A stretch of DNA of 50,871 nt, filler included, from Jimgerdemannia flammicorona (Eukaryota), in the NCBI GenBank assembly GCA_003990765.1. It is 2 parts of 2 records of this genome, joined end to end, with 100 filler letters (N's around TTAATTAATTAA, not from the genome) between each part and the next. Parts side by side here need not be neighbours in the genome. Positions count along the whole stretch, not along the records: positions 1 to 25,388 come from RBNJ01000838.1; 1 more part is not named here. One strand, 5' to 3'. Below, piece by piece: positions 1-50,871 of this stretch. Under the pieces are notes generated by a model. That model ran no database searches. It saw only the letters and a program-made list of their open reading frames with translations, and was not told the DNA's origin. The translations under genes were made by a program, and so were the position numbers. Position 1 is the first letter of the stretch, and each line of letters starts with the position of its first letter.

Positions 1-273
1 TTTTTTTACCGCTCCCCAATTTTCAATATTTTGCACCTGACTTTAACGGCCCGATCTACCTGTCACAATTCATGAACTTACCAAATGTTGGTTATCTAAA
101 ACTTCCTCGTCTGCAGGTGTTAAAACCCTTCCATGCCTGGGTAATGGTGGTGAGTGTTTGCCGCTGTAGACGATTGGAAAGGGCTGTCATTGTCGCCGGA
201 GAGTTGAAACATTTCGCGCATTGGAAGGTAATCCATATTAATGGCATTATTTATTTCTCATCTTTCTGCCCTA

Positions 274-276
<3 letters not shown>

Positions 277-325
<49 letters not shown>

Positions 326-337
326 GTCCCTTGGACT
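277..337 (-). mobile_element. Extremely 5'-truncated LINE insertion (15 nt of 3' end plus poly(A))
   Basis: Reverse complement reads AGTCCAAGGGACTAT-(A)n, matching the LINE 3' end GTCCAAGTGACTAT-(A)n at 50852-50871. Perfect 16-bp TSD TCTTTCTGCCCTACCT at 261-276 and 338-353. Confidence 0.9.
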
Positions 338-2019
338 TCTTTCTGCCCTACCTATGACTCCGTCTATGTCAAATACTCAACCGTAGAGTCAATAACGCGA
401 TCCTTGACATCCGATCGAGCTCATCCTGCTCTCATAACTCGCCCGCGCGCGTACCTACTCTGCTCTCTTCTGCCTGCCCCGTTCAGCGCGAGCAAGATCA
501 CCTAGATTTCCCATGCTGCTGCGAGCCTTCGCCCAACGTGACATACGGCAACTGATAGAGGCTGTGTCTGTTACATCTGCCATGTCCTCCAAGTCTGGGA
601 CAAACGTAAGCAACAATATCTAGTAGGTGATGATTCAGACGGCGCGATTCCACTGCCAAACCACCATCGCATATACCCGCGTGCAGCTCGCATGTTGCTC
701 TTCAACCTGCAGGTGCACGATTCACGACGTCATCAATCTTGCGACAAAGGCAAGAGCGGTTCTGACCCTTGCCCTTTTCCGCAGGAAGAAGTGCTGATAT
801 CACCAGTGGCTAAATTTGATAGAAATTTGGTGACTGAAATATACTAGAATTTAATTAAACAAGATATCGAATCGTTTGTGGATCACATAAATGATATTTC
901 GTCTCACCTTAAGTTCCCCACCCCCTTCCAGACCCAAGCCCCACCCCACCACCACCATTTCGCACGCACGCGATTCACACATTACTTTACCAAGATGTAG
1001 TTTTACCACCGGCTTAGAAACGGGACGAGTCCACGTCCGTCCGCGACATGATCAACGCCTTCGACGATACCCTACACTGACGATACGGGCGTAACCTATC
1101 TTGTCGTTACAGGACAGCGTGAAAACATGGCACCTTCTTTTGGCGGTGTGCCGGGTGGGTGGCAAGCACAGATAAGGGGATGAGGAAGCGGATGAGGAAG
1201 AATGAAACGTGAATTTATTTTTTGTTTTTCTTCATAACAGGATCATTTGTAATGGATTGCTCACATATCCTAATAATTGTGTCTTTGTCATCCCTCTTAA
1301 ACAAACATGGCGATCACGCCAAAGACTTAAAATGCAGCACCAACTTCTCGAGTGCTGTTGTACATCGTCTGTAATATGGATGGTAGGTAGAATGGGGAAT
1401 GCAATCGTCTGGGTGATATTTCTTTACACGATCATGAATGGACGATTGTGATTCACTCTGATAGATCATATCTGCGAAACCTTAAGAAAATCGATACTAA
1501 TATAACTGCCTACATCGGGGCTCGCTATAATTGAAGATCGTCTGAATTTATGTTCTGCATCTATATGTGTGCATTTCCAAAGGTACAGCAGTGTATGAAA
1601 CACGTGATCGTGGCTTTCATAACATACATGAACATCAAGAATAGCAGTCCCATGCATTTCACACACCCCGTTCACACATCCCCTATGTCCCCAAATAAAT
1701 AAACTCATTCTCTGCTACCCTTTTTCCTCCCCCTTCCCCTTTGTCCCCTTCGAGCTCCCTATTACCCTCTATCTTCTCCTTGGATTCTTTGCCCTTTCGA
1801 ACCCGATCCTGCCTCAAGTTCTCTCCTTTCACCAATATACCCTTTAGAATAGCATTTTCAACCCTAACTTGTTTGCCGAAGGTCCCTGCAAATGTTTACA
1901 AAACACTCAGCCATCCCCAGCCGCCAGCTTTCCTGTCCCCAGTCTTCTTACATTTCTGTTGCCCACCTTTCTGCTTTCTCGTCCAGTCCTTTCTATTACC
2001 AACTCTTTTCTGACGACCT

Positions 2020-3590
2020 GCACAACACAAATGAACTGAAGGCGATGTGTTATGGAGGCAACACCTCTTCTATCAAACTCTTATCGAAGCTGACGATGAC
2101 TAAGAGGCGTCTCATCAACCATCCTGTCACCAATTCTTGTAAATGACATGCATTGCAAATATACTGTACTGTTACTATTATGCACATCCTTTGTTTAATT
2201 TGAAGCATTCCAGTTGTTGGCGACGAGCTTGATTTATGTACAAGATAGTCTTCGATGCAGAGTATTTGATTGATTTATTTATTTCTCCTCTTTTATTGTC
2301 CCAAAGGCAAGTCGACTGAACCAAAAATTCAACTGGAGGCGACACGATCTGGGTGTGACACCTGCGCAGAAAATCTATTCTCGAAGCTGACAGTAGCCTT
2401 GTTATGACACCTGCCAACGACGTACAATGGCGATGTGCAGAACTAAATGGTATGCTGTGCTTCCCACCGTTATATCAGATGCATCCCATTTGTTGGCTAC
2501 GAGATCGCTTCGTGGAAGGCCTAGGATTAAGAGCCTTCGACGCATAATATTTGACTGATGTATTATTCCTCCTCTCTTATTGTCCCAAAGGGAAATCAAC
2601 CGAATCAAACTCGGAACTGGAGGCCACGCCATGTGGCACGACAACGGTGTAGTGAGGCTCTTCTCGAAACCGATGGGACTAAGAGATATTTCCATATGGT
2701 CTGTAGGTTTCCTGTCACAAATTCTTTATCAACGGCGTGCAATACTAACAGGGAGAACAACCGAATGGCATGCTGTGCTACCTCGCTTGTTTATTCCGAA
2801 ATATTTCGGTCGTTGGCGACGAGTACGTTTTGTACAAGACCTATGGTTAACCGCAATCGACGTAAAAGTATTTGACTGAATTCATTATTCCTTCTCTTTT
2901 ATTGTCCCAAAGGCAAAACTTTACCGAAGGCGAAATGACCTGGGGAACACCTCTGCTATCAAACGCTTCTCGGAGCTAATGGCGACCGAGCGATATCTCA
3001 ACATTAGCCCCCAGCCTTCCTGTCACCAACTAATGTCAACGACATGCAATACCCATAAGCAGAAGAACCAAAAGGTATGCTGTGCTTTTATGACGAGTTC
3101 GTTTAATCAATATTTACAATTAACAGAATGCCACGCAATAGTATTTTGCTGACTTAATTATTCCTCCTCTTTTATTGTCCCAAAGGCAAGTCAACTGAAT
3201 CGAATGCTATCAAACTCTTCATGAAGCTGACGGCGACCAAGCGGCGGCTCAACGACTTTCCTGTGACCTCTTGTCAACGACGTGCAATATAAATATACCG
3301 AATGAACCACAAGGTAAACTGGACTGCCATCAAGCTGTTAGCGACGAGATCGTTTTGTGCAAATATCTACGATCAAGGGAAATAGAAACAGTAGCATTTG
3401 ATTGCCTTATTTATTCCCCCTCTTTTATTGTCCCATATGGAGCTCACCTGAACAAAGCAAATTCGAGGTGACATGTTTTGGGGCGACATCGGTGCAATAA
3501 AATCTGACGGCGACTGAATGACATCTCAACAACGTTCGCATCGTACCGGCCACAAACTCTAGCAAACGGTAGGCAACGCCAGCCAAGGAG
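2020..3590 (+). repeat. Degenerate tandem array of about 250-320 bp units, each resembling exon plus intron (5-6 copies)
   Basis: Conserved TTCCTCYTCTTTTATTGTCCCAAAG acceptor-like block ending at 2306, 2590, 2912, 3185 and about 3439. Donor-like GTATGCTGTGC/GCATGC/GTAAAC at 2450, 2768, 3075 and 3314. Exon parts give a repeated peptide like AIKLFSKLTATKRRLNxFPVTN. Confidence 0.8.
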
Positions 3591-4235
3591 GTAATTTTTC
3601 ATGGTTTAATGATGGATCTCCTCAAACGTGACGACATATTGGCGCTTCGTCACAATTTCAGAATGTCAGCCATTCCTTCCAACCTCAATTATTTTGCATA
3701 CAAGAGGAATCTCACCGGGCTTTAAGTTATTATTGCGGAAGTTGAAAACGAAATCATGTCACTCTCGATGCTGTCTTCGCAGAATTTCAATTCCATCCTC
3801 GCCAACGCACCTCCGTTGCCGTTTCCACATTGTCCGTCACCTATTTGTTTTCCCCCCTTCTGGAGAGACAACCCTCACCTCCTCCGGCATCTCAAAAATC
3901 TATCCAAAAGGAAAGGAAAAAGGGTGGATATTGTTGTCATCAGGAACGTGAAGTAATTTTTGGAATAGATGAGGAAAGAGGGTATTGATGAAGTTAAGGA
4001 GGTTGATATAGTAGATATTAACTTAGATGTAGAAGTCATATGGTTGCCATAGCAATCTCATTTTTACCTAATTGTTCACAGTGTCAAAACATAGGCCAGA
4101 ACGACAACCACAACGATGTCTGGAATGAGGATCCGAACGACGATCAAAAGGTCAGCACAACCAATCTGTATGTTATGCTATTATGAATACTTATTTTGTT
4201 ATTTTAGTTGCTTGAGTGTAAGTACGAAGCAAAGG

Positions 4236-6125
4236 TTAATGACAGAGTATATCTTTAAAGATGAACCAAAGAAATTCGAACGACTTGCGCCCAACGCGAG
4301 GTCGCGGAACCTGGTCGCCCAATGCGACGTCGCGGAACCGGATCTTGCTTAATGCGACATCGCCGGAACTGACCTCGGCCATCGCGACCTCGCCGGATCT
4401 GACTCCGACCAACATGACCTCGACGTCGCCCATTACGATCTTAAACTTGCCGAACCCGACATCGCTCATTTACCGGTAGGTTCACGTATTACCGAGAATC
4501 TACACGTGGTCAGGAGCTGGGGTCGGGGACCTTCGGCTTAGCTCTCGAAGCCGCAACTCAGAAAATCGCTCGCTAACTGTTTATAAAGCAGGGTCTCACT
4601 ACACCAACTAGTCGGATTCTGTCGCGAGATGCTAATCGTAAAAGGTGTCAAGAACCGCAATGTCGTAGCCACTACGGAAACTAGCGAGACCGAAGGTTTT
4701 GCTTTCATCAACATGGAGAAGCTTGACGATGACGTTCAGGGTTGCTTGCCAACCTTAGGGAGGCCCAACTTGAGGAAGCTAGGGAGGTTGTCACGCGGAT
4801 GTCATCCAGTAGACGATCAGACTAGATGGTGTCGCCTATCTGCATTCCCAGAAGGTTGTTCATCTCGACATCAAAACGTGGAATTTTTTGTACTCTCGGA
4901 CTCCCAACGGCCATATTCCCTTCTGTTGGGCCGACCTAGGGTTGGCAGCTAGAGTTGTCTCCAGAACTTGCAGCAAGAAAGGGACATTCGGACGCGCTCT
5001 TCATCATTGACATTTGGGCATTGCGATAGTCCTGTTCAAGATGATTTCCACCACTTTCTCCGAAAAAGGGCTGCCGATAGCGGCCCGCGGGAGACTTGCG
5101 GAAGATGTAGACAAAGGTACCTTAGGCGCGGATGTGGAATCGATTTTGGCGGCTTGTTGCTCACCTCTGGCTAGGAGTTTGAGTTTTATACACCGCGGTT
5201 TAAAGAGCCAAGAAACCACTGAGATTTTTCATTCGCCAGAAGGAGTACTCTTCTCCTTTCACAAGCGGAACGCCTTTTCTCTGATCCCGGCGAGAACCGC
5301 GGAGGACAAAGGAAGTGATGGCGGCAAGGGCAGCCCGGAACTTGAAGCTCGGGCTCCATTTAAACTGTTTACTCGTTGATATAGCAGTCAACACTAATAG
5401 CGCTTTCGAACTTCTGGAGGGCGAAACGGGATCTCGTAGATCCTACATTTCTTCGGAATATATCACTCCGTTGGTACTATGCGCGAATCCGCTGGTGTCG
5501 GGGGACCAGTCTTCTAGGGCAAACGGATAGACTTCGATAAAAGCAGTGTAGGCGACAATAGGAAAAGGATAGATGACTAGGGGTTAGAGGGAATTTTTAA
5601 CCAATTTGTACCTTCAGGTCCCGTTGGCTCCCGACTTTTGGCTTCGGCCCTACCTCTTTTTCTGGTGACTCTTGGGAACTTTTGGGTACCGGAAAAGTCG
5701 CACGCGCTCAGGTGTTTTAGTGTGCCGGAGACGCCGCACTAGCTCAGGTAGTTCCGTGTGCCGGAGAGGCCGCACACGCTTGGGAGTTTTCGGGCCGTCC
5801 GACGCCTCCAGTTCCCCCGTCTTCGTCTGGCGTCCCCAGGAAGAGCCTGGGTACACAAATTCTGGTCCTGGAATTGTGTTTAGGGGAAGGTGCATCTTCT
5901 AATCGCTGGAAAAATCTCAGACCTGGAAAACACGCATGGAAGGTCAAGCATCGCCATTATCGGAGTTTGAAGGTTGTCGTTCCGGCGCGTTTCTTGGTGT
6001 TGGGATGGAAGGGCCAGAGCCAGATGTTCAGTGGGATAGGGTTAAGACGACCAGTTTGGTCATCAAGTTGACGTTTCTGTTGGGTAAGAGTAAAGAGGTG
6101 TAGGAGTTTCGGAGTACAACATTTG
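4236..6125 (-). pseudogene. Possible decayed low-complexity gene
   Basis: Chain of broken minus-strand ORFs. Plausible GT..AG intron at 5611-5532 with CTAAC. In-frame-length repeats of about 30 bp (4300-4440) and 36 bp (5700-5790). No recognisable domain. Confidence 0.25.
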
Positions 6126-8205
6126 GTGACTTTTAGAAAAATAAATATAATAAAGTAATTCTCACATGACTTTGTCAGCTGTCAGTTGTGGATAGATATG
6201 AGGATGGATGAACGAGTGCTTCTTGAGAATCGGAACGACGGAAGCTTAAACGCAAAGTTCTTAAATAATAATTTTTTTTTACATTTAATTATTTGGCAAA
6301 AGATAAAGCTACCTAGTGAAAGGTCGAAGATAGGTATTATTGGAAGGAAATATTAAATACAATTTAATGAAACAAATTTGCACCTGCTGTGCAATTTTCT
6401 CCAATAGACTCAAATAATAAAATGAAAGGACATTATACTCGAAATATTTTTCGAGATTAAGGATCATCTACACCAGAATTGTTGCTCGGCTACAATTAAA
6501 ATAATTTGAGTAAGAAATTAAGTGACAGGGAATCGGTTCCTGTGTCCTACGGGTATAATTCGGAGCCAGTTATATGTTCATGTTTTGAATAGAGGCTTCC
6601 GATGTTCAGTGCGCCTCACCTTTCCACATGCTTGCCACACAGTTACCTTTGTCCGTAAAGCGCGCACAGGCCACGTAGTGACGATAAAGGTCATCGCATA
6701 TGGCAACAAGCACAACCAAACGGCAAAGTTCCATATAAAAGCACGGACCATAAGGGCTTCAACACATAATACCCCATTTATTGTTAATTATTCCGGGAGA
6801 ATGCCGAAAGGCGCAGAACAGGAGAAATAGATGTGTTACAACATGCCGGAAAAGTATTGTAGATGAAGTTGGTTGCTACCGCCATCTCAAAAGTGTATAC
6901 CACATCAGCGAAACTATCGCGGAGTTTCTCGAAAACGGTTATTGTATGCCTCCAGGGTTGCAAGGTTTACGCTTTCGCGTGCTCCAGGTCACGTGGGCGA
7001 TTCCACGAAATATCTAAATGCTTGAGGGCCTCAGTACCCATGGATTGGGTGATACGGACTCGGAATTTGATAGAAATAGCTCATGCAGCTGGCTGGAGTC
7101 GGTCGAAAACTGGATCATGAGTAATGACGTCGAGAGATGCAATAACGAAGGCTTTCCGATGCACGAAAATCGGAATGGTGGAGAGGTGGCGTCCACGTCC
7201 CTGAAATTGTCGGACTCGATATCTTGGGTTGCTTTAGATCATAAATGGTCTCTCATCAGGTATTATTTTTAGTTCTGGGTCATGGGTATAAAAATAAAAA
7301 TAAGAAAGAAAATATATAATTAGAATTAGTTAATTTGAAATGTGCCAGAGTGAGGAACGAGCTTCTTAATCACAATTCACAATGCTCAAACATCATTCCC
7401 GGAACCAGAAATTCTAGCAACTCCCTATTTCGTCACAACACAACACGCCCTTCCGGATGTCAGACCCCGTTCTTTTCCAAATCGATCACAATCGCATTTC
7501 CCGCCATAAACATCACTGACTGAACCTCCTTCCCTTACCCGATGACTTGCCGTTAGCCGACACTCTACTGCTGGAGGACGAATACTGCGGGCCGACATTT
7601 TATAGCTGGAGGCCGGACTAGCGACAATTTGCCACCGGGGAGGGTTGGCGGCTTGCGACTAACCTCGGTTGGCGACGCATTGTAGTTTGTCTTGCTGGGA
7701 ATGGCGAAGAGTCACGAGTTACCGCTAGGTAAACACTTGATACTGGGTACTGATTTCCTGCCAGGTGACGATTTGGAGTTGGACGATGCTTTGCCTCCGG
7801 CCGAAAATAAACCTTGCGGGGTAACGATCGTGCTTGTTTGGAGTGTCGAATAGTCTCTGGGTGGTAATTACCTGCTGGGGAACGATTACCAATAGAGAGA
7901 TAGTTAAGGGCAGCGCTGCGACAACCAGCTTTTGAGTGAATGGGTGAGGATTGCGGCGGCGCGACATCTTGCCGGTTAATGGACCTCATGTGAGGGGCGA
8001 ATGACAACTGGAGGAGCGTTAGTCGTTGTGGGATGGCGAGTGGTTGAGGGACGATAAGCGATTGAGGACGGCGATGGGTCACATAAGGGAGATGGACGGC
8101 AGAATGGTGGAGTGTACAAAGGTAGGACACAAGACGCAAGAGTTTGCAAAGCCACAGTCACGTGATATTATTCGCCTCATTTCTGTGCACGATAGGGAAG
8201 CAGAT

Positions 8206-8303
8206 GAAGGGGGGGCCCCCCTAGGGGGATCGGATAGGGGTGGGCTTAGTGTATTATATATGGGATAGATGGCTGTATTAATAAAGGAAGGAGTCCGAGT
8301 GAC

Positions 8304-8341
<38 letters not shown>
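8206..8341 (+). mobile_element. 5'-truncated LINE 3' fragment with poly(A)
   Basis: Ends AATAAA...GAGTCCGAGTGACTAT-(A)n. TSD AGGGAAGCAGAT (8194-8205) / AGGAAAGCAGAT (8342-8353), one mismatch. Confidence 0.85.
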
Positions 8342-8344
<3 letters not shown>

Positions 8345-10075
8345 AAAGCAGATAAATATCCCCAAGAATACAGTCCAAACCCATTTCATGACGTATGCTC
8401 TTTATCTTATATGAAATTTAGATATATATTCTGTATTCATATTAATAAATTATTGTGCATCTGTAATTGTGAATGTATAGATAATTGTCTATTATCTAGT
8501 CTTTTATAGATTCTATTTTCGTTGTACTCAGGAAGGCACCTCTCAATGTAGGATTGCTCACAGCATATCTGATACACCACACAAGCATATAAAAAACTTT
8601 TATATTAATTTGGTAAAATATGTTACTCTAGTGTTTTAAGCCTGCTCATTTTATTTTATTTTTTAATAGCAAATTATATTAGTATTTTCTTTAATTCTTA
8701 TGTGTTTTTCTGTATGCAAATGTGTGTTTTTCTTCATGTACACCATATTTTTGTATTCGCAATGGTTAATATCCCCTCTCATTTCATGCCTATCACATTC
8801 ATTTTGGCCTTGATAGCTGATCATTAAGAGTATGAAATATTTTGAAATAAAATATGATAGGACATACAATGAAAGTCAATCATTAAATAACTTACATATT
8901 TACCATTTGATTGGGCGCCTATACAATCTGTGGGAATGTCCTATTAAAAAAAGGTATTTGTATCAATCATAGAAATCTGTATTATTAGATTATTGTTTAT
9001 ACTACTACTTTCATCAGGTTCGGTCAGATCATTGTTTTCATTTAATGTAATATCGCCTCCACTTTTTAAAATATGTATATGTACATCTCATTTTTATTTA
9101 TTTCATTTTATTTTTTATTTTTATCATGAGTTCTAATAATATTTGTTAAAACAGATTCCTCTGATACCACAACGAAAACGTGCAGGGGAAATTTTGTGCA
9201 CATGTGTTGATCCTTGTGGCTCGCGCGTGACCTTCATGGCTATTGACCTCGAGCGGAACTGGGCCGTGTGTTTGACGCGGAATTATTTTCTAAATTGGTT
9301 CCACAATCAAGTGCACTTGCATAAAATAATTTTTGCATGTCCGTTCTACTCGCGCATTGAATAATGGCCCCACAGTCCACATGCAAATGCTTTGGCGCCA
9401 AACGTAATGATAGATGAAGCATTCGCAAGACACTAATCCTACGAGATTGTTTGTCATTGAAATCGAAAATCACTTTATTTTTTTTTCCGTTCACTTCAAA
9501 TTATTGGCGTAATATATAACACAACCGATCTACTTCGTAAACGGGGAATAAATGTGTAACATAATACTCTTATCCAATCATGGTTGAGGCATTTCGAAGT
9601 CACGCAATGACGTGAACCCGCGATTCCCCAGCTCTTAGAAAAAATTTGTGAATGGCGCAAGGAATGACATCAATGCGAGAGACCTGTTTAGCCACGAAGC
9701 CATTGCCATCTCATGAAACACCTATTTTTGTTGCGGGGGTAAATCCCGCCCCCAAAGCAACCAAAAAAAAAAAAACAACCCAAATCGCTATATCGTGCAA
9801 GCCGATTGTCGACGAATCATTCTGCAGCCACAGGATGTCGTCGGTACCATGCCGCCGCATGGTTGCAAATCTGCTTAAAAACTTAATGGCGATAAAAGAT
9901 GACTAAAGCCTAGAGATTTCTTCGATCCCTCACCAGGTGTGATTGTTTCGCCGGCGCATGAACCATTATGCGGCGCTAATAATTGGTTACGCCCCCTTCC
10001 CCCTTTACCTTTCTCTTTCACTCTCGCGCGAAAGCTTTAGAAGCCGCTCAACTTTCATACAGACAAGAGAAAACT

Positions 10076-13001
10076 ATGTCCTACGCTATCACGAGAGCCC
10101 GCTCGATGTTAAATCCTCAGCCAACCCCTGTTCCGATTAGGCTCAACGCCGACGCCGACGCAGAGGCCAACGCCGAAAGCTCGTCGGCTGACTTTCCCAC
10201 CCAAGTCATGGCAAACCATCACTCGAGAACGGTGCCAGAGGAGAATATGCACGTTCAACGGAAGAGGTGTGATAGCCGCGATTACGAAAGGTTCGGTAAG
10301 TGTCGTACCAGTACAAGGAAAGCCACCGGTGACACTTGTCGATTTCAAATGTTCCGGGCCTTCGACATTATTCGCACCCCGCCGGATACCGCCGGAGAGG
10401 CCGGAGCAATTTCTGCAACCACAGCGCCAAAGAGGACCGCTCAACTCGCCAAGATCAAGAACTTCGCCCCTACCCCGCTTTTCGTGTCGTCTTCCGCGCC
10501 CGACCCACAATACCGGATCGGGAAACCCAACCGGTCGACAATTCGGGGCCTCGCGCGCACCGTCGAAACATTTATACGCAGCACCATCGCTTTGTCGTTC
10601 AAAGCCATGCTCCCAAGAGAGCTGGTCCATATCAGAGGTGATCAGTGCTTCCGGAGGCCGTCGGCACCATATATGCGACACCTATGTGACTACTGCCTCA
10701 CACCGATATTCTATTCGTATTGGACGTGCTCCTCGTGCGGTGCGGAGATGAGTGTGGATTGTTATGACGCATGGGACAAGGGCGGCGTTGCCAGAGCGTC
10801 GAGGTGCTCATTGGATAGGGCCCACATTGAAATTCAGATGCTCCGTATGAGCAAAATTATGAATGAGACCCTAGAAGAGATGTGGAGGGCCGTTGCCAAC
10901 ACCGGAACGATGCAACGAGAATCGGAGATTGGATGGGAGGAGGAGATCTAGGTGGAAGAAAGTGTCATATTGGAAGGCACCGTCGCCAACACTGGAACGA
11001 TGCAGCGAGAATCGGAGAGCGAATGGGAGGAGGTGGAGATGGTGGAAGAAAGCGTCGAATTGGAAGGCACCGTCGCCCCGATCGCAGCCGGGTCTTTTGA
11101 GTCTTCGTCGCATATGAGGCTCGACAACATACCGAGATCGACGACGGGAATATCTTCAACCGTCAATAAGGATATTTTCTCATCTTCCCTCTCGGTAACT
11201 CAATCATCTAAATCCATTGTCGAATATCCGTGCTGCTCGCCATCTATGCACCCGACCTCACCGTCGCTGTTTCAACAGCCGCTCCTGCGCACGTCATCAC
11301 AACACTCGCACCCCACATCGCCGCTGCAACAGATACAACAGCTTTCATCTCATCCGCAGTTGCCCTCTTCACGTACGTTTCTCCACGCGTCAGCCTCTTC
11401 TGTTACCTTGGCTCAGTTCCAGAAACATTGGCGCCAGGGCGAAGCCGTGATGTGCTCCGTGTGAGTAGAATAGCCTGGACGCCTGACTACTTCACTAAGC
11501 AGTACGGCGCACGCGAAGTTGAGATCATCGATTGCGAGACCGGGATCACGGCTTCCAGTACCGTCGAGCTACTTTTGGGGGGTTTGAAGACATCTCCAAA
11601 AGAGAAAAACATGACAACGGCAAATACAAGGTGTTAAAATTGAAGGTGGGATGTCGGATATTGTAAATTCCGTATAGTGACTAACTATCGGACATTTTGA
11701 TATAATGTATAGGATTGGCCCCCAAGACAGGACCTCAAAGACGAATTCCCGGACCTCTACGAGGACTTCATGACCGTCCTCCCCTTCAAAGACTATACTG
11801 GCGATAATGGCGTCCTGAACCTAGCTTGCAGGTTACCCGACACGTTCGTCCCGCCAGACCTAGGCCCCAAGATGTACATTGCGTACGGGTCAGACGACGG
11901 CGAGGAAGGAAAGGGTACGACTAATCTACACTGAGACAAGGCTGACGCCGTCAACATAATATTTTACTCGTCGGCCGTAGACCAAACGTCGGACCACAAG
12001 AAGGTCGCAGCCGCCGTATGGGACATCTTCCCTGCGGACGACCTACCGAAGATTAAAGAATTCGTCAACGTACTTGCCAAAGAGGTAAAGAACAAGCATA
12101 TGGCCGATCCAGTCCACGACCAGTGGATTTCCTTTGATGCCAACCACCGACAGCGGCTCTGGGAGGAGTACGGAGTACGTCCTTGGCGCATCTACCAAAA
12201 TCCGGGAGACGCCGTCTTCATCCCCGCCGGGTGTGCGCACCAGGTGAGAAACTACGCTTCTGCCGTAAAATGCGCGATGGATTTTGTAGGCCCGGAGAAC
12301 GTTATGCGGTGCGCGGAGCTCACGAAGGAGTTTAGGCTCATGGGCCAGAACAACGCAAGGAAGAGAAAGAGGATGTGCTGCAGCTTAATAATATTCTGTT
12401 TTTCGCATGGATATCTTGCGATCAGTTCTTGAGCTCCGGAACGGAGGATGGTGGGGACGGCGAGGAGCCGATGGTGGTCGGGCGGGAGAGCATTGGTGGA
12501 AAACTGGTAACCGAGATATCGTGGGTTGAGTTGGAGGACGAGAGGCTGGTGAGACGACCGAAAGGGAAGAACATGGCCGAGACTTCGATGAAGCCTCAGT
12601 TAGAAAGGCTGCACGCCGTTACGAAGAGAAAGCGATCCCGGTCTGTCGCGGACAACAACGAAGATGAAGAAAGCTCCAGTAATAGAACGACCAACATGGC
12701 AACACCTGAGGCGAGGAAGAAAGCGAGGAGCGCAGTCTCACAAATGCCGGGAGAGCAGCGAATGATTTCGACGAGAAAGCGCTCCCGCTCTCTCCTCGAA
12801 CACAGCACGGCGAGGGGAGTTCCGTCGATACGGTGGCACCGGAGTCTCGGAAGAGAGCGAGGACCGCGCAGTCACCGAAGTGCCCTGTGTCGGCCGTCGA
12901 AGTTCGCAAGTGCCGACAGAAAGGGGAAAGGGGGCACGGAAGCCGAAAACGCAAGTAATGAAGAAGAGCGAGGAGGAGGGTGTGGATGTCCCGGCGAATG
13001 A
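10076..13001 (+). pseudogene. KDM3/JMJD1-like JmjC histone demethylase pseudogene (paralog of 16648-19923)
   Basis: Colinear with the intact gene: C6 finger (CDYC..WTCSSC..DCY), LKLK|DWPP split by intron 11646-11712, DLGPKMYIAYG, IPAGCAHQV. Disabled by TAG 10949-10951, frameshifts near 11450, 11570 and 12365, and TGA 11932-11934 inside the HxD motif. Confidence 0.92.
10891..11077 (+). repeat. 90-bp tandem duplication inside the pseudogene
   Basis: CGTTGCCAACACCGGAACGATGCA.. at 10891 and CGTCGCCAACACTGGAACGATGCA.. at 10981. The intact paralog has only one related segment. Confidence 0.9.
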
Positions 13002-13949
13002 GAGGGGTGCAGTCGGCGATGATATCGTAGATGATGGGAGGCAACGTCGGAAGTCATCGGTACTATTAGAAGGAGTGTGAGCGGTTTTTTCTTCCAATAA
13101 TGATTAAATGGCCCCCTACTAATTATCTAGCTCGCTTATTACCTTTGTGAGTTGATTGACCTCATCCAAAACAACCTCCACACAACTATCAAAAACGAGA
13201 GAAAGTCCAAACTCTATTTCCAAATTGCGTTGCATCCAGCAGGACTCCCCACGCCTGGTTCAAGAAATGAGAGAATACTTTAATATGATGGATTAATGTC
13301 CCTGTCTGTCCTGCTTCAAGTCACCGTCGTGCGAGCCACCACAGCGTAGCGAGTGGAAGTGGTATGATATGTGGAATCAAATCTTGTGTAAGGAAGAGTT
13401 AGTGGCGACCAGGTTAGGTAATTTGCACCTTCAAAGAAAGTGGTAGAAAGGGGTAGTGCGTGTTTTTGTAGAAGGCAAGTAAAGGGGTGAGAAGCATAAA
13501 TCATGAGTGTCACAGGCAAATCGATTAGGAAATGAGATGAAATCAATGCATAACGCCACAAGTAATCAAAATAAACTCCGGTTGGGCGAGCAAAAACGAC
13601 TGTCAACGTATTTCGAATCCTGCATAGAACGCGAGAAGGCGAATGCTTTCAATTATAGGATTGGTTTATTTTCCTGATGTATATTAAATCATTCAAGCCA
13701 TGATTATCATCCACTTCACCGATACACGTTCGATCAGCTGTCTATCGTCTCTCGGAAGATCGACTAGTTCATATATAAATACAGGTGAAAAGGGGAGAAA
13801 ACAAAGCGATAAGATGAGTGTTAAATTCGCATTACCCATTGGCTTGTTACTTTTGAAAAAATGATCGCGGCCCATGACCTTAAAATTGCAGCCATCCACA
13901 ATCAATTTTTGGGACTACCACCCATATGACACAGAAAATTCCTCGAATT

Positions 13950-14680
13950 CTCTCCCCCTTATACATCTCTCCATTCCTCGAACTCGCCCTCTTCTTTGAA
14001 CTCTCGCACTTCTACGAACTCTCACAAGTCCACCATTAATCTGACCGTAAATCCCAATCGCGATCCTCAAACTTCCCAACTTAAAATATTTACGCGTAAG
14101 TTCATTTATTTCCTTGAGAACTAGCGTGCAGAAATGGATGGCAGGACAGGAGCACAAAACTTCAAAACTCCTATAGCCCCTGAAGTCATTCCAACATGCT
14201 TCCATTACTCCTTACCCGTCATCGATCGACTAACAAGAGTCGCTTGTTTTATATTCATGTTAAAACAATCTGTTACTCATCATTATATTACTGCTATATT
14301 GTCTTCCATTAAAAGGTCTGTCCGCTGTCTCTTGCGGTGAAAAGTAGAGAACATTGCGGCAAAAACATCTCGACCTAAAAATCTTCAAGCGTGGTGGAGA
14401 AGAGCGTGATAACACTAGGATGCACCCATGTTCGTTATCATTTAAGGCTCATGTACGAATTTTAGCCTGCAGCCATTGAATGGGTATTGTGTCGATGCAT
14501 TGCGCGTGTGTTAGCATGGGTACCACATCTCCGGCTATTCGCAACTGCCGGGGAGCGTACTGGTGGTGAAAAGTGCGAACGATTGTTATACGACTCGTCT
14601 ACTTCGCCATTGATGATTTGCGCAATTCTGGCGCGCTGTGAATATATGACCAACAGAAATCCCGCTTAGGTTTGTTTCTA
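13950..14680 (+). repeat. Dispersed duplicated segment, copy 1 (copy 2 at about 40110-40782)
   Basis: Shared colinear blocks ACGCGTAAGT, ACTAACAAGAGTCG, CACATCTCCGGCTATTCGCAACTGC, TACTGGTGGTGAAAAGT and GGTTTGTTT. Confidence 0.85.
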
Positions 14681-16524
14681 ACTTAGTGATAAACCAATCG
14701 ATTTTTTATACCAAACACTCCAACTAACTTTCTCCGCTACCAGCCAGCTATATTGCCTTTATTGATTGATTTTAGATCCAACTGATGAACCCCTTAAGCA
14801 AGGGTGAAACAATTTATAGATACACAGTGAAGAGTCCGCTGGCTTATGGAAAACTATTAGTTTAAACGTCACTCACAATCCTATCAGAAGTTAGAGTTTT
14901 GGACTTTCGGACTCTTAAAATGTTTCGTTGTGTTTTTTGAAAAATGAGATTATTTGAAACAAGATGCACGTTTTTTATTTTATTCATTTTATTTTACTTT
15001 ATTTTGAAAATAAATCATTCAATGAATGAAACATATCTATATATACCCAATGAAAACGGCTTGCACTGCCGGGCGAGAGACAAAGAACATTGGCGACGAA
15101 AGTTTGGGTTGTTGTTGCCGCGCACTCTGTGGAGCCGGTGCGGCTCATTAGGTTCCTCCTGGATGACAAACTGTTGAGCAATGACAGCGTAAATAAAACC
15201 CATGGAAATTTAATGAGGAACCATGGTACAATAACGATTTTCATAAAAGAGTCAATAGTGTTTGCAAATCTTCGCAGATCGCTGTTCCCATAATCCCTGG
15301 TATCTAAGCGGGCTACACCTATACAGTCACCAGTGGCACTTAATATATTATAGGTAAACGTGTGTCAATTTTATCGACTTTTCTCCAATGAGGAGAAGCA
15401 ATTTGTTGTTCTCGACAAGCGCAATTATAGCAGCATCCCCAAAATCGACACTCGAAGTCTTGCATCGTCCTCCTAAGTAGGCCTCTTCAATTGCCCAGCA
15501 AACTAGGCAATTATGAATAATTTATGTTGAGGAAACTCTTCACTTTGGCAGAACTGCAGTCATTATCTCGGTCGCATAGGAAATGAACGAGCTAATCACT
15601 TGATAAGACGACTCCGGAGGTATCGCTTGAGTATATTGCCTTTCAATGTCAAACGTGAGGGAGATCCCGACATATCTGAATGAAATGACAATAAGTAATT
15701 TTGTGGCGTATTTTATTCGCTGAATTGTTTAAATTCCGCTTCTTAGAATTCTAGGGCATGCTAGACAAAATGTGTGAAAGGCGAAGTAGGTAAAATAGGG
15801 GGATATGTCACCCTGTGTCGTTAGGGCATTTGTTCTTGGGATGATAATATCGCGAAATCGGCAAAAGAATTGGTTTGTTCGGGGTTATCTGGCCAGAGTT
15901 CGACCATCAACCTCCAATGGTGGGTGTGTCTAAGTGCCATTTGTCATTAATCAAATATCTGATCTAGTGTATCTGAAGGTATCCACATGTCCGGTGGGCA
16001 GGGTTTAGCTATAATAAATCGGATGGCGATTGTATGCAACGAAATGGACCCGCGCCAAGTTAGTTAGACCCATCCATGCATGGCAGCCACGTGGTATCCG
16101 ATTTGGCACCTCCATATCATAAAATTAGTGTCTTCAAATGAAATGAAATAATAATAATAATAATTCGAAAACAGTCAAAACAGGTTTTACGTTTTTGTTT
16201 TGCGTTTTTTTTTTTTTTTTTTTTTTATGGAATCTATAACTACTTAAGCAAGGAAATCCGAATTTTTATCTCGATGATTTCATATTGCATAGTCAGATTA
16301 AAGGATTTTGAATGTAATTTCTTCAGCTGGAGAATACCCTGCCAACTGTCACTTTGCATATGGACAGGAAAGTAATCAAAATGGCATCTATCAGAAACTC
16401 TTACTTCAAATTATATAATTGTCAGATACTGATATTCGGTAATATATATTATTTTTCAGTCAAATATATGTGCGGCATAGTGGCACTATATGTGCGCTCA
16501 GCCACTGTATTGGCAGGATCACGA

Positions 16525-16532
16525 TGACGTCA
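16525..16532. promoter_or_regulatory. CRE/ATF-type palindrome TGACGTCA upstream of the JmjC gene
   Basis: Perfect TGACGTCA about 120 bp before the ATG, followed by an A-tract and a pyrimidine-rich leader. Function is inferred only. Confidence 0.3.
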
Positions 16533-16647
16533 AACAGAAAAAAAAAAAAATATCAGTGTTTATAGCGTTCGCGTCTGGCCTCCAGATATTTTCTTTATCT
16601 TTCTTGTCTTACATCCAACCCTCTTCCACTCAACAAGTGATAACACC

Positions 16648-19600
16648 ATGAAGACAAGATCCCAACTCTCGTACACCCCATCCACAACTGCCACGCGTTC
16701 CACGACACCTTACACCTCGGCGACCTCCAGTGCTCAAGCCCGTCCCGTGGTTAGTACGACGTTGTACCCTGCTGGCGCTATTACGACAGACTCCACCACG
16801 ATGCCCTCTACCCCGACGCGTTGCACTTCGACGGAGTCCACTACATCACGCTCCACGACTAAGAGGAAGCGGAGCAACGAGGACACGGTCGAGGAGCCTG
16901 AGAGGAATAGAGGTACGGTGAAGAGGGTGAAAGGAAAGACTACGGCGCTTAATCCGTCGGACTACCGAGACGGCTCCCCCTCCTCAGAGCCCGATGTCGA
17001 CGATACGATTAGGCAAAGGCACACCGTCGAAAAGACTAGCAGCTGCCGCCGCTCCGCCCGTGTTCGCATTTCTCGGTATCAAAACCTTGACCTTGAAGAG
17101 ATGGCGAGGTCCGTGTTCACATTTGACTCCGGTAAGCAACCACCGCTCGGACACCAGCCTCACGGCACCAAGCGCCAGCGAGACACGCTCCATGTCGTAA
17201 GTGGCATCGACCTCGGCCCAAAGCGGTGCCGGTACGACACCACGGACCTGCCTGCAGAGGTCATCACACACCAGCAGGCCGTGGAAACCGCAAGAAGGGT
17301 GCCGAAAGAGAGACTTCACGTCCAACGTAGCATGTGTGCGGCGAAAGCCTACGAGATGTTCGGCAAGTGTCGTCCGTGCACAAATGAGGAAGCCGATTGC
17401 CTTTTTAAGGATTTCCGTGCTTTCGAACTCATTCCCACGCCACCGAACACCGTCGGCGAGGCATCGACGGCGGTCGTCAGACTGCAAGAGAACTCGGTCT
17501 TCGCACCTGTCCCGTTTTTCGTGTCGTCCATCATGCCCGATCCGCAGTACCCGATCGCGGAACCCAAGCGGTCGGCCAATCCAAAGTCCGCGCACATCAT
17601 CGAGGCTTTCGTTCGGCGCACCATCTCCGGACAGCTAGAAACTATGCTCGCTCGGGAGCTAGTTCATCTTAAGGGTGATGAGTGCATCCGGAGGTTGCCG
17701 ACACCCTTTGCGCGGCATACGTGTGATTGCTGTGGGACGACCATCTTCAACTGCTATTGGACATGCTCGGCGTGCAGCGCGGAGATGTGCCTCGATTGCT
17801 ACGATGAATGGGATGAAGGTGGCGTCGCGGAAGAATCGGGGAGCTCTTTCGGCGAGTGCTCGCTCGACCGGAAACACACAAAAGTCCAGATGCTTCGAAT
17901 GACGAAGCTTTTCAAGGAGATACTGGAAAAGGTCGAAGCCAGGAGCGCGCAGTGCAAGAGGAGAGAGTCGGAGCGCGGAGAGGAGGAGATGGAAGAGGAA
18001 TTGGAGGAGGTGGAGTACGTGGAATTGGAAGGTACTGTTGCCCCAATGGGGGGTGGATCTTTCGCTAATATGCCGAGATCGACGACGGGAACCTCTGACC
18101 TCGGGAAGACACCGACTTTCCAGCGGGATATTCTTTCCTCATCGGCCGTCTCGCCAAACCACTCACCCTCCTCCCTCCAGTATCTCTACGACTCGGCCAC
18201 CAAGGTTCCCCTGGAAAGGTTTCAGGACTATTGGCGCCGGGGCGAGGCCGTGGTGATTAGCGACGTCCTAAGGGAAGGTGGAATAGCTTGGTCACCAGAC
18301 TATTTCATTAAGAATTACGGTACACACAAAGTCAACGTCATCGATTGCGAGACTGGCGAATCGATCCCTAGTACTGTCGCAGGATTCTTTGAGGGGTTTG
18401 AAGACGTCTCCAAGAGAGACAAACATTCCGACGGCAAATACAAGGTGCTGAAATTGAAGGTGAGTAGGTGGGTTGGGATTATGGATGTTGTTGGGGATGG
18501 ACTATGGATATATATTCAATAAGAAAATTGGACTAGTGAATATATAATAATTAATTAATTGGCATTTTTTTGATTTAATGCATAGGATTGGCCTCCTCAA
18601 CAGGACTTTAGAGACGAATTCCCGGAACTCTACGAGGAATTCATGGCTGCCCTCCCTTTCAAAGATTATACAGGCGATAACGGTGTCCTGAACCTAGCGA
18701 GCCGCCTACCCGACGCATTCCTCCCGCCGGATCTAGGTCCCAAGATGTATATAGCGTACGGATCGGACGACGGCGAGAAGGGTAAGGGTACGACAAATCT
18801 GCACTGCGACATGGCGGATGCCGTCAATGTCATGTTTTACTCATCGGCTGTAGATCAGACTTCCGACCACAAGAAGGTGGCGGCCGCCGTATGGGATATC
18901 TTCCGGGCCGAGGATCTCCCTAAAATCAAAACGTTCCTCAAGGCATATGCTCTCGAAGTAGGGTACAATGACTTGGTCGACCCAGTCCACGACCATTGGA
19001 TTTACCTTGACGCCAACCTCCGACAGCGTCTCCTGGAGGAGTACGGAGTACGCCCTTGGCGCATCCACCAAAATCCGGGGGACGCCGTATTCATTCCCGC
19101 CGGGTGTGCGCACCAGGTATGCAACTACACCGCTGCTGTCAAATGCGCCATGGATTTCGTAAGCCCGGAGAATGTTGAACGATGCGCGGAGCTTACGAAG
19201 GAGTTTAGATTGATGAGCCGGATCGATCCGAAGAGGATAAAGGAGGACGTGCTGCAACTTAAAAATATTCTTTTTTTCGCGTGGGCATCTTGTGATCGGT
19301 TCTTGGAGTCAGGCGAAGAACGTAGTGAGGACGGCGAGGAGGAGACCGCAGCGCTAGAGCAGGAAAGCATTGGCGGAAAACTGATAACGGAGGTGCCGTG
19401 GGTTGAGATTAAAGACGAGCGGATGCTGAGACGAGCGAAGGAGAAGAGGGAAGCTGAGAAGAGCAAGAAGTCTACGTCCAAAAAACAGAAGACGATTTCG
19501 ACGAGGAAGCGTGCTCGTTCTACCGTCGACGACGGGGACGGCGAAGGAAGTTCCAGCAACATAGAGCCTGCGCCGAAGAGGAGGTTAGGCCGGCCGCCTA

Positions 19601-19923
19601 AGGATAGGAGCATGGAGGAGGGTGTGGATGGTATAACAAAGAAGTCCTCGCTTGTCAAGAGGGGGAGAAACCCACCGACGATTAACGAAGAGAATGCAGT
19701 CGGTGAAGGTAGAGTGGAGGATGAGTGCGCGGCTGTCGATCTTACGCCGAAAATGAAGCTGGGGAGACCACCCAAAAATAGGAGCGCAGAAGAGGTGCGA
19801 GGAGGGACGGCCGAACCAAAAAAAAAGGTGAATAAGTCGAAGAGGCTACCGATGGAAGCTGGTGGTGACGATGAGGAAGGCGAGGTCTCTGGAAAAAGAA
19901 AAAAAAAAAAAAATCGCTGGTGA
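16648..19923 (+). CDS. KDM3/JMJD1-family JmjC histone demethylase (likely H3K9me1/2), join(16648..18459,18586..19923), 1049 aa
   Basis: Removing the phase-0 intron 18460-18585 (GTGAGT..CATAG) restores LKLKDWPP. C6 finger CDCCGTTIFNCYWTCSACSAEMCLDCY. Fe(II) ligands in TTNLHCDMADAVN and IPAGCAHQV. Also PDLGPKMYIAYG and DFVSPEN. Two GRPPK AT-hook-like motifs and a basic NLS-like C-terminus. Confidence 0.95.
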
Positions 19924-20560
19924 AGGAAATAATGGCGCTGGAGGAGGCATCACGAGATAAGGAAACGTCTATGAAAGAAACTAATTTATGATGCAGATGT
20001 CTATGGTGAAGGAACCCATTGATTTCGAGCAAGGAAGGTCCAAGGTCTGAAGGGGAAATCTGTTTTGGGCACAATCATTATTTGCAGGATAGCTCGCAAC
20101 GGGAACTATCGTAATTTGATTGGCAATGAACTTGTCTCTGTTTTTATTTTTATTTTCTGCTTCTTGGTTTTTAGTATATCTCAGTCCTTTTTGGTTTTCT
20201 GTTTTATGGTTTTCTGTGAATGTCCCTGCACACAATATATGGATTCGTCTTAGGTTGTGCAAGTATGAATTATGTTCGTATGTCTGTGACGTTATTAATT
20301 CTATCCATCCGACTTGCCAGGACTTATATTATGACAATAATAAATAAAAATACTCAAGCACTGACAGTGAAAATCTACTTACTCTTGATTAACACCACCG
20401 ACTGCACAATCAGCAGAACGCACTACAGTCATCAGCACCACATTTTGGGCTACCTATTTGGCCATAACTTATATCAATTAGGTGCCATTCGAATCACATT
20501 TACCATGCTGACATCTTTCTCCGCTACAATTCACGTTACACACAGAAAGGTATTAAGGCA

Positions 20561-21334
20561 ATGTCAACCAGCAAGCAAGCAGATGCGCATACTAGGTCAG
20601 GTGGACCTGGGGCCTTTGACTGGCAACATGTCAGACAAAGGTATGGGCTTGGGATGGGGTCTTTTGGTGGTCCGAGTGGGCAAGGCAGCTTGGGCTGTGG
20701 AAGTGGTGCTGGTGGTGGAGCTGGAGGGCATGCAGGGAGGAGCTTTGTGGACATGCTGAGGAATGGTAGTTGGCTGGTGGGAACCTGGGGTGGGCAGGCA
20801 GGAGGGAAGGGGAAGCAGAAGGTTGGGGAGGCTGGAGGAGCTGGAGGAGCTGGACCTCAGCCAGTGGGTGGTAGGGCTGGTGGGGTGGCTGCTGGGAGTA
20901 GTGGTGGGACTGCTGATAGTAGCATGACTGGAAATCTGAAAAAACATCCAGATGTAACTGCTGATGGTGGGGCTGGGCAGATGGGCCCAAAGTGGAAGGG
21001 AGACCTGGCTGATGGTGTGACAGGGCTAGCAGTGGCACTGTTACTCAAGAAGTTGATTTCAGAGTTTGCAGCTACCTTGTGCTTCAGGGGCTTGGTGGTG
21101 CCTGCAAGGATGGTCCTGGGGCTTGTTTCACAGCAGGTGGCTGGGGCAGCCTCAGTGAAGTTCCTGAAGGGGCTGGAGGGGGTTGAGGTGGGCTTTGAGG
21201 AGGTGGGCCCACTGGATGAAGTGCTGAAGGCTAGAGTGGTAGTCAGGGAAGTTGTGGTCCCTATGGTGTAATGCCTTAGGTGGGACCCCAGGGTAGTACA
21301 GTTGCTGATAAAGGGGGTGCCTATGGTGATGAAG
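20561..21334 (+). mobile_element. LINE 5' fragment (ORF1 N-terminus), interrupted by an LTR element
   Basis: Translation (..DLADGVTGL..LLKKLISEF..TLCFRGL..VKFLKGLEGVEVGF..) is homologous to the ORF1 copies starting at 44027 and 45182. Homology stops abruptly at TGTAAG 21335. Confidence 0.85.
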
Positions 21335-23394
21335 TGTAAGAGGGTTACTTTTTAGGGTGACCGTTACATAGTTCTGGAAGGGTTTTCGGAAGTTCTGGAT
21401 GCTCTGGAAGACTGTTTTCTTTTGGTCAAGATCAATTTCATATGGAGTATGTCCTCTATGCTTATTGATTTCAAGATCGGATTGACGTCTCAACCAAAGT
21501 CCTTTTTCAGACTAGTTCTGGATGTTCAGGATTTTCCATATTTCAGGAAGTTCAAGAAACTAAGACCAGCTTAGTTGAATTGGCATATCACTGCAGACAA
21601 TACCCAATTAGGAAATTTCGTGACAGGGTTAGGAGTAAGACCTAACAGGGAGCAGATTTACTTAAGAGTGGTTTGTGGGTTATGGAATAGGTTTATTTGC
21701 TATTCATGATATTGCTATACTAGGAGTATTTGTGTGAAGGGGTATTGTGGAGAAGTATTCAGGAATGTTCTTGTGTATTCGAGTCTGAGATTCTGAGGTC
21801 TGGGGGAGGGGATATTTATACTAGTGAGGGGCTATCTGGACTATGCTAGATATGGATGTAGCACTAAATACTTTGCTGAGTCAGAATGCAGTCATGTAGT
21901 ACAAGTGTGATCTGACATGTCAAGAGATTATCTGACTGCTGAGTCAGTTCACAGTCACGTCATACAATGCTAATCTAACTATACTATGACTGCTAGGCTA
22001 TTTATGGGTTTAGGCGCTGTCTGGGTAGTCTTCGATGACATCACCATCAATGACATCATCTCTGATAAAGTAGTCATCTAGGAAGAGTGGTTCACAGATT
22101 ACTTCTCCTTGTTCACTGAGGTAGTAATACATTGGGACTTTGTCTCCATCTCACAGGATAGCATCGTCTGTCTCATAGGCTGAATAAGGTGTTGGTGGGC
22201 AAAGGATGGGTATATTGTCTTCGCTTTCATCAGATTCACTGTCTGCGTACCTTCTATAGGTTACAGCACTATGGGTTGCAGGATTGTAGTAAGCTGGCAG
22301 CTGTGGTTCATGTCGCTCATACTCAGGTGGTGGAGTGGTTGGTTCAATCTCAAGGATTGTCTGGAGGTACAGATTATGTTCTCTGGTCTCTTCATTGTAG
22401 TTGAAGTAGTCGGGGATGAATGCGAGTTGGTATTCGTGCCAGTGGTCATTGTCCCAATAAGTCTCGTATGCAGTTATGAACTGTTGTAAGTTCATCAGCA
22501 AGTTTGGTGGTGTGATCAGAGTTGGCAGAGATCCTAAGCAGAGGTCATATTGGCATCAGAGGGATCATTGTCTTCTGCCTCATCTTTGTCAAAGTGGATT
22601 ATATCATAGACGTCCTTTATGGCATATCTGACTTGAGGCATTTGCAGGATATGGTCATCAGGGTGTGGGAAGGTTCTGTCTGTAGTCTGGATGTATTCGA
22701 GGTACTTGTGGTTGAGTTCTTATATCATGTCATCGATTTGGCCGTAGGACAGGGTAGCAACCATTTCGCTGGTAGTGACTTGGAGGCGAGGAATAAAGGT
22801 GTTGTACTCATAGAAGAGTTCTTGATGTTTGCGGGCAATGAGCTTCTGGTGTTGAGACATCTGGGTAATGTCTGTATCATGGTGGTGTTTGACCATGTCT
22901 TCCAGGAGGCAGCCAATCTGGTAGTAGCTTGAGATTTGTCCAATTTGGTGGGCCTTGCTAAGTATGTTCAGGGTGTTCCATCAGGCTTCCACAAAGTAGA
23001 GGGGTGCCAGGCTATGGATATTCATGAGGGGCAGAGGGGGTGTAGCTCAGTTGATAATGGCATTCCAAATGTCAGCACAGATGCGGTTATAGATCTCAGT
23101 GGTCATGTTTGTGTGTTTGGAAGTTGTGGTTGTTATTTGTTTTGGTTCTCTGATTCGACGCATCTCGGTGCTCAGTATATATACATTTGGTCCTGATTGG
23201 TAAGATTCCGTTTGTGTAAATCTTGTGTTCTGTAACTTCATATTGACTCAGCTTTGTGTGCTGTGACTTCAGTTTGACTCAGCTTTGTGATCAAGCAGGT
23301 GATTTCCAGATTTGTTCAGAGGTCGTGTGTAATTTTGGTGGCTTGTTCAGAGGTTGACATGTAATTTCAGTAGCTTGGAGGTTGTATGCTTACA
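21335..23394 (-). repeat. 3' LTR of element A (2060 bp)
   Basis: Termini TGTAAG...CTTACA. Starts immediately after the PPT and ends at the LINE junction. TATAAATA at 21820-21813, AATAAA at 21697-21692, and a 63-bp-spaced repeat containing TGAGTCA (21874, 21937). The 5' LTR is not in view. Confidence 0.75.
22010..23106 (-). pseudogene. LTR(U3)-embedded accessory ORF A, unknown function
   Basis: Read-through translation MTTEIYNRICADIWNAIIN*ATPPLPLMNIHSLAPLYFVEA*WNTLNILSKAHQIGQISSYYQIGCLL..QKLIARKHQELFYEY... Stops are TGA/TAA, consistent with C>T. One frameshift near 22560. Acidic tail. Confidence 0.75.
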
Positions 23395-23410
23395 ACTCTC
23401 CCCTTCTTAG
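23395..23410 (-). other. Polypurine tract of element A
   Basis: Minus strand reads GAGGACGTCGAAAG-CTAAGAAGGGGAGAGT directly before TGTAAG. Confidence 0.8.
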
Positions 23411-23819
23411 CTTTCGACGTCCTCATCGGGGCCTTCTAATTTATTCTAGTGTTGTTACACCATTTGGGAGGTCAAAAGTCTGGTAAGATCCATTTTCTCA
23501 GAAAGTGGCATGCTTGTAGTACAGTTGCCTAATGCTTTGGATTCACACGTTAAAGGGTCGTGTGTTCAATGCCATATGCCAGAAGTGATTCTGATGTCAT
23601 TCACTGCTGGAGAATTTCCTCTAAGGAATCTTCTTAAATGTCTATGCCTTGTTTCCCATCAGTAGTACAGAGAGAATAGGCTTGCTTTCAGTTTTGCTAT
23701 TTTTCCAGGGATTCGGTATTCTTGTCTTGTTTTGCTGAGTTCTTGGTTTGGTTTGCAATAATTATAATGTTTGGGAGGATAATATATAGTATGTATGGAT
23801 AGGTGCGGAATATTTGGTT

Positions 23820-25370
23820 CTAGTTGTTCAAGGAATCATATTTCTGAACTAGGTTGGTAGCATTCTGGAGATTGGTCTTGGGTTCCCAGATTGCATCATG
23901 GATTAGGTAACCTTTCCATTTGACAAGGTACTCAGGATGGTTCTTGTTGCCACGTTTGTTGAGGATTTGTTCAACTTCGTACTCTTCTTCATCATTAATA
24001 ATGACAGGTGTAGGTGGTTCAGTGGTCTGGTTGGGGAATAGCTCATCATCATTCTCATTGTATCTCTTGAGACATTGAACATTAAAGACTGGGTGAATCT
24101 TAATGGTGTCCAGTAGCGCTAGTTTGTAGGAGGTTGGAGAGACTTGTGCAATGACTTCAAATGGTCCAATGAACTTGCTGTTCAGCTTTGTGAATGGTCT
24201 GTACTTGAGGTTGTCAACTCGGTATCCTCAGATGTCTAGTAGGACTTTTTCTCCAATATCAAAAGTTCCTTCTTGGCAGTGTTGGTTAACATACTGTGAC
24301 TGTTGTTCTTGAGCTCGTGATAAATTCTCAATTGTGATCTGGCTTAGATTGCACATTCGGAGTAGGAATTCTTCAATAGCTTCGACTGTGGAGAGTTCAT
24401 CGGTAGTTCGGATAAGTGTCAAAGGGGTGTTTGGGTTTTGTCCAGTATTGGCGAACAATGGGGTCATTCCAAGAGAGGCTTGCTTGCTGTTGTTATAGGC
24501 AAACTCGACTGTGGTGAGATGTTCATGCCAATCATCTTGTCTGTAGGAGACATAGTTCCTTAGCATTTGTTTCAGAGTTTGGTTCATTCTTTCGGTTTGG
24601 CCATCAGTTTCAGGGTGAAAGGCTGTGGATAGTGCAAGTTTCGTTCCAAGGTGTGCATGGAGGGCTTTCCAAAAATGGCTAGTGAATTTCGGATCTCGGT
24701 CACTGACAATGATCTTGGGAAGACCATGATAGTGGAAGATGTTGTCAAACAAGAGTGTAGCTATATCTGGTGCTGTTGCAGTAGTGGTAGTAGGCACAAA
24801 GTGGGCTTGTTTGCTGAGGTAGTCCACAAAGACAACAATTGCATCTTTCCTGTTCTTGGTTCGGGGTAGTTGTACAATGAAGTCCATAGAGATTCGTTCC
24901 CAATTTGCAGATGGTACTGGAATAGGGTGGAGTAAGCCGGGTTTTGCTAGTGTTGAGGACTTGTTTCGTTGGCAGGCATCACAGGAAGTGATATAGGTTT
25001 TGAGCTGATCTGCCATGCGGGGCCAATAGAAGTTTCGGGAGATAACTTCATAACATTTATCAAATCCTAAATGTCCAGCTGTAGGGGCATCATGACATTC
25101 GAATAGGATAGTCCTTCACAGGTCTTGGTTGTTTGGAACATACAATCTGTTCTTATAGTAGATAGCATTGTCCTTGAGTTGGTATTGATTGTACCAGGTA
25201 TGCTTGTCAGCATCATCATTGTTTAGGATTTCTTGGAGTACTTGAGCTTCTTTATCATGAACACATGCTGCAATGATTTGTTCCATGATAGTGTTGGTAA
25301 CCAAGGTCAGAGTTTGGATAACCTCTTCGATTAGTGGTCTGGAGATTACATTGGTAACAATATTTTCCTT
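23820..25370 (-). pseudogene. pol: pol 3' part: integrase (HHCC, DDE), GPF motif, chromodomain
   Basis: HDAPTAGHLG..CDACQ, ISMDFIVQLP, IVSDRDPKF, HPETDGQTER, KFIGPF, YEVEQIL..YLVKWKGY...IWEPKTNL. In-frame TGA at 25116 and 24228. Confidence 0.93.
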
Positions 25371-25388
25371 GGGGGGGGGTGGGGGGGG

Positions 25389-25488
25389 NNNNNNNNNNNN
25401 NNNNNNNNNNNNNNNNNNNNNNNNNNNNNNNNTTAATTAATTAANNNNNNNNNNNNNNNNNNNNNNNNNNNNNNNNNNNNNNNNNNNN
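25389..25488. other. Assembly gap / contig-joining spacer
   Basis: N44-TTAATTAATTAA-N44, a linker with stops in all six frames. Confidence 0.97.
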
Positions 25489-25812
25489 CAGAAATTATAG
25501 ACTTTTGGAGACCATTATACTATACAGAGATCATCATGCAGAAATTGCATAAGAAAACTGCCAAATTGCAGGACCATTATATATAAGGAATGACCACACT
25601 ATACACAAATCACTACTATACTCAAGAACCTATCTCAATAAGGAAATCACTCACAGATATCTAGCTTTTGACTATTATATCACTAAATACCAACAAGGAT
25701 ACCAGAAATCTTAGAACAATTTATTACTTTTAACAAAGTAACTGAGGGCTCAAGCCAAACTACATCAACCCTCAATCTTGTAATTTGTCTCCATTGAGCC
25801 AGGTATATTATA
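25489..25812 (+). repeat. 5' LTR of element B (3' part only)
   Basis: Aligns with 34407-34824. Differences are overwhelmingly C/T and G/A transitions. Confidence 0.9.
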
Positions 25813-28800
25813 TTTAGAGGCTCAATGGGAAGATTTCAAAATTAATATGACTTTTCAACTCACAAGAACCCACAGCCAAACTGAATACATTTGATATAAT
25901 ACTAATTTCTACCACTATAGGAGAATCAGTCATTACCAGTATTTGGATAGGAAGAGAAGTAATAACTTTAAGACTTACCAACTATGTAGCATCAGAAGGA
26001 TCCCAATTAGAACCAGAAGCTAGTACAGTCTAAAATCCACAACTAGATCAACTAGATAATACAGATAATCCTGTTAGAGACTTTGGAGAATTTGCTTAAG
26101 AACTAGAAGATATCATTATATAAGCCCAAAATCATGCAGCCAGATATCTCACAGCAGTTCTGCCAATCTCACCTATAGAACCTTTACCACCAGCTCTTGC
26201 AGAATTAGAAGTAGCTCCTATAAGAATACCTAGGCTCATTCCACTTCATCTAAGGTCCAGAACACTATCCTCAAGGTACCCAAGTACTCTAATTTCCAGT
26301 AGTAGTTCAGAAAGCAAATCAGAGTTGGAATCTGAATCAGAATCTGGATGAGAATCAGAATCAGAAAAAAGTGATAATGAAATGGCTACCTCATTGCCAA
26401 CCTTTACAGGATATCTGGAGGAAGATTCTAGAGAATTTCTTGATGGAATTGAAGGGACCACAGTCCTGAGGAATCTTTCAGATGAAAGGAAAATTACTAT
26501 CTATAAGGCCTAGCTCAGAGAACCAGTCAGAGGAATTTCCACTGAATAGCAAATGATCCAAATTCAGAACTGATAGTAGAAATATAAACAGTAGTATCTT
26601 TTCAGCCAGAATACATAGCCATGGTCTACTGACTTATTGAAAAATATGCAGAAAATGAAATCTGCTACAAGGCTCAAGAATCCATCATGGAGATGAAGAT
26701 GAATCTTAGAGAATCACTCAGAGTATTCTTCATAAGAATCCAGAAAAGAATGTATACAGCTGGGTTCAATACCACCAACTAAGACATTATAGGTCTGATG
26801 GTCTTCATGAATGGAATTCCACCAAACATTATCTAGCATATTCATACCCTAGGCATCAGAAGGTCCAAAGAGTAGGTAGATGCAGCTCAAGGATTTTTTA
26901 ATATCAGATAAGGAACTACCTAAAGTAATTATGACAAGAAGGATGATAAAGAAGACATTCTGGTCAAAGCCCTACAAGGACTCCTTTATGGACAAGAAAG
27001 ATCTGAAGAAAGAAGGCCAGCCAAAGAAGGAAAGAAGAGTAAGAGTAAAATTTAAGACCTTAGCTCCAGTTGGACTGATTGGTTGGATAGATTGAAAAAC
27101 TCACCACATGTGAAAATTGGAGTTATCAAGACAATAGAGGATACCCACCACAAAGAAACCAAGGTTATCCACTAAGAGATAATAGGAACTACTAGTAAGA
27201 AGAAAGAAGATATCCTGTTTGAGATAGAACCCAAGTCCAATGCTTCTACTGTAGATAATTCAGATACTATACCACTGAATGTGACAACAAAAGAGTGACC
27301 AAAGGGACTCAGAACCACTAAACTGAAGGAGTGATATAGTACAAGAAGACTGAAGCCCATCCTATTGAGGATTTTGAAGAAGCAAGCAACAGTGAAGACT
27401 ACAGTGACTTAAACTTGTACCCTACTAAGGTTACCACCCAAAAGACAGTCTATCCAGCAGAGAAAAGAAAGAGACCTATTGAAAGGTCATCCAGAAATAT
27501 CAGCAGAAGAATTGTTCAAGAAGAAGATAAAGAATATGAAGAGGAATAAGTAGAAACACCTTCTCAGACTTCTTTACTTTTTGTCCCCAAGACAAATAAG
27601 TTGCCACCAGAGGATGAAAAAATAGAACAAGAAGAACAGGAATCTGCTGCTCCAAAGCCCAAGAAGATGTATATCCCAAAGACCATATCCAGAGACATCT
27701 ACAATGAAGTCTGGCAGAAGATTCAAGAAGTCAAGATAGAAGTCCCCATTCTACAGTTCCTACAGCTGACACCAGCTAGAGTCCAAAACAAATTACTGAG
27801 AACCACTAGGTCTAGTACTGACCAAGTTCCAATCCCACAATGAGAGCCAGCTTCTATTCCTATCCAAGCTGCAGAAAGACATATCAGCACCTACCTATAT
27901 GGAGATATTGGAGGACAAAAGGCAAAAATTCTCATAGACACAGAAGCAGCTATCTGTGTCATTGCCAAATAATTCCTGGATACCCTCCAATGGCCCATTG
28001 ATGGACCATCCAACCTCAGTATCATAGTAGCAGATGGAGCCCGAACTTAGCCCCTTGGAGAAGTACAAAACATCATTATTTCTCTTAGACACATTCAGTT
28101 CTCTATCCCAAAAGCTGTTGTTGCTAAAGCTGTCACCTATGATATAATCCTTAGTACCAACTAGATGAAAGAAATGAATACAGTTGTTGATATCAGTCAA
28201 CAAGTACTCAAGTTTGACTACTGAGGTAAGAAGTACAGAGTTAAGGTGACCAGCTATGAGCAATCAAAGAAGAAAAAGAAGGTCACCATCTAGAAAGAAT
28301 ATACCAGCAGTGAAGAATCTACTATAGAAGAGGAAGAAGAATCTGAAGATAGAAATGATCCCAAACTCAATCCCCAAATTAACCTAGTAAATGACAGACC
28401 AGAAGACAATGTATGAGTCAAGAACACTATCCCCATTACTATCAGAGCTATTGCAGGAGAAATCAAAGGATGTCCCACCTGCCTCAAGAGACACAAGTGC
28501 CCTGAGCACTCCTCCAAGATCATTGGGACAAGGAATTCACCTGGCACAGCCTGCCCAGGGTGCAGAAAGAAGAAGAAGAAATGCAGACATGTTCCAGAAA
28601 CACCTGCAGCTGAAGCTGCAGAAGTATAAGTAATTTGGGAACAAGAATCATCTGAGGAAGAAGAAGCTCCTGACTAAGAAGTTCCTGAACAAGAAGTATC
28701 TGAAGAAGAAGAGGTCTCTGAACTCATTCCCTAGGATGATCTTCACTGGACACTACCTGAAGATAATGACTCTGGAATATAGAAGAAGGACTCAGCACAA

Positions 28801-29570
28801 TCCCCATCATTCCCAAAAAAGAAACTCACCAAGAAAGGGCATTTCAGCTGGGAAGATGTCTACATCAAATGGTCTTCCACTCTTTCTGAGACTACTGCTA
28901 TTAGTGCCATCTACTAGACCAGCAAGAAAGACAGAGATCCCAAAGACCAGAACCCCTGACTATAGTTACACAGTCAACTATCTTCCAAGAAGTTACTATC
29001 AGATTGCAAAGCTAATTTGGAGAACAAGGTCTTTTTACCTGAACAGAAATATATCCCTTATCTACTTTTCTCTCAACTTATGACCAAGATGGGTACTAAT
29101 TCCCAAGATAACAAGAAATCAATAACCAGAAACAGTATTTTTAAATAATGGAATATTGCAATCATAGAAGACACCCAGACTACTGAGACTGCAGAAATCA
29201 GAAGATTCACTTCAGTCATGATGTTGTAATCCACATCTTGAAGAGAGAAGATAACAGAGACCAGATCTGAAAAAGCCAGACCAAGAAGCCAGAAAGAAGG
29301 ACCCTTAAGATCTATGATTTAGGAGAAAACATCCTAACTCTTATCAGACATACAACCTGTCAAGGATGGGTAGAGGATGCCACCAACTTCATAAAAGCCC
29401 TAGACCCTATAGAAAGAAGAGAAATCAACTATCTCCAAGACCCCTCTACTGGAGCCAGATGGCCACACCTCAATCTTAGAGCCTGAAGGCTCTCTGCTAG
29501 TGGAGCTTCAGCCCTAGGACAGCCTGAACTCAGCAAGGATATTGCTCAGTATGCTCTGCTGCATTCCAAG

Positions 29571-30234
29571 GCCAAACCTCTGATAAAAGCTCACTCAGAA
29601 GATGTAGGATATAATCTTCACAGTCTGGAGGATAAATCCATCAAGTCTGGAAAAACATTTATAATCAGAACTAGACTAGCCATACAGTCACCCCAAGGAG
29701 CTTACATCCAACTGACCTCAAGATCTGGACTTGCCAGATAATAGATAACTATAGAAGGAGGAACTATTGACCTAGAATATATATAGACAAAATCAAGATC
29801 ATCCTACACAATAGTAGCACAGAATGGTACCGAATTATTAGAAGACAGAAGATTGCTCAAGTAGTCTTCATGAAGGTCAAGACCTCACAATTTTTTTTTT
29901 TTTTTTTTTTTTATAGTCACTTAGACTTTGCCATTTATTACTAGTCTATTAATATAGTTACAGTATCATCTCTCACTACCCAATCCCTATAGGGGAGTCC
30001 ACCCCCTATATCTTTATAAATAAAGACTACTTTCTCACTCATCACTCCAACCCTCCCCCCACTCTGCCTATAGATTTTCTCTACTAAGTGATGCCTCCAA
30101 CCACCCTGCAAACCCCAACCAAGCCATCAGCCTATCATAGTGTCTTCCATAAGCCCTTTCTAGTCAAGACTCCACAATTGTAAGAAGTCTCTGAACTGAC
30201 TGAAGGAACAAGACAAGCCAAAGGATTTGGAAGT
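29571..30234 (+). pseudogene. dUTPase domain between protease and RT (split by a LINE fragment)
   Basis: All five dUTPase motifs in decayed form: KAHSEDVGYNL, SRSGLA, GGTID..Y, KIAQVVF, RQAKGFGS. Confidence 0.88.
29893..30162 (-). mobile_element. 5'-truncated LINE 3' fragment inserted in the dUTPase
   Basis: Reverse complement ends AATAAA..AAGTCTAAGTGACTAT-(A)n. 17-bp TSD GTCAAGACCTCACAATT (29876-29892) / GTCAAGACTCCACAATT (30163-30179). Confidence 0.9.
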
Positions 30235-31671
30235 TTAGACAAGAAGGAAGTACATCTTCTTCAAGTCAACCACCTCAAGAGGAATGTCCCCCAGCAAGTA
30301 TACTGCCAACCAGTCAAACTGCACAAGAATCTCATCCTGGAGCCTGAAGAATAAACCATCTTTGAAATCTTTGCACCACCTGACTCCAGAAATCTTTTCT
30401 TTGAACCCAATGAAGATATCCTACACCTAGACATAGAAGAATATACATTCCCTGACAAGATAAACCCAGTACACTCCTGAGAAACCAATGAAAGTTGAGA
30501 AACCATCATCTTACCAAAAGGAATCATCATGGGACATCTGGTGTCTTTTGCCTTTTCTTAACTGAACTCATAGAGAAGTTTATGAACTAAACTTATTAGG
30601 AAATAGCAAAAGGTTTCAGAAGAAAGGAAAGGCCCCTCTGCAACCCAGGAGACAGTAAAGCCTTCCACCAATATTGGAGAAGAATTGACATCCCAACAAT
30701 AGTAACAATTAGTAGAACTCCTCAACAAATATCAAGATATCTTCACTACTGATTATGGCAATCTGCCATACAATAATCCATCATATCACCACAGTATAAA
30801 TATAGAAAACATAATACCCATCTGGCAGAAATCCTATAGAATACCCCATTACTTAAAAACATTTGAAAAGGAGCACATTCAGGAACTCTTAGATAATGGA
30901 GTCATCCGACCCTCTACCAGCCCCTGGGCCAGCCCTATACTTATTGTATCAAAGAAAGGAGAATGGAGACTCTGTGTAGATTACAGAAAACTCAATTTAG
31001 TCACTGAAAAGAATGCCTATCCTTTGCCCAGAATCAATGACCTTTTGGATCAGTTACAAGATGCCAGATACTTCAGCAGTATGAACCTTTTTGCAGGATT
31101 CCATGAGATTTCCATGGACCTTAAAGACATTCAAAAGACAGTCTTTCTTGCTCTAGAAAAACTGTTTGAATACCTCTGAATACCCTTTGGACTTTGCAAT
31201 ATACCCCCCATATTTCAGAGGATGATGAATTCAGTCTATACTCTCTTGATTCATTACTGTCTGATTATATATATAGATAATTCCAACATCTATTCAACAA
31301 ATTTCAAAGAATACCTATACCATCTAGAGGAATTCTTCAAGCTCACCTATAAGAATCACCTGAGACTCAATGCAAAGAAATACTACTTCAGGAAACAGAA
31401 ACTTGAATTTTTTGGATTCATAGTTTCAAAAAAAGGAATCTACATAGACCCAAAGAAAACTGAGAAGATCAACAATTAGCCAGTACTCAAGACCCCAAAA
31501 GAGACACTATCATTTCTGATGCTAGTATCTTACTACAGAAGGTTTATTAAGGACTTTGCCCAAATCGCTGTCCCAATCCAAGTCCTCCTTAAGAAAGAAG
31601 TATCTTACAAATATATAGAATCACAAGAGAAAGCCTTCAAAGAACTTAAGAACTACATGACCACAGCACTA

Positions 31672-31677
<6 letters not shown>

Positions 31678-31704
<27 letters not shown>
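31678..31704 (-). mobile_element. Poly(A)-only retro-insertion
   Basis: Pure T tract flanked by a 17-bp TSD CCACAGCACTAATCCTT (31661-31677) / CCACAACACTAATCCTT (31705-31721), interrupting pol. Confidence 0.8.
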
Positions 31705-33157
31705 CCACAACACTAATCCTTGTATACCTCAATCTACAGAAGCCATTCATCTTATATACAGATGCTTCCAAAGATGGCCTAGGAGTAGTTCTAGCCTAAG
31801 AAGAACCTGACCAACAATATTATGTAATAGCTTATGTAAGCTGAGCTACCAATTAGCAGCAGATGAACTATGGTAGCACCAAACTAGAATGCCTTACAGT
31901 CATATGGGCAGTCACTCTGTTCAAGCATTACTTCATCAGAAAAAGGTCCACCCTAATTACAGACCATGCAGCCCTCAAATGGCTATTCAACTATAAGAAA
32001 TCCACCAGAATTCTAGCCTGCTGGATCCTTATCCTTCAGGATTACAAAATCACTATTATCTACAAAGCAGGAAAAACTTATATCAATATTAATGTACTTT
32101 CCTGTCAGCCTCAATAAACCAGAAGAAGGGTGTCCTGAGAAACTATACTCTAAAGAAAGCTCCTCAGACCATCAAGGTACAAGAAGATCTCATCTGAAAA
32201 GAACACCAGAAAGCCCACTAAGGATAAGTAAATATAAAAGAAAAGTTATAAACAATATACCAACATTGGTCCAACCTCAGAACATAAGTCCAGGATATAC
32301 TCAAGAAATATGATACCTGCCAGAAGTACCAAGGAAGAAAGAACTACCAAGCACCACTGCAATTAATTATACCACTAGACAACATCCTTCAGAGATGGAA
32401 GTAGATGTAATTAGACCCCTATCAGTTATACTAAGAAGAAACAAGTACATTCTTATATTTGTAGAATATCTGACCAAATGACCTAAGACTTTTCCAATAG
32501 AAATTACAGATGTCTTGACTATTATAGGTCTTCTCTACAAACTCACACTCAGATATAGATCCTCAGAAGAATTCATCTCTGAGCAAGACACAGAATATAA
32601 TCATAAGTTATACTTGAATTCACAAGATCCAGCTCAAATAGACCACATCATACTACTTTCAGACCAATGGTATGATAGAAAGAATAAACTAGACCATCAA
32701 GAAAGGACTTGCCTGAGTCAATCCTACCAATTGAGACCTTTGCTTACCTGAGATCCTATGGGAAATTCAGAACACCCCTGCTACCTTCACCAAACAAAAG
32801 TCATTCAAAATGATGTTTGCCAAGAAAACCAGAACTGCTGATCATAAGAATCTCAGAGACCTCCTCAAGAAGGCAGAACAGTTATGTAATCAAGCCTGAG
32901 CTCAGATTATTAAAGCCCAAGAAAGACAAAAGAAGTACTATAACCAGAAACAGAAGGATCAGGAGATCAAGATTGGAGATCAAGTACTAGTTTGGAGAAG
33001 TATGATTGAAACAAATTTTGTTACCAAACTGGAGCCTAAATGAGAAGGACCTTAACTTGTATACAATATCAGAGGAACTAACATCTATTTAAGAAATATA
33101 GATGAACCCTCAGAATATCAGTACATATCAACTACCTCAAGATATACCTCTCCTATC

Positions 33158-33670
33158 ATGAATCAGACAATTGACCAGTGCCTTTAGACCCTTGTTCTGA
33201 GTTTATTCCAATTACTCCCAGTTTCCCTTCCACAATTCAAACAAGCCAACAGAAATCCCCTTCAATGAATCTAGACCCATTAAGAGAACCTTACCTTGGC
33301 TAGACGTTTACTGCAAGTCCACCAGCTGCAAGCCTACTATGCAATCAGAGAATAGTTGCAGAACCTCCCAATAGCAGACCTAATCTACATTAGAAACTCC
33401 ACTGGTCTCACTCAGAAAAATACCACTGCTGTAGATAGATTGTATACAATCTACAAATTAAATATTCCAGTATTGATACAGGCACAATTTCTCTTGAATG
33501 ACATTTAAAACATAAACTCTGTTACCTACTAGAGTATCATCAACCATGTTGAGATCCTGTTTCCAGAGAAAGAAGAAGAACCTATTAATTGGAGTAACTT
33601 TAATTCAAATGAAGATACTGGTTCAGATATTGATACTGAAGATGCTTATATACATTGGAATGATAACTAA
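33158..33670 (+). pseudogene. Accessory ORF B between integrase and PPT (170 codons), homolog of ORF A
   Basis: Single frame from ATG 33158 to TAA 33670 with seven internal stops, all revertible by T>C. Contains NPLQ*I*TH*ENLTLARRLLQVHQLQAYYAI(R<G)E*L. Acidic tail. Confidence 0.7.
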
Positions 33671-33710
33671 ATGATTGTCTGAGGACAGATCTTTCTTTAG
33701 TAGAGGCTGA

Positions 33711-34824
33711 TATGATGAGCAACAGAATTGTACTGCTGGAATTATAAAATAGCCACATATGTACTATATCTAGTACACTAAGCAACTATAACTATATAAA
33801 ATACCCCAGAGACAAGAGTGAATAAACCTCAGTCTGAAATTCAGAATACATTTCAACTCTGGTTCACTTTCCAATACAAAGAAGAGTCTAAAATTTAAAT
33901 CTAAAGTAAAAGACAAGTCTGCCTACTATACTTTAAGAGGAACTCTATAGCTACTACTAGAAGATTGTGAGCTTTACTATTCCATTTCCACTCTGGTCTC
34001 CTTTCTAATACAAAGCCTTAGTTTGCTTGCCAGATAAGTCTGAAGAAATCCACGAAGTTCAAGTAAAGAACTTTGCTATCTTTTAAAGAGAAATCTGCTA
34101 CATAAAGACTAAGCCACTACATTTTTGGTTCACTTGTCAGATAAGCCTAAAGAATTTACCTATATTCTCAGAGAGCTCTTAAGGAATCTTGCCACAAGTC
34201 AGTCTATTAGATATAACTTCACAGTAATCTATTTGTATAAACAAAGTCAGTCTTTGATGTAACTTGCCAAGAATCTGAGTTATTAGTTTATTTCCAGTGA
34301 GCCCGATTCAGAGAATCTGCCACCAGTATTATTCCTAGTAAGCTGATTTAGAAGAATCTGTACCATCTCTATTCCCAGTGAATCTGTATCAAATTAAGTC
34401 ATCCATCAGAAATTGTATACTTTTGGAGACCATTACACTACACAAAGATCATCATATAGAAATTATATAAAGAAATTGCCAAATTACCAGACCATCATAT
34501 ATAAGGAACCCACTACACTATATAGAGATTATCATATAGAAATCAGAGATTATTACTCAAGAAGAAAAACTGCTAAATTGTTGGACCATTATGTATAAGG
34601 AATAATCATATTATATACAAATCACTACTATACCCAAGAACTCATCCCAATAAGGAAATTGCTTGCAGATATCTAGCTTTTGACTATTATACTACTAAAT
34701 ACCAATAAGAATACCAGGAATCTTAGAATATTTTATTGCTTTTAATAAAGTAACTAGGGGCTCAAGCCAAACTACATCAACCTCCAATTTTGTAATTTGC
34801 CTCTATTGAGCCAGACACATTATA
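33711..34824 (+). repeat. 3' LTR of element B (about 1.1 kb)
   Basis: Follows a decayed GAGGAC..TAGTAGAGGCTGA PPT. Termini TATGATG/CATTATA are consistent with a mutated TGTGATG/CATCACA. The 3' part matches the 5' LTR. The start coordinate is inferred. Confidence 0.75.
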
Positions 34825-35462
34825 ATAGAAATAATTTACTAGCAATTCTAATGAAATTTACAATGAAATTGCTAATGGAAATTATATCAGAAATTTCAAT
34901 ATAGTAGTAATATATTATATATTTAGCCATAGCTCTAATCTATATAAATATTCTCTATACTGAATATATTATAACCTCAGCTCTACTTTTCTCTCTCAAG
35001 AATATAGAAGTATTCTTATCAAAGAACTCTAAGATCTAACTTATTAATAATTCTAAACTTGATTAACTTGAGATACATGTATAATATCTTTATTTGATAT
35101 AAGACTTCAAAAGTAATACTTAGATTATATCTCAATAATAGATATTTAGAACTTAGTACTTTCTCATATATAGAACTCAGAACTTAGAGTTAATTATCTA
35201 TTCAGATTATTTACAATATATTAACTTTATTAGTATATAGTTTTATTATATATATTTAATTAATAATATAATTATATAATATATTCTAAATTATAAATTT
35301 TATAGATTTTTAATAAAAAAATTTAATTATTATAAATATAAAAGAAAATATTTTTTTTTAAAAAAAAAAACTCTCTATATAAATAAACTTAAAGAGAGGT
35401 TTTTATTAGTTTATAAAATTTTATTATATATTATTATATTTATTTTTTTATAATAAATAGTA

Positions 35463-36001
35463 CTCCAAATGAGTCAATTTAATCCAGATTAGATTCAGAT
35501 AGATGGAATTTGAATCTCATCTAGATCAATTCAAATCAACTATTGTTTTAATTTCTAAATTAGACAATTAATATTTACATCAATAACTCAATAAATAATC
35601 ATCTAATTTTTGATAATCTTAGTATTATTTGAAAGCCCTTAATAAGACTTTTCTAATGATACTAAGAATATTAAAATCAGATTACATATTGCTGAGCTAT
35701 TAAGGAAAACATTTTTTTAAAAAACTTTCCAAAATCAGCAAGTCAAATAATTTCTAAAATTGGTAAGTCAGACATTTTCTTTGATAACTCAGCAATACAT
35801 AATCTAATTTCAATATTCTTAGTATTATTAGAAAGACCTTATTAAGAGCTTTCAAATGATACCAAGATTATTAAAATTAGATGATTATTTATTAAGTTAT
35901 TAATATAAACATTTAATTATCTAATTTGGAAATCAAAACAATGGCTGATTCAAATCAATCTATATGAGATTTGAATCTGATCTGAATTAGCTCATTCAGA
36001 G
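35463..36001. mobile_element. Foldback/MITE-like non-autonomous element
   Basis: Inverted arms of about 245 bp (CTCCAAATGAGTCAATT.. / ..AATTAGCTCATTCAGAG) with a short spacer, flanked by TA on both sides. Confidence 0.8.
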
Positions 36002-36081
36002 TATTAATAATAAATTAAATATAACTATTATCATGTAGTGGTCACTGAGTCCTTCAAATATACCAGATTCTTTTCAAGGTA

Positions 36082-37694
36082 CAGTAGTGAGCAAAAGGGT
36101 AACAATGTTTTGAAAATTTTACTTTTATAAATAATATCTCTATAAATAATTAATATAATGAAATTTAACTTATATTTTCCAAAAGCTCTTGCTTTTTTTT
36201 ACCATTAGTTAAAATATTATTTTGATACCATTATTATTTAGCTTGCAATAAATTTTTACATTAATACTATATATTGTTACCCTTTTGGCTTTTCCACCAC
36301 CATTTTTGCTATTTTAATATTTCACATAATCCACTTAACCTTTTATACAGCTGCGATATATGGCATCATTCTTGGCATCATTCTTGACATCATTCTTGGT
36401 GTAAAAATGGTGTAAAAATTCATACTGACATTTGTTTCTTATACAAAATGTGGAAGCTATCTATTGAGATTCACGACACTATCATCAATAGGTTGAATTC
36501 CAGGCAGTCAGCAAAAAAGATTGCCAAAGCAATTGGCATAAGCATTACTTCAGTTAGCTGCATCTGAAATGAGCATTGTGATGACACAAACATATCAAAA
36601 GGTAGTCATCCACCAAAGTTATCTACTCAAGATAGATCATAGATTGTCCACCAGGTATCCAGTGGCAAGATTGAAACTGCTGCAAACATCGCAAAAATAC
36701 TTCAAGAAGAGGGCCAAGCCAGTGTGATCACAACCACAATACATCGAACGTTAAAAGGTGCTGGTTTGAAGTCATTTGTGAAGCAGAAAAGCTGTTATTA
36801 TTGCTACACTATATCAAATCATGGTATGAATTCGTACAAAAATACAAGGACTGGACCATAGATGACTGGAAACGGGTGACATTCTCAGACAAAACAAAAG
36901 TCAACTGTTTGGGGTTGGACAGATGAGAATGGGCATGGAAGAGGCCTGGGGCGCAGCTTGAGCAATATCATGTGACTCTAACATTGAAATTTGGTAGCAG
37001 ATCGATTATGATTTGGAGATGTATGAGTTACTATAGCATTGGATATGTATGCAGAATTGACAGGCATATGAATTCAGAGCTATATATGGAAATTCTCGAA
37101 GATGAATTAAAGGAATCTATTAAATTCTTTAGAATGGACAAAAAGAAGGTGATATTTCAACAAGATAATGATCCAAAACATACATCGAAGTTGGCACGCA
37201 ACTGGTTCAAGAACAATTCCATCCATTTGCTAGATTGGCCAGTACAGTCTCCTGATCTTAATCCAATTGAACATCTTTGGAGACATCTCAAACAACTGCT
37301 CAATGCGTATGATGAACCACCTAAAGGAATGCAAGAGCTTTGGAAACATATAGAGTATGAATGGGAAGGTATATCGACTGAAAAATGCATTGACCTAATT
37401 GAGAGCATGCCAAGACGTATTGCTGCTGTGTACAAGGCCAAAGGAGGTTATGTGAAATATTAAAATAGCAAAAATGGCAGTGGAAAAACCAAAAGGGTAA
37501 CAATATATAGTATTAATGTAAAAATTTATTATAAGCTAAATAATAATAGTATCAAAATAATATTTTAACCAATGGTAAAGAAAAGCAAGAGCTTTTGGAA
37601 AATATAAGTTATATTTCATTATATTAATTATTTATAGAGATATTATTTATAAAAGTAAATTTTCAAAACATTGTTATCCTTTTGCTCATCACTG
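36082..37694 (+). mobile_element. Tc1 (DD34E) DNA transposon with long TIRs
   Basis: TA TSD at 36080-81 and 37695-96; termini CAGT..ACTG; inverted repeats of about 250-270 bp. Confidence 0.95.
36448..37463 (+). pseudogene. Tc1 transposase, disrupted
   Basis: N-terminal HTH (SAKKIAKAIGISITSVS), FSD(K)TK, FQQDNDPKH..SPDLNPIEHLW with 34 residues between D and E, KAKGGYVKY*. Stops and a frameshift in the 5' half. Confidence 0.93.
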
Positions 37695-38005
37695 TATATC
37701 TCTTAGACTAACTTAAGTTTGTTATAAGCAAGTTCTTATTGGAGTACCTTTCTAAGGTCTTATAGTCCTCAAACTTCTTATCTTTAACTATCTTGTTATC
37801 TCTTAGATTGTTTGCAAGAGATTGTATATAAGTAAACCAGAACTGACTTTTATTTTAAAGGAAATAAGAGAGATATTTATACAAAATATAATTCAATGGT
37901 TGCTAAGATATAAAGCTAAATATAAATTCCAATAACTAAAACAAAATGTCAGGACAGAAAAAATTACTAAGTTCCAGGGTTGGCACTGATGGTTATATAA
38001 GTATA

Positions 38006-38084
38006 ATTCAGTATTACATCAGAATACCAGTGCTAGCATTATTCAGTATTATATCAGAATACCAGTACTGGCATTATTCAGTAT
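38006..38084. repeat. 35-bp tandem repeat (about 2.3 copies) in the putative U3
   Basis: ATTCAGTATTAYATCAGAATACCAGTRCTRGCATT at 38006 and 38041, partial copy at 38076. Confidence 0.9.
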
Positions 38085-38095
38085 AACCAAGAGAC

Positions 38096-38953
38096 TTAGA
38101 GCAGAATGTTCAAGACTATAGGGGCTTTATCATTAGAGGTCAGGATGTCTTTGAAGGAGATAAGGTCCACAAATTTATCATCATCATATAGATCATGTAT
38201 TTCACATACTTTGTATGCTTTATTGTGCATCTCACATATGTTATATGAAATGACATTATTGCCAATAACATCATCACATTTGGCAGTAGAGAAATCAGGA
38301 ACAAGGATATCTGGAGCTCTCAAGTCTATGAGGTTTTCTTTCACAAAATAGAGAACAAATGTGGGGTCTTGGGGAGATCTAACCTAGATACTTGGGCCTT
38401 GGAATACTGAGATCAATCCTTGTAGGAATTGGTCTAAGTTGTTCTGGAGAATGGAATGTCAGAAGTCTTCTACTTTGTCACTATTGAGAGTGATAGTAGA
38501 CTGGGCTTCTATAGCCACTCTGGCTTCTAGTATATTGATATGGCAAGATAACAGATCTCTGAAGTCTGAGACTCTAACATACTCCAAGTTAGAGATCGAC
38601 CATAGTATATATCTGAAGATCTGATAGATCTTCTTAGCTATCTTTGCCTTATATATATCTATGAGAGTGGTATTTTATAGCTCTTGAGAGCTGGTCTGTA
38701 GGAACTCCCAGTAGAGGAGGTTTCCTATTTTGTACTTCTGCCACATTTGGAGGCATTTGGTAGCAATAGTGATTCTTGTTTCCATTTCACAATGGTAGAG
38801 AATATAGTAATAAGAGTCACCAGTACTTAGGTTGATACTAGGAGTCCTTCTTGAGTAGGTCCTCATAGCTCTTCTGATGTCTTGGAACATTCTTTCTTCA
38901 ACTGAGATACCTTGGTGGTTCCTTGACCTTAAGGTTTGGTGAACAGCAGGCAT
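38096..38953 (-). pseudogene. Accessory ORF C (285 codons), homolog of ORFs A and B
   Basis: Track ORFs 38675-38953 and 38096-38344 are one frame with three C>T-type stops. Contains RMFQDIRRAM..PSINLST..QMWQKYKIGNLL..KAKIAKKIYQIFRY..ISNLEYV. Confidence 0.75.
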
Positions 38954-40109
38954 TTTGTTTATAGTAAGTCTTTGAGCTATTTTGGGATTAGTAAGTCTTG
39001 TTGATTGCTGTTACTACAGTTCTTTAATCCTTTTTATATTCCTCAAGATACTATACTGTGGTCACAATATCTCACAGTTGGTCATCATTGCTCATCTTAT
39101 ATGCCATATGATCTTCTTGTACTCTGATCTGGTGACTTGTGAGGAAAGGCTGTCCCCTGTGCTGATATTATTATTCTGGAGTCACTATTATACTATATAT
39201 AATATATTACCATTTTTACTAAGATCTCTATTTACTATATTTATTTAATCTTTCCTTCACTATTTTTATCTCCTTTGTCATTATTTTCTTTAGTGCTCAG
39301 AATGAATCAAATTGAATCAAATTTGACTCCAATTTAATTTAATTTTATTTTAATTCAAAGTTTAATTTGAACCAAATTTTTCAAAATTTAATAACACAAT
39401 CAAAAAATATCCAAATTTAATGAATTTTAGCCTGTTATATGTGCCTTATGATGGTGAATATAGTATAATAAAGAATATTAAATTTGAATATATTTTTATT
39501 AAGTTATGATATTTTAAATTTAGGATAAAAATTTTAAATTAAATCAGACCTCAATATGATTTAAACTTGATTTGATTTGAACCTAATATAAATTGAAAAA
39601 TCCCCAATTTGATTTAATTTGAATGACCCTCAATTCAATTCAATTTGAATTGATTTAATATATTAATCTTCTTTATATATCTCTATTTTCTTTACTATTA
39701 TTTTTTTAAAAATATTTAAAATTTTAATATAATTTAGTACAGAGCTTAATATAGTAAAGTTGCTAAATTTTATTAAATTTAGACCTAAATTTATTGAGAT
39801 ATTGAAGTTTTTATATTTTATTTTTTAAAATAATAGTGGTTTTTTCTCAAGTCTTAATTTTCTCAAAATTAATCAACTTTAAAAGAATATAACTTTATAT
39901 CTCAGTATTTAAATATAAAAGAAAGAGGCATCTTAATTTTATAGATAAATAACTAGAAAATAAAAATATGAAGCAAGTTTGTTAATATCTTTTTTTATTC
40001 TAAAGTTCTATTCTTGTGAAGATATGAAATTGTCTTTGCTGCGCCCTTTTAGTAAATTATCCGATTATGACGTCACTGCCCTTTTTTTTTTTTATGTCGT
40101 TGTCGTTTC

Positions 40110-40782
40110 CCTTTCACTCTTCCCTTTCTTCCAACTCTCTCCTCTTCCCTTTCTTCCAACTCTCTTTCACTTTATACAAATACCTCAGATCCTAGGTCCA
40201 AACCGCCATCAGGCCCAGAATATAGCCAACAACTCTACTCTACGCGTAAGTCCATTTTTTTCCTTTCGAATTAGCAGGCGTGGTGTTGGAAAGATGGAAA
40301 CACAAAAAAATGTCAATACGCTTATAGTCCATATTCTCTTTGTCACTCAACTAACAAGAGTCGTTTGATTCATACACGCCATCCTCTGCTCATCATAATA
40401 TTAATGGCTACATTGCATTCCTTTTAGAGGTTGGTCCGCCACCCCTTATGGTGAAAAGAAGAATACATTACGGCCAAAACGTTTTGCAAAAAAAAACAAG
40501 TATGGTGGAGTAGAGAGTGAAAACAGCTTGGTACACGGTACGTGGGAACAGCCCACGTACGATGGATTGCCTACCTTTGTAGTACGCAAACATTGTGCCT
40601 GTGTTAGCATAAGTATGGCACATCTCCGGCTATTCGCAACTGCTGGGGAGCATACTGGTGGTGAAAAGTATGAGCGATTGTTATGCAATCGAAGTGGTAC
40701 TTGTGCGCTCCGCCATACAACGTTTTAGCAAATTTGGCGCGTTGTAAAAACATGTCCAGAACAATCACAGGTGGGTTTGTTT
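40110..40782 (+). repeat. Dispersed duplicated segment, copy 2
   Basis: Colinear similarity to 13950-14680. Confidence 0.85.
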
Positions 40783-40869
40783 TTAATGATATTTAAACCA
40801 AATGATTTTTATGTTAAAGACTATAACTAACTGACCCCGCAACCGGCCACGTTGCCGGTCTTGGTTGCT

Positions 40870-41547
40870 TTCTGCCCCGGCTCCGTTGACGTCGCCTCCG
40901 AGGAGGTAGTCGGATCGGCCATCGAGGCCACGATCGCCAGATTTGGCAGACTTGGCTGACGTGTTGCATTGCGCGGGCATCATCACGGCGGGAAAGGTAT
41001 ATACACACTCGATCTGATTTTAGCATTATCCTAATTCATTCGTAACCCCTTCACTTTCAACCGTATCCCTCGCGTACAAAGATCGCCGAACCGGGCAAGC
41101 CCGCCGGCAACCTTGATATATTTGATCTCACATCCACGGAACGTTCAACGTGCCGCAAAAAGTGGCTGCCGTGCTCGTGAATCAGGAGCCGATTAATGAG
41201 GACGGTATGTTAAGGATGCTTGAACTGTTGCCCACATGATACTTATGCCTGCTTTCTCCGATCCATCAGACTCAACCCATTCCCCCCTTTTAACCACAGG
41301 AAAACGCGGCGTGATTATTAACACGGTCTCGATCGCCTACCAGGACAGCCAGGTTGGCTAAGTGGCCTATGCGATACCTAGCGCCTCTCCAGTCTGTTAT
41401 CACAAAACATCCCCAAGTAATGAGAGACATCGAATTTCTGCTCACCCTGCTGAGCTTGCCAAGCTTGTGGCCATGATTGTCGAGAACCCGATGATGAACG
41501 GAGGAACAATCCGACTGGATGGAGCGACGAGGTTGGGGAAGGCATGA
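40870..41547 (+). pseudogene. Short-chain dehydrogenase pseudogene, 3-hydroxyacyl-CoA dehydrogenase type-2 (HSD17B10-like)
   Basis: DVASEEVV..AI..FGRL..LHCAGI; HGTFNV; EDG|KRGVIINTVSIAYQDSQVG*VAYA; ENPMMNGGTIRLDGATRL. Introns 40997-41081 and 41205-41299. TAA 41359-41361, frameshifts, missing N-terminus and mid-section. Confidence 0.85.
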
Positions 41548-41819
41548 AATTGTGCGTGCCAGGATGGTCAAGATGGCGGATAGGATGTTTGGCAGGGTAT
41601 TGGGCATAATTGTATCATAACATGAACGGATAATCCCGAGATCATATAGTTGTAATGATAAAACCGATAGTTCTTCTTACACAAGTGCCTTTGGGGCAGA
41701 GTGTGCTGTCTGAACTTTGATTTGTGTATTAATTTTTATTTTTTGGGGGCATACCGCAACTTGTTCCCATGTATTGTAAATATACAGAGAGATATATATA
41801 TTTGGGTCACACTAACCGC

Positions 41820-42560
41820 ACAACGAATAACAAATATCTATTCCTTAAATATAAATACCAAATATTTATTAAATGGCACTGGTCGAGAGGGTGGTGAAGA
41901 AGACCCTACATTGCTTCCCGGGTGGAATCTTCGCAAAGATGGCGTGCCTTTATCGGCAACAAGGTATCTTCGGGAACTGGTTAACACCCTACTTCCTGAT
42001 GAGGTGAACATCTTCCCAGACGGCATTTCTCCGAGTTATTGTGATGTGCATGCTCTTGGATGTGCCATATTAGGCTACCTGTTTGCTAATCCCTGACCAT
42101 GCCGACACCCTGAAGATCCGAGTCACGGTGACAATGAGGCTGTATATTTGTGGAAATTGTTTGCAGATGTTTTGTCAAGAAAAGGAACCACTATAAAGAT
42201 CCTAATAACCTCTCATGAACCTCTAGGATGGACTTTGGTTGAGAAGGAAACCCCACTCCAAAGCTTCTGTTCAGACATCAAGAGCAGTTATGACATGTTT
42301 CTTCAAAATCTTATATCTCTACAAGGGAGAGAATTGAGAAAGAGATGAAGATAAGAGAGGAGAAGAAGCAAAGAGAGGATGAGGCGAAGGCAATGGGGGG
42401 AGAAGAGACAGAGAAATTGGAGAAGGAGGTAGAAAGGATGAAAGAGAAGGTGAGAAATATTGAAATGAGGTAAAATGGATGCAGGACAAGATAGTAAGGA
42501 TGCAGGGTAAGGTGAAGAGAATGCAGAATGAAGGAATCAGTAAGAGAGATAAAAGATAAA
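41820..42560 (+). pseudogene. Unidentified gene remnant with a purine-rich (E/R/K) tail
   Basis: Track ORFs 41701-42096 and 42148-42348 share a frame across one TGA. CACTAAC branch-like site near 41810. No family recognised. Confidence 0.3.
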
Positions 42561-43199
42561 GAGTGTGAAGGAGATGGAAGAAGATTCTGATAGATTGCTG
42601 TATAAAGTACTTTGATAGATATCTGCTATATCTGAAGCTCTTTGCTAATGCTATCAACATAACAAAAAATCATTACAAATTATTGAAGGTCATTATCAGT
42701 GAATATTACCAAACAATACTTAAACATTTTTTTATAATAGATGATCTCAATAATTATTAGAGAACAATGATTAATATACTTCTAATATAATAGTACTTAT
42801 TGCTATACATATACTTATTCTTCATCAGACTGATCATGAAAGTAGAGATTAATGAAATCTGCAAACTTTTCAATTATGAGACTACTATAGGCCCTAATAT
42901 TGATAAGAGCTTATAATATCTATATTATCTCAGATTATTACTCAAGAAGAGTAAGGAGCAATATAGGAATCCTATTACTATTTGTAAAGTTGCAAAACAG
43001 CTCAATACTTTGTTCAAACTTTAAAAAAATTAAGACAAATCTATTTTATACTATAATGAAAGATTATATCAAAATTATGAGATTATTTATAACTAAGCTT
43101 GAGATGAAAGCTAACTTCAAAGAAGATATTAGAGAGATGTACTGTAGAGACCAAATATGTCAAAGTTATGAGGATACTCATATCTGAGGTCAAAGGAGA

Positions 43200-43520
43200 T
43201 ATAAATACCAAAGATAATATTAGAAAGATACTACTATACTAGACTGCCACAAGTATTCATATAGAGGTCTTATATCTGGGCTAAGTAAATACTAATACTA
43301 TCAATAGTACTGGAGATATACTGCTATACTAGATTATAGTGGGCAGCCATATAGTTATTTTATACTAAGTTTGGAATAAAGGCTAATACTAAGAATAACT
43401 ATCATCAGATACTACTATACTATACTATAATATATAGATATATAGAAGTTATTAGGTTGCTCAAGACAGATATTAATGATAATAATAGATATACCTCACT
43501 ATATTTAGCCATAGTCTATA
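43200..43520 (+). pseudogene. Hypermutated ankyrin-repeat relic (about 4 repeats)
   Basis: ATA CTR CTA TAC TAK at 43228, 43318 and 43409 back-mutates to T-P-L-H-W/Y, followed by H/Y-I-E-V and IRLL. Fourth copy TSLYLA at 43493. Confidence 0.6.
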
Positions 43521-44026
43521 TATTTAAATAAAAGTTATATTACTAATATATAATCTAAATATCAATTCTCAAGATTAGAAATAAACTATAGATAAAAGAA
43601 GAGTAAGAGATGATATGTCAATATCAAAGACAACTCATTGCTAAGTCTGGAGTAAATACTAATATTAATAATAAAGAGAGAGAGAATATATTGAGATCAT
43701 GAGATTACTCATAGTTAAGTATAGGGCAAACACTAATAGAGAGAAAGATATCACTATATAATACTGTAGAAAGAGAGTTATTAAGATCATGGTCAAGCAC
43801 AGGATATATACTAAAGCAATAAATAAGATAGAAGAGACTCTGTTACTCAAAGCTACAGAGAGAGAGCAAGATGTAAAATTATTTATAGTTGAGCTTAGAT
43901 ACATAAATACTAATACTATAAATCAAGAGAGGAAGAATGATAACAGGTGATCTTTCTCTGATATAATTTGGATTAAACTTCTAACAATACTTTCAATATT
44001 ATTTTTGAAAAAAAGGTACTAATAAT

Positions 44027-45085
44027 ATGGCAACTGATGAGCATTTCAAGGAGTATACTAGGCAGAGAGACTCTAGTATATTTGACTAGCAGTAGGTGGG
44101 GAGAAGTCATGGATTATAGGGGAGCCTGTTGGGTACTCTCTCTGGTAGACAAGATAGTGGTTGAGGCAGGTCTAGCCAACAGGGGCCTGAGAGGATGAGC
44201 TTTGCTGATAAGGTCAAGATGAGACATCTAGTGACTAGATTGGAGGGGTGGCTGCAGAAGAGTAAGAGAAAGGAGAAAACTATAGAACCTAGTAGGAGGG
44301 CTTATAGTAGTAGTGGCAGTAGGGCTGAAAGAGTAGAGGCTGGGGGGAGTAGGACTGCTAATGGAGGGGGAACTACTAATTTGGAAAAAAATTCAGATAT
44401 AATAGCTAATGGTAAGGCTGAGTAGAGGGGGAGCCTGAGGCTTAGAGATCTGGCTAATAGTATAATGGGTCTGGTGGTAGCACTATTACTCAAGAAATAA
44501 GTATCTGAATTTGCCATCATATATATTGAACTTCTGGGGCTTGGTAATTACAGCCAAAATAGTTCTGAGGCTTTTGGACTAGGTAAAAGGAGCAGTATTG
44601 GTAAAGTTTTTAAAGAATCTGGAAAGAGTGAAAGTATGCTTTGAGGAGGAGGAGTTGACGTTAAGAGTATTGAAAAAGAGAGTAATAGTAGAAGAAGTAG
44701 TGATTTCTATAATTTGGTACCTATACTGAGACCCTCAGATAGTACAGCTGATGGTAGTGAATATACCTATGGTGAAGAAGGAGGTGGTCAGGAAGTTGAT
44801 TGTTGATATTATCAAGAAATATAGCAATATAGTAGATGTTGGTTTCAGGGTCTAGGAGGGCATAGAGTTTAGGACTAGAGATGTAGATATTAGAGTGAGA
44901 CTGGCAGACAAGGAGAATACTAGAAAAGAAAGAGATTGGCTAGTGGTGCTTAAGTGGGAGCTAGTAGAGTGTAAGATCTCAAAGGTGAAGAGGATATTAG
45001 AGGAGGAGGACTTGCTGGAGATATTAAAAGACCTGGCTGGGATAGTGGAGAAGAGACAACTAGTCTGAAAGGAGTTTGAGACTCA
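44027..45085 (+). mobile_element. Older LINE copy, ORF1 5' part, interrupted by the next LINE
   Basis: Colinear with 45182-46240 but more decayed; similarity ends at about 45085. Confidence 0.85.
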
Positions 45086-45089
45086 AATC

Positions 45090-48000
45090 CAGATAACACC
45101 TTTCACCAGTAACATTCAGGTGATACAAGACTCAGACAACACTTTTATAATGTTTTTGGTAATAGATAACTATTAACATAAATGGCAACAATCGAACTGG
45201 TGAGCATGCTGGCCAGGGAGAAGGCAGTGCCTTTGGCTGGCAGTAGGTGGAGAGGAGGGGAGAGGGTTTGGAGATACTGGGGGTCTCAATGGCCAGCCAA
45301 GGTTCTGGTGGTGGAGGGAGGGGCAGCCTGAGGCAGTGAGGAGGGGAGAGGTCAATCTTTGCTAATAAGGTCAAGATGGGGAGAATGGCCTCTGGTCTGG
45401 ATGATTGGCTGGGCCTAGAGAAGACATCAATGGCTGCTGCTAGAGATCAGGGAGGAGTGCCCAGGGGAGTGTCTAGTAGTAGGGAAGGGGGGGGAGTAGG
45501 AGTGGGAGATGTGACTGTTGATGGAGCTGTGACTAGGTATCTGGCAAAAAATCCAGATATGATGGCAGTAACTGGTTTGAGACAGGGAGTGGGCATGAGG
45601 CCTGGGGACTTAGCTGATGGGGTGATGGGCATGTTGTCAGCACCATTACTTAAGAAATTGAGGTCAGAATTCACCATCACACTATGTTTCAGGGGCTTGG
45701 CGGTGACTGCAAGGATGATCTTAGGGCTGGTGGCACAGGAGGCAAAAGGGGTGGTATCAGTGAAGTTTTTGAGGGGGAAAGAAGGAGTCGAGGTGGGGTT
45801 CAAGGAAGAAGAAGTGCTGCTGGCTGCCATGGAGAAGGGGGTTATAGTGGGTGGGGTTGTGGTCCTGATGGCCAGGTGCATGTGCTGGGACCCATGAGTG
45901 GTATAGTTGACAGTGCAGAATCTTCCTATGGTATCAAAGAAGAGAGCTAGAGAGTTGATTGTGGAGGTGGTCAAGGAGTATGGGGAGATTGTGGATATTG
46001 GGTTTAAGGTCTGAGAGGATATGGAGCTCCAGACTGGTGACATCAACATCTGGGTGAGGCTGGCTGGAAAGGAGAACACAGGAAAGACAAGAGACTGACT
46101 AGCAACTCTGAGGTAGGGACCAGTGGAGTGTAAGGTCATAAGGGTGAAGGGGACCCAGGAAGAGGAGGAGGACTTGCTTGAGGCTCTGGAGGATCTGAAA
46201 GGAGCAGTCAAGAGGTAGAGGTTGGCTTGAAAGGAGTATGAGGCCAGGATGGTGGTGGAAGTTGTTGATGGAAAGAGGGTCAGGATGGATCAGGTGACCT
46301 GGGAGAAGATACAGGGGAGGAAAGTCCAGAAGGAGCTGCTGGCAAAGTTGAGTGGAGGTGGGGTAGGCAGTAGCACAGGGGATGGGAAAGCAGGATTGTA
46401 GAAGAGTGCCTGGGTGGGGGGAAGTGGGATAGCCCAAGGTGAGGTACAGGATGGATTGAGAGAGGAGAGGGGTAGTGGTGTAGAGGCCGATATGGAAATG
46501 AGTAAAGGAGTATGCCCTCAGTATAGTGTTCTGAGTGGGGCAGGGGGAGAGGAGGAGTTACTGGATATACCGGATGAGGAGTGGGATGAGTCAGTAAGGA
46601 GGAGTGCTTTGGTGGACCCAGAGGTGGGGGGTGGTCAGGTTGCTCAGAGTATGGCAGAGGCAGTAGATGAGGAGAAGTGGCTGTGGAAGATGCTGGAAGG
46701 GGTGGCAGCAGAGGAGCTGGGGGGAGAGGACTTCTGGATTATGGAAGAGAGGCACTGGGAGGAAATCCTTCAGGGAGAGGTGCTGAGGAAGGTGCAGAAT
46801 AAGATCCTGGTAGTTCTTTTGGAATTGGTTGAATATCAAGTCGATGATCAGAGGGAGGAGGAACTTAGAGGAATTGTGAATGACCAGGCAGCATACTTGT
46901 GGAACTCAAGAAAGGGATTGGAGAAGTGGCAAGTGGTCTGCACAGATTACTGGTTGGAGATAGAGGTGGTGGACAGGGTGGAATGTCAGGAAATCTTGGA
47001 GGCATTGGATGCTTAGATTGCTGCAGAGGGTGACTTGGAAGCAGAGCAGTACTTGGATCTGGCTGGGGATGAGATGAGCATAGAATACTAGGCTGAGGTC
47101 TCCAATTCAAACTTTTTCTTCAATATGAACAGTATAACTAGGATATTCTCTTTGAACATGAATAGGCTATAGGGGGCAGCTAGGAGGAGGTATATATTTG
47201 AATGGCTAAAAGGACTGGATGCAGACCTCTTTTTATTACAGGATGTCCATTATGAGGAGGATGTAGACTTACAGGACTGGACTAAGAAATGGGGGGGGGG
47301 GCTGCAGTATAGATGGGGAGCATGGGCATCCTCATTAGAAAAGGGATGGGAGACATTGGGGACATTGGACATTGGGGGTCTCAGTTGGTGTGGAGAGTGT
47401 GGAAGAGGCCTGGATGAAGCCCATTGATGGTTGGGTCATGTTATTGCCCAGCAGAGAGAGAGGAACAGGTGGATTGGATTTGCTGTTTGAAGGAGGTGAG
47501 TGTTTTGGGTGAGGCTGGGTTAGACTGCTTGGGGAGAGACTTTAATATGGTATAGAATAAGGAACTGGACAGGACAGATAGGAGGAGAGGAATGGGGAGC
47601 AGGAGTGGTGGGTTGGAGGACTGGTTGGAGATAGAGAGACTGAGTTCTTTGGTTGATTCAGGGAGATGGTTCTGGGAGGAGTATAGAATTTATACTCACT
47701 GGGCAGTGGGGCTGGGCTCAAGAATTGACTGGACTCTAATGGCAGACTGCTGGGGAGCTGATGTCTGGATGATGCTGGAGGTGGTTTGGTGTCTGTAGTC
47801 CGATCACTAGGATCTGCTAGGAGAGGGAAGGTTCAGGGGTAGTGGGGATGGGCCTGGACATTGGCGACTAAATTCTTCCTTGTTAGAGGATGGGGTTCTG
47901 TGGATGGACTGAGAGAAGAAGGTGGTTGAAAATATTGGGATGTGGCAGGACCAGGGCTTGGAAATTGGGGACTGCTGGAGGAGGCTAAAGGTAAGTGCTC

Positions 48001-50871
48001 AGGGGTACTGGAGGGAAGCAGGGAAAGAAAGGTGTGCTCAATGATGGCAGAGAGTACTATGGGCCACACAGTGATTGGTGGCACTCATAGAGAGATGGGC
48101 TGGGGTGCTAGAAGAGTTGGAGGTGATTGATTGGCATATTGTGAGAGTCTGGAAGAAAGTTGAGGAGCTTAAGGATATGTTGCAAAGTGAGGAGGAGGAT
48201 AGGCTGAAGGGGATGGTGGTACAGCTGTGGTGGCAGGGGCTTGAGGAGAGTGAGAGACCTACTAGGTTTTTATCATGAATGCTACAAGTGAGAGGAACAA
48301 AGCAGTGGTGGGATGGAGTCCTGGATGTGGATGAGGAGATGGTGGTAGGGACTCTGGTAATTCTAGGATTGCTGAGGACCCATTGGGAAGAGTTGTAGAG
48401 TGAGGAGGAAGGGGGGGTGGATGCTTTGGACATTGAGAGGCAGCTGGGAGATTGGCACCTAAATCCTGCATTTGGCCTGGGGGCTTTGGAAGACCCAGTG
48501 AGAGGTGAGGTAATTTGCAAGGTTTTGGCTATGACAAGTAAGGGGATGACTCTGGGGGAGGATGGGCTTCCCTGGGATTTTTGGAAGAAGATGGCTGGAG
48601 TGGGTGAGGTATTGGAGGAAATGACCATTATGTGTGGTGAGATTCTTCAATCTGGAACTTAGATAGGGGGCCAGCACCTAGGGCTGGTCTCCTTGCTCTT
48701 CAAGAATAAGGGGAGATGGGAAGAATGGAAGAACTGGCAGCCAATTATGCTTCTTGACATGGACTGCAAACTGGTGATAAAGATATTAGTGATGAGATTA
48801 CAGAAAATTGCTCAGCAAGTGCTTGGTGTAGAACAAAGAGGATTTGTCAGGGGCTGGTTAATCTGTGATGGGATGGCTTGGGTGCATGGTGTGATTGAAG
48901 GAGCCCAGGCTGCAGGAGTAGATGGCTATTTGGTTTTTTTGGATCAGGAGAAGACATTATGATAGAGTGAGGAGGGTCTGGTTGGAGGGAGTGTTGAAAT
49001 AGATTGGTGTTCCCCTGGGAGTCTATGGGTTATTGATCAGCCTTCTGGAGAACAGTCAGGCTACACTGGTAGTCAATGGCCACAGGGGGGTAGTCTTTCC
49101 TCTTGGTTGAGGAGTGCCACAGGGTGACCCATTGTCACTGATCCTATATACCCTCTCCCTGGAGCCTGTACTGGACAGGATCTGGCATTGAGTTGGGGGT
49201 TTAGACATTCTAGGGATAAATTGGAAGGTGGGGGCCTTTGTGGATGATATGGTGGTTGGACTGGACTCATTGACAGATGTGGGGGAATTATATCAGTCTG
49301 TTGAATGGTATGAGAGAGGCTCTGGTGCTCAACTCAATTGGTACAAATGTGAGACCCTGGTGCTGGGAGGTGGAATCATTGGTGGTGATGTGATTGGGAC
49401 AGTGGTGCCAGCAGGAGAACCAGTGTACTACTTGGAGATCTACTTCTCAGTGTTTGGATCACTTCTTCCCCATACTTGGTGGGACCAACGACTTCTAGAG
49501 TGGGGAAATATCCTTCTGTGATGAGGTGGTCAGCATATATCCTTGGCTGGAAGGGTGATGGTGCTGAATGTATACTGGCTACCAAAACTGTGATATGTGG
49601 GATATCATCTGGACTTCCCAGCTTGGGTGGTCAAGAGGCTATTGAAATTAGTGAGATTGTGGGTCTGGAGAGGGCGGCAAAGTCAGATAGGTTGGAAGGT
49701 TCTTACCCTACCAGTAGAGAAGGGTGGGCTGAGTTTAGTGGACTTTACTAAATGGCTTCATTGCTTGAGAGCCTGGTGGCTGAGGAGGGCAAGTGAGCTG
49801 CAGGGTCTGGAGTGGGTGCCACTCATGCAGAGGGTGTGGGAGGCCTGATATTCCCCTCATGGAGCTTCTGGTGATCTGCTTGTGATGGTGGCTATGGATG
49901 GGAGCCAGAGGATGTGATATAAGAGTTTCTGGTAGGGGGTGGTGAATAGTGCTAAGTGAATTGGACTTCAGTGGCAGGGGGATAAAGGAGAGGAGGTTTG
50001 GAGACTACAGATATAGCATTGGGACAGGCTACTGCTGGGAGGTGTTTTGGTGGAGAACTTCAAGCTTAGTGATGGTATGGAGTGTTTGCAGGGCTTGGGT
50101 GGCGATCTTTGGCCTGTAGCCTGGCAGAGAGTTGAGATTGGAGAGGAGTGGGACTGGAATGGTCTCTGGCTTTGGAGCAAGCAGGTGTCTCAGTGGCTGC
50201 CTCCCAAGATCTGGGTAGTATGGTGGCGAGTTCTATGGTGGAATGTGATGCTGAACTATCAGTCTGGGCACTTAGTGGCCAGTGGTACATTTGAGTGTGA
50301 GGAATGCTTCAATGTTGGACAGAAAGGAGGAGTGATACAAATGCCTGAACATTGGCTTAGTAAGTGTGACATTTTGGAGTTGTTTTGGGGATGTATCACA
50401 GACTGGTTAGGGCTGTAAGCCCTGGTGGGAGAAGAAGGGGGGAGATGGGGAGAGCTCTGCCAATGGCTGGTCAGAGGGATTGGGGATGAATGGCTGACCC
50501 TTGGTTGGGCCCTGGCTATATAGGTGGGGATAGCTGGGCATTGGGTATATATATTTGAGAAGAGTCACTGAGTTGGAGTTGGGGATAGGGTGGCATATTG
50601 AGAATAGTTATTACTGGATATTTTGAATGGCTGGTAGTGAGGGTGGGGGCTGGATAGGGGGAGTCACAGAGGTTTGATACAGTGTATCTTTAGGAAAAGT
50701 GGTGGGAGGATCTGGGTGATGGGCGACTGGGTTGTCCTCTAGCAGGGGGGAGTAGAGGAGAGAGGGAGGGATCCAAGGGGTATTGGCTGAGGGGATGGGG
50801 TGGTATTGTATTGTATTATTGTTATTATAGACAGCAGTAATAAAGAGAAGTGTCCAAGTGACTATAAAAAA
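45090..50871 (+). mobile_element. Near full-length L1/Tx1-like non-LTR retrotransposon, decayed
   Basis: ORF1 from ATG 45182, ORF2 from ATG 47125, 3' AATAAA and GTCCAAGTGACTAT-poly(A) at the window end. The 5' boundary is approximate. Confidence 0.92.
47125..50740 (+). pseudogene. LINE ORF2: APE endonuclease, reverse transcriptase, C-terminal Cys/His region
   Basis: FSLNMNRL..IFEWLK..DLFLLQDVH, DFN, SRID, SDH; NWQPIMLLDMDCKL, QRGFVRG, FLDQEK, GVPQGDPLS, AFVDDMVV; CEEC..EHWLSKC. Many stops. Confidence 0.9.

Follow-up and report, generated by a model that had tools for sequence, protein, structure and literature searches.

A high-copy fungal retrotransposon with an extra 3′ gene, a second orphan gene and one decayed candidate

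The U3 of the LTR houses sag in MMTV and the 3′ part of nef in HIV, and the foamy-virus Tas/Bel1, an acidic trans-activator of a complex retrovirus, is encoded by a gene 3′ of the structural genes. Extra ORFs have also been published for LTR retrotransposons (PMC2864245; PMC5408684). For fungal Gypsy elements, an 'add. ORF' without assigned function is drawn in figure 3, according to its legend (PMC2864245), while the sections on bdelloid rotifers that we draw on describe ORF3 types common to unrelated retroelement lineages (PMC5408684). The passages on fungal elements further include PosPlaTy3-5 of Postia placenta, a dUTPase-bearing Ty3/gypsy element (PMC2864245).

We analysed a stretch of fungal DNA of 50,871 nucleotides (the window, taken at its full length), for which a first-pass annotation had proposed one accessory-protein family carried by three different LTR elements. 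The three stretches in question, A, B and C, do exist, and the peptides quoted for them are present in the sequence. The reading that we prefer, with a probability of about 0.6, is that the region contains two orphan genes (A and C) and one decayed candidate (B), and no proven single family on three LTR elements. The first gene and its carrier, element A, comprise the following features:

22010–23106, minus strand: ORF A, ~365 codons (A1 plus A2), four in-frame stops (3 TGA, 1 TAA)
22537–23106 (A1) and 22010–22555 (A2), minus strand: the two halves of ORF A, joined across a frameshift or small indel that falls within 22537–22555
23819–25388, minus strand: 3′ part of element A pol, with integrase zinc-binding domain, core, SH3 and chromodomain; the upstream part is lost to an N gap
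25389–25488, no strand: assembly gap of two 44-N runs with 12 bases between them, parting elements A and B, which stand head to head across it

Pfam matches in the pol of element A (Integrase_H2C2, 4.6e-21; SH3_Tf2-1, 5.3e-15; Chromo, 1.8e-14; rve, 1.4e-08) place the integrase before a chromodomain at the pol C-terminus, and by this domain order element A is classified as a chromovirus, that is, a Ty3/gypsy element with chromodomain. It shares this arrangement with the fungal chromoviruses treated in parts of PMC2864245. ORF A lies on the same strand as pol, in a different frame, and lies ~710 nt past the pol stop. It is in sense, outside gag/pol, 3′ of the integrase-chromodomain region and before the element end at 21335, and it is open in diverged copies, as seen from two metagenome relatives, P0005 and P0006. 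With its position at the element 3′ end and its lack of env features, it resembles the aORF/ORF3 class as portrayed in the excerpts that we use, the fungal 'add. ORF' being likened to it by description (PMC2864245; PMC5408684).

Translation of 22010–23106 in a single frame makes sense for residues 1–190 only, and the peptide 'DDVIDGDVI' sits in a different frame from A1; what had been described as one ORF is thus A1 plus A2 with a frameshift. Other copies of ORF A in public sequencing runs carry an extra T at 22539/22540. In mononucleotide shuffles, A1 has 3 stops against 8.7 expected (P 0.023) and A2 has 1 against 9.1 (P 0.002), giving 4 against ~18 for ORF A in total. P0005 (128 aa, 87% identical) and P0006 (247 aa, 67% identical) are both stop-free, and P0006 crosses the A1/A2 join in one frame; together they point to one ORF of ~365 aa. 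When neutral drift to the divergence of P0006 was simulated, the frame stayed stop-free in 2.8% of 2000 simulations. The relatives of both A and C came from predicted proteins, an ascertainment that biases them toward open copies. An A profile searched with HMMER against 1.84 billion representatives returned 2 true relatives and 2 repeat-protein artefacts, and no cellular homologue of ORF A was found among these representatives. The clusters are singletons. Short contigs covering element A are numerous in four runs (4805, 590, 463 and 584) and are 80–99% alike. ORF A is thus part of a high-copy element, a retrotransposon of a fungus, whose 3′ end it occupies as an additional gene that is both real and conserved.

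The second gene lies beyond the two elements:

38096–38953, minus strand: ORF C, 285 codons, 3 stops; decayed copy of an orphan protein family
36080–37696, plus strand: Tc1/mariner-type relic, with inverted ends at 36080–36336 and 37441–37696 and a DDE_3 transposase piece at 36927–37460

The 3 stops of ORF C compare with 18.0 expected, and 0 of 1000 mononucleotide shuffles had as few. A word-based search gave five relatives, all stop-free, 53–67% identical and either unnamed or 'hypothetical'. Both ends of the family are recognizable, the first Met being matched in P0009 and an LNFLL-type end occurring in 4 of the 5 relatives. Only 0.3–2% of neutral simulations of ORF C remain open. ORF C is a real orphan gene, present here as a dead copy. 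The stops of A and C fall where their relatives have Arg, Gln or Trp, as expected from C>T/G>A decay. The suggestion that these proteins belong to an expanded 'YY.G..ARKIY.LF' group of Glomeromycota-type fungi found no support in the searches, which produced two true relatives of A among 1.84 billion representatives and five of C.

The surroundings of ORF C do not identify a retroelement. No Pfam family was found in the three minus-strand frames of 34825–44002, no RT, integrase or LTR pair around the ORF, and LTR ends, a purine tract and a target duplication were looked for without success. The Tc1/mariner relic (DDE_3, 6.7e-12 in Pfam; inverted repeats 93% complementary) lies 400 bp from ORF C on the opposite strand. 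Two LTR elements rather than three are visible, and the statement that all three stretches are sense to their element is supported for A and B, both 3′ of an integrase, but not for C. ORF C could be part of a solo LTR or of some other repeat.

The remaining stretch belongs to the second element:

25489–34824, plus strand: element B, decayed Ty3/gypsy, with LTR pieces at 25489–25812 and 34407–34824
about 27901–28152, plus strand: protease of element B
29586–29780, plus strand: dUTPase of element B
30952–31425, plus strand: RT of element B
31734–32045, plus strand: RNase H of element B
32177–32332, plus strand: integrase zinc domain of element B
33158–33670, plus strand: stretch B, 170 codons, 7 stops; directly 3′ of the element B integrase C-terminus, in the same frame

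Element B resembles PosPlaTy3-5 in carrying a dUTPase between protease and RT, as this element is presented in parts of PMC2864245. No chromodomain match was obtained in element B at E up to 0.01. The likenesses to PosPlaTy3-5 and to fungal chromoviruses concern the carriers and not the extra ORFs. The 7 stops of stretch B, compared with 11.0 expected (P 0.11, mononucleotide shuffles), make it indistinguishable from non-coding DNA, and decay is equally advanced in the element B integrase core (21 stops in 327 codons). Moreover, stretch B continues the integrase frame and is thus not separable from pol as an ORF of its own. Of the three ORFs announced in the first-pass annotation, A stands once its two frames are joined, C stands as such, and B, which runs on from the integrase with its 7 stops, is too decayed for a verdict. 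On the preferred reading, stretch B prolongs the pol frame of this dUTPase-bearing element in decayed form.

We compared A, B and C by pairwise and profile methods. The 9 of 32 identities given for an ungapped A–B alignment are 8 of 32 as read, and reach 9 if an AGA is taken as a former GGA. BLASTP yielded E values of 0.012 for A–B and 4.9 for B–C; the A–C value depended on the register, with E 1.1 in the one proposed earlier and 0.069 in another, wrong one. Smith-Waterman scores were reached by 1 to 4 of 1000 shuffles for A–B, by 56 to 158 for A–C and by 158 for B–C. With profile HMMs, 594 six-frame segments of the window were ranked. With the A profile, stretch B ranked 1/594 (E 0.23) and was the top non-self match, and C ranked 1–2 (E about 2.1) if the segment contained the motif region. 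With the C profile, A ranked 2–4/594 (E 0.37–1.7) and B 2–6/594 (E 0.87–4.9). The ranking is sensitive to segment boundaries, and ranks fall to 15, 16, 25 and 72 at unfavourable offsets. Overall, the HMM E values for kinship extend from 0.13 to 5, all above 0.1 with the six-frame window as search space. After correction for the window-wide search, the similarity among A, B and C is not significant, though it exceeds typical noise and keeps a consistent register; we put their common ancestry at even odds or slightly less.

Chance resemblance would mean that A and C are unrelated lineage-specific ORFs, that B is the non-coding remnant of a decayed pol tail, and that the shared motifs arise from similar composition after C>T/G>A change. 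We take this to be a serious possibility, somewhat short of even odds. It agrees with the BLASTP values and with the frequency at which A–C and B–C scores were matched by shuffles, as well as with the near-random stop count of B. Likewise, other segments, for example 32133–32981 and 13772–14452 on the plus strand, match the C profile no worse than A or B do, and a BLOSUM-averaged PSSM of C places neither A nor B in the top 13 of 729 segments. However, the registers of the A–B, A–C and B–C alignments, recovered independently, are mutually consistent, and the top match of the A profile, stretch B, is exactly the one segment lying 3′ of the other integrase in sense, a coincidence expected about 1–2 times in 594. 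Chance is also harder to reconcile with hhalign, in which full-length A against C scored 24.3, above all 155 column shuffles, the highest of which gave 24.2.

The same observations form the case for a single accessory-protein family of divergent Ty3/gypsy lineages, a reading that places a solo LTR or a gutted element around C and that we consider rather unlikely. In all three pairings, a weak common pattern is found in register: Y-x-I-G..LL, followed by A-(R/K)-K...(I/L)(F/Y), I-P-x-L and an acidic tail. The reciprocal HMM ranks of 1–6 point the same way, as do the hhalign comparisons of the A and C families (P 0.0079–0.015, with P 0.0079 over 103 columns in the register proposed earlier) and of their acidic tail motif (P 0.035). 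The first Met of stretch B aligns within one residue of that of ORF A, and the box TATAAATA, found 190 nt past the ORF A stop, occurs also 215 nt past the stop of ORF C. Were ORF A part of an LTR, the lack of pol around ORF C would be accounted for by a solo LTR. Against a single family, every pairwise or profile score is marginal after the window-wide search and the PSSM is negative. The flanks of A, B and C have no nucleotide similarity to each other, C has none of the terminal signals sought, and B abuts the integrase with no purine tract in between, unlike ORF A. Kinship of the three is weakly supported. The idea of one family parallels that of the rotifer ORF3s, one ORF type in different lineages; those ORF3s can be identified as enzymes or env-like proteins (PMC5408684), but for A and C there is no matching family.

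Under the preferred reading of two orphan genes and one decayed candidate, ORF A is an accessory gene of a high-copy chromovirus in a soil fungus with CpG-depleted repeats. Its relation to the end of the element depends on these features:

21335–23394, minus strand: putative 3′ LTR of element A, 2,060 bp, with ends TGTAAG...CTTACA; would hold ORF A in U3
21813–21820, minus strand: TATA-type box TATAAATA past the ORF A stop, likely the U3 promoter
23396–23408, minus strand: polypurine tract AAGAAGGGGAGAG, one base ahead of the putative LTR start

The tract AAGAAGGGGAGAG is the sole purine run of 10 or more on the minus strand of 21300–23900. TGTAAG, which adjoins it, occurs once on the minus strand of 21300–23830 and is the reverse complement of CTTACA at 21335. 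At 21335/21337, a single contig departs from the window sequence in each of two runs, and beyond 21335 one contig runs into TGGTAGCAG, a word that we label primer-binding-site-like from what we take to be its tRNA match. Summed contig depth, a weak and unreliable measure, is, in the ORF A/LTR part, 2.2–3.6 times that of the integrase part in 4/4 runs; it steps up again near 21985, so that a shorter LTR would account for the depth equally well. The 5′ LTR of element A falls in the N gap, which leaves motifs and contig depth as the grounds for assigning ORF A to an LTR; they place it most probably inside the U3 of a 2.06-kb LTR. From there, it would ride at the 3′ end of the element RNA and be copied into both LTRs.

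It is improbable that ORF A is instead a separate repeat or a captured host gene abutting a truncated chromovirus. The unequal depth of the ORF A and integrase parts would fit such an origin, as would the change of frame and the distance from the pol stop. However, the purine tract and the matching TG...CA ends bracket the ORF together with a promoter-like part, the primer-binding-site-like word follows 21335 in another copy as it would at a 5′ LTR, and a cellular homologue is missing from the 1.84 billion representatives.

With a true LTR of 2,060 bp, ORF A would occupy the interval from the LTR start to the TATA box, and both LTRs as well as the 3′ end of the genomic RNA would carry it, as with MMTV sag and part of HIV nef. 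It has no sequence likeness to either, its host is a fungus, and its element is a chromovirus without env. An LTR of this length would be unusual beside those of a few hundred bp typical of the parts of PMC2864245 used here (440 bp in SM-Tcn1). We think it quite unlikely that one U3-borne accessory gene, encoding a helical domain and an acidic activation-like tail, is common to divergent fungal Ty3/gypsy lineages, sits in unusually long LTRs, persists in solo LTRs (C) and acts as a trans-activator or anti-silencing factor. Such a gene family, if real, would give fungi an equivalent of the LTR-borne accessory genes found in complex retroviruses.

That A, B and C are diverged gag, env or transposase is barely credible: their position in repeat-rich DNA is all that speaks for it, while Pfam searches with A, B, C and four intact relatives gave no family at the cut-off in 8/8 sequences (DUF6827 came closest, at E 0.079, with 13.2 bits where 26.9 are required), no 19-residue window reaches a hydropathy of 1.6 (maximum Kyte-Doolittle means of 0.57–1.48 in 8/8 sequences), hence no membrane anchor, and no CCHC motif was noticed in the sequences inspected. 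The first-pass picture of a soluble, helical protein with an acidic tail holds for A, which has no known domain, is encoded in sense 3′ of a chromovirus integrase and stays open in diverged copies. As modelled, the ORF A protein is soluble, with a helical N-terminal domain of ~130 aa, a middle part rich in Tyr, Pro and acidic residues, and an acidic-hydrophobic C-terminal motif.

We tentatively see in this protein a trans-acting regulator or adaptor for the element. Because its tail resembles an acidic activation domain, our first guess is that it activates the LTR promoter. In plan only, it may be compared with foamy-virus Tas/Bel1, which likewise combines a 3′ gene with an acidic-hydrophobic C-terminal stretch; the two are not homologous. 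The ORF C family, likewise soluble, is of similar build to A, with a basic start, helices and an acidic-hydrophobic tail. The low-confidence structure models of both A and C are all-helical, and 8–12 of the last 40 residues in their tails are D or E.

ORF A belongs to a chromovirus (element A) whose pol lies on the minus strand at 23831-25385, where Pfam places an integrase and, after it, a chromodomain. The pol stop falls at ~23819-23821 (-), and the part upstream of the integrase is missing beyond the joint between the two parts of the window, which holds two N runs (25389-25432 and 25445-25488). The features concerned are the following:

18586-19920: JmjC-domain ORF, in the gene-type part of the window
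22010-23106, minus strand: ORF A
23831-25385, minus strand: element A pol, with Integrase_H2C2 (4.6e-21), rve (1.4e-08), SH3_Tf2-1 (5.3e-15) and Chromo (1.8e-14)
25489-34824, plus strand: element B
29586-29780, plus strand: dUTPase of element B, between protease and RT (Pfam 1.7e-06)
33158-33670, plus strand: stretch B
36080-37696: Tc1/mariner relic with a DDE_3 piece on the plus strand (178-aa DDE_3 ORF) and 257-bp inverted ends, 93% complementary
38096-38953, minus strand: ORF C

ORF A is real, but it is not the one frame described in the first-pass annotation: residues 1-190 run from 23106 to 22537, and the remainder is in a different frame, from 22555 to 22013. The tail DDVIDGDVI quoted there is likewise present in A, but in another frame than residues 1-190. 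Nevertheless, A is confirmed as a single ORF of ~365 aa by two metagenome proteins, both free of stops: P0005 (128 aa, 87% identical) spans the N-terminus, and P0006 (247 aa, 67% identical) reads from A residue 115 to the end in one frame. In contigs from four public runs, an extra T stands at 22539/22540, the very place where the frame breaks, and the four stops of A align with Arg, Arg, Gln and Trp of the relatives. Stops number 3 where 8.7 are expected from shuffled sequence, and 1 where 9.1 are expected. Under neutral drift as far as P0006 has diverged, a frame stays stop-free in 2.8% of 2000 simulations, a figure which somewhat overstates the case since predicted-protein discovery favours open copies.

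When a HMMER profile built from A was searched against 1.84 billion representatives, four proteins came out at E ≤0.001, including P0005 and P0006; the two others are long repeat proteins with 6 and 9 short matching stretches, which we read as artefacts. The protein search returned no longer relative of A, scans of metagenomes and viral contigs located no genomic locus for any relative of either A or C, and the relatives proved to be singletons in a cluster look-up. At the nucleotide level, the ORF A/element A stretch is matched at 80-99% by 4805, 590, 463 and 584 short contigs from four public runs, which include runs labelled soil metagenome; the ORF A stretch is thus part of a very abundant repeat. 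Differences between copies in these contigs are mostly transitions. A 138-aa ORF antisense to A (22516-22932, +) was also observed, one frame opposite the first part of A (A1) having 1 stop in 190 codons; codon bias in A probably accounts for it.

The position of ORF A within its element was deduced from several sequence marks. Between 23900 and 21300, the minus strand has a single purine run of at least 10 nt, AAGAAGGGGAGAG, at 23408-23396. One base past it stands TGTAAG, unique in 23830-21300 (-), and its reverse complement CTTACA terminates at 21335. Contigs diverge from the window at 21335/21337, one per run in two runs. In the orientation of the element, CTTACA is followed in one of these contigs by a TGGTAGCAG-type word, which we take to pair with the 3′ end of an initiator-tRNA-Met-like primer, as it would where a 5′ LTR meets the primer-binding site. 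Finally, a TATAAATA box is found at 21820-21813 (-), 190 nt past the ORF A stop. Because these marks occur together, ORF A probably sits in the U3 of a putative 2,060-bp 3′ LTR (21335-23394); since the 5′ LTR is absent from the window, we hold this placement at about 70%. Summed contig depth, an unreliable measure, rises from the integrase part to the ORF A part by a factor of 2.2-3.6 in 4/4 runs; it shows a second step, to 6-10x over the last 550 bp (averaged from the contig table and equally unreliable), which is compatible with a shorter LTR. An alternative LTR start at TGTATG (21966) was rejected: it matches at only 5 of 6 positions, is not preceded by a purine tract, and by our estimate some 9 matches this good would arise by chance in 2 kb. 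The contig loose ends at 23442, 21387 and 23360 were discarded as element boundaries, being small indels when compared with the window.

With ORF A carried in the U3 of the 2,060-bp LTR, the element RNA would bear it at its 3′ end, and its expression would require a message that is spliced, starts internally or is re-initiated. The sag gene of MMTV is an ORF inside U3, and the putative position of ORF A resembles it. Were this placement true, elements of this kind could encode protein in their LTRs and solo LTRs, and orphan "hypothetical proteins" may be LTR-borne, which would bear on genome annotation as well as on element self-regulation or evasion of CpG-methylation-linked silencing.

A is a conserved, element-linked, soluble and acidic protein without a known domain. 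Neither A, B and C nor four intact relatives match a Pfam family at cut-off, the best being DUF6827 (E 0.079), and no membrane segment was detected in the 8/8 sequences analyzed (maximum hydropathy 0.57-1.48). The acidic tails described at first pass were found throughout, the last 40 residues containing 8-12 D/E and 1-4 K/R in all eight sequences. As the tail of A is both acidic and hydrophobic, it suggests an activation or adaptor function by which the protein would act on the element in trans. AlphaFold predicts all-helical structures of poor quality (pLDDT 52 for the A N-terminus and 35 for C). The ESM Atlas gave no usable neighbours for A (queried with P0005) or for C (queried with P0009, one of its five protein relatives). 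Four unrelated clusters are common to both lists (a 66-member 105-aa hypothetical protein, Closter_coat, Translat_reg and DUF6192); we read them as a hub effect of orphan sequences and, at most, as a weak hint of A-C likeness.

According to the first-pass annotation, A, B and C are one accessory-protein family carried by three different LTR elements. What it observed is confirmed in part, and its interpretation likewise finds partial support. Element B, a decayed Ty3/gypsy element with LTR pieces at 25489-25812 and 34407-34824 (84-86% identical), encodes protease, dUTPase, RT, RNase H and the integrase zinc domain. The same protease-dUTPase-RT order is known from the Postia placenta element PosPlaTy3-5 (PMC2864245, excerpt), a likeness that hints at a basidiomycete-type element. 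Stretch B continues the frame of the integrase C-terminus with no stop between them, and its 7 stops in 170 codons are close to the 11.0 expected (P 0.11), the integrase core having 21 in 327. Owing to this shared frame and these stop counts, B cannot be shown to be any ORF, let alone a separate one. The Pfam scan found no chromodomain in element B, where B takes the position held by the chromodomain in element A.

ORF C, on the other hand, is real as claimed: it has 3 stops where 18.0 are expected, a count as low being reached in 0/1000 shuffles, and five relatives (161-271 aa, 53-67% identical) are all stop-free, for which neutral-drift simulations give a chance of 0.3-2%. Its stops align with Gln, Trp and Gln/Arg of the relatives, the first Met is common to C and P0009, the centre is strongly conserved, and the LNFLL-type end is kept in 4/5. 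The claim of three LTR elements is unsupported because no retroelement was detected around C: there is no LTR pair around it, and no Pfam family matched in the three minus-strand frames of 34825-44002 (the six-frame scan was run in pieces, with 34825-50871 (+) and 44003-50871 (-) covered as single long ORFs). The nearest feature is the Tc1/mariner relic, 400 bp away on the opposite strand, and C lies outside it.

Whether the three are kin was assessed with pairwise and profile methods. BLASTP gave E-values of 0.012 for A-B and 4.9 for B-C; A-C scored 0.069, albeit in a wrong register, and 1.1 when aligned as in the first-pass annotation, and the A tail against C 0.49. The Smith-Waterman score was reached by 1-4 of 1000 shuffles for A-B, 56-158 for A-C and 158 for B-C. 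With P0005 as query, B was the best non-self among 1181 six-frame segments, narrowly (50 vs 46, 45, 43 and 41, the 45-scoring segment overlapping B). Profile searches against non-overlapping six-frame segments of the window ranked the partners as follows:

HMM profile matches among 594 segments per offset (segment containing the motif region)
Profile A to B: rank 1, E 0.23
Profile A to C: rank 1-2, E ~2.1
Profile C to A: rank 2-4, E 0.37-1.7
Profile C to B: rank 2-6, E 0.87-4.9

At other segment offsets these ranks drop to 15, 16, 25 and 72. In a separate HMM search, P0005 was the best non-self match of the C profile (E 0.13). The top match of the A profile, B, is the one segment that lies in sense 3′ of the second integrase, with a Met at most one residue off that of A; both the post-integrase position and the Met alignment are independent of the selection by likeness that had first brought B forward.

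The arguments for a single family are a register consistent across three alignments, namely Y-x-I-G..LL, then A-(R/K)-K...(I/L)(F/Y), then I-P-x-L (FIPRL in A, NIPVL in B, SIPNL in the C family), and the hhalign results, profile comparisons giving stronger scores than pairwise ones. The A N-terminus aligned with the C family over 103 columns at P 0.0079, in exactly the register proposed at first pass, and the tail motif RDDVIDDDLI/RDDVIGDDVI at P 0.035; the full-length A alignment scored 24.3 against C, a value reached by 0/155 column shuffles (mean 14.6, maximum 24.2). However, with the whole window as search space all kinship E-values exceed 0.1, unrelated segments score equally high with the C profile, a plain PSSM of C places neither A nor B in the top 13 of 729, and the nucleotide flanks of A, B and C show no likeness (z -0.8 to 0.6). 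When B was scored against the C profile with back-mutation allowed for, AT-rich segments swamped the result. On these alignments, common ancestry of all three has close to an even chance, if anything slightly less. Kinship is possible but not established, and somewhat likelier for A and B than for all three. Should the wider kinship be true, it would mean module sharing between fungal retroelement lineages, as has been reported in rotifers.

Extra ORFs in LTR retrotransposons are already in print, and ORF A is a further variant. Fungal Gypsy elements have been drawn with an "add. ORF" of unknown function (PMC2864245, excerpt), and ORF3 types are common to unrelated retroelement lineages of bdelloid rotifers (PMC5408684, excerpt); the excerpt of PMC3248453 mentions inserted additional domains and no extra ORF of this type. 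A limited search for fungal elements with LTR-borne or ORF3-type genes returned nothing specific, and such work may be in print. Annotations of LTR retrotransposons in fungi usually stop at gag-pol; this very abundant element of a soil fungus has an additional gene, which is conserved and has no known domain.

As to the setting, positions 1-19.5 kb contain ordinary genes of ~50% GC with normal CpG (observed/expected 0.9-1.3). From 19.5 kb onward, 39-42 kb excepted, the window is mostly repeat DNA with transition-type decay, CpG observed/expected being 0.00-0.37 over 19500-50871. Because the TpA/ApT index is near 1, this decay resembles CpG loss linked to methylation more than classical RIP. 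The block at 44.5-50.9 kb is CpG-free with a GC skew of +0.44 to +0.54, and four long ORFs scanned in it matched no Pfam family. A repeat adjoining the element A end (20871-21206) recurs at 44319-44652 and 45604-45806 with 64-71% identity. In the gene part, an apparent host segmental duplication with ~6.9 kb spacing (9983-13100 vs 16528-19920) includes the JmjC ORF region, with matches at 11695-11994/18568-18867 (82%), 12366-12467/19240-19341 (77%) and 10462-10544/17499-17581 (77%). Finally, a 91-nt repeat with the conserved core CTCTTTTATTGTCCCAAAGGCAA is present in four copies within 2230-3452, spaced 253-606 nt apart.

Follow-up and report, generated by a model that had tools for sequence, protein, structure and literature searches.

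The minus strand of the window (the whole stretch of 50,871 nucleotides analysed here, filler included) carries the 3' part of a retroelement and, beside it, a 2060-bp unit with a broken reading frame, ORF A. The retroelement part consists of an integrase with its zinc-binding H2C2 domain and core (24228..25115; Pfam Integrase_H2C2, 5.2e-20, and rve, 4.4e-9), followed by a pol C-terminus with a Tf2-type SH3 domain and a chromodomain (23820..24227; SH3_Tf2-1, 4.5e-15, and Chromo, 3e-15), which ends in a stop codon at about 23820. The same order of integrase, Tf2-type SH3 and chromodomain is seen at the pol C-terminus of fungal chromoviruses (Tcn1-like and related Ty3/Gypsy elements), and these Pfam matches support the view, already held in the initial annotation, that a Ty3/Gypsy element with a chromodomain adjoins the 2060-bp unit with its 3' part. 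Two N gaps (25389-25432 and 25445-25488) cut the element upstream of the integrase, and gag, protease, RT and RNase H in Gypsy order are absent from the truncated copy (tblastn and Pfam). The RT at 30706-31479 was ruled out as a part of the chromovirus, as it belongs to a different element on the plus strand. A second Gypsy element, with LTRs of about 420 bp, occupies 25489-34824.

The best identity of the integrase to any protein listed is 61%, and among proteins of named source the highest values are those of Calcarisporiella (56%) and Haematococcus (55%). A neighbouring JmjC gene has its nearest relatives in early-diverging fungi (55-65% identity), and judged by such likeness the host of the window looks fungal. 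Scans of the whole window gave no tRNA genes and no Rfam matches.

The 2060-bp unit and its reading frame

The unit (21335..23394, minus strand) lies 410 bp downstream of the pol stop. It starts with TGTAAG (23394-23389) and ends with CTTACA (21340-21335), hence with TG and CA and with a perfect 6-bp terminal inverted repeat, although a 6-bp inverted match is expected about 0.4 times by chance inside 2 kb and is unremarkable alone. One base before its TG, separated by a single T, is a polypurine tract of 13 purines (23396..23408); between 21335 and 23820 the minus strand has no other purine run of at least 11 nt with 4 or more G. Direct reading thus agrees with the initial annotation in placing a purine tract against TGTAAG and the matching CTTACA 2060 bp away. 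The adjoining bases 21334-21330, TGAAG on the plus strand, are the would-be half of a target-site duplication. A LINE said to be interrupted at 21335 was not recovered: none of seven ORFs in the flank (19984-21511) matches Pfam at E<=10, and no RT or endonuclease signal was seen there. The flank at 20540-21334 is also repeated in sequencing runs.

No second copy of the unit was found within the window (blastn with word 7; tblastn), the element being cut by an assembly gap, and its repeat nature is therefore not visible from the window itself. A shorter LTR ending at about 23110 was rejected, since only some 40 nt would remain for R and U5 past the TATA box and there is neither a CA nor an inverted-repeat end at that point.

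ORF A (22010..23106, minus strand) runs from an ATG at 23106 to a TAA at 22012-22010 and would comprise 365 codons if intact. The initial annotation had given this length, and the span stands, but the frame is not open: it holds four stops (TGA at 23047-49, TGA at 22981-83, TAA at 22720-22 and TGA at 22151-53) and a 1-bp deletion at about 22539. These lesions are mostly CpG-type transitions, the longest stop-free piece has 134 aa, and the copy in the window is non-functional. Nor does the frame fill the span from the LTR start, as had been suggested, because 288 bp precede it. The distance from the purine tract downstream to the start of ORF A is 290 nt, and ORF A hence does not have the position of an internal additional ORF, which would lie upstream of that tract. 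The 2-kb unit, most likely an LTR, carries what is most likely an additional protein gene specific to the family, in a dead copy.

Candidate control signals are found on both sides of ORF A. At the U3 start are two tandem repeats (23223..23377), a 32-nt unit repeated 2.1 times at 23312-23377 and a 31-nt unit repeated 2.2 times at 23223-23289; the second contains a pair of TGAGTCA motifs (23281-23275 and 23250-23244). They are followed by CCAAT (23200-23196) and TATATAT (23183-23177), the latter 71 nt ahead of the ATG of ORF A, and the stretch 23177..23200 may be ORF A's own promoter. Downstream of ORF A, the repeats and TATA box described earlier were located as a second module (21814..21962) of TGACGT (21962-21957), two TGACTCA sites (21946-21940 and 21883-21877) and TATAAAT (21820-21814), a candidate promoter of the genomic RNA that would put the U3/R border near 21790. 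The only AATAAA in the LTR (21692..21697) is a candidate polyadenylation signal. The modules before and after ORF A are parallel, each with two TGASTCA sites and a TATA box 57-61 nt further on. Four of the eight TGASTCA sites of the window fall within the 2060 bp (binomial, 1.7e-4), two of them sharing one tandem duplication. A scan for bacterial-type promoters and terminators was disregarded as not meaningful for a eukaryote.

Depth and boundaries in sequencing runs

Thirteen sequencing runs match the window, each with a share of at most 0.18; the best is a soil metagenome, and no RNA run is among those listed. X1, X2 and X3 are DNA runs. The nature of X12 is merely guessed as RNA, and its pattern is therefore kept out of the expression evidence; its signal has an upper edge at about 21800. 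Depth is taken as the sum of per-contig mean depths at a likeness of at least 85%, a proxy and not a copy number, and the internal figures could be depressed if non-coding internal DNA diverges faster. Read in this way, depth over the ORF part (21980-23419) against the internal region (23420-25388) is 967 to 355 in X1, 64 to 28 in X2 and 44 to 18 in X3, giving ratios of 2.73, 2.27 and 2.42, where an LTR is expected at about twice the internal level or more. For the whole 2 kb, summed contig depth reaches 2.3-2.7 times the internal level in all three DNA runs.

The unit shows a depth step at both ends. One falls between the bins 23240-23419 and 23420-23599, that is, at the purine-tract boundary, and at the far end summed contig depth rises at 21335. 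Among the matches listed, four contigs of X12 leave the window at 21335 with flanks that are mutually unlike (agreement 0.57), and one contig of X2 leaves it at 21337. The X2 contig, a single loose end of 31 letters, carries the complement of TGGTAGCAGCAG 3 nt past the LTR end, a sequence which we take to resemble an initiator-tRNA primer-binding site. The end at 21335 is a true repeat boundary. At 23394/5 no loose end occurs among the 24 of 269 matches listed, and no contig among those listed joins ORF A to a primer-binding site or to any flank other than the purine tract.

Depth is uneven inside the unit. The final 105 nt of the LTR (21335-21439) are level with the ORF part (1206 and 62, scaled), whereas 21440-21980 reaches 2.4-4.5 times its depth and stops short of the LTR end. 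One X12 contig fits 21783-22071 but departs from the adjoining ORF A end. Because of this contig and the excess depth at 21440-21980, shorter LTR variants without ORF A may exist.

In one alternative the true LTR would be shorter, for example about 630 bp (TGTATG at 21966 to CTTACA at 21335), ORF A would be an additional internal ORF between it and pol, and the purine tract at 23408 would be coincidental. Extra ORFs in many plant and rotifer LTR elements have such a position, and, as far as the available text of the sources goes, descriptions of additional ORFs in LTR retrotransposons mostly place them in the internal region (PMC7264820; Retrosat2 ORF0). The greater depth of 21440-21980 than of the ORF part would fit such an LTR, and TGTATG at 21966 mirrors the LTR end at four of six positions. 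Against it, the high-depth stretch misses the LTR end, the stretch 21335-21439 being at ORF-part level, and the ORF part stands at 2.3-2.7 times internal depth in each of the three DNA runs and not at about 1. Moreover, the strand has no purine tract of at least 11 nt from 23396 to 21335, and the shorter LTR would therefore be without a primer site. We regard this arrangement as unlikely.

The 2-kb unit could also be an element in its own right, a solo LTR or a member of another gene-bearing repeat family, nested at or adjacent to the end of a truncated chromovirus whose own LTR was lost. It has its own promoter-like module and gene, and it sits in a nest of repeats, with the repeated flank at 20540-21334 on one side and the Gypsy element at 25489-34824 on the other. 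Such an origin demands a start exactly one base past the chromovirus purine tract. The TG and CA ends also speak against it, as does the end of another copy, which adjoins a sequence resembling a tRNA primer site as in LTRs of retroelements. Other coding capacity is lacking too, as none of four plus-strand ORFs and none of four ORF A pieces reaches the Pfam cut-off. A separate element thus appears quite improbable, and we consider 21335..23394 to be, with fair probability, the 3' LTR of a broken fungal chromovirus with an accessory gene in its U3.

Relatives and nature of ORF A

Only two true relatives of ORF A were found among 1.84 billion representatives searched, both metagenome proteins. 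P0002 is 87% identical over ORF A residues 1-128 and P0001 66% identical over residues 115-365. At both N-terminal TGA positions of the window copy P0002 has Arg, and 17 of its 128 residues differ from the window, for most of them by CpG-type transitions. P0001 has Gln at the TAA and Trp at the last TGA, and it passes through the frameshift. Other copies in the runs agree with them: at 22151 the base in the majority is the one that gives TGG (by depth, 349 of 353 for X1, 39.4 of 39.4 for X2 and 27.7 of 27.7 for X3), and the frame is regained by an additional base at 22539-40 in copies from X1, X2 and X12. Since P0001, P0002 and the other copies read through the breaks of the window copy, the element family can be taken to carry ORF A as a real orphan gene.

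A third protein, P0003 (E 3e-8), was discarded as an unrelated repeat protein that matches over 38 residues. Pattern searches of metagenome contigs matched 25 stretches with P0001 and 92 with P0002, none of them confirmed as a related locus, and viral contigs searched with P0001 and with the integrase gave no match.

The intactness of P0001 is modest to weak evidence of constraint. When neutral evolution to 66% identity was simulated with substitutions only, 2.1% of 2000 runs stayed stop-free, and gene callers report open frames only. ORF A could be a passenger in decay without a role for the element, either a fragment of a host gene or an older insertion that was captured in the U3 of one subfamily; most LTRs of the family would then lack it. 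The weak evidence of constraint and the small number of relatives would suit a passenger, and so would the X12 contig that departs from the end of ORF A and the surplus depth of 21440-21980. Searches of the representatives, Pfam and PDB found no host homologues of ORF A, though, and the frame is open in two lineages of 87% and 66% identity and restored by majority bases in three runs; depth is equal for the ORF part and the LTR end. A passenger is consequently a poor candidate in our judgement, and we continue with ORF A as an accessory gene of the family.

The N-terminal half of the ORF A protein is predicted to be helical; the C-terminal half is acidic and probably disordered. Pfam gave the protein a single sub-threshold match, to DUF6827 (E 0.032), whose 14.4 bits fall short of the cut-off of 26.9, and P0001 and P0002 match no Pfam family at E<=1. 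A PDB sequence search returned nothing, and the ESM Atlas had no usable match, the pLDDT of its own model being 0.39. AlphaFold2 modelled the N-terminal 190 residues as all-helical with a pLDDT of 44, from an alignment of three rows. As the protein has neither relatives of known function nor a confident fold, its function can only be guessed; our best guess, in which we have little confidence, is that it regulates the element family in trans.

Proposed layout, precedents and significance

In the layout we propose, U3 would extend from 23394 to about 21790 and include, in this order, the tandem repeats, the first module, ORF A (23106-22010) and the second module. R would begin at about 21790 and U5 would finish at CTTACA (21335), with polyadenylation at the AATAAA at 21697 or further on near 21440. 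Genomic RNA would initiate at the second promoter, so that ORF A would lie within its 3' untranslated U3. Reverse transcription copies U3 to both ends, and every new insertion would therefore hold two copies of ORF A, which is expected in 5' LTRs too; each solo LTR would retain one. ORF A itself may be expressed from its own upstream module with the LTR polyadenylation signal, independently of gag-pol.

Carried further, this layout would make every LTR of the family, solo ones included, a self-contained gene, with a promoter module of AP-1/Gcn4 type, an orphan protein of 365 aa with an acidic tail and the LTR polyadenylation signal. The protein would act in trans for the family, e.g. by activating the second LTR promoter or by counteracting silencing by the host. 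We put this forward tentatively, as a rather doubtful extension. If it were true, an early-diverging fungus would harbour a 'complex' retrotransposon, a counterpart of complex retroviruses with their accessory genes, and gene dosage would rise with each insertion and outlast recombination between LTRs.

To our knowledge, end repeats seldom hold a protein gene except in a few retroviruses. MMTV sag and the LTR RNA genes of Cassandra come closest as precedents. Like ORF A in the proposed layout, sag is a complete accessory protein gene inside the LTR (in U3 of the 3' LTR), and because of this position it is copied to both ends in each replication, as ORF A would be. The two have no sequence relation (Pfam 0, PDB 0), and ORF A differs from the MMTV case in its fungal host, in belonging to a chromovirus without env and in a promoter-like module that is apparently its own. 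Neither Pfam, PDB and the ESM Atlas nor the AlphaFold model (pLDDT 44) relates ORF A by sequence or fold to known LTR-encoded proteins. Cassandra and the Helenus/Ajax elements are non-autonomous, and according to the available text of their descriptions their LTRs hold small-RNA genes with their own promoter (10.1101/2023.07.14.548913; PMC10886601). They share with the present putative LTR a separate gene-like unit with a promoter of its own, which for ORF A is a candidate one; in contrast, the elements described in that text are tiny and non-coding, and their units are 5S or other small RNAs whose polymerase III promoters are internal, whereas here a protein ORF of 365 codons lies in an element of autonomous type.

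Other lineage-specific orphans on Ty3/Gypsy elements, so far as the accessible text of the sources describes them, include plant aORFs, ORF0 of Retrosat2/RIRE, brtn of Botrytis BcGypsy1 and extra ORFs of rotifer elements. Retrosat2 is reported there to have very long LTRs (>3.2 kb), but its ORF0 is in the internal region, upstream of gag-pol, whereas ORF A is downstream of the purine tract. The portions of text at hand do not give the position of the Botrytis brtn or rotifer ORFs, and a term search of the plant aORF review (PMC7264820) returned no text on ORFs in LTRs. A 2-kb LTR with a gene was likewise not described in those parts of fungal element surveys that a search by term covers. We found no LTR retrotransposon with an ORF inside its LTR in the main text of the accessible literature searched, and earlier descriptions may exist in subscription journals.

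If confirmed, the locus would provide a protein gene within a fungal Ty3/Gypsy LTR that is doubled at every retrotransposition and left behind in solo LTRs after loss of the element body. It would then be a testable case of the acquisition of accessory genes by retroelements. Solo LTRs, moreover, could be protein-coding loci, and annotation pipelines that mask LTRs would overlook such genes.

The chromovirus remnant and the ends of the 2-kb unit

The domains of the minus-strand remnant mark it as the 3' portion of a chromodomain Ty3/Gypsy element, with an integrase at 24228-25115 (Pfam Integrase_H2C2, 5.2e-20; rve, 4.4e-9) and a Tf2-type SH3 domain and chromodomain at 23820-24227 (Pfam 4.5e-15 and 3e-15). 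No reverse transcriptase, protease or gag of this element remains within the window, and it is interrupted on its upstream side by two N runs (25389-25432 and 25445-25488). Across the gap, the sequence enters the LTR of another Ty3/Gypsy element, on the plus strand (25489-34824; LTR-like repeats at 25489-25812 and 34407-34824, about 82% identical; RT at 30706-31479), which begins directly beyond the N runs that cut the minus-strand element; either this second element is nested in the first by insertion, or the two were joined in the assembly. The top identity of the minus-strand integrase is 61%, to a metagenome protein, and the best proteins of named source are from Calcarisporiella (56%) and Haematococcus (55%). 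A JmjC gene nearby has its closest counterparts in early-diverging fungi (Calcarisporiella 65%, Rhizophlyctis 62%, Dimargaris 61%, Glomeromycota 55-57%), and because of these likenesses 'fungal' is a reasonable description of the host.

The JmjC (KDM3-like) gene is present as two tandem paralogues with JmjC Pfam matches (9983-12998 and 16528-19923; stretches 77-88% identical, spacing about 6.8 kb). Elsewhere in the window we observed an AT-rich zone (35000-40000, 28% G+C) with a DDE_3 (Tc1/mariner-type) transposase remnant at 36927-37460, a 66-nt direct repeat (14524-14589 and 40619-40684, 92% identical, 26 kb between), and an array at 2230-3452 of four units of about 90 nt (65-100% identical, spacings 250-600 bp), each with a conserved pyrimidine-rich core.

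Downstream of the pol stop, the minus strand has an ORF-free stretch of 410 nt and then a run of 13 purines (23408-23396), which a single T separates from TGTAAG (23394-23389), while CTTACA is found at 21340-21335, 2060 bp from the TGTAAG end. The initial annotation had described such a TGTAAG/CTTACA unit next to a polypurine tract, and this description stands, with the run itself being 13 nt and one T preceding the TG. This purine run is the sole one of at least 11 nt with at least 4 G on the minus strand of 21335-23820; the window total of such runs is 105, both strands summed. Neither blastn (word 7) nor tblastn found a second copy of the unit within the window. Scans of metagenome contigs with the two ORF A relatives described below, and of viral contigs with one of them (P0001) and with the integrase, gave no confirmed match.

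We also compared contigs from four public runs over 20000-25388: DNA runs X1, X2 and X3, and X12, whose type (RNA) is only guessed. Four X12 contigs leave the window sequence precisely at 21335, beyond which they differ from one another (agreement 0.57), and one X2 contig leaves it at 21337. The latter carries TGGTAGCAGCAG on the element's strand, 3 nt beyond the LTR end. Primer-binding sites complementary to initiator tRNA usually start with TGGTAGC, and we take TGGTAGCAGCAG to resemble such a site; the window holds no tRNA genes. Among the contig evidence inspected (24 of 269 loose ends and 32 of 6355 pieces), no contig bridges or diverges at 23394, and none of the pieces listed joins ORF A to the primer site.

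Contig depth across the unit and its left flank

Summed contig depths, which are no copy numbers by the tool's own statement, were 82, 967 and 355 in X1 for the left flank, the ORF part (21980-23419) and the internal part (23420-25388), respectively; the corresponding values were 4.5, 64 and 28 in X2 and 1.2, 44 and 18 in X3. The ratio of ORF part to internal part is thus 2.73 (X1), 2.27 (X2) and 2.42 (X3), or 2.39, 2.48 and 2.06 against the coding internal bins only. The fall occurs between bins 23240-23419 and 23420-23599 and so, as finely as the bins can tell, coincides with the purine-tract boundary, and the final 105 nt of the unit have a scaled depth at the level of the ORF part (1206 in X1, 62 in X2). 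The depths and the divergence at the far end fit a 2060-bp LTR holding ORF A; an internal ORF should show internal depth.

Depth is higher still at 21440-21979, by 2.4-fold (X1), 2.6-fold (X2) and 4.5-fold (X3) relative to the ORF part of the putative LTR. Almost the entire X12 signal lies within about 21435-21800, and one X12 contig matches 21783-22071 yet not the adjoining end of ORF A. This region may represent R, a module that a second family also carries, or LTR variants that are shorter and lack the ORF.

The 'interrupted LINE' previously proposed beside the putative LTR is without support: 0 of 7 left-flank ORFs match Pfam at E<=10, and neither reverse transcriptase nor endonuclease was found among them. 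Hence 20540-21334 is a repeat rather than a recognisable LINE. It is moderately repeated in the metagenome runs and contains a Gly/Ala-rich plus-strand frame of 267 codons with no Pfam match.

ORF A and its predicted protein

The earlier estimate of about 365 codons for ORF A (minus strand, ATG 23106 to TAA 22012-22010) holds as the length of an intact family gene, but the frame is broken in the window copy by four stops (TGA 23047-49, TGA 22981-83, TAA 22720-22 and TGA 22151-53) and a 1-bp deletion near 22539, leaving no open piece of more than 134 aa. Searched against 1.84 billion representatives, its N-terminal 190 residues (X at stops) gave three matches, two of them true relatives; the third is an unrelated repeat protein. 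The C-terminal piece, used in a word-indexed search, had one match. The metagenome protein P0002 (128 aa, on a 1180-bp contig) is 87% identical to ORF A and has Arg at both window TGA positions. Its differences from the window copy (17 of 128 residues) are mostly Arg to Cys, Gln or stop, Ala to Thr or Val, and Glu to Lys, a pattern characteristic of CpG transitions that the window copy has undergone. The second relative, P0001 (247 aa, on a 998-bp contig, 66% identical), reads straight through the positions at which the window copy has the TAA (Gln in P0001), the frameshift and the final TGA (Trp in P0001).

Other copies in the runs agree with an open frame. At 22151 they have the base restoring TGG (depth 349/353 in X1, 39.4/39.4 in X2 and 27.7/27.7 in X3), an extra base at 22539-40 mends the frame in X1, X2 and X12, and several majority bases (23055, 22956, 22946 and 22781) give the P0002 residues. 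The intact relatives and frame-restoring copies therefore indicate that the family has a real 365-codon gene, which has decayed in the window copy. Constraint is shown only modestly: in a neutral simulation to 66% identity, with substitutions only, 244 codons were still open in 2.1% of 2000 runs, and gene callers report open frames only, which bears on the intactness of P0001.

The ORF A protein matched no Pfam family at cut-off and no PDB sequence, and the structure atlas gave no usable match (atlas model pLDDT 0.39). Residues 1-190, modelled with AlphaFold2, came out all-helical, in a model of poor quality (pLDDT 44). The C-terminal 177 residues of P0001 contain 34 Asp/Glu versus 5 Lys/Arg (pI 4.05); we can only guess that the protein, with its acidic tail, is a regulator acting in trans.

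Putative transcripts and known LTR-encoded genes

Two parallel modules flank ORF A on the minus strand, one on each side. The upstream one comprises a tandem repeat of a 31-nt unit, in which TGAGTCA stands at 23281 and 23250, CCAAT at 23200 and TATATAT at 23183, ahead of the ATG at 23106; the downstream one comprises TGACGT (21962), TGACTCA (21946 and 21883), TATAAAT (21820) and the sole AATAAA (21697). Half of the window's TGASTCA sites (4/8) lie inside the 2060-bp unit, a local excess (binomial 1.7e-4) in which two sites fall within one duplication; the whole-window count of 8 compares with 8.08 expected by chance. From these motifs we infer two transcripts: the downstream module would drive the genomic RNA, which would place ORF A wholly within U3, and the upstream module would drive a separate ORF A messenger, terminated at the polyadenylation signal that the LTR itself supplies. 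Reverse transcription places a copy of U3 at either end of the element, so each insertion would carry two ORF A genes and each solo LTR one.

Full-text searches in a limited collection of papers turned up no description of an ORF lying within the LTR of such a retrotransposon. Retrosat2 has LTRs of more than 3.2 kb and an ORF0 upstream of gag-pol, whereas ORF A lies inside the putative LTR; the extra ORF of a Botrytis element, brtn, is described in a preprint. Term searches of a plant aORF review (PMC7264820) gave no mention of LTR-located ORFs; a term search of 'LTR Retrotransposons in Fungi' brought up no 2-kb LTR carrying a gene, and the crapaud paper was also covered by term search. ORF A is alike in position to MMTV sag, but is outside all known protein families.

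Taken together, the 2-kb unit is probably an LTR whose U3 carries an accessory gene. What the initial annotation saw is confirmed in part, and its reading is supported in part: the ends, purine tract and depth ratios favour an LTR, the LINE is without support, and ORF A is dead in the copy in hand.
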